DNA of 25,070 bases from NCBI GenBank assembly GCA_964557335.1, contig CAZKZX010000001.1, positions 1-25,070 of the forward strand, read 5' to 3'. The DNA comes from an uncultured Methanomicrobia archaeon (GTDB lineage Archaea; Halobacteriota; Bog-38; Methanoflorentales; Methanoflorentaceae). Positions 1 through 25,070 of the stretch are shown here, piece after piece. The notes under the pieces were generated by a model. The model was not told the DNA's origin, did not search any database, and was given only the letters and a program-made list of their open reading frames with translations. Both the position numbers and the translations under genes were made by a program. The stretch's first letter is position 1. Each line of letters opens with the position of its first letter.

Positions 1-1
1 A

Positions 2-928
2 AACCACGTTGAACGAGTTGAAGACATTGCCGCTATCAAGATTCCTGAGCGGGCGAATTACATTCGGACAATCTATGCGGAGTTAGAGCGGATCCACTCT
101 CACATGCTATGGGCCGGCATAGCCGGAGAAGAGATAGGATATCATACGCTTTTTATGTACACCTGGCGGGAGCGTGAGAAGATAATGGATCTCCTTGAGC
201 TCCTCTGCGGCAATCGCGTGAATTACGGCTGTAACACTATAGGGGGGGTCAAGTGGAACATATCAGAGGGGCAGACGAGAACCGCGCTTCATACGTTGGA
301 GTACCTTGATAGAGTAGCTGAGAAAGTAACAAAGGCGGTTCTGAAAGACAGCAACATAGCCGACCGTGGCGCAGGAGTTGGGGGGTTGAGCAGGGAGGAT
401 GCGATCCGACTGGGCGCAGTTGGCCCCAATGCACGGGCGAGCGGAGTGCCGGAAGATACGCGAGTGATGTGTAAATACGCCGCGTATGGTGAGTTTGACC
501 TCGAACCGCAATTGGCTGAGGGAGGAGATGTCGTTGCTCAAGCCGTGGTGCGACTGTTAGAACTCAAGCAGTCGATATCACTGTTAAAAGAGCTTCTCAA
601 GAATTTGCCCGAGGGGCCAATAAAAACGGAGTATGACGAGATCCCTCCAGGACGGAGCGTCGGCAGGGTTGAAGCTCCTCGAGGTGAGTTGACGCACTTT
701 GTGGAGAGTAATGGGACGGACTTCTTTGAGCGAATAAAGATACGATCTCCTACGCTTGCGAATATCCCATCATACGTGCCTAAATTCATTGGCTGTGAGG
801 TGGCAGATATCCCCATCATCGCCGCATCGATAGACCCCTGCTTTAGTTGTACTGATCGGGTTACGATAGTGAAAGATGGAAAACGGAGAACCGTGATGAA
901 GGAGCAGTTGAGGGCGGGACGGGTGTAA
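2..928 (+). CDS. Group 4 energy-converting [NiFe]-hydrogenase large subunit (MbhL/EhbN-like), 5'-truncated by the window edge
   Basis: The frame is open from position 2 (NHVERVEDIAAIKIPERANYIRTIYAELERIHSH), upstream of the listed Met at 104. It has GRVEAPRGE and the C-terminal Ni-ligand motif DPCFSCTDR followed by a 22-aa extension. Confidence 0.95.
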   Translation, partial: NHVERVEDIAAIKIPERANYIRTIYAELERIHSHMLWAGIAGEEIGYHTLFMYTWREREKIMDLLELLCGNRVNYGCNTIGGVKWNISEGQTRTALHTLEYLDRVAEKVTKAVLKDSNIADRGAGVGGLSREDAIRLGAVGPNARASGVPEDTRVMCKYAAYGEFDLEPQLAEGGDVVAQAVVRLLELKQSISLLKELLKNLPEGPIKTEYDEIPPGRSVGRVEAPRGELTHFVESNGTDFFERIKIRSPTLANIPSYVPKFIGCEVADIPIIAASIDPCFSCTDRVTIVKDGKRRTVMKEQLRAGRV

Positions 929-1863
929 TGATTATTGAGGCTCTTATAGCAATAATATATGCTTTTGTATCTGCTTTGCTCCTTCAAGGAATTCGGCGGA
1001 TCGTGGTTGCCCACAGCCAATTCAGAAAAGGACCTAGTATATTCCAAAGCTTCTACGACTTTTTCAAGTTGATGGGCAAAGAAAGTCTAACGCCAAACGT
1101 TACAAGTCCGCTGTTATTTAACATCGCGCCGATACTCAGTGCGTCATCGATGATTGTTGCAGCCCTTATCGTCCCGTTAGCATCTTCACAACCAGCTGTT
1201 GGCGCAGGAGACCTTATATTCATTATTTACCTCCTTACGTTGCCCCCAATAGCGCTCGTACTAGGAGGATCGGCAAGCGGAAGTCCGTACGGTGCTATAG
1301 GTGCAGCAAGAGAGGTTGCGCTGCTGATTGCATATGAGACCCCGTTTATCATTTCATTAATAACCGTCGCGATAGTCGCTGGTACTTTTAAACTAAGCAT
1401 ACTATCGCAAACCGCGTATATTACAGTGCTTCCGCTCGCTGCAATTGCGGCTATTTGGACACTTCCTGCAGCAGCAGGTGTGTCTCCTTTTGATATTCCT
1501 GAAGCCGAAACAGAAATCGTATCCGGACCATATATCGAATATTCTGGACCTAATCTAGCTCTCCTTAAACTCGGGCAGTGGCTCAAAACTTTTCTTTATG
1601 CCTCGTTAATATCAGCCGTATTCTTTGGAACGACGGTTTATCACTACCAAGATGGCCTTAATTTCGTGATACACTTTGCGATCATAGCCATACTTGTCAC
1701 AATATTTATCGCATTCTGGCAGGCAACCACGGGAAGAACACGAGTTACAAACCTGCTTAGGTATTTCTGGTCAATTCCAACGGTACTTGCTATTGCTGAC
1801 TTGGTATTGTTTCTCGCAGGAGTAAAATATATGACTATAATAAGCGGATTAGTAGGATTGTAA
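928..1863 (+). CDS. Membrane-bound hydrogenase NuoH/HyfC-like membrane subunit (MbhM/EhbO-like)
   Basis: Multi-TM protein with R.GP...Q.FYDFFKL..KE, S.SPYG.IGA.RE and PFDIPEAETEIVSGPY.EYSG motifs. The start overlaps the upstream stop (TAATG at 926-930). Confidence 0.93.
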   Translation: MIIEALIAIIYAFVSALLLQGIRRIVVAHSQFRKGPSIFQSFYDFFKLMGKESLTPNVTSPLLFNIAPILSASSMIVAALIVPLASSQPAVGAGDLIFIIYLLTLPPIALVLGGSASGSPYGAIGAAREVALLIAYETPFIISLITVAIVAGTFKLSILSQTAYITVLPLAAIAAIWTLPAAAGVSPFDIPEAETEIVSGPYIEYSGPNLALLKLGQWLKTFLYASLISAVFFGTTVYHYQDGLNFVIHFAIIAILVTIFIAFWQATTGRTRVTNLLRYFWSIPTVLAIADLVLFLAGVKYMTIISGLVGL

Positions 1864-1865
1864 CT

Positions 1866-2354
1866 ATGGCATCTGGCTTTTTAACAGATTTAATACGGTC
1901 ATTCACGCTTGGGTTGGTGGGCAAGACATCAACCGTGACAAACGCCTCGCAAGTAGAGGTGCTTGCCAACTTTAGAGGAGTTCCGGTATTAGATCCAGAA
2001 AAATGTATACTGTGTGGGAGGTGCGGAAAAGTGTGTCCTGCCGGTGCAATCACACTCAGCACTACGCCTACAACAAAAAGCGTCCGGATTTTCGTCGGGC
2101 ATTGTATATTTTGTAGTGAGTGTTCAATGATCTGTCCGGTCGCTGCTATCACCATGACGGATACGTGGGACACTGCGGTCACCAACAGGCTCTCTATGGA
2201 CACCATGAATACGCGAGAAATAAAGCGTAAAGTCAAAGAAAAAGTGCGAAAAACGGCAACTGGCGAGACGATATCGAAAGAGTCGACGGCAGAAATTGTA
2301 AAAGAAGAGCTCGAATGTGAACAACCTTCAGGAGACGGCCTCGCCGAATCCTAA
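1866..2354 (+). CDS. NuoI-like 2x[4Fe-4S] hydrogenase subunit (MbhN-like)
   Basis: FRGVP followed by CILCGRCGKVCP and CIFCSECSMICP. It starts 2 nt after the upstream stop and has a charged C-terminal tail. Confidence 0.92.
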   Translation: MASGFLTDLIRSFTLGLVGKTSTVTNASQVEVLANFRGVPVLDPEKCILCGRCGKVCPAGAITLSTTPTTKSVRIFVGHCIFCSECSMICPVAAITMTDTWDTAVTNRLSMDTMNTREIKRKVKEKVRKTATGETISKESTAEIVKEELECEQPSGDGLAES

Positions 2355-2681
2355 ATTACTTATTTGCTTTAGAAGGTGAAGTTATCAAAGTGTCTTGAAA
2401 AGCTCCACACGTGGAGAAGAGGCTTTCTGAAGACTTTTCAAGGATGTCATCATTATACAATCAATAAGAGAATGGAAGGCTGTAGGCTCGTTCTTATTCA
2501 ACTCCTCGAGTGCTACAAAGCACGTATATTATTACTGTTCAATACATCGATGTGCTGCCTTATCACTCAAAAAAGAGCTTATCGCTATAACACTGATGTA
2601 GCTCAAGTGCGAGAATTCCAGGCAGTTTCCAAAACCAATAGTCTTAAAGACATATAGCTAATTATTGAATGGGCAACTGGT

Positions 2682-3626
2682 ATGAAAGAAGCTGAGCTGT
2701 ACGATGTTGTAATCGTTGGGGGCGGACCAGCTGGATTGACGGCAGCTGCTTATCTAGGGAGGAAAGCTCAAAATGCTCTCATAATTACTAAGAATATTGG
2801 CGGGCAAGCATTATTGAGCATAGGAATTGAAAATTATATGGGCTATCAATTCGTTGCAGGCCAAGAACTCATGAACAAGTTTGAAGAGCAGGTTCAGCAG
2901 TACAAGGTACAGACTATTTTTAATGAAGTAACTAAGGTTTACAAAGAAAGCGACCGTTTCGTAGCACTCACGGCAGACGCAGAAAGGTTCTATGGAAAGA
3001 CCATGATAATTGCGACGGGAAAGCGGTCAAGGACGCTAAATGCAAAGAGAATTGACTCATATGTCGGTCGTGGCGTGAGCTATTGTGCAACTTGTGACGG
3101 ACCTCTCTTTGCCGATCTCGATGTCGCTGTAGTAGGTGGGGGAAACTCAGCGATTACCACAGGTATCGAACTAAAGGATATCGCAAAAAAGGTCTACATG
3201 ATAAACAGAAGCCCTTGGCGCGCTGACGAAATCTATGTGGAACAATTGAAAGATATGCCTAACGTTGAAGTATTAATCGGTTACGAAATTGTTGAGGTCG
3301 TAGGAAATGACACGGTAAGTGCTGCAGTGATACAAAAAATTTCTGATAAATCACTCAAAACGATCTCATTGAAAGGAATTTTTGTAGAAATCGGGCTAAT
3401 CCCCAACTCTGATATCGTAAAGGACTTGGTGGCACTTAACCAAGATAGTGAGATAATCGTCGGGTGTGATTGTTCGACAAGCATGCCTGGAGTTTTTGGA
3501 GCGGGAGACGTTACGAGCGTACCTGAAAAGCAGATAATTGTAGCTGCAGGTGAGGGGGCAAAGGCGGCAATAAGCGCCTATAAATATTTACTTCGGGGAG
3601 GCGAACAGATAGTCGTAGGATATTAA
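2682..3626 (+). CDS. trxB: Thioredoxin-disulfide reductase (FAD-dependent, low-Mr TrxB/AhpF-C-terminal type)
   Basis: FAD motif VVIVGGGPAG, redox-active GRGVSYCATCDG, second Rossmann motif VVGGGNSA, and TS.PGVFGAGDVT. Confidence 0.93.
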   Translation: MKEAELYDVVIVGGGPAGLTAAAYLGRKAQNALIITKNIGGQALLSIGIENYMGYQFVAGQELMNKFEEQVQQYKVQTIFNEVTKVYKESDRFVALTADAERFYGKTMIIATGKRSRTLNAKRIDSYVGRGVSYCATCDGPLFADLDVAVVGGGNSAITTGIELKDIAKKVYMINRSPWRADEIYVEQLKDMPNVEVLIGYEIVEVVGNDTVSAAVIQKISDKSLKTISLKGIFVEIGLIPNSDIVKDLVALNQDSEIIVGCDCSTSMPGVFGAGDVTSVPEKQIIVAAGEGAKAAISAYKYLLRGGEQIVVGY

Positions 3627-3666
3627 CTGTCTTATGTCAGATGCCTTATAATCAAAAGGGGTAAAA

Positions 3667-4272
3667 ATGGTAGAAGTACTTACAGTTGATCTCAGAAAAT
3701 GCGCAAATTGCGGAGCTTGTGAGAAGGCGTGCGCTGAACGACACGAAAATGGCAAAGCCCGTCTTAAAATAAAAGACGTTGTCCAATCGAGAGGCCATAT
3801 GTACGGAAATTTTGTACTTGCCGTAAGTTGCAAACACTGCGTAAACCCCGTTTGCATTGGAGTGTGTGCGCCTCAAGCCATAGTGCGCGAGGAGGACCTA
3901 GTGTACATTGACGATGAAGCGTGCATCGGCTGCGGCAAATGCGCAAAAGCGTGCCCGTTTAACGCTATATTTATGCACGAAGAGATCGTGATGCCGACAG
4001 CACAGCATTCTGAGCGAAGTATTCTTTCCATGTTATTTCAAAAGGAAAAAAGTGGACAAGTGGAGCCAACGAAGTTGAAAGCGAAAAAGGTTCGAAAAGC
4101 GTACAAATGCGATAGATGCAAGGAATATGAAGATATGGCTTGTATAGAAGTCTGCTTTTACAACGCGCTTTCATTAATGGATACAGATGAACTACCGACG
4201 GCCGAGAAGCCGGAGCACAAGGCACTTTTGGAGCGACACGTCGTCGCAGAACCCAATGAACTCCAGACTTGA
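3667..4272 (+). CDS. 4x[4Fe-4S] ferredoxin-type protein (DmsB/NrfC/HydN/CooF family)
   Basis: Sixteen-Cys pattern: CANCGACEKAC, CKHCVNPVCIGVC, CIGCGKCAKACP, KCDRC...ACIEVCFYNAL. Confidence 0.9.
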   Translation: MVEVLTVDLRKCANCGACEKACAERHENGKARLKIKDVVQSRGHMYGNFVLAVSCKHCVNPVCIGVCAPQAIVREEDLVYIDDEACIGCGKCAKACPFNAIFMHEEIVMPTAQHSERSILSMLFQKEKSGQVEPTKLKAKKVRKAYKCDRCKEYEDMACIEVCFYNALSLMDTDELPTAEKPEHKALLERHVVAEPNELQT

Positions 4273-4375
4273 CGTTACGGTCGCGTGATAAAAAGCACAC
4301 CCGCTTAAAAACCGGATACCTCATTTTTGGGGTTAAGATTTATACAATTGACCTAGAATTAACATAGGGAGTTCC

Positions 4376-5806
4376 ATGGACGTTTTACTGGTAAACCCCC
4401 CGGAAGTTCAAAGCAAGTATAAAGAGTTTTTGGGTCTGACAGCCCCTCCGCTCGGCTTGGCGTATATCGCTGCAGTATTAGAAGAAAACAGTGTTAGAGT
4501 CAAAATATTGGATGCACCAGCGCTCAACATGGATTTCTATAAATACAGAAAAGCAATCTCAAAGTCAAATGTTGATGTTCTTGGAGTGCAAACAACTACC
4601 CCTACAATACGTCAAGCCCTTCAAGTTGCACGAATCACCAAGGAAGAGCATCCTGATTGCATTGTAACTCTCGGCGGTTATCACGCTACGTTTATGTCCA
4701 ATCAAATCCTCAGGCAAAATGACTTTGTTGACATAATCGTAAGAAATGAAGGGGAGTTTACAACGCTTGAGATAGCAGATGCCATAGAGAACGATAAACC
4801 GCTTAAAAACATCGATGGCATAAATTATAGGGAGGGCAATATTCTGATAGAGACCCCGCAAAGGCCCCCCATTGAGAACCTCGACTTGCTGCCATTTCCG
4901 GCAAGGCATCTCTTGCCAATGGATCAATACATGGTTTTTGGAAGAAAGCAGCAACTCGCAACGATGATTTGCAGCAGGGGGTGTCCGATGGGTTGCTCAT
5001 TTTGTGCGTCAAGTGCAATGCACGGGAGGCGTGCACGGTTCCGGTCTCCGGAAAATGCAGTAGATGAGCTAGAACACATCGTGGACGACTATGGAGTCCG
5101 CATGATAGGTTTTATGGATGACACTTTTACCCTATACCCCAACTGGGTAAACAAATTTTGTGAACTCATCGCTAAAAGAGGCGTTGACGTTAAGTGGGGA
5201 TGCACGGCACGAGTCGATAGGATGGGCGAACAGCTTCTTAAGCAAATGAAGGAAGCTGGCTGCAGAACGCTTCTTCTCGGAGTTGAGAGTGGCAATCAAG
5301 GGATCTTAAACAACGTTCAGAAAGGAGCTACGATTGACCAGGCTCGAAAGACTTTCAAACTTGCACGGGATGTTGGGATGCACACAATTGCATCCATGAC
5401 AGTGGGAATGCCGGGGGAGACTAAAGTCACAGCAGATGAAACAATGAGCTTTACGAGGAGGGTGAACCCAGACTACGCCATATTCTCGCTTGCTACTCCG
5501 TATCCGGGTACGAAGTTCTTTGATCTTGCGGAAAAGATGGGACTTATTAAGGTCAAAGATTGGACACATTTCAATTTAATTATGCCTGTTCTCGAGACGA
5601 CAGAGTTTTCCCTCGACGAGCTGCGAGATATGCAGACAAAGGCCTTCAAGGACTTTTATATGAGACCGGGGTACCTATTGAGACAATTCAAAAAGGATAG
5701 ACTATTATTTCTCCTTATCTTTTATACCATTTTTAAAGGCGCTATAAAGTCAAAGTTTAAGTCTCTATTTAGCATTACAGCTGACCCACACATCAGCGAG
5801 GCGTGA
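4376..5806 (+). CDS. Cobalamin (B12)-binding radical SAM protein (class B methyltransferase-like architecture)
   Basis: N-terminal B12 domain (VLLVNPP...PPLGLAYIAAVLE, LGGYHAT), radical SAM motif SRGCPMGCSFC, then MDDTFT, GVESG and TPYPGT. Confidence 0.93.
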   Translation: MDVLLVNPPEVQSKYKEFLGLTAPPLGLAYIAAVLEENSVRVKILDAPALNMDFYKYRKAISKSNVDVLGVQTTTPTIRQALQVARITKEEHPDCIVTLGGYHATFMSNQILRQNDFVDIIVRNEGEFTTLEIADAIENDKPLKNIDGINYREGNILIETPQRPPIENLDLLPFPARHLLPMDQYMVFGRKQQLATMICSRGCPMGCSFCASSAMHGRRARFRSPENAVDELEHIVDDYGVRMIGFMDDTFTLYPNWVNKFCELIAKRGVDVKWGCTARVDRMGEQLLKQMKEAGCRTLLLGVESGNQGILNNVQKGATIDQARKTFKLARDVGMHTIASMTVGMPGETKVTADETMSFTRRVNPDYAIFSLATPYPGTKFFDLAEKMGLIKVKDWTHFNLIMPVLETTEFSLDELRDMQTKAFKDFYMRPGYLLRQFKKDRLLFLLIFYTIFKGAIKSKFKSLFSITADPHISEA

Positions 5807-6009
5807 TATCCTTTATACTTCGTTAGACAAAGAAACTGTATTGCGGACTCTGCTAATCACGGTCCAAACTCATACGGTCGACAAGTATTATCAATTATTA
5901 TGGATATAGTAATTATTAAAGAACTATATAGAGACCTTCTCGGTGATTATGCCCTTAATGACGATCTTCAATCACCAATATATAACAAACTAACAGGTGG
6001 TTTTTAACG

Positions 6010-6654
6010 ATACTTGAAGTCGTTGTATTTGCATTTACTGCTTTTGTCGTTGGTTTTTCGGGAGCCATCGTTCCGGGACCAATGTTAACAGTTTCGATTA
6101 CTGAATCATTGAAATAAGACTATAAGGCCGGAACCAGTGTCGTGATCGGACACGTTATGGCTGAGGCGGGTATCGTCACTCATAGGTTTGGGGCTTAGCC
6201 AAATTATCGGTTTACGAGAACATTTATTCTCATTTGCATTTTAGGAGGAGGTCTACTCGTATTTATGGGATTTAGCCTTATGAAAAGTGTAAAAGGGCAC
6301 GCATCTATAGAGGTAGTGCCTGACGAAAAAGTTACTTACGGGCCGATTTATGGGGGCCTGGTAACAAGCGTTTCAAATCCCTTCTTCTTCATGTGGTGGT
6401 TCACGGTAGGAATGACATTCATGTATCAAGGCTTAAAAATTACAGGTTTAGTTGGTTTAGTTGCTTTCCTCGTTTTTCACTGTATGTCTGATCTCTCTTG
6501 GTATGGTTTTATATCCATCTGTGTCGATAGGGGGGCTTCTATCATAGGCGAAAAGACATATAAATTCATCCTCGGTGGCTGCGGCATATTTTTGATAGCG
6601 TTGGGCATAAATTTTGTATACAAAGGAATTATTAGCATATACGTCTTTAGGTAA
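6010..6654 (+). pseudogene. LysE/RhtB-family translocator pseudogene
   Basis: Hand translation from 6010 gives ILEVVVFAFTAFVVGFSGAIVPGPMLTVSITESLK*DYKAG...IGH. Lesions: ATA at the expected start after a GGTGG RBS-like motif, in-frame TAA at 6115-6117, and two compensating frameshifts (about 6178 and 6215). The 6265-6654 ORF carries the C-terminal NPFFFMWW and FHCMSDLSWY motifs. Confidence 0.85.
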
Positions 6655-7082
6655 CACAACGGACTCATTCGCCCCATACGCAGCATTAACGCGTTATTAT
6701 GCGAACATTGACCGATTAAATCAACTGATAATATTGTAACGTTTAACTCGCTTTTTGGTCTAGTAGCCCGTTTGGTTTGGCTGACATTGTAACAGAGGAA
6801 TAAAGGACTAATGGAACCCCCCATTAAAGCGATGACAAGGCCAATTTTGTCCATGTGGCGGTGACTTTATGCATATATTACTGCTTAAGCACCATCACAA
6901 TAGTATTTCTTGGGCTTACAACTATCTGAAAAGGAACCCCAATTTGGCAGCTTATCCACCCCCGACAAAAGAGAGGGATTATAATAAATCGATGAAAAAT
7001 ATCTTAACTAAAATATTATTACTCAAAAATGCCTAATATATTGATGAAATACTAAATTTTTTTGACATTTTATAGTATTTCC

Positions 7083-7099
7083 ACGAAAATTATATAAAT
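7083..7099 (+). promoter_or_regulatory. Archaeal BRE-TATA promoter of the Lrp/AsnC gene
   Basis: ACGAAAA followed by TTATATAAAT (7090-7099), about 27 nt upstream of the ATG at 7126. No RBS is seen, which fits a leaderless or short-leader transcript. Confidence 0.65.
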
Positions 7100-7125
7100 A
7101 TTTAGTAATATATCAATATTTACAT

Positions 7126-7593
7126 ATGACTGAAGGCATTGAATCTGAATTAGATGAAATCGATTTAGCGATACTCCGCTCCTTACAAAACAATGCAAGG
7201 ATTACGATATCGAAGATGTCAGATGATATTGATGTGCCTGATGCAACTATCTCGCATCGGCTTAAAAAGTTGGAAGAGAGCGTGATCAAGCACTACACCG
7301 TCGCATTGGACTACCATAAGCTTGGCCTCGCAATGATGGCAATCATTATCATCCAAACAGAAACCGAAAAGCACGGAGCGGTGAAAATGGAGCTCTCGAA
7401 GCTTGATGAAGTATCAGAGGTGTACAGCGTCTCTGGTGAATACGACCTTCTGATAAAGCTGTGGGCCCACAATATCGAAGAGCTTAATCAGATCATCAAC
7501 AGTAAGATACGCTCAATTGACGGAGTTGAAGACTTAACTGAGATGATTATTATGGAGCGTGTTAAGGAGGAGATGACCCCAGTACTGCTATAA
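7126..7593 (+). CDS. Lrp/AsnC family transcriptional regulator
   Basis: N-terminal HTH ([21 protein letters not shown]...[12 protein letters not shown]) and RAM domain ([14 protein letters not shown]). Confidence 0.93.
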
Positions 7594-8849
7594 TGGAGGA
7601 GTTTAACGTGCCCTTTCTAAGCGAATTTGTGAAGCGGCCTGTGGTTGATATCACGGGGAAAAGAGTTGGAAAGCTTACAGATGTCATTGTGTCAGCAGAC
7701 AAACCCTATCCAAAGGTAAAGGCTTTACGAATTCATACACTAGATAAAAATGATGTGAACGTGCCGTGGGGGCAGGTGCAAGACTTAGGAAGGCCGATAA
7801 AACTCAATGTGGAACTACACGAAGTGCGCGCATACTCGCAGCAAGAGCACGAAGTGCAACTCGTCAGTGACGTCCTAGATAGACAGGTGGTAGACGTCGA
7901 GGGAAAAAAGTTGCGAAGAGTAAATGATTTGCAGCTTTCGCGTATTAATGGCTACTACCGTCTTATCGGGGTTGACATTGGCGTCACTGGAGTACTCAGA
8001 AGACTCGGATTGGAGAGAGTTGCTGAGAGCGTAAAGATCCGGCCACAAGAAAATTACATTGCGTGGAATGATATCGACACCATACATAGTGGCCCATTAA
8101 GTGTGAAGCTAAGAGTTCCGAAATACAACCTCACAAAACTTCACCCAGCTGACATCGCAGAAATTGTGGATCAACTTACCGTCAACGAGAGTGTTGCTCT
8201 GCTCAGCGCACTTGACGAAGAATCGGCGGCCGATGCTCTTGAAGAGACGTCTCAAGAGAGGCAGCTTTCGGTGATTGAAAGGATTGACGCAGAGCGTGCT
8301 GCAGACATTTTAGATGAGATGTCGCCGGATGACGCAGCAGACTTGCTTGGAGACCTTCCGGCTGATAAAGCCAGAGAGATTCTCGAATTAATGGAGCCGG
8401 AAGAATCGGAAGATGTAATAGAGCTGCTTGGATATCCTGAAGATACTGCTGGCGGAATAATGACGACAGAGTTTGTGGCTGTTAATGAAAAGTGCACAGC
8501 GCAGCAGGCGATAGATGAAGTCAGAAAAGTTGCAAAGGAGGTTGAAACAATTTATTACATTTATGTTACGTCCGACGGTGACAACCTCGCGGGGGTGACC
8601 TCACTTCGGGAGATCCTACTCGCGCCCCCTGAAAAAAAGCTCTCGGAGTTTATGCACAAGAACATCATCAAGGCCGACGTTTTGGAAGATCAGCGTGAAG
8701 TAGCACAAAAAATCGCGAAATATAACTTACTTGCGCTCCCCGTTGTGGAAGAGAATAAAAAGATAAAAGGTATCATTACGGTAGATGATGCAATAGATAT
8801 CGTATTGCCAACTGCCTGGAAAAAGAAGGTTCCCAAGATGTTTGGCTGA
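7593..8849 (+). CDS. Soluble PRC-barrel + MgtE N-terminal + CBS-pair protein (MgtE cytoplasmic region without the TM domain)
   Basis: Two PRC-barrel-like segments (VVDITGKRVGKLTDV, VVDVEGKKLRRVNDL), LHPADIAEI, M.PDDAADLL, YPEDTAGGIMTTEFV and the CBS motifs GIITVDDAID. No hydrophobic helices. The start overlaps the Lrp stop (TAATG). Confidence 0.9.
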   Translation: MEEFNVPFLSEFVKRPVVDITGKRVGKLTDVIVSADKPYPKVKALRIHTLDKNDVNVPWGQVQDLGRPIKLNVELHEVRAYSQQEHEVQLVSDVLDRQVVDVEGKKLRRVNDLQLSRINGYYRLIGVDIGVTGVLRRLGLERVAESVKIRPQENYIAWNDIDTIHSGPLSVKLRVPKYNLTKLHPADIAEIVDQLTVNESVALLSALDEESAADALEETSQERQLSVIERIDAERAADILDEMSPDDAADLLGDLPADKAREILELMEPEESEDVIELLGYPEDTAGGIMTTEFVAVNEKCTAQQAIDEVRKVAKEVETIYYIYVTSDGDNLAGVTSLREILLAPPEKKLSEFMHKNIIKADVLEDQREVAQKIAKYNLLALPVVEENKKIKGIITVDDAIDIVLPTAWKKKVPKMFG

Positions 8850-8868
8850 AAAGTAGGGGGGCCAGATC

Positions 8869-10125
8869 TTGGATATTGAAATCTTCTTACGAAATTTTAG
8901 AGGGCCAACGTTAACGCGGCTCATCATATTCCTTTCCATTATGGGCCCTGGGATAATCACCGCCAGCGTAGATAATGATGCGGGTGGTATCACCACTTAT
9001 TCGTTGGCAGGCTCTCAATTTGGCTACCTCATGCTGTGGACGTTCATCCCTATGACCGTCGCATTAGCCGTCATTCAGGAGATGGGTGTGCGAATGGGCG
9101 TCGTATCCGGAAAAGGACTTGCTGCTCTTATCCGCGAGAAGACGGGGGTGAGAGTCACCTTTTTCGTGATGCTAGCATTGATAGTTGCTAATTTTGGGAA
9201 CATACTCGCTGAATTTTCAGGAATAGCGGTAAGTGGCGAAATATTTGGTGCGCCGCGCTTTATTGCTCTGCCCTTAGCCGTGGCATTTGTCTGGGGTTTG
9301 GTCATAAAAGGGAACTATAAAAGTGTCGAGAAAATTTTTTTGGTAGCATCATTTCTCTATGTCTCATACATTGTAGCGGGTATTTTGGCTCACCCGGATT
9401 GGCACACGGTAGCAGTAAGATCGTTCGTGCCGCAAATAACCTTTAATCAAGCATATATCACGATGATCGTGGGGCTGGTGGGAACCACAATCGCGCCGTG
9501 GATGCAATTCTATATTCAATCATCAATAGTTGAGAAAGGCGTCACGATAAAAAATCTCACGTATTCAAAAATAGATGCAATTTCAGGGGCTATAATAATC
9601 AATATTGTAGCTATTTTCATCGTAGTGGCATGTGCAGCCACGATCTTTGTCAGTGGGGTGCAAGTGAATAACGTCGCTGATATCTCATCAGCGCTTCTTC
9701 CATTAGCAGGGGAGTATGCAAGCGTTCTGTTTGCATTTGGATTTCTAAATGCTTCACTATTTGCTGCAAGCATCTTACCACTTTCCACGGCTTACGTCGT
9801 CAGTGAGGGCTTGGGTCTTGAGGCCGGTGTATCAAAGGGTTTTAGAGAGGCGCCGGTATTTTATGGATTATATGTCGGTTTGATGATACCTGCAGCACTT
9901 ATCATTATGGTACCATCTACGCCATTGCTTTCAATATTATATCTCTCTCAGGTTGCAAATGGCATTTTGCTGCCCTTTGTATTGATCTTCATGCTTATCA
10001 TAATTAATGATAAATCGGTAATGGGGGAGCACGTAAACTCGAGGTTATTCAATTATATCGCTTGGGCAACGGTTATTATTATGATAGGGTTGAGCATCAC
10101 ACTTATTGTGATAGGGCTGTTATAA
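8869..10125 (+). CDS. Nramp-family divalent metal transporter, NRMT (Mg2+-type) subgroup
   Basis: About 11 TM segments. TM1 reads MGPGIITASVDNDAGGITTYS (DNDAGG rather than the MntH DPGN motif) and TM6 reads GTTIAPWMQF. TTG start. Confidence 0.9.
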   Translation: MDIEIFLRNFRGPTLTRLIIFLSIMGPGIITASVDNDAGGITTYSLAGSQFGYLMLWTFIPMTVALAVIQEMGVRMGVVSGKGLAALIREKTGVRVTFFVMLALIVANFGNILAEFSGIAVSGEIFGAPRFIALPLAVAFVWGLVIKGNYKSVEKIFLVASFLYVSYIVAGILAHPDWHTVAVRSFVPQITFNQAYITMIVGLVGTTIAPWMQFYIQSSIVEKGVTIKNLTYSKIDAISGAIIINIVAIFIVVACAATIFVSGVQVNNVADISSALLPLAGEYASVLFAFGFLNASLFAASILPLSTAYVVSEGLGLEAGVSKGFREAPVFYGLYVGLMIPAALIIMVPSTPLLSILYLSQVANGILLPFVLIFMLIIINDKSVMGEHVNSRLFNYIAWATVIIMIGLSITLIVIGLL

Positions 10126-10187
10126 GACAAAAAAGCGAGAGAACTCGAACCGTAAAAGTTAACATTTTATTCATAACATTACTGCCA

Positions 10188-11621
10188 ATGAACAACGCTT
10201 CGAAGTCTAACAAACTCGATAGCTTCGATGTTACTAATTTAGTTGTTGGATCTGCCGTTGGGGCGGATATCTACGTGGTTGCCGCGCTTGGCAGCGGCTA
10301 TCTCGGACCAGCAGTCCTCTTCGCTTGGGTGATAGGCGGTATAATTGCGATTATCATTGCATTAAATTTCGCAGAATGTGCGGCTCTCATACCCCGCGTA
10401 GGAGGGCCGTATGCCTATGCACGCGAAGCATGGGGGAACTTTACTGGCTTTCTCGTCGGCTGGGGACTCTGGATTGCTGAGGTTGCCGCACTTGCGGTCA
10501 TGCCGGTCGCTTTTGTGAGATATCTTACCTTCTTTATCCCCTCTCTCACGTGGGTGCAGGGCGCGGTAATTAAAGTCTTATTTGTTGTAGTCTTTACCTA
10601 TGTGAATATCCGCGGGACGGGACTCGCGGGAAAGACGAATGATGTCCTTACCATTGCAAAACTGAGTCCGCTGTTACTTTTGATTGTTTTGGGATTGGTG
10701 TATCTAGGCACAAATCCCGCCCAGACGTATTCCAATTTGATTCCTTTTGCCCCTCTCGGCTTTAGCAACTTTGGACCGGCACTTATTCTCGCCTTTTGGG
10801 CCTACGCGGGGTTTGAACTTGCTGTTATTCCTTCCAATGAAATAGAGGACCCCACAATAACAATCCCCAAAGCTATGGTCATAGGCATGACGATCGTGAC
10901 CTTGTTTTACTTACTAACAAATTTCGTCGTAGTTGGGGCCATCAACTGGACAACACTCCAATTTGACCCTGCACCGCTAGCCTCAGCTGGGAGTGTAATT
11001 TTATCGTATACGCCAGCACTCGCTGCCATTGGCGGGGCGATTCTTGGACTCGGTGCGCTTATATCCATTTCAGGATTTGATGAATCTGGCACGTTAGCAA
11101 CTTCCCGATTGTCCTATGCGATCTCTCTTGACGGGCTGTTTCCTAAGTTTTTTAGTCAAATACATCCAAAATACAACACACCCTACAAAAGTCTGATAGC
11201 ACAGAGCACTATTGCGCTTTTTGGATCACTGGTAGGAGGGTTAAGCCAGCTTATAGTGTTCTCGGTTTTCAATCTCGCGTTTGTGTACCTCGTGACGTGT
11301 TCAGTAGTTTTGGTGTTAAGAGAGCGAAAAAAGCCCGAGGTGGGGCAGACAGTTGTCGAGAGATTGACCGGTCCAATCATACCTATCGCTGGTGTGATTT
11401 TGTCCGCTTATTTGTTACTGATAAGTGGTATTTCGACAATTATTTTCGGAATTATCACGATTTTGATAGGAGTACCCATTTATGTAGCGTATGCGCCGCG
11501 CACAGAAATGGAGACGTTGAAAAGAGAATTTCTTTCGACTGAGGCTATGCTATCAAGAGTTGCACGAACGCAAAGGGTTTTTCTCGGATATCTTTTTAGG
11601 CTCTTACGGAGGCATCTATAG
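10188..11621 (+). CDS. APC-superfamily amino acid/polyamine permease
   Basis: GS.VGADI, FAEC.A.IPRVGG.Y.YA, FWAY.GFE and R..YA...DG.FP..F..IH motifs; about 12 TM. Start moved from 10062 to the ATG at 10188 because the extension overlaps the upstream gene. Confidence 0.92.
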   Translation: MNNASKSNKLDSFDVTNLVVGSAVGADIYVVAALGSGYLGPAVLFAWVIGGIIAIIIALNFAECAALIPRVGGPYAYAREAWGNFTGFLVGWGLWIAEVAALAVMPVAFVRYLTFFIPSLTWVQGAVIKVLFVVVFTYVNIRGTGLAGKTNDVLTIAKLSPLLLLIVLGLVYLGTNPAQTYSNLIPFAPLGFSNFGPALILAFWAYAGFELAVIPSNEIEDPTITIPKAMVIGMTIVTLFYLLTNFVVVGAINWTTLQFDPAPLASAGSVILSYTPALAAIGGAILGLGALISISGFDESGTLATSRLSYAISLDGLFPKFFSQIHPKYNTPYKSLIAQSTIALFGSLVGGLSQLIVFSVFNLAFVYLVTCSVVLVLRERKKPEVGQTVVERLTGPIIPIAGVILSAYLLLISGISTIIFGIITILIGVPIYVAYAPRTEMETLKREFLSTEAMLSRVARTQRVFLGYLFRLLRRHL

Positions 11622-11710
11622 CAAAAGCAGACAGTTGAGCGGGCTACTGGAAGAGACGCTTTTCCCCGTTGCAGCAAGTTATTTAAAAGTAGTAAATAAT
11701 AGTGAGCGGT

Positions 11711-11959
11711 ATGGACCCCACGGGATTTGTAATACTACTTATTATAGCCTTTGCAATTTTAATTGGCGTTTACCTGGCGCTAAAGGCAGCTAAGTATTTG
11801 ATAGTTCATGCAATATTAGGCGTAGTTGTTCTTTTTATTGCCCGTTTGATTGGGATTGGCGTTGCAATAGACTGGAAAACCGTGATTATATGCGCAATAG
11901 GCGGTGTGCCGGGTGCAATACTCGTTATAATTCTATATTTTTTAGGAGTTCACCTTTGA
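11711..11959 (+). CDS. Small membrane protein of the pro-sigmaK processing inhibitor BofA family
   Basis: 82 aa with 3 hydrophobic segments and the ending H.ILG..VL......G....I.W....ICAIGGVPGAILVIIL. ATG at 11711 chosen over GTG at 11702. Confidence 0.75.
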   Translation: MDPTGFVILLIIAFAILIGVYLALKAAKYLIVHAILGVVVLFIARLIGIGVAIDWKTVIICAIGGVPGAILVIILYFLGVHL

Positions 11960-12064
11960 GGTGAAACAACAAATGACCTAAGGGGCTTTCTCTAGACTAT
12001 CAAGATGGTGTGTAAACTACACTCATTACTAATCCTTTTATTCACAGCCTTGCATTAATTATCT

Positions 12065-12682
12065 ATGGTCAACAACACTCTAGGCGTCATTGCGGTTATA
12101 TTCGATATAGGAAATACCCTTGTTCCTACTACTAATTTTGTTTATAAAGCGATTGTTGAAGCATTTACTTTAAACGGACTAAAAGCACCCCAATTTAAAG
12201 AGATGCTCAACATATCAGGACGATCTAAAAAAAATGTCTTCCCTCCACAAGTCTATGCTGACTATGAAAAAGTGATGAATGACCACGTCTATTTGCTCAA
12301 ACCATTTGAAGGTTCTGATAGGACTATTCGAACTTTGAAGAAGTTGGGGTACAAAATCTGCGCATTTACCGCCTTTCCCAAATCCGTTGTTAATACGATG
12401 TTTAAAACGTTTGGCTGGGACGTGCCGTTCCTCTCATCGGATGACGTTGAAGAAACGCGACCGTCGCCAATGGGCATCTTAAGGTCTGCGGACATGCTTG
12501 GAAGCAAGCCGAGCGAATGTGTGGCTGTTGGTGATACGATAGGTGATATACTAAGCGCAAAAGCAGCGGGGGCTCACGCGATAGCTGTAGCCACGGGATT
12601 ATTTAGCTACGATGTGCTACAGAGGGAGTCGCCCGATGCAGTAATTAAGGCCATAGAAGAAGTGCTTCAAATACTAAAATAA
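12065..12682 (+). CDS. HAD-superfamily hydrolase (subfamily IA, phosphoglycolate-phosphatase-like)
   Basis: Motif I VIFDIGNTL, motif II AFT, motif III RPSP, motif IV VGDTIGDI..AK.AG. Confidence 0.88.
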   Translation: MVNNTLGVIAVIFDIGNTLVPTTNFVYKAIVEAFTLNGLKAPQFKEMLNISGRSKKNVFPPQVYADYEKVMNDHVYLLKPFEGSDRTIRTLKKLGYKICAFTAFPKSVVNTMFKTFGWDVPFLSSDDVEETRPSPMGILRSADMLGSKPSECVAVGDTIGDILSAKAAGAHAIAVATGLFSYDVLQRESPDAVIKAIEEVLQILK

Positions 12683-13292
12683 GGCAGATTTCTACAAATT
12701 ATTGAAAGATAATTAGAACTCCGCAAACAGTCCGTTGTCTGCTTACAACTTTTAGTGTTCACCTTCTTTTGATTTTTACGAAACCATTTTGCTACTAAAA
12801 CTTTTCAGCAGACATAACGGCCGAAATCTTAGTTGTTGAAGCTTTTCAACAATTAAATTTTAATTTAATTGTGTCCGAATCGGGTTTATTGCTTGATCAT
12901 TGCCTGATTTATAAAACTCTGGTTGACGATGCTACAAACCTACTCATTCACAGTACAATTAGTGTTACTTGCTATAAGCGCGTTACTAGCGGGAAGCCTG
13001 TTATTCGCTTAATTGATTATTTAAGCGTCTGAGCGTCTATACGACTTCATTTCATGATATGAAGGCTGACATGAACGCTGCAGATCAGTCTGTATTTTAA
13101 CTTGCTTACAATAGAAGAAGTTTAAAGAGCAGCGCTTCATAACTGCGATCTAATATTCGTTCTTATGTTGTTAAGTCTTTTCAAATGCGGTTGTTACCTT
13201 TTTGACTACATCTTCACATTGGTTATTACGTGAGAGGCTCTATTCCTTATAGAGCGTACGCAAAAGGTCCCCGTTAGTCCAGCTTTATTACC

Positions 13293-13312
13293 ATAGCAAC
13301 TAATTTTGCTAT
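13293..13312 (-). terminator. Possible hairpin terminator just downstream of the ald-like gene
   Basis: ATAGCAA (13293-13299) / TTGCTAT (13306-13312) stem 4 nt past the stop. A second stem, GCTCTAT/ATAGAGC, lies at 13237-13255. Confidence 0.3.
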
Positions 13313-13316
13313 AGGA

Positions 13317-14606
13317 TTAATAACCGCCTTCCCTATTATTCAGAGAATGTTCAGCGATGACGTTTTCCAACGGAGTACAAGGCAAATCTAAAGATTGGGC
13401 CACTTCCTTGTTTACAAGTTTGCCATTAATTACATTTATGCCACTTTTCAATTCTGGCAAATCATATATCGCCTGTATTCCATGTTCCGCGAGAGCTAAC
13501 ACATAGGGAAAAATCGCTTGCCCCAACAAAGTTGTTGAAATTCTTGGGACTCGTCCGGGCATATTTGTAACCCCATATCGTATATTGCCAAACTCATCTA
13601 AGAAAACAGGGTTTTTATGCGTCGTTCCCCGTGAGCCGTAAATATTGCCCCCCTGATCAATTGAGATGTCCACAATTACCCTCTTTCTCGATGTTCGCAT
13701 TTTTTTAAGAACCTCTCGATCAATGATAAGTGCCGCTTTTCTACCGACAGTATAGGCAGCACCTATGATGATGTCTGTTTGAGTAAGATCAAATCTATAT
13801 TTTTCCTTAAGATAAGATGCTATATCTATGTCACGAAAGGCGCTAGGTGTTTCCAAGATTTGGATTTTAAAATCTTTCAATTCCGGTTGGGAGATAAAAA
13901 GTTGGAGCTCTGGTATTCTTTTTCCTTCTCTCTGAATTATGTAAACCTTAGCACCCATTTTGACCAATATCTTTGAGGCGTTTTTTCCTGCAACACCTCC
14001 TCCCAATACAAGAGCAGTTTTACCTGTCAGATCGTAAGGAGGCTCGTCGAATAATGTGCTATATGCAAGGCTGTTGAGGAGGCGTTCTAACTGCTCTTTT
14101 TCTTTAACGGAGACCTCTATTTTATCCCTCTTTATGTTCGCGTGTGTTAAATAAAAGGCAGCCTGATACGCTCCTAATACCCCAGCGACGATGCTGCTGG
14201 GCTCTAAAAGGATGGTTCTACCATCTTTTACTATCGTTTCATAGGCGATAGCAGTAACCCCGGATTTCATCAACGCTTTGGCAAGAAGCTTGTTACTCGC
14301 TAAGTGTAAAAACGTAAACAGAAGGTGATCGGGCCGTATAAAATCGTATTCTTCTTGCATGGGCTCTTTAACTTTTACGATTAGATCAGCCTTACCCCAT
14401 GATTCCTCAGCGGTTTGGACAACTGTTGCGCGTGCCTTTGTATAATCTTCATCAGAGTACCCCGCTTTCTCGCCTGCAGTGGTTTGAACGATAACCTTCA
14501 TGCCCTTTTCTGTTAATACGCTAACTGAGGAAGGGGTAAGACTTACCCTCCCTTCTTGTGGTTTTATTTCTTTTGGGACGCCAACAACCCAAGAAAGCAG
14601 CGTCAT
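13317..14606 (-). CDS. ald: Divergent alanine dehydrogenase (AlaDH/PNT family) homolog
   Basis: VGVPKEIK..E.RV.LTP, VKVKEP, FLHLA, AIAYET, VLGGGVAG, VDISIDQGG and YGVTNMPG.VP motifs. Start placed at ATG 14606 (MTLLSWVVGVPKE), matching the normal family N-terminus. Confidence 0.85.
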   Translation of the reverse strand: MTLLSWVVGVPKEIKPQEGRVSLTPSSVSVLTEKGMKVIVQTTAGEKAGYSDEDYTKARATVVQTAEESWGKADLIVKVKEPMQEEYDFIRPDHLLFTFLHLASNKLLAKALMKSGVTAIAYETIVKDGRTILLEPSSIVAGVLGAYQAAFYLTHANIKRDKIEVSVKEKEQLERLLNSLAYSTLFDEPPYDLTGKTALVLGGGVAGKNASKILVKMGAKVYIIQREGKRIPELQLFISQPELKDFKIQILETPSAFRDIDIASYLKEKYRFDLTQTDIIIGAAYTVGRKAALIIDREVLKKMRTSRKRVIVDISIDQGGNIYGSRGTTHKNPVFLDEFGNIRYGVTNMPGRVPRISTTLLGQAIFPYVLALAEHGIQAIYDLPELKSGINVINGKLVNKEVAQSLDLPCTPLENVIAEHSLNNREGGY

Positions 14607-15228
14607 GATGATGAAAAATCGCTTGTTTGTGGCTCTCCTCAAGGAAAAATACGACCTTAAATGAATTTTTTCAAATAAGCTAAAAGATTTCTTTAACAAC
14701 ATTTTCCCCCCTTGATACTACGTTGTAAATAATAGTAGTAGGAGAATGTCCCTCACACCTCGTAGTCCTCGAGAAGTAACAGCAGTAGTTAATGGATCAA
14801 CCGTTCACATATTTTGCTATTTCTATTTTTTAACGAGATAAGAAAACACGTTTTTTGTTATTTTTCCTTACGTCGAATAGAACAACCTGAATCACGAAAC
14901 ATATTTGAGCTTCGTGTTATGACAGTTGTCATAATTTAATATTATCCACTAAGTGGAAGAACAATTACACACAGAATCTGAAGTAGAAAAACTATTTTCT
15001 TGATTTATTAAATAAGAGTTTTAGATTTCTGTTAAAATCTGCTGCGTCTAAAAAAGCATTTCTCTATTTGAATTGCTAGCTCTTTTGGCGTTTCCGTATT
15101 CAAACGTGTTGGTGTCATTTCTCTACGGACTTTTGCCTACTTTACCTGGAAGCAAATCTTAAATTATATTATAACACACTTCATACTCTTTATCGTACGA
15201 CATTTCTGTGAGCTGAGTAACGCTAAAA

Positions 15229-16068
15229 ATGCCACGAAATAAAATTTTACACAAGGATTGTATTGCTGGGATCAACGAACACATTGATGACGGCCAAGTT
15301 GATGTCATCGTCACCTCACCCCCGTACAACATCGGCGTTAAGTATAGCACCTATTATGATGCAATCCCGAGGGCAGAATATCTAAGCTGGATAGAAGACG
15401 TCACTAAGGAGTGTAAAAGAGCATTAAATGATAAGGGCTCACTATTTCTCAATTTAGGATACAAACCGAAAGACCCGTGGATTGCCTGGGAAGTCGCTTT
15501 TAGACTCAAGCCGCACTTAAAACTACAAAACGTTATCCATTGGATAAAGTCAATTGCAATTTCTCGCGACGACGTGGGCAAAGCTCAAAGCGTAGCTGGG
15601 GATATCGCTGTCGGACACTACAAACCCGTAAATAGCAAATATTTTGTCAACAAATGCCACGAATATGTCTTTCACTTTACCAAATATGGTGATGTCGAAC
15701 TGAGCAAACTTGAGATAGGCGTACCGTATCAGGACAAGAGCAATATACGACGATGGAAGGGTTCAAAACGTGGAATAAGAGATCGTGGCGACACGTGGTT
15801 TATACCATATACAACTATAAAAGCGAGGGAGAGAGATCGGCCACACCCTGCAAGTTTTCCGTTCAAATTACCGATGATGTGTATAAAATTGCACGGCGTA
15901 GAAAATACAAAACTGGTCTTGGATCCATTCATGGGAATTGGAAGTACCGCGGTAGCGTGTAAGAAGCTTGGGGTCGATTATATCGGATTTGAAGTGGACG
16001 AAAATTACATTGAAATTGCCGAAAAAATACTTAATAACGAGTCATTTATTAATTGCTCTACTAAATGA
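15229..16068 (+). CDS. Site-specific amino-DNA methyltransferase (N4-cytosine/N6-adenine), beta class, apparently orphan
   Basis: Catalytic motif [11 protein letters not shown] comes before the SAM-binding motif [12 protein letters not shown] (beta order); HPASFP and IGFEVDENY are also present. Confidence 0.92.
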
Positions 16069-16299
16069 GAGCTCAGTTGAAGGATTTATGACACCTGTCT
16101 GAGTAGTAATGGAATTTTCACCTAAGTTTTAGTAAAGTCGCCAACTGACGTAATATCAGAGGGGCTTCAAATGCAGAATGTCATTCGTAACAAAAATGCT
16201 ATATGGCGCAGATATCGAAGTCATCTGCGGAGTAAAAAGTTGGCATAAGGTTGGCTAAACCATACGATGAATCATTTTTCGTGATTTTATGCTTCTTTT

Positions 16300-17418
16300 T
16301 TAAATATTCTTCATAAAGCGTTCTTTTATTTCAACTGCAGTATATGGGATATCTCGCACATCTGCATTTCCTGGCTTTATTACAGCGTGGATGAACTTCA
16401 GCCCTCCTCTTTGTTCAAGTGCAGCGTTCAAATCTTCTGCCTTATATGCCTTACAGGTGTTTTCAATCCCGAAGCCCCGTGCTAACAATTCGAGGTCCAT
16501 TTTTTGACTCGCCGTTTGTTGGTTGCCCGTTGAACCGTACGTTCCATTATCGAGGGCGACAATCGTGAGGTTTTCTCTGCCGAATTGTGATACGCTACAG
16601 AGAGCGTTGGGATTCATAAGGAGGCTTCCGTCGCCATCAAGGACAATAACGTCTCTCCTAGTGTACAAAGATACTCCTAAACCTATAGAAGACGCGAGCC
16701 CCATGCTCCCAAGCATATAGAAGTTCGTGGGCTGATCACACACTGCATAGAGTTCCTTACTCGGCACGCCGATGTTCGAGATGATGATTTTACCCTCTAG
16801 ATGAGACAACATTGCCCGAATCGCATCGTACCGCGTCATAAGTACATGCTCGAATGGAGATGTATTGATCGTCACTGGACATTCAGCTCTTCCACGCTTC
16901 ACTGTGTGATTAACGTCAAGTGAAGCGCACTCCCACAGCTGGGGAGATATAAGAATGACAACAGGTAAACGCGTTTCAAAAGACGTTCTTATTCCTTCAT
17001 TCATTAGAAAGAGGTCGTCAATTGTGTGTACTTCATAACTTTGAACCTCTAACGCAGTTAAAACTGCCCTTAAATGCGTGCCCCAATACACCTGCGCCTC
17101 TATGCCCTCTCTATACACTCCTCTCCAACTTGCCACAATTGGGAGGGGTATTTCATACGTAAAACTCAAAGAAGAGAGCGCGTTTAAAAGATTTCCTATT
17201 CCTGTGCTTTGAATGAGCATGAGTGGATGCGCCCCGGCAAGGTAAGCGCCGGCGCATATGCCAACCCCATCCTCCTCTCTTGTCAGTTGAACTTCAAAGA
17301 AGTTATCAGAAACAAGAGGCAGCAGATTTTTAAGCCTGTCGCAAGGAAGAGTCGCAACTAAATCAATCTTATTTCTTTTAAATAGCTCAATAATTGCCTG
17401 TTCTGCTGCCATGTCCAT
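16300..17418 (-). CDS. comDE: Fused sulfopyruvate decarboxylase ComD-ComE
   Basis: ComD half has LPCD, TREEDGVGICAGAYLAG and SWRG. ComE half has MTRYDAI, NFYMLGSMG and the ThDP motif GDGSLLMN...DNGTYGSTG. It lies 23 nt downstream of cysteate synthase. Confidence 0.93.
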   Translation of the reverse strand: MDMAAEQAIIELFKRNKIDLVATLPCDRLKNLLPLVSDNFFEVQLTREEDGVGICAGAYLAGAHPLMLIQSTGIGNLLNALSSLSFTYEIPLPIVASWRGVYREGIEAQVYWGTHLRAVLTALEVQSYEVHTIDDLFLMNEGIRTSFETRLPVVILISPQLWECASLDVNHTVKRGRAECPVTINTSPFEHVLMTRYDAIRAMLSHLEGKIIISNIGVPSKELYAVCDQPTNFYMLGSMGLASSIGLGVSLYTRRDVIVLDGDGSLLMNPNALCSVSQFGRENLTIVALDNGTYGSTGNQQTASQKMDLELLARGFGIENTCKAYKAEDLNAALEQRGGLKFIHAVIKPGNADVRDIPYTAVEIKERFMKNI

Positions 17419-17441
17419 TTTAGTTTCGTCAGCGCTATGGT

Positions 17442-18728
17442 TTACGTTATAACCTCCAGTATCTCCTCTAGCGCTACTTGAGGATTGTCCACAATCAACT
17501 GGGGTGCAATTGTATATCGCTGTTTATCCTCTGCAAGCCGCTTTTCTCCGCCGCCGGTAATATTTAAAAGAACCACTTCATCTGTGTTTATGCTCTGATG
17601 TTCAACTGCTTGCAGTAATGAAGCCGTTGCTACCGCTGCGGCTGGAACAATGTCTATGCCCTCGAGATCTTCAAATAAGCTTGACGCCGCAATTGCTTCG
17701 TCGTTCGTCACCGCATACATCTCGCCAAAGGTGTTCTGTAATGCGTCATACACCCCGCCTTTCATTGAGTACGCGGGATTTCGATTCGATAGAACGTCTG
17801 CATAAATTTTAGCGATGTTTTCCTTCGCATGTTTCATATCGATCGAAGGGACAATAAATCGTCGCCCTGCTTTCCAAGCGTTATACATGGGAACAAATGG
17901 GCGATTTTGTGAAAGATGCAGTTGCGGAAGCCTAGCCTGTACGAATTGTCCACTATCTTGTAGCCTCAACGACGCTTCCCATGCTGCTATAGCTCCTGCT
18001 CCACTCCCTATCGCTTGAAAATAATACGTCGGGGTTTTTCCTATAGTCAGTGCGGCCTCAAGCATGACCGTACCCATGCCGTCGCGCCGCGCAACGTTCC
18101 TCGCCCCCCCTTCTGGTGAGAGCCCATCAGCCTGAGAAAATCTTTCCCCGAGGGCTATAGCATCTGAATAATCATTACCGGCTTTTAAATAAATGAGCTT
18201 GACATTGTTTGACGGTTTTTCCGGCAACCACAGCTTATCTGAAGAGCTTTCAAGCCCAACGAGTATCAACTTAAGTGAAGCCTGGGAGGTGGTGACCGTA
18301 TGGGCAAAAGCCCGTGCAGTGTTGCCAACAGATGAGATAACAAGAGCATTAATGCCGTTTTCTAACGCTCGCTGCACGGTAGGGGGCGACTCCAGCTCCT
18401 TAAAGCTGCACGTCTCGAAATGCGCGTTCATTTCCGGCCAATAGCCATTGAAGCTGATATACAGTTCTTTCAAACCGAGCTCTTTTGAAAGCCCCACACT
18501 TTTATAGGTGATGGAGCGACCGCAAGTATTAAGCTTCCCGTTTGTTGGCAACCACTGTCCAAATTTCCAGATGTTATTATCACTAGTCGGTTCAAGTCTC
18601 TTTTTATGATACACTGTCCGCAACAACGCGTCCCCGCACTTACATCGTAGTGCGTATCCTCTGTAGCTTACACTAGAATGACATCCCAAGCAGACGATGT
18701 CGTAGCCTTTATTTAGGTTTGCAATCAT
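17442..18728 (-). CDS. Cysteate synthase (PLP-dependent, threonine-synthase-related)
   Basis: N-terminal CxxC...CxC, PLP lysine in TCSFKELE, SVGNTARAF, the family-typical ARRDGMGTVM, YFQA.GSG.GAIAAWEA, VLSNRNPAY and NITGGG; adjacent to comDE. Confidence 0.93.
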   Translation of the reverse strand: MIANLNKGYDIVCLGCHSSVSYRGYALRCKCGDALLRTVYHKKRLEPTSDNNIWKFGQWLPTNGKLNTCGRSITYKSVGLSKELGLKELYISFNGYWPEMNAHFETCSFKELESPPTVQRALENGINALVISSVGNTARAFAHTVTTSQASLKLILVGLESSSDKLWLPEKPSNNVKLIYLKAGNDYSDAIALGERFSQADGLSPEGGARNVARRDGMGTVMLEAALTIGKTPTYYFQAIGSGAGAIAAWEASLRLQDSGQFVQARLPQLHLSQNRPFVPMYNAWKAGRRFIVPSIDMKHAKENIAKIYADVLSNRNPAYSMKGGVYDALQNTFGEMYAVTNDEAIAASSLFEDLEGIDIVPAAAVATASLLQAVEHQSINTDEVVLLNITGGGEKRLAEDKQRYTIAPQLIVDNPQVALEEILEVIT

Positions 18729-18761
18729 AAACTAGTACAATAATTATTTTAGTTCGTTATT

Positions 18762-18770
18762 TATTTATAA
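18762..18770 (-). promoter_or_regulatory. TATA box of the cysteate synthase-comDE operon
   Basis: TTATAAATA on the minus strand, 33 nt upstream of the ATG at 18728. Confidence 0.6.
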
Positions 18771-18848
18771 TCATCGCTTTCTTCCATAAATGTATAATTG
18801 CAGCAAAAAAATATCACAAATGGGATAATAATTTCTTGTATTAGATAA

Positions 18849-18857
18849 TTATAAATA
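18849..18857 (+). promoter_or_regulatory. TATA box of the hdrCBA-marker 16 operon
   Basis: TTATAAATA on the plus strand, 29 nt upstream of the ATG at 18887. Confidence 0.6.
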
Positions 18858-18886
18858 CGTTTATTAACAAAAATTACATTTTGACC

Positions 18887-19465
18887 ATGAAAAAAAGCAA
18901 ATTGCCGCCCAAAAAAGCCAATATATCTCATAATGCTAATGATTTTGATTTTTTGTACAATAAGGAAAATATTATTAAGTGTTTCCAATGTGGGAGATGT
19001 ACTTCGAGCTGTCCAGCAGCACGGGTCTTTGACGAATACAGTCCGCGTGAGATCATGCGTCGGGTTCAAGACGGTGAGAGCAACGATCTCGTCCATGATG
19101 ATGTGATATGGCTCTGCGGCCAGTGCCATACGTGTAGTTCACGGTGTCCGAGAAATAACGATCCAGCATCCATTATACTTGATCTACGACAGCGAGCGTA
19201 TAAAGAGGGCTTAGGAAGCCCTAACCTGCGCCAAAAAGCAGAGCTTATGGTGCAATCGCTGTGGGAGAAGGGGGTTACAGTTTCACCTGATCTCGTCAAA
19301 CAGGGAATGTTCAGTGACCTTGTGGACTCTGATACGCTCATACAGTTGCGGACTGAACTTGGTTTGGCTGACGCGGAGACGCGAGAGATTAAAATCCCCG
19401 AAAGTGCGCTTGAGGAAATACGAACTATTTTACGAAAAACTGGCATTATCGCGAGAGGTGAATGA
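18887..19465 (+). CDS. hdrC: Heterodisulfide reductase subunit C
   Basis: CFQCGRCTSSCP, YSPREIMR, IWLCGQCHTCSSRCPR, P...I..LRQ.A. ATG at 18887 chosen over TTG at 18881. Confidence 0.93.
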   Translation: MKKSKLPPKKANISHNANDFDFLYNKENIIKCFQCGRCTSSCPAARVFDEYSPREIMRRVQDGESNDLVHDDVIWLCGQCHTCSSRCPRNNDPASIILDLRQRAYKEGLGSPNLRQKAELMVQSLWEKGVTVSPDLVKQGMFSDLVDSDTLIQLRTELGLADAETREIKIPESALEEIRTILRKTGIIARGE

Positions 19466-19466
19466 A

Positions 19467-20393
19467 TTGGCAACGAATGATCGTGCACTGTTTTTCGGCA
19501 GACGCCCAGAGCGTTTGTACCTGTTTAAGAGCTGTGTTGCAGGCACCTTCTGTCCATATATAGAGCGGTCATTCAGATTCATCCTGAACTCACTAAGCAT
19601 CGACTACTTTGATGACCCGCGTCAATCATCGTGTACCGGCTTCGGGAAACACTGCGGGGTAATGCCCCCAGAGACCACCCTCGCGCTCAATGCAAGGAAT
19701 CTGGCTTTGGCGCACGACTCAGGGTACACGAACGTCGTGTGTACGTGCCCAACCTCATACGGCAATTTAAAGGAGTGCATAGAAGAGCTAAAAGACGTAA
19801 AGACAAAGAACGCTATCGATGCAGTCCTACAGACCATTGGTGTCGTATACAACGACGACCTCCACGTCTTTCACGCTGCTGAAGTGATTCACTCGCTCCG
19901 TGATACGCTCAATAAAAGGTCCAGAGGGTCTCTAAATGGTATCAGAATAGCTACGCACCATGGATGTCACTATACTAAGATATTCTACGATGAGATTGTA
20001 GGGGGTACTTGGGAATACCCGACGCTGCTAGACGAGATATTCGAGCCCTTTTCACCCGAACTGATCGACTACCCTGAGCGGACGTTGTGCTGTGGCCTTG
20101 GGTTCACGCACCTCATTGGCGATAGAGTTTATACAGAAGCAACGGCATTGAGAAAGCTTGAAAGCATCCTCTCTGAAACGCCCGATGTGATAGTCACAAT
20201 GTGTGCCGGCTGTCAAGCGGTGCTCGATACATACCAAAAGTCGTTTGAAAATAAACTGGACCATACGGCGCCTGTATTAAATGTGGCGCAACTTATGGCC
20301 ATACTACTCGGAGCAGACGTCCACAAAGATGCCTGTCTCCAATTCTCATCGATTGATGTCGGGCCACTCCTAGAGAAAATGGCGGTGATCTGA
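19467..20393 (+). CDS. hdrB: Heterodisulfide reductase subunit B (two CCG domains; N-terminal one atypical)
   Basis: LFKSC, QSSCTG, CTCPTSY, HHGCHY, LCCGLG, TMCAGCQ and the ending NVAQL.A..LGAD. Start inferred as TTG 19467, 5 nt after GAGGTGA (alternative GTG 19458). Confidence 0.92.
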   Translation: MATNDRALFFGRRPERLYLFKSCVAGTFCPYIERSFRFILNSLSIDYFDDPRQSSCTGFGKHCGVMPPETTLALNARNLALAHDSGYTNVVCTCPTSYGNLKECIEELKDVKTKNAIDAVLQTIGVVYNDDLHVFHAAEVIHSLRDTLNKRSRGSLNGIRIATHHGCHYTKIFYDEIVGGTWEYPTLLDEIFEPFSPELIDYPERTLCCGLGFTHLIGDRVYTEATALRKLESILSETPDVIVTMCAGCQAVLDTYQKSFENKLDHTAPVLNVAQLMAILLGADVHKDACLQFSSIDVGPLLEKMAVI

Positions 20394-20394
20394 T

Positions 20395-22749
20395 ATGGGC
20401 GGCTTCGGAGTCTTTATCTGCAAATGTGACGGCAACATCTCTCAGATCGTGGACGTAGACGAACTTGAACAACATTTTCTAAAGGAACACATCACGCTAA
20501 CCGATCAACATCTTTGCTCACTACAAGGACAGGAAAAGATTCGACAGGCGATACTCGAAAACGCGCTTGAGGGAGTCGTGATCGCTTCTTGTTCGCCGAA
20601 CAACCACGGAAAGACATTTCAACGATGTATCAGCGACGCCGGGCTCAACCCCTATCTTTTGGAGTTTGCAAATATCAGAGAACAATGCTCGTGGGTCACT
20701 AAAGATCCCGAAAAGGCAACGGAAAAAGCCCGCGACCTCATTTTTGCTTCGCTTCTTCGCCTTCAACACGCAGAACCGCTTGAGGACTTCAACGTGCGAG
20801 TTAATCACACCGCAATGGTAATTGGTGGTGGTATAGCTGGGATAACATCAGCACTCTCGCTTGCAGAAAACGGAATTAAAACCTATCTCATCGAAAAGGA
20901 GCCCTCACTAGGTGGTAACTCAGTGAGAGTGGGAAAGGTATTCTCTCCTCATAAAATGGTCGAGGAATGCGCGATGTGTTCCCTCAGTCCTCTTATGAAC
21001 GACGTTTACCGAAGCGCAAACATTGAGACCCTGACAAGCGCAGAGCTCACGGGTATCAATGGTACCGCAGGCAACTTCAACGTGGAACTAAAGCTAACGC
21101 CGAGGAGGGTCAATGAAAGCTGTACAAGCTGCGGTGAATGCGCGATAGTGTGCCCAGTGGAAGTAGACGACTGGTGGAATGCCGGTACAAAAAGTCGGAA
21201 GGCTATTTACAAGCCATTCCCTCAGGCTGTCCCAGATCGATACGTCATAGATGTTGAAACGTGCATCGGCTGCGGAAAATGCGTTAAGGCCTGCAAATCC
21301 GAGGCAATCGATCTCAATGAAGAAAGCGCTACGCTTCGCATAAACGTTGGAACTATTGTCATTGCAACGGGGCATGATGAGTTTGACCCACATCTTAGAC
21401 CTGAGTACGGCTACGGACGGTTTAAAGACGTTGTAACGCAGCTTGAGCTTGCTCGATTTATTGGGGTCAACGGTCCCACGAACGGCGAACTCTTACGGCC
21501 CTCAGACTTGACTCCTCCTAAGGAGGTCGTAATGATACAATGCGTCGGTTCAAGGGACGAAAAGCCAAACGGCTTACGGTACTGTTCATCGGTGTGCTGC
21601 ATGGTAGCGCTCAAGCACGCCAATTACATACGGGATTACTATCCTGGAACGAACATCACCATTCTCTACACAGACATTAGAGCTCTCGGAATTCACGAGA
21701 ACTATTACCGACACGTACAGGAGAAGGGAGTTCGGTTTATTCGCGGCAGGGCTGGCGACGTGAAGTTTCGACACGGAAAGTTGTTTGTGAGCGTAGAAGA
21801 TACTCTTAGCTCACGGTTTTTGGAACTTGAAGCAGATTTGGTGGTCCTGTCGAACGGCCTCAAACCTTCAGCGGGAACTATTAAAATGGCACAACTCCTA
21901 GGACTGGAACTCAGCGACGACATGTTCGTTAAGGAGAGGCACCCGAAGCTTGAGGGCTCGAGCACAAGCGTTAAGGGGATTTATGTCTGTGGCACCTCCC
22001 AAGGACCAAAAGATATCACCGAGAGCGTCCTACAAGCCGATGCCGCAGCGCTTAAAGCGTTGTCACTCGTGGGGAAAGAACAACTTTCAATAGAACCCTT
22101 CACCGCGTTTGTGAAAGAAAGCTGCGATGGGTGCGGTCGATGCGTACATGCGTGCAAGAGTAGCGCACTTAAGATCGTTGACAGGCGAGGGGTGATCGAT
22201 CCCCTCCTGTGCACTGGTGGCGGTGCGTGCTTGTCAAGTTGCCCAAGCGCCTCGCTTGATTTGCACGGAAGCACTGAAGCGCAGCTTGAGGCTTCAATAC
22301 GAGGCGTCTTGGAAAACAAGAAGCACGGAGAAGTACGAACGATTGCGTTCCTCGATACGAAAATCGGCTATCCGGCTGCGGATAACATGGGTGCATCAAA
22401 ACTTTCATATCCCGACTCGATACGCATCATTAACGTTCCTTCTGTGCTTCGGCTCTGCCCTCATCACATAAATACAGCGTTCAAGTTAGGAGCTGATGGT
22501 GTTTTTATTGGACAAGGCTTTGAAGCAGAGAGCTGCGGCGAAGATTTTGAAACCGTTGAGGCAAAACTCAATAAATTGAACGACGACGTTCTGAAGCTCG
22601 GAGTGGATCCTGCACGGCTTAAGATATATAGAGTCTATATCCCTCACTTCGTAGGACTCCACAAACGGCTTATTTCATTTGATCTAGCCATACGTGCAAA
22701 TAGCGAGCACAAGACGCAGCTCGTTGAAGTGGAAACGGACTCTTCATAG
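20395..22749 (+). CDS. hdrA: Heterodisulfide reductase subunit A with a C-terminal MvhD-like domain
   Basis: GVFICKC, ASCSP, ANIREQCSWV, FAD motif VIGGGIAG, inserted ferredoxin domain (CTSCGEC..VCP, CIGCGKC..AC), QCVGSRD...YCSSVCC, GT.QGPKDI, a C-terminal ferredoxin domain and an MvhD-like tail (YP.SIRII...AF..GADGVF). Confidence 0.95.
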   Translation: MGGFGVFICKCDGNISQIVDVDELEQHFLKEHITLTDQHLCSLQGQEKIRQAILENALEGVVIASCSPNNHGKTFQRCISDAGLNPYLLEFANIREQCSWVTKDPEKATEKARDLIFASLLRLQHAEPLEDFNVRVNHTAMVIGGGIAGITSALSLAENGIKTYLIEKEPSLGGNSVRVGKVFSPHKMVEECAMCSLSPLMNDVYRSANIETLTSAELTGINGTAGNFNVELKLTPRRVNESCTSCGECAIVCPVEVDDWWNAGTKSRKAIYKPFPQAVPDRYVIDVETCIGCGKCVKACKSEAIDLNEESATLRINVGTIVIATGHDEFDPHLRPEYGYGRFKDVVTQLELARFIGVNGPTNGELLRPSDLTPPKEVVMIQCVGSRDEKPNGLRYCSSVCCMVALKHANYIRDYYPGTNITILYTDIRALGIHENYYRHVQEKGVRFIRGRAGDVKFRHGKLFVSVEDTLSSRFLELEADLVVLSNGLKPSAGTIKMAQLLGLELSDDMFVKERHPKLEGSSTSVKGIYVCGTSQGPKDITESVLQADAAALKALSLVGKEQLSIEPFTAFVKESCDGCGRCVHACKSSALKIVDRRGVIDPLLCTGGGACLSSCPSASLDLHGSTEAQLEASIRGVLENKKHGEVRTIAFLDTKIGYPAADNMGASKLSYPDSIRIINVPSVLRLCPHHINTAFKLGADGVFIGQGFEAESCGEDFETVEAKLNKLNDDVLKLGVDPARLKIYRVYIPHFVGLHKRLISFDLAIRANSEHKTQLVEVETDSS

Positions 22750-22770
22750 AGCGAAATTTGAGGTATTGAC

Positions 22771-24051
22771 GTGAATACGCCTGCACAAAAGCCCCTTCAA
22801 ACTATTAAAGAAATTAATGATAAAATAGCATCGGGGGACGTTAAAGTGCTCACTGCCTCCGAACTATGCGATATGGTCAGAGACGGCGAGGAGGTATACG
22901 ACGTTGACGTTGTCACGAGCGGCACCAAAGGGATAATGAGTGGCACGTATGGGACGCTCTCCTTTATGGTTGCAGAGCCAAGCACTTTTGAGCGGGCGGA
23001 GAAGGTTTGGCTAAACGACGTACCGGCCTTTGTCGGGCCGTGTCCAAATGAACGACTTGGAATTGTCGATGTGATCATCTCAGGGACAGCGATTTGCAGA
23101 AGCGACAACAGATACGGAGGGGGGCACCTGTTGCATGACTTGCTGCGCAGAGAAGAGGTGAGCGTCGAACTGGAAACCGATGAAGGACGTCACCTTCAAA
23201 TCGAGACGCACCTTGATGAGATGCATTACGCCGCCCTGTTCGCAACAAGAAACGCGTTTAAAAACTATAACGCCTTTATCAATCCTCGAGAAGGGTGTGT
23301 CAGATCCATTTTTTCTGTGCAGTGCCTTCACGGGCCGTATGAGGAGGCGAGTTTCTGTGGGTGTGGCGAAATTAACCCGCTAGAGAAGGATCCTCAGCTT
23401 GAAACTATAGGCATAGGCACGAAAGTTTTGTTAAATGGGGCTGTTGGATACGTAACAGGTCGCGGGACTCGAAGTTCGCCTGAAAGACCTAATTTATCGG
23501 GGTATGCTGAAATGTGGGATATGAACCCCCGTTATATAGGAGGGTACAACACCTCTGCTGGACCTGATATTTTTTGTTCATGGGCAGTTCCAATTCCGAT
23601 CACAAACAACAGAGTGTTGGAAAACGTAAAGAAGACTGATGAAGAGATACCGCTCCCTATAGTAGATGTAAATGGTAGAGAGCTGCTCGGATACGCGAAG
23701 TACAGTGACGTGTGGAAAAGCAAGTGTGCGCCAGTTACATACGAAGAAAAGATGTGCCAGACATGCGAGCAGTGCTTCGTCACGGAACTCTGTCCTACCG
23801 GCGCGTTTAGATACGGCAAAGGCATTGACAAAGAAAAATGCACGAACTGCGGCGCATGTGTAATTGCTTGTATATACGGTGCTTTAAAAGCCGATCTCGG
23901 GCATATTCCCTTTAAGGGCATGGAAATACCGGTTACGTTGCGGCAGTCTGATAAATGCAAGGCAGTAAAGCTTATGGACAGTCTTAAAGAGATGATTGAA
24001 AGAGGAGAATTCTTGTTAAGCGAGCCGGTCGGAAAAATAACATTTAGATGA
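22771..24051 (+). CDS. Methanogenesis marker 16 metalloprotein (DUF39 family + C-terminal 2x[4Fe-4S]); probable coenzyme M synthase
   Basis: VDVVTSGT.GIMSGT, GPCPNERLG, RNAFKNY.AF.N, SF.GCGEINPLEKDP, GTKVLLNGAVGYV.G.GTRS, then CQTCEQC....LCP and CTNCGAC...C. GTG start after a GAGGT RBS, 21 nt after hdrA. Confidence 0.92.
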   Translation: MNTPAQKPLQTIKEINDKIASGDVKVLTASELCDMVRDGEEVYDVDVVTSGTKGIMSGTYGTLSFMVAEPSTFERAEKVWLNDVPAFVGPCPNERLGIVDVIISGTAICRSDNRYGGGHLLHDLLRREEVSVELETDEGRHLQIETHLDEMHYAALFATRNAFKNYNAFINPREGCVRSIFSVQCLHGPYEEASFCGCGEINPLEKDPQLETIGIGTKVLLNGAVGYVTGRGTRSSPERPNLSGYAEMWDMNPRYIGGYNTSAGPDIFCSWAVPIPITNNRVLENVKKTDEEIPLPIVDVNGRELLGYAKYSDVWKSKCAPVTYEEKMCQTCEQCFVTELCPTGAFRYGKGIDKEKCTNCGACVIACIYGALKADLGHIPFKGMEIPVTLRQSDKCKAVKLMDSLKEMIERGEFLLSEPVGKITFR

Positions 24052-24067
24052 TTGCTTACAAAGAAGC

Positions 24068-24736
24068 CTATAACATCGTGCCATTTAAATATCTCAAAGG
24101 AGTAACAGGCTCAAGCTTTTTATACAACTCACTCATTCGCTTTACTTTTTCATAGCTATGGCTAAAAATCTTCTCGCGGACTTCTACGTTACCAGCCTTA
24201 CAGTCTCTCCAGAGCTCAGGGATCTGAGGTGAGTCTAGAAGCGGCGCACTTCCTACATTCAACAGACTGCAGATCGTTGAGAAGCCCTTGTTTTCGGCAA
24301 AAATATTATCTCGCACAAGATCAGAAAAGATGTCGATATGGCACATCCCTCGTAGAGGCTCATGAACTTCGTGAGTTATCGCTCTTAGTCTGAGCAACGG
24401 AAATAAAAATCTGCTCCCATTGTAGGTCAAAACCTTAACCTGCCTGTCTCTAGCGGTCTTCAAGTCCTCCTTTAAAAAGATAAGGAGATCCCGTTCATCG
24501 GTATCACTTGTTCGTAAAAAGTAGGAAAGTTGATGAGAGTTCCTCAGTTTAATTTTCTTTGCGTCGGTTTCATTCAAGATTCCTCGCCCTCTAGCAGATT
24601 TCTCGCCGAAGTACATCATATATGCAATTATCTCAGGATTTCCGTGTAGTCCGGTTGTTTCAATACTTAAAAAGCATCGTTCTCCATCTGATTCTTCCTG
24701 TGGTTCAATAAACCTGTCAAGCGTTCTTAAGCTCAT
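24068..24736 (-). CDS. RNase H-like (YprB/RNase_H_2-type) 3'-5' exonuclease-fold protein, catalytic residues degenerate
   Basis: FLSIETTGL, TYNGSRFLFPLL, HIDIF and QIPELW...HSYEKV line up with the family pattern LDIETTGL / FNG..FD.PFL / HLDL / YN..DV. Confidence 0.75.
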   Translation of the reverse strand: MSLRTLDRFIEPQEESDGERCFLSIETTGLHGNPEIIAYMMYFGEKSARGRGILNETDAKKIKLRNSHQLSYFLRTSDTDERDLLIFLKEDLKTARDRQVKVLTYNGSRFLFPLLRLRAITHEVHEPLRGMCHIDIFSDLVRDNIFAENKGFSTICSLLNVGSAPLLDSPQIPELWRDCKAGNVEVREKIFSHSYEKVKRMSELYKKLEPVTPLRYLNGTML

Positions 24737-25070
24737 ACTTTCACTCTAATAGTCTAAATTGTATCTAACTACATCCGTTGTAACTATAACAGTTATCTTT
24801 TCAAGTAAAGTAGAAGTACTCTATCAGCACAGGTTCTCTGACTCTTGGTTTTGTCAGTTTGCACTTATTCCAGTTTACCTGAAAGTGGTTTTGTGAGCAG
24901 CAGTCCTTACTGAATAATACGATCTCACGCCAGTTATTACTCGCTGTCACACTCGCTTGTTTGTGACCTTCATATAGCATTATTAAGTGACTTAAGGAAA
25001 CAAAAACTAAGCTATGAACGCTAGATTAAAGTCAGCACAACGAAGGCCCATGCAGACAGCAAGATTCACA

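Follow-up and report, generated by a model that had tools for sequence, protein, structure and literature searches.

A divergent coenzyme M gene block with a variant heterodisulfide reductase module in an uncultured peat methanogen

The window, the whole 25,070-nucleotide stretch of DNA that was analysed, contained a block of six genes in which comDE and the cysteate synthase (CS) gene, on the minus strand, diverged from hdrC-hdrB-hdrA-MMP16 (18887-24051, plus strand) across 158 bp. The host is a peat-soil methanogen related to the uncultured class Bog-38. Profile matches and the window sequence bore out the gene identities, coordinates, gaps and divergent layout that an earlier sequence-only reading had proposed. 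The features of the block were as follows:

16300-17418, minus strand: fused sulfopyruvate decarboxylase ComDE, 372 aa (TIGR03845 and TIGR03846)
17442-18728, minus strand: cysteate synthase, 428 aa (TIGR03844, 533 bits, cut-off 325; PALP domain)
18729-18886: divergent spacer, 158 bp, AT-rich (21% G+C)
18887-19465, plus strand: HdrC-like subunit, 192 aa (Pfam Fer4_8; two CxxCxxCxxxCP motifs, read from the translation)
19467-20393, plus strand: variant HdrB, 308 aa (two Pfam CCG stretches)
20395-22749, plus strand: HdrA with fused C-terminal MvhD, 784 aa (type Ia / class A2-1)
22771-24051, plus strand: methanogenesis marker 16 (MMP16) / coenzyme M (CoM) synthase ComF, 426 aa, GTG start (TIGR03287)

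Both parts of ComDE scored above cut-off within a single ORF, the alpha part at aa 6-162 (TIGR03845, 192 bits, cut-off 148) and the beta part at aa 196-372 (TIGR03846, 230.5 bits, cut-off 221.5), with the Pfam domains TPP_enzyme_N and TPP_enzyme_C. The cysteate synthase exceeded its equivalog cut-off and had the PLP-enzyme fold. For these families it is established that cysteate synthase and ComDE yield sulfoacetaldehyde. MMP16 gave a full-length match to TIGR03287 (COG1900d; 505 bits, cut-off 364, aa 26-415 of 426) and combined HcyBio (PF01837) with a C-terminal 2x[4Fe-4S] ferredoxin domain (Fer4). The core cysteines of its COG1900 domain, C91 and C198, and seven of the eight ferredoxin-domain cysteines were invariant in 16 diverse homologs, the eighth (C332) being nearly so. 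In agreement with the sequence-only reading, a published study identified MMP16 as the main enzyme of CoM synthesis in M. acetivorans, shown genetically for that species only; the discussion in the same paper left open the sulfur donor and the mechanism by which MMP16 converts sulfoacetaldehyde to CoM (PMC12068725).

The gaps within the plus-strand operon were 1, 1 and 21 nt, and a GAGGT ribosome-binding site lay 7 nt upstream of the MMP16 GTG start, leaving no space for a promoter between the operon genes. An alternative hdrB start, GTG 19458, would overlap hdrC by 8 nt; gene callers took this start in its 98% relative (311 aa). The spacer presumably holds the promoters for both directions. 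Its length was 140-166 bp across 60 loci of the window clade, Bog-38 and Methanocella, and two TATA-like blocks were conserved in the spacer alignment from Methanocella to the window clade. No statistically supported inverted repeat was found in the spacer.

NCBIfam equivalog cut-offs were used to decide membership in the curated CoB-CoM heterodisulfide reductase HdrABC, and all three Hdr subunits scored below them: HdrC reached 110 bits at best (NF041779/NF041890, cut-offs 350 and 270), HdrB 200 bits with NF041780 (cut-off 450) and 117 bits with TIGR03288 (cut-off 345), and HdrA 990 bits with NF041891 (cut-off 1300). The match of HdrB to solved HdrB chains was also weak (roughly 25-30% identity, 106-119 bits). 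Canonical HdrB has two five-cysteine motifs, which in 5ODC_B are C9, C41, C42, C78, C81 and C153, C193, C194, C231, C234. The C-terminal CCG site of the window HdrB was canonical, with all five cysteines kept, and the N-terminal CCG site was remodelled by C41S and C81S. New cysteines occurred at window C63 and at the positions two residues N-terminal to C78 and seven residues C-terminal to C81. Perfect conservation in HdrB has been reported for the N-terminal non-cubane site with its five cysteines. HdrA aligned to 5odc_A at aa 4-639 (567 bits; 636 residues, all domains), with the FAD/TrxR fold, the inserted and C-terminal ferredoxin domains and the flavin-near Lys/Glu stretches; the alignment indicated that the stretches cited in PMC12054007 are retained as 'CCMVALK' and 'LELAR'. 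The MvhD fusion (Pfam FlpD, PF02662, aa 650-766, nt 22342-22692) placed it in type Ia (A2-1, HdrA2-like), and its first 400 aa were 71% identical to the Bog-38 class A2-1 HdrA. HdrA looks like a complete bifurcating subunit. With its low profile scores, fused MvhD and remodelled HdrB site, the linked Hdr is, by its sequence, atypical among HdrABC, in agreement with the earlier proposal.

We compared the module with characterized systems. Like the ferredoxin- and F420H2-dependent HdrA2B2C2 of M. acetivorans (Yan et al. 2017, PMC5296606), it has a class A2-1 / type Ia HdrA with a C-terminal MvhD fusion and no attached hydrogenase or formate dehydrogenase genes, and a soluble three-subunit complex would be expected here. 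However, the Methanosarcinales-type A2-1 HdrA was only 43-44% identical to the window HdrA (first 400 aa) and was nearer to canonical A1 (48-56%). HdrB2 keeps both canonical CCG motifs, whereas the window HdrB has C41S, C81S and the new cysteines, and M. acetivorans has hdrA2 unlinked to hdrB2C2, whereas here hdrC, hdrB and hdrA follow one another and lead into MMP16. The canonical HdrABC of hydrogenotrophic methanogens (PDB 5ODC, 7BKB, 8RVU, 9SFI) shares the three subunit families, the HdrA domains and the C-terminal CCG site, but the window version differs in its weak HdrB match, its remodelled N-terminal site and its fused rather than separate MvhD, and it does not lie beside mvh, fdh or fwd genes. 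Bog-38 genomes encode the linked class A2-1 HdrA (780 aa) beside a canonical A1 HdrA of 660 aa (PMC12054007 supplement), making the linked copy a second paralog; M. conradii has a separate fwd-hdrABC-mvhD unit (PMC6019823). In these relatives, the objection that the linked genes might be the only HdrABC therefore failed.

The same block was conserved at all informative loci of the window clade (CS at 6/6, MMP16 at 5/5) and of the Bog-38 peat methanogens (counting Bog-38-like true operons, CS at 28/28 and MMP16 at 21/21). In cultured Methanocella, comDE-CS diverged from the same hdrCBA lineage without MMP16, which lay about 840 kb away. Two MAGs (L056 and L080) carried CS-comDE-hdrCBA-MMP16-DUF362 on one strand with a near-canonical Hdr type, its HdrB retaining ten of ten canonical cysteines; hdrA and MMP16 abutted, with a 1-nt overlap in L056 and a 1-nt gap in L080. 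Six ANME-1-type MAGs encoded a fused HdrC-HdrB (475-535 aa) immediately 5' of MMP16-CS(-comDE), at distances from a called-ORF overlap of ~40 nt to an 18-nt gap, and one of these operons (L064) consisted only of CoM-supply genes: fused hdrCB, MMP16, CS, comDE and an SsuA-like ABC transporter. Three different Hdr types, variant, near-canonical and fused, were thus found directly upstream of MMP16, and the MMP16 and HdrB of the recurring lineages were only 33-55% identical. In Alkanophaga, an unrelated flavoprotein disulfide reductase diverged from MMP16. Chance is far from sufficient to explain an arrangement that occurs at every informative locus of two clades and, differently configured, in three or more further lineages, and the linkage is not a peculiarity of this genome. 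Our literature search found neither a paper on the linkage of Hdr with CoM genes nor biochemical data on the subfamily to which the window Hdr belongs. The MMP16/ComF loci of Chadwick et al. 2025 (PMC12068725) likewise have MMP16 clustered with CS and comDE in many lineages, but the recurrent neighbours given there are an ATPase, a Ni-binding GTPase and a COG2000 Fe-S protein, with Hdr unnamed in the main text, whereas in the window the neighbour, placed in the same operon, is an Hdr module.

MMP16 also occurred without adjacent Hdr in Methanosarcina, Methanocella and Desulfobacterales. The HdrB subfamily with the same altered motif was present away from any CoM gene (L081, L084, L088 and L094) and, by annotation, in Methanomassiliicoccales and Methanobacteriales, indicating that the motif is not confined to CoM synthesis. 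Half of the group at 40-50% identity lacked CoM neighbours. Between near-identical strains the hdrCBA cassette had been swapped and MMP16 had remained in place, which speaks against tight co-adaptation. The sequence-only reading had proposed an HdrABC-MMP16 system in which Hdr may serve MMP16 as electron and/or sulfur donor. This was supported in part: the tight linkage held here and in relatives, but that framing was too narrow, as the Methanocella hdrCBA adjoins CS-comDE and not MMP16 and other members of the HdrB subfamily lie away from CoM genes.

The ANME-1-type partner of MMP16 resembles TfrAB and HdrD-type proteins in that one polypeptide combines two CCG domains with a ferredoxin part like that of HdrC, and TfrB and HdrD are likewise modules coupling thiol/disulfide chemistry to another redox enzyme. 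However, it matched TfrB weakly (46 bits, cut-off 385) and HdrC plus HdrB best, and the window version is unfused and accompanied by HdrA. L-aspartate semialdehyde sulfurtransferase (COG1900a MA1821 with the NIL-ferredoxin MA1822), a paralog of MMP16, depends on a sulfur donor and on electrons delivered by an Fe-S partner, but that partner is a small ferredoxin-domain protein and not an Hdr complex, and MMP16 has its own ferredoxin domain.

The block is best explained as the locus through which a peat methanogen supplies itself with coenzyme M. Since Hdr-type genes recur beside CoM genes in distant archaea, the linked Hdr may supply electrons for the last CoM step, and the reading we tentatively favour, at slightly less than an even chance, is that the CoM synthase MMP16 has this module as its redox partner. 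It is suggested by the tight operon with MMP16, the conserved synteny in the window clade and Bog-38, the three Hdr types directly upstream of MMP16, the L064 operon of CoM-supply genes, the status of the linked Hdr as a second paralog, and the divergent disulfide reductase of Alkanophaga. Moreover, the last step needs two electrons and a sulfur donor, and in an MMP16 deletion mutant of M. acetivorans CoM starvation induced hdrABC together with cs, comDE and ssu (PMC12068725). Against it stand CoM formation from MMP16 alone, as reported for E. coli expressing it, the MMP16 genes without neighbouring Hdr, the Methanocella linkage to CS-comDE, the same HdrB subfamily and motif away from CoM genes, the exchange of the hdrCBA cassette between near-identical strains, and a complete bifurcating HdrA that seems elaborate for a low-flux biosynthetic step.

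In the scheme we infer, hdrC-hdrB-hdrA(MvhD)-MMP16 would encode a CoM synthase and a second-copy Hdr-type module that is dedicated and physically coupled to it and acts as the missing redox partner in the last reaction (sulfoacetaldehyde + sulfide + 2 e- -> CoM). Electrons would enter HdrA from F420H2 or reduced ferredoxin, by analogy with the MvhD-fused HdrA2B2C2 of M. acetivorans, and would pass through the HdrC clusters. They might then (a) be delivered to MMP16 at its 2x[4Fe-4S] domain, or (b) serve the HdrB non-cubane cluster site in reductively splitting CoM-S-S-X, an intermediate remaining on the sulfur donor or enzyme as a persulfide or mixed disulfide, to give CoM-SH. The HdrA-less fused HdrC-HdrB of ANME-1-type archaea would fill the same role and may take electrons from CoM-SH/CoB-SH, as thiol:fumarate reductase does. 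We consider it rather unlikely that the module functions as a subunit within a CoM synthase holoenzyme. In that version MMP16 would build the C-S bond by joining sulfoacetaldehyde to a persulfide donor, leaving CoM-S-S-X, and CoM-SH would be freed with electrons from the HdrA flavin at the remodelled HdrB non-cubane site, or at the fused HdrC-HdrB in ANME-1.

Coenzyme M is essential to all methane formation and to anaerobic methane and alkane oxidation, and it was not until 2025 that the last step of its biosynthesis was attributed to MMP16. For this step, an Hdr-type partner that recurs and is tightly coupled is a concrete and directly testable candidate donor, and one of the many extra Hdr copies that methanogens and ANME archaea carry without explanation would thereby gain a function. 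The holoenzyme version, if true, would provide the first biosynthetic role for an HdrABC-type complex and identify the electron donor of CoM synthesis. Since cultured Methanocella conradii has this hdrCBA lineage next to CS-comDE, expression and biochemical tests are possible before the peat organism is cultivated.

As the main alternative, the linked Hdr could be a true reductase of CoM-S-S-CoB or other CoM disulfides (e.g. CoM-S-S-CoM) serving CoM-thiol homeostasis without itself taking part in the chemistry of MMP16, which we regard as credible but doubtful. Regulon and divergent promoter would then be common with CoM synthesis because both activities increase the free CoM-SH pool, and the locus would form a unit for CoM-thiol homeostasis whose divergent promoter region is conserved in its length and TATA-like blocks. 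The co-induction in M. acetivorans, where hdrABC is unlinked, fits this, as does an hdrABC deletion mutant of that species with 34% less CoM-SH, rescued by sulfide or by CoM plus acetate. The Methanocella linkage without MMP16 and the HdrB subfamily members away from CoM genes keep such a role in play. It also agrees with the intact C-terminal CCG site, HdrC clusters and HdrA bifurcation residues and with the ten canonical cysteines of the L056 and L080 HdrB, and the sulfonate-type uptake system in the ANME-1 operon would suit reduction of imported oxidised CoM. However, a fused HdrC-HdrB lacking HdrA or an electron-input gene is unlikely to be a stand-alone reductase unless fed by MMP16 or another protein; two of the five N-terminal non-cubane cysteines are replaced, whereas the biochemically proven HdrB2 retains both motifs; and three independent arrangements each show tight coupling to MMP16.

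In sulfide-grown methanogens cysteate synthase requires sulfite, and a module oxidising sulfide or persulfide sulfur to sulfite for this enzyme, in the manner of the sulfur-oxidising Hdr-like (sHdr) complexes, would be compatible with the altered HdrB active site and with CS-comDE, not MMP16, being the most widely conserved neighbour of hdrCBA (window clade, Bog-38, Methanocella). Typical of sHdr loci are hdrB and hdrC in duplicate, an HdrA of minimal type and lbpA/dsrE/tusA as neighbours. In the window there is one hdrC and one hdrB, HdrA is a full-length type Ia, lbpA, dsrE and tusA are absent, and the sHdr-type HdrB (Acidiferrobacter) groups with canonical HdrB, far from the window clade. 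With no siroheme-type enzyme nearby and the module adjoining MMP16 in L056/L080 and the ANME-1 loci, sulfite supply is very unlikely. An ordinary F420H2/ferredoxin-dependent heterodisulfide reductase that came to lie beside CoM genes by chance, and was so inherited, we consider highly improbable. Simple vertical inheritance could account for the conservation in Bog-38 and the window clade, and in half of the 40-50% identity group CoM neighbours are lacking; but, despite the low identity of MMP16 and HdrB, Hdr of different types and in different gene orders (divergent, co-directional or fused) is found repeatedly at CoM genes, and spacer length and TATA-like blocks were kept from Methanocella to the window clade.

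The Hdr genes of the window and those of coenzyme M (CoM) biosynthesis form a six-gene divergent block. The sequence-only reading had described this block from the bare DNA, and its coordinates, strands, 158-bp spacer and intergenic gaps were right in all details. The features were as follows.

16300-17418, minus strand: fused sulfopyruvate decarboxylase ComDE, 372 aa (TIGR03845 and TIGR03846, both above cut-off)
17442-18728, minus strand: cysteate synthase (CS), 428 aa (TIGR03844, 533 bits, above cut-off)
Divergent spacer between CS and hdrC: 158 bp, 21% G+C
18887-19465, plus strand: hdrC (best match, Hdr models)
19467-20393, plus strand: hdrB (best match, Hdr models)
20395-22749, plus strand: hdrA (best match, Hdr models)
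22771-24051, plus strand: methanogenesis marker 16, MMP16 (TIGR03287, 505 bits)

The four rightward genes were separated by 1, 1 and 21 nt, an alternative GTG start of hdrB lay 9 nt upstream and overlapped hdrC, and the GTG start of MMP16 was preceded by GAGGT 7 nt 5' of it. Based on this spacing and these start signals, hdrC, hdrB, hdrA and MMP16 almost certainly form a single transcript. Searches of the window with Rfam for RNA families and with ARAGORN for tRNAs were negative.

The linkage was surveyed in 80 genomic loci retrieved with MMP16 homologs and 76 metagenomic loci retrieved with HdrB homologs, plus single look-ups. The six proteins of the window were mapped onto the fetched loci, and non-redundant loci with enough flank were counted. 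The closest relatives (MMP16 84-97% identical) were MAGs recovered from Danish soils and labelled uncultured 'Euryarchaeota archaeon'; two of them are closed chromosomes of about 2.6-2.7 Mb, and the complete relatives include OY970258.1 and OY969924.1. MAGs from bog, fen and SPRUCE peat came next (59-65% identity), among them the namesake genome of the GTDB class Bog-38. In the window clade (HdrB at least 74% identical), a divergent CS was found upstream in 6/6 loci, and HdrA and MMP16 downstream in 5/5. The true operons of Bog-38-like genomes (HdrB 58-70%) had the same arrangement, with the divergent CS in all 28 and HdrA plus MMP16 in all 21. Linkage confined to one genome had been named as grounds for refuting the proposed function; instead, the same block occurred throughout both groups. 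We read it as an Hdr-type complex that was recruited to the pathway making a cofactor, or that at least shares its regulation. Across 60 loci, which span Methanocella to the window clade, the CS-hdrC spacer measured 140-166 bp, and its alignment contained two conserved TATA-like blocks. TCC-N-GGA-like repeats were seen in several spacers by visual inspection, and a generic inverted-repeat test for a palindromic operator gave them no support (38 of 46 sequences versus a shuffle mean of 39.5).

Outside these groups the block took other forms. Where HdrB was 40-50% identical, a divergent CS was found in 6 of 14 loci, these six from the Methanocella clade, and downstream came HdrA (13/13) and never MMP16 (0/13). 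The window's exact arrangement of comDE-CS divergent from hdrC-hdrB-hdrA(MvhD) was present in cultured M. conradii HZ254 (CP003243.1, about 1.392-1.399 Mb), Methanocella sp. MCL-LM and related metagenomic contigs; the Methanocella MMP16 lies away from hdrCBA, about 840 kb distant in MCL-LM. Below 40% HdrB identity, CS was on the same strand in all seven loci and MMP16 was present in all six. These included two MAG contigs, L056 and L080, in which CS-comDE-hdrC-hdrB-hdrA-MMP16-DUF362 shared a single strand, hdrA and MMP16 overlapped by 1 nt (L056) or were 1 nt apart (L080), and HdrB retained 10/10 canonical cysteines. The DUF362 protein 3' of MMP16 was located at 8003-8809 in L056 and 6996-7787 in L080. 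The others were of ANME-1 type: on six MAG contigs a single 475-535-aa protein consisted of HdrC and HdrB portions, resembling TfrB/HdrD-type modules. Its gene was followed by MMP16, the two called ORFs overlapping by up to about 40 nt or lying up to 18 nt apart, and then by CS; comDE lay 3' of CS in L036 and L064 and upstream of the fused gene in L078. No hdrA was found near the fused gene on these contigs. In L064 (7737-15750), fused hdrCB-MMP16-CS-comDE was followed by an SsuA/NMT1-like binding protein and a permease of an ABC transporter, and a divergent HTH regulator preceded the operon. In the Methanosarcina loci, MMP16 was convergent with comDE-CS, without Hdr.

The sequence-only reading had called this Hdr atypical, and all three subunits indeed scored far below the curated equivalog cut-offs: 110 bits versus 350 for HdrC, 200 versus 450 for HdrB and 990 versus 1300 for HdrA. 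Residues 4-639 of HdrA aligned with the solved HdrA 5ODC_A with all domains present, and an MvhD domain was fused at aa 650-766, features that assign the protein to the class named 'type Ia / A2-1' in a published HdrA survey (PMC12054007). However, it is no close kin of the characterised HdrA2 proteins. Across the first 400 residues, it was 71% identical to Bog-38 A2-1 proteins, 47-49% to Methanocella proteins, and 43-44% to both Methanosarcinales-type A2-1 and canonical A1 proteins; the latter two, at 48-56%, were nearer each other than either was to the window HdrA. HdrB matched the solved HdrB chains weakly (106-119 bits, roughly 25-30% identity). Its C-terminal CCG site had 5/5 cysteines, but at the N-terminal site C41 and C81 (5ODC_B numbering) were replaced by serine, and extra cysteines occurred two residues before C78, seven after C81 and at C63 of the window protein. 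The five cysteines per HdrB site have been described as perfectly conserved (PMC13261682), and HdrB2 of M. acetivorans, a biochemically proven HdrB, retains both CCG motifs (PMC5296606), whereas the window HdrB has an altered N-terminal motif. The alteration was common to the whole HdrB subfamily, including Methanocella, Methanomassiliicoccales and extra Methanobacteriales paralogs (these three by annotation). We considered it as a mark of a CoM-synthesis function and rejected this, since members without CoM genes nearby carry the same motif; it is therefore a subfamily marker. Only coarse grouping was taken from the HdrB tree, a neighbour-joining tree of BLOSUM distances that was rooted at its midpoint and had no support values.

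The hdrCBA genes also differed from their surroundings at the nucleotide level. Against two near-identical relatives, L082 (OY970258.1) and L001, comDE, CS, MMP16 and the downstream gene were mostly 93-99% identical (one comDE interval was 88% against L001), whereas identity over 18900-22500 was 65-82%, or 84-88% in the 3'-terminal part of hdrA. The drop coincided exactly with hdrC-hdrB-hdrA, where G+C was 0.49-0.50 versus 0.40-0.46 in the flanks. A third relative, L002, was uniformly 78-95% identical. The hdrCBA cassette seems to have been exchanged between strains by recombination.

A sole HdrABC in the genome had been raised as an objection to a dedicated role. The Bog-38 genus has two HdrA per genome: a 780-aa A2-1 protein, on the MMP16-block contigs PMMR01000051.1 and PMYA01000143.1, and a 660-aa canonical A1 protein; a Bog-38 hdrA is also described as adjoining an FwdB-type gene (PMC12054007, text and supplement). 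Energy metabolism in M. conradii uses an fwd-hdrABC-mvhD transcription unit of its own (PMC6019823). These relatives therefore each have another Hdr, and the one linked to CoM genes is a second paralog.

MMP16 is the primary CoM synthase of M. acetivorans and clusters with CS and comDE; other frequent neighbours are an ATPase, a Ni-binding GTPase and a COG2000 Fe-S protein, Hdr is not named as a neighbour in the main text, and the sulfur donor and mechanism were left open (Chadwick et al. 2025, PMC12068725). CoM biosynthesis is absent from the HdrA survey (PMC12054007). Full-text searches for MMP16 or COG1900 with Hdr returned nothing further, and within the literature searched the Hdr-CoM gene linkage is unreported.

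The sequence-only reading had proposed the Hdr module as an electron and/or sulfur donor for MMP16, an interpretation now partly supported. We favour, tentatively and with somewhat less than even confidence, a role of the linked Hdr as redox partner of the MMP16 CoM synthase. What supports it most is the position of Hdr directly upstream of MMP16 in distant lineages, with three different types involved. MMP16 has its own 2x[4Fe-4S] domain but is not known to have a donor, and Hdr has the only known catalytic site specialised in cleaving a CoM-containing disulfide; the redox-partner role is favoured because Hdr brings both an electron path and such a cleavage site. The final step needs sulfide or persulfide plus two electrons, which could pass from F420H2 or ferredoxin through the HdrA flavin to the HdrC clusters. 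From there they might enter the MMP16 ferredoxin domain; alternatively, CoM might be freed from a CoM-S-S-X intermediate at the HdrB site. In the ANME-1 fused form without HdrA, electrons could come from CoM-SH/CoB-SH. By a rough estimate, the aldehyde-plus-sulfide/thiol couple is more positive than the heterodisulfide couple (-140 mV), which makes such a supply look feasible.

The main rival, possible though rather unlikely, is a reductase of CoM-S-S-CoB or another CoM disulfide that shares a regulon with CoM synthesis. The Methanocella layout, the intact HdrA and the occurrence of the HdrB subfamily away from CoM genes all fit it, as do the thiol and expression data of M. acetivorans, in whose CoM-starved MMP16 deletion mutant hdrABC was co-induced with cs, comDE and ssu (PMC12068725). 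Sulfite supply to cysteate synthase is improbable, and a neutral neighbourhood slightly more so.

A further disulfide reductase was found beside MMP16 in L019 (Candidatus Alkanophaga volatiphilum, 8031-12595), where a divergent gene encodes a 454-aa flavoprotein with Pyr_redox_2 and dimerisation domains; it is unrelated to Hdr, and we count it toward the redox-partner reading. A second, divergent COG1900 paralog follows MMP16 there, and a tandem paralog is also present in L020. In five Desulfobacterales loci (L024, L034, L040, L055, L077), an MMP16 homolog of about 50% identity adjoined comDE and a cysteate-synthase-like gene. In L055 (Desulfospira joergensenii DSM 10085, NZ_ATUG01000002.1), an aminotransferase gene lay directly upstream, with a corrinoid-binding protein and a methyltransferase nearby. 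Sulfate-reducing bacteria accordingly have a full cluster for an archaeal-type CoM pathway; a literature search on such a cluster found no paper.

L105-L107, L111-L113, L115, L120, L134, L147 and L148 each had an HdrB paralog that stands alone, without adjoining hdrC or hdrA, and shares 61-65% identity with the window HdrB. In L115 (3851-8900) it was divergent from genes for a NUBPL/Mrp-type ATPase, a DUF5320 protein, two NifX-like proteins and two MinD-type ATPases with ferredoxin inserts; L111 and L112 shared the ORF layout of L115, the locus annotated.

Elsewhere in the window, NuoD/FpoD-like (called without its N-terminal third), NuoH-like and NuoI/HyfH-like genes precede those for a thioredoxin-reductase-like flavoprotein, a polyferredoxin and a B12-binding radical SAM protein at 104-5806, in an unusual partial complex-I-like module. 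The 461-aa alanine dehydrogenase/PNT-family protein at 13317-14702 matched the alanine dehydrogenase model in two separate stretches and below the cut-off (287 versus 392 bits), which suggests an insertion or a different specificity. Between this gene and comDE, a 279-aa N6/N4 DNA methylase is encoded on the plus strand (15229-16068); the same slot in L082 (4668-6740) is occupied by an MjaV-like gene plus one for a 461-aa methylase on the minus strand, apparently through a swap of restriction-modification islands.

What the first reader, a model, noticed from the sequence alone, without database searches (positions are those of the whole stretch)
19467..19800. HdrB N-terminal non-cubane cluster has two Cys-to-Ser changes while the C-terminal cluster is intact
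Seen: the N-terminal CCG domain reads QSSCTG (TCG at 19629-19631 where the family has CC) and CTCPTSY (TCA at 19755-19757 where the family has CxxC). Each codon differs from a Cys codon by two bases, so single sequencing errors are unlikely. Non-canonical cysteines occur nearby (GTFCPY, GFGKHCG). The C-terminal domain keeps all ligands (HHGCH, LCCG, MCAGC). Established: in the methanococcal HdrABC-MvhAGD structure each CCG domain ligates a non-cubane [4Fe-4S] with five Cys; as I recall, the N-terminal (distal) cluster binds CoB and the C-terminal (proximal) cluster binds CoM. Inference: the CoB-side site is lost or re-ligated and the CoM-side site is retained. This fits CoM-only chemistry (CoM-S-S-CoM, CoM persulfide or polysulfide) and the adjacent CoM genes.
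Basis: partly seen in the sequence, partly recalled or inferred. Interest (0 to 1): 0.72.

Follow-up and report, generated by a model that had tools for sequence, protein, structure and literature searches.

The report
HdrB paralog with rebuilt N-terminal cluster site
In this peat-methanogen gene cluster, the catalytic subunit of a heterodisulfide reductase has two of its ten "perfectly conserved" iron-sulfur cysteines replaced by serine; this is a selected trait of a whole, undescribed subfamily that sits inside the coenzyme M biosynthesis genes, which points to a role in making or recycling coenzyme M.

Summary
In HdrB (window 19467-20393), Ser55 (TCG 19629-31) aligns with the first Cys of the N-terminal 'CC', and Ser97 (TCA 19755-57) aligns with the last Cys of 'CxxC'. 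All five C-terminal ligands are present.

This is neither an error nor decay. 95 distinct homologues, down to about 41% identity, keep both serines, and they use all four TCN codons.

The same clade has two invariant extra cysteines, Cys92 (a CxC motif) and Cys104 (next to the proton-path Glu), so the N-domain again has five Cys.

Related groups carry other ligand sets:
- ANME/Hadarchaeales HdrC-HdrB fusions have only three N-site Cys.
- Methanobrevibacter/Methanosphaera forms alter the C-terminal 'CC' instead.

Positions 55 and 97 are almost always Cys, Ser or Thr, so a cluster with mixed ligation is more likely than an empty site.

The operon hdrC-hdrB-hdrA(mvhD)-MMP16, divergent from cysteate synthase-comDE, recurs across the window's lineage. 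Partial Hdr/CoM-gene linkage recurs in Methanocella, ANME and Methanobrevibacter. The linkage does not track the Ser/Ser pattern.

The substrate is unproven. A CoM-linked disulfide reductase is my best guess. This is a new variant of a known kind.

The parts
19467..20393 (+). hdrB paralog, 308 aa (an alternative GTG start at 19458 gives 311 aa); two CCG domains
   Evidence: Pfam PF02754, 65.7 bits, two stretches. Best PDB sequence matches are HdrB chains, E 4e-33 to 4e-17. AF2 model has pLDDT 88.7; Foldseek top hits are HdrB structures with TM 0.80-0.88. Scores fall below the NCBIfam equivalog cut-offs: TIGR03288 117 vs 345, NF041780 200 vs 450.
19533..19535 (+). Cys23 codon (TGT), first canonical N-terminal ligand, retained
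   Evidence: Invariant column in A1, A2, A3 and A4.
19629..19634 (+). Ser55 (TCG) and Cys56 (TGT), in the place of the canonical 'CC'
   Evidence: Aligned to CC of 5odc_B/9sfi_C. Ser is kept in the clade and encoded by all four TCN codons.
19740..19748 (+). Cys92-Thr-Cys94: a clade-specific extra Cys, two residues before the canonical first Cys of CxxC
   Evidence: C92 is invariant in A2. Canonical HdrB mostly has Thr, Ala, Ser or Val at this position, with rare Cys. In the model, the strand ends at residue 92 and the helix starts at 95.
19755..19757 (+). Ser97 (TCA), in the place of the last Cys of CxxC
   Evidence: Aligned to Cys81 of 5odc_B. At least 90% Ser in A2. Codons TCA/TCC/TCT/TCG are all used.
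19773..19778 (+). Glu103-Cys104: the conserved proton-path Glu (= E87 of M. thermolithotrophicus HdrB) followed by the second clade-specific Cys
   Evidence: Alignment (E103 under E87, C104 under A88). The role of E87 is from PMC13518236. C104 is invariant in A2.
19965..20213 (+). C-terminal CCG ligands Cys167 (19965-67), Cys208/209 (20088-93), Cys246 (20202-04), Cys249 (20211-13), plus His168
   Evidence: All canonical. C167, C209, C246 and C249 are invariant, and H168 is invariant or nearly so.
18881..19465 (+). hdrC, two complete CxxCxxCxxxCP motifs; its stop codon lies 1 nt before the hdrB start
   Evidence: Pfam Fer4_8/Fer4_17. NCBIfam HdrC models score 110 bits, below cut-off.
20395..22749 (+). 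hdrA fused to an MvhD (FlpD) domain, 784 aa; starts 1 nt after the hdrB stop
   Evidence: Pfam Pyr_redox_2, two ferredoxin inserts, and FlpD at residues 650-766. NF041891 990 bits, NF041778 852 bits, both below cut-off.
22771..24051 (+). methanogenesis marker 16 metalloprotein (MMP16/ComF, coenzyme M synthase); starts 21 nt after the hdrA stop
   Evidence: TIGR03287 504.8 bits against a cut-off of 364. Pfam HcyBio plus Fer4. Function from PMC12068725.
17442..18728 (-). cysteate synthase, divergent from hdrC across a 152-bp intergenic region
   Evidence: TIGR03844 533 bits against a cut-off of 325.
16300..17418 (-). fused sulfopyruvate decarboxylase ComDE
   Evidence: TIGR03845 192 bits (cut-off 148) and TIGR03846 230.5 bits (cut-off 221.5).

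Best explanation
Shown. The two serines are a fixed trait of a distinct HdrB paralog subfamily. JGI labels several members 'HdrB1', and the best NCBIfam match is the 'ferredoxin:CoB-CoM HdrB' model, below its cut-off. In this subfamily the N-terminal CCG site has been rebuilt. The first Cys of 'CC' and the last Cys of 'CxxC' are Ser. Two new invariant cysteines appear: Cys92, which makes a C-x-C with Cys94, and Cys104, next to the proton-path Glu103. The N-domain therefore still offers five thiols (C23, C56, C92, C94, C104) plus two hydroxyls. The C-terminal, CoM-side cluster ligands, His168 and Glu103 are unchanged. The gene lies in a tightly packed hdrC-hdrB-hdrA(mvhD)-MMP16 operon, divergent from cysteate synthase-comDE.

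Inferred. The N-site still holds an Fe-S cluster, but with altered ligation (mixed Cys/Ser-O, or Cys92/Cys104 recruited). That would change its geometry, potential or open coordination site. The complex draws electrons through HdrA/MvhD and HdrC to HdrB and cleaves a disulfide whose one half is CoM bound at the intact C-terminal cluster. The other half, held at the rebuilt site, may be CoB. Given the operon, it may instead be a CoM-pathway sulfur species: a mixed disulfide or persulfide on MMP16, or CoM-S-S-CoM. The enzyme would then serve CoM synthesis or CoM thiol homeostasis.
For: Ligand mapping onto solved HdrB sequences.

Clade-wide conservation of S55, S97, C92 and C104 from 98% down to about 41% identity. 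Synonymous codon turnover at both Ser positions.

Positions 55 and 97 are Cys/Ser/Thr in 453 of 454 distinct full-length relatives. A hydroxyl or thiol is always kept, as expected for a metal ligand or an H-bond donor and not for an abandoned site.

The model is confident and matches the HdrB fold.

H168 and E103 correspond to H154 and E87, the residues of the proton path to the CoM thiol.

Operon spacing is 1, 1 and 21 nt.

Gene identities exceed the curated cut-offs for MMP16, cysteate synthase and ComDE.

The same synteny is found in 18 of 19 loci of the window's lineage. Partial Hdr/CoM-gene linkage is found in Methanocella (5/5), ANME-type fusions (6 of 9 loci with enough downstream sequence to judge) and Methanobrevibacter (3/3), with different gene orders.

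In M. acetivorans, CoM starvation of the MMP16 mutant induces cs, comDE and hdrABC together (PMC12068725). Deleting hdrA1B1C1 lowers total CoM and induces cs/comDE (PMC12713407).
Against: No coordinates were available, so I could not test whether Cys92 or Cys104 can reach the cluster. Cys104 lies seven residues (about two helical turns) after position 97, so a simple one-for-one replacement is geometrically doubtful.

The same ligand set occurs in Methanobacteriaceae, and a close variant (Cys97 retained) in Methanomassiliicoccales, in both cases with no CoM genes nearby.

CoM-gene linkage also occurs with other ligand sets, so ligands and linkage are not coupled.

The relatives are obligate hydrogenotrophic methanogens that need an HdrABC for CoM-S-S-CoB. 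The window's complex has the full bifurcating HdrA-MvhD architecture, and a second copy of the variant hdrB lies beside the mcr operon in relatives. All of this fits an ordinary heterodisulfide reductase.

I could not check which ligand set M. acetivorans HdrB1 has, so the genetic data may not transfer.
Confidence: 0.5

Rival explanations
1. [quoted passage not shown] The distal (CoB-side) non-cubane cluster is simply ligated differently in this lineage, through Cys92/Cys104 and/or Ser-O. The neighbouring CoM genes reflect co-regulation of CoM supply with CoM recycling, not a different substrate.
For: Relatives are obligate hydrogenotrophic methanogens (Bog-38/Methanoflorentaceae), which depend on soluble HdrABC. 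The window encodes a complete HdrA with inserted and C-terminal ferredoxin domains plus MvhD. A second variant hdrB lies next to mcrBDCGA in relatives. H168 and E103 of the proton path are kept. Databases label family members HdrB1, or ferredoxin:CoB-CoM HdrB. M. acetivorans HdrB2 carried only about 5 Fe and 5 S, yet HdrA2B2C2 reduced CoM-S-S-CoB (PMC5296606), so a full complement of two clusters may not be required for this chemistry.
Against: The 'five perfectly conserved cysteines' per cluster are regarded as the family hallmark (PMC13261682). Scores are well below both HdrB equivalog cut-offs. Sister groups with Ser/Thr at positions 55 and 97 occur in Bacteroidota, Actinomycetota and Altiarchaeales, where CoM-S-S-CoB is not expected. 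I did not establish whether these genomes also hold a canonical HdrB.
Confidence: 0.35
2. The N-terminal cluster is lost, and the protein works as a single-cluster enzyme like DsrK, HmcF or TmcB. One non-cubane cluster (C-terminal) works with a redox-active cysteine (Cys104 or Cys92) that attacks a protein or persulfide substrate.
For: DsrK-type proteins work with one CCG cluster plus one conserved Cys left over from the missing motif, and they tolerate Asp in place of the last ligand (PMC10861901). ANME/Hadarchaeales relatives keep only three N-site Cys, and some keep Cys104 without Cys92. Cys104 sits beside the active-site proton-path Glu.
Against: Three canonical ligands (C23, C56, C94) are invariant across the whole family. 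Positions 55 and 97 keep a hydroxyl or thiol almost without exception. That is hard to explain if no metal site remains. The N-domain fold is modelled with high confidence.
Confidence: 0.12
3. It is a sequencing or assembly error, or a decaying pseudogene.
For: None beyond the departure from the canonical motif. One relative has a truncated second copy (L031).
Against: The reading frame is intact and the operon translationally coupled. The identical pattern occurs in 95 distinct sequences from independent assemblies, including long-read chromosomes. Both Ser positions show synonymous codon turnover. Each Ser codon is two steps from Cys.
Confidence: 0.01

Closest known systems
Canonical HdrB of HdrABC-MvhAGD / Fdh-Hdr-Fmd complexes (PDB 5ODC, 7BKB, 8RVU, 9SFI; TIGR03288)
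   Same: Same fold (TM 0.80-0.88). Same two-CCG-domain architecture, same partners (HdrC, HdrA, MvhD), an intact C-terminal five-Cys site, and the conserved His168/Glu103 proton-path residues.
   Different: 25-30% identity. Two of the five N-terminal ligands are Ser, and there are two extra invariant Cys (92, 104). It scores 117 bits against a cut-off of 345. It is embedded in CoM biosynthesis genes rather than next to a hydrogenase or formate dehydrogenase.
'Ferredoxin:CoB-CoM heterodisulfide reductase' HdrB of Methanosphaera/Methanobrevibacter (NCBIfam NF041780; KEGG-style 'HdrB1')
   Same: Best-scoring named family (200 bits). Same hdrC-hdrB-hdrA(mvhD) gene order. In Methanobrevibacter it is also adjacent to MMP16. 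It groups with the window's clade in the NJ tree, apart from canonical HdrB, although the joining node had less than 70% bootstrap support.
   Different: Below the cut-off (450). Those proteins keep the canonical N-site and instead replace the first Cys of the C-terminal 'CC' with His or Thr, which is the opposite domain.
DsrK / HmcF / TmcB (HdrD-like, single CCG cluster)
   Same: A precedent that CCG-domain disulfide or trisulfide reductases work with a non-standard ligand set and a lone conserved Cys from the degenerate motif, acting on a protein-bound sulfur substrate.
   Different: Those are fused to a ferredoxin domain and membrane-linked, and they lack a recognisable second CCG motif. 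Here both CCG domains are complete folds, and the degenerate one is N-terminal.
ANME-1/ANME-2/Hadarchaeales HdrC-HdrB fusion proteins next to MMP16
   Same: Same superclade, with Ser/Thr at positions 55 and 97 and direct adjacency to MMP16, cysteate synthase and comDE.
   Different: Fused to HdrC, with no hdrA adjacent and no Cys92. Most have only three N-site Cys.

Membership tests
CCG-domain proteins (Pfam PF02754) | Score above the gathering threshold, with two CCG domains | tested here: met
   65.7 bits against 20.6, two stretches.
Canonical CoB-CoM heterodisulfide reductase subunit B (TIGR03288) | Equivalog score at or above the curated cut-off | tested here: not met
   117.3 bits against 345.15.
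Canonical CoB-CoM heterodisulfide reductase subunit B | Two complete five-Cys motifs, CXnCCXnCXXC (10 ligands) | tested here: not met
   The N-terminal motif reads C...SC...CxxS, so 8 of 10 ligands are present. The C-terminal motif is complete.
Canonical CoB-CoM heterodisulfide reductase subunit B | HdrB fold and partner subunits HdrC and HdrA encoded alongside | tested here: met
   Foldseek TM 0.80-0.88 to HdrB chains. hdrC and hdrA-mvhD flank the gene.
Canonical CoB-CoM heterodisulfide reductase subunit B | Reduces CoM-S-S-CoB | not testable with these tools
   Needs an enzyme assay.
Ferredoxin:CoB-CoM heterodisulfide reductase HdrB (NCBIfam NF041780) | Equivalog score at or above the curated cut-off | tested here: not met
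   200.3 bits against 450. It is the best-scoring model, but the window's clade is a separate branch.
DsrK-type single-cluster CCG reductases | Only one recognisable CCG motif, N-terminal ferredoxin fusion, conserved (G/T)ECGH cysteine | tested here: not met
   Two CCG domains are detected. There is no ferredoxin fusion, since HdrC is a separate ORF. No ECGH motif is present in the translation.
Methanogenesis marker 16 / ComF (neighbouring gene, TIGR03287) | Score at or above the curated cut-off; COG1900/HcyBio domain with an inserted ferredoxin | tested here: met
   504.8 bits against 363.95. PF01837 plus Fer4 at residues 352-373.

The most novel reading that the evidence does not exclude
The HdrB1-type Hdr module is the missing redox partner of coenzyme M synthase (MMP16/ComF). 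This covers hdrCBA in the window's lineage, where MMP16 is in the operon, and the HdrC-HdrB fusions in ANME and Hadarchaeales. Its intact C-terminal cluster would bind the nascent CoM sulfur. Its rebuilt N-terminal site would bind an enzyme-bound or inorganic sulfur partner instead of CoB. Reductive cleavage of a CoM-S-S-X intermediate would then be the last, so far unassigned, electron-requiring step of CoM (and possibly CoB) thiol formation. This would also explain why deleting hdrA1B1C1 in M. acetivorans lowers the total CoM and CoB pools.
Probability: 0.22. Interest if true: 0.82.

Novelty: new variant of a known kind. Interest (0 to 1): 0.6.

Why it matters
Current structural papers describe the ten cysteines of HdrB as perfectly conserved and as the hallmark of the heterodisulfide-reducing active site. 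A widespread, strongly conserved paralog family breaks that rule in a patterned way: the N-site in some lineages, the C-site in others, and only three ligands in ANME fusions. The non-cubane site is therefore evolutionarily tunable, and the family offers natural variants for dissecting how each ligand controls the open/closed switch and substrate choice.

[quoted passage not shown] The organisms concerned include Bog-38/Methanoflorentaceae relatives, which are among the most abundant methanogens in northern peatlands. How they make and recycle CoM therefore bears on methane emission.

Tried and rejected
1. Sequencing error or pseudogene. Rejected on conservation and codon evidence.

2. Rejected as a clade-wide explanation. 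Cys29 is Tyr in most members. Cys63 occurs in the window's subclade and a few bacterial-type members only.

3. Strict covariation of the Ser/Ser pattern with marker-16 linkage. Not found.

4. Measuring Cys92/Cys104-to-cluster distances. The AF2 model returns no coordinates to the scripting environment, so this could not be done.

5. Placing M. acetivorans HdrB1/HdrB2 in the ligand-pattern scheme. None of the three homology searches, the representative search or the cluster look-up returned a named Methanosarcina protein. The link to the M. acetivorans genetics therefore rests only on database naming ('HdrB1').

6. Literature searches for a prior description of Ser-substituted HdrB CCG motifs found none. 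The Hamann 2007 paper was not held, and Wagner 2017 was not among the papers the searches returned.

7. tRNA and Rfam scans of the window found nothing.

8. The deep nodes of the NJ tree have less than 70% bootstrap support, so the order of ligand gains and losses is only suggestive.
Full report
**What is there**

The window carries a compact gene cluster. On the minus strand lie a fused sulfopyruvate decarboxylase comDE (16300-17418) and cysteate synthase (17442-18728). After a 152-bp divergent spacer, the plus strand carries hdrC (18881-19465), hdrB (19467-20393), hdrA fused to an MvhD domain (20395-22749) and a COG1900/ferredoxin protein (22771-24051). The plus-strand genes are separated by 1, 1 and 21 nt, so they form one operon.

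NCBIfam places three of the neighbours above their curated cut-offs:
- cysteate synthase: TIGR03844, 533 against 325 bits;
- ComD/ComE: TIGR03845 and TIGR03846;
- methanogenesis marker 16: TIGR03287, 505 against 364 bits.

MMP16 was recently shown to be the primary coenzyme M synthase of Methanosarcina acetivorans (PMC12068725). The hdr operon is therefore embedded among the pathway-specific genes of the cysteate route to CoM.

**Checking the observation**

The HdrB translation was aligned by phmmer to solved HdrB chains (5odc_B, 9sfi_C, 8rvu_b).
- 'QSS55C56TG' falls under 'GASCCP'.
- 'C94PTS97Y' falls under 'C78NGC81Y'.

The first Cys of the CC pair and the last Cys of CxxC are Ser, encoded by TCG 19629-31 and TCA 19755-57, exactly as reported. 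The C-terminal domain has all five ligands (C167, C208, C209, C246, C249). Cys29 and Cys63 exist as stated.

Current literature describes the five cysteines of each CCG motif as 'perfectly conserved' and the hallmark of the family (PMC13261682; PMC10861901). The departure is therefore real.

**Not an error: a subfamily trait**

A search of 5.8 billion proteins returned 107 relatives. Nearly every full-length one from 98% down to about 42% identity keeps Ser (rarely Thr) at 55 and Ser at 97; the exceptions retain Cys at one of the two positions. The more distant canonical HdrBs (30% identity or less) have Cys at both.

In 46 genomic loci of this group, Ser55 is written TCG/TCA/TCC/TCT and Ser97 TCA/TCC/TCT/TCG. 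That is synonymous drift under purifying selection for serine, even though TCT and TCC are one step from a Cys codon.

The same clade has two further invariant cysteines that are uncommon in canonical HdrB.
- Cys92 (TGT 19740-42) makes a C-x-C motif with Cys94.
- Cys104 (TGC 19776-78) sits in the strongly conserved motif CTCPTSYGNLKEC.

Most canonical proteins have Thr, Ala, Ser or Val at 92 and Ala, Val or Thr at 104. The N-domain thus again offers five thiols: C23, C56, C92, C94 and C104.

Cys29 is Tyr in nearly all relatives below 85% identity. Cys63 occurs in the window's own subclade and in a few members of the bacterial-type group.

Cys104 directly follows Glu103. Glu103 aligns with Glu87 of the M. 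thermolithotrophicus enzyme, and His168 aligns with His154. A 2026 structural paper assigns these two residues to the proton path that ends at the CoM thiol (PMC13518236).

**A family with a plastic N-terminal site**

One scan of species-representative genomes with a clade profile gave 80 loci. I aligned their HdrBs and added a profile search of 1.84 billion cluster representatives. That search found 4441 family members at E ≤ 0.001, and most of the 150 best-scoring representatives, which were the ones I inspected, have the canonical pattern.

The variant forms cluster together near the window's protein:

| Group | Organisms | Ligand pattern |
|---|---|---|
| A | Window lineage, Methanocella, some Methanobacteriaceae | S55, C92, S97, C104 |
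| A' | Methanomassiliicoccales, some Methanobacterium | As A, but Cys97 retained |
| A'' | Uncultured bacteria including Actinomycetota | As A, but Cys55 retained |
| B | ANME-1, ANME-2, Hadarchaeales | HdrC-HdrB fusions of 470-520 aa; Thr/Ser55, Ser/Thr97, usually only three N-site Cys |
| B' | Syntrophoarchaeum, GoM-Arc1 | Similar to B |
| Further | Bacteroidota, Altiarchaeales | Ser/Thr at both positions |
| C | Methanosphaera, Methanobrevibacter | Canonical N-site; first Cys of the C-terminal 'CC' is His or Thr |

NCBI names group C 'ferredoxin:CoB-CoM heterodisulfide reductase subunit HdrB'.

A bootstrapped NJ tree recovers each group with 96-100% support. It places all forms with Ser/Thr at 97 in one region, next to group C and apart from canonical HdrB. 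The deepest nodes have less than 70% support.

Across 454 distinct full-length sequences, positions 55 and 97 are Cys, Ser or Thr in all but one. A thiol or hydroxyl is always kept. I take this as the strongest available sign that the N-site still binds metal rather than being abandoned.

**Structure**

An AlphaFold2 model built on a 25-sequence alignment is confident (mean pLDDT 88.7, pTM 0.89). Its best PDB matches are HdrB chains (TM 0.80-0.88).
- Cys92 ends the β-strand that precedes the ligand loop.
- Cys94 lies between the strand and the following helix.
- Ser97 is in the first turn of that helix.
- Cys104 lies two turns further along the helix.

I could not obtain coordinates, so whether Cys92 or Cys104 can reach the cluster is untested. 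By simple helix geometry, Cys104 is unlikely to occupy the exact place of Cys97.

**Gene context across lineages**

I ran tblastn with the window's proteins against the 80 loci.

| Lineage | Loci with linkage | Arrangement |
|---|---|---|
| Window's lineage | 18 of 19 (the exception is a 2.8-kb contig) | comDE-cs / hdrCBA-MMP16 |
| Methanocella | 5 of 5 | comDE-cs upstream of hdrCBA; no MMP16 nearby |
| Group B fusions | 6 of 9 loci with enough downstream sequence to judge | Followed directly by MMP16, often with cs and comDE |
| Methanobrevibacter | 3 of 3 | MMP16 directly upstream of hdrC |

No CoM genes lie near the family members in Methanomassiliicoccales, Methanobacteriaceae of group A/A', the Methanosphaera-type group-C loci, Syntrophoarchaeum/GoM-Arc1 or the bacterial locus.

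For a single-copy gene in a 2-3 Mb genome, chance adjacency within 10 kb is below 1%. Recurrence in several orders with different gene orders therefore argues for a functional tie between this Hdr family and CoM biosynthesis. The tie does not follow the Ser/Ser pattern specifically.

**Organism**

The nearest loci are uncultured soil and peat 'Euryarchaeota/Halobacteriota' MAGs (88% and 78% identity). The next tier, at about 65% identity, includes isolate bog_38 and other Stordalen and SPRUCE MAGs. Bog-38 is equated with Ca. Methanoflorentaceae / Rice Cluster II, which are obligate hydrogenotrophic methanogens abundant in northern peat.

These relatives carry mcrBDCGA, and next to it sits a second copy of the variant hdrB.

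**Mechanism**

The following is shown:
- a selected alternative ligand set at the N-site;
- an intact CoM-side site and proton path;
- a complete electron-input chain (HdrA with FAD domain, two ferredoxin inserts, MvhD; HdrC with two full cluster motifs);
- operon membership with the CoM synthase.

The following is inferred. The complex is a disulfide reductase whose substrate includes CoM at the C-terminal cluster. The rebuilt N-site changes which partner thiol is accepted, or the potential at which it is released.

The operon suggests that partner could be a CoM-pathway sulfur species, such as an MMP16-bound mixed disulfide or persulfide, or CoM-S-S-CoM. Genetic observations in M. acetivorans are compatible with this:
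- CoM starvation of the MMP16 mutant co-induces cs, comDE and hdrABC.
- Deletion of hdrA1B1C1 lowers total CoM from 28 to 17 nmol/mg, makes CoB undetectable and induces cs/comDE.

I could not establish which ligand class the M. acetivorans proteins belong to, so this is a lead and not a test.

**Main rival**

The main rival is that this is simply the organism's heterodisulfide reductase with an idiosyncratic distal cluster. Several things favour it:
- the hydrogenotrophic lifestyle of the relatives;
- the full bifurcating architecture of the complex;
- the copy next to the mcr operon;
- the report that M. acetivorans HdrB2 with only about 5 Fe/5 S still supported CoM-S-S-CoB reduction (PMC5296606).

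A DsrK-like single-cluster mechanism with a catalytic cysteine has precedent but fits the ligand conservation less well.

**Novelty and verdict**

Three literature searches found no description of Ser-substituted CCG ligands in HdrB, or of the Hdr-MMP16 operon. The nearest precedents are the one-motif DsrK proteins and their Cys-to-Asp variation.

The protein is a CCG-domain HdrB homologue by fold and context. It fails both curated HdrB equivalog thresholds and the ten-Cys criterion. I therefore file it as a new variant of a known kind.

The CoM-only function remains an attractive, testable hypothesis.

Noticed in passing
L017 407-1207, L019 30-908, L020 251-1135, L023 1-735, L031 10095-10814: Bog-38/Methanoflorentaceae relatives carry a second copy of the variant hdrB, tail-to-tail with the mcrBDCGA operon. 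Four copies sit at contig ends, probably repeat-induced assembly breaks. In a complete chromosome (OY970393.1) the copy lacks its first ~70 residues, including Cys23 and Ser55-Cys56.
   Followed up: partly
L061, L065-L080; P0108-P0153: Methanosphaera/Methanobrevibacter members of the same family keep a canonical N-terminal site but have His or Thr in place of the first Cys of the C-terminal 'CC'. That is the mirror image of the window's change, in the domain that binds CoM.
   Followed up: partly
L043, L046, L049, L054, L059, L060; P0340-P0367: ANME-1, ANME-2 and Hadarchaeales relatives are HdrC-HdrB fusions (470-520 aa) with only three Cys left in the N-terminal site. There is no adjacent hdrA, and MMP16 follows immediately downstream.
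   Followed up: partly
P0165 (Williamwhitmania, Bacteroidota), P0169 (Altiarchaeales), L030 (uncultured bacterium): HdrB relatives with Ser at the position of the last N-terminal ligand (and Ser/Thr also at position 55 in the first two) occur in bacteria and in Altiarchaeales, lineages not known to use CoM or CoB. The bacterial locus L030 holds several hdrA and mvhD copies.
   Followed up: no
window 19458-19469: The hdrB start is ambiguous. GTG 19458 gives 311 aa, as gene callers chose for P0001/P0002, and overlaps the hdrC stop. TTG 19467 gives 308 aa, as in P0003-P0008, and has a GAGAGG Shine-Dalgarno-like sequence 8 nt upstream.
   Followed up: partly
window 6265-6654: This ORF matches only positions 73-193 of the 193-position LysE transporter profile. 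The first third seems missing, so the gene may be truncated or frameshifted, in a region otherwise poor in ORFs (5806-7126).
   Followed up: no
window 15229-16068: An N6/N4 DNA methyltransferase lies between alanine dehydrogenase and comDE. It is present in relatives L001 and L021 but absent at the same place in L002, so it is a variable insertion.
   Followed up: no
window 104-5806: The 5' part of the window holds the end of an energy-converting hydrogenase or complex-I-like module (49-kDa large-subunit fragment, NuoH-like membrane subunit, 2x[4Fe-4S] subunit). It is followed by a thioredoxin-reductase-like flavoprotein, a polyferredoxin and a B12-binding radical SAM enzyme.
   Followed up: no
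window 13317-14702: The alanine dehydrogenase homologue is 461 aa and matches the 370-position alaDH model in two separate stretches, below the curated cut-off (287 against 392 bits). This suggests an N-terminal extension and an internal insertion.
   Followed up: no
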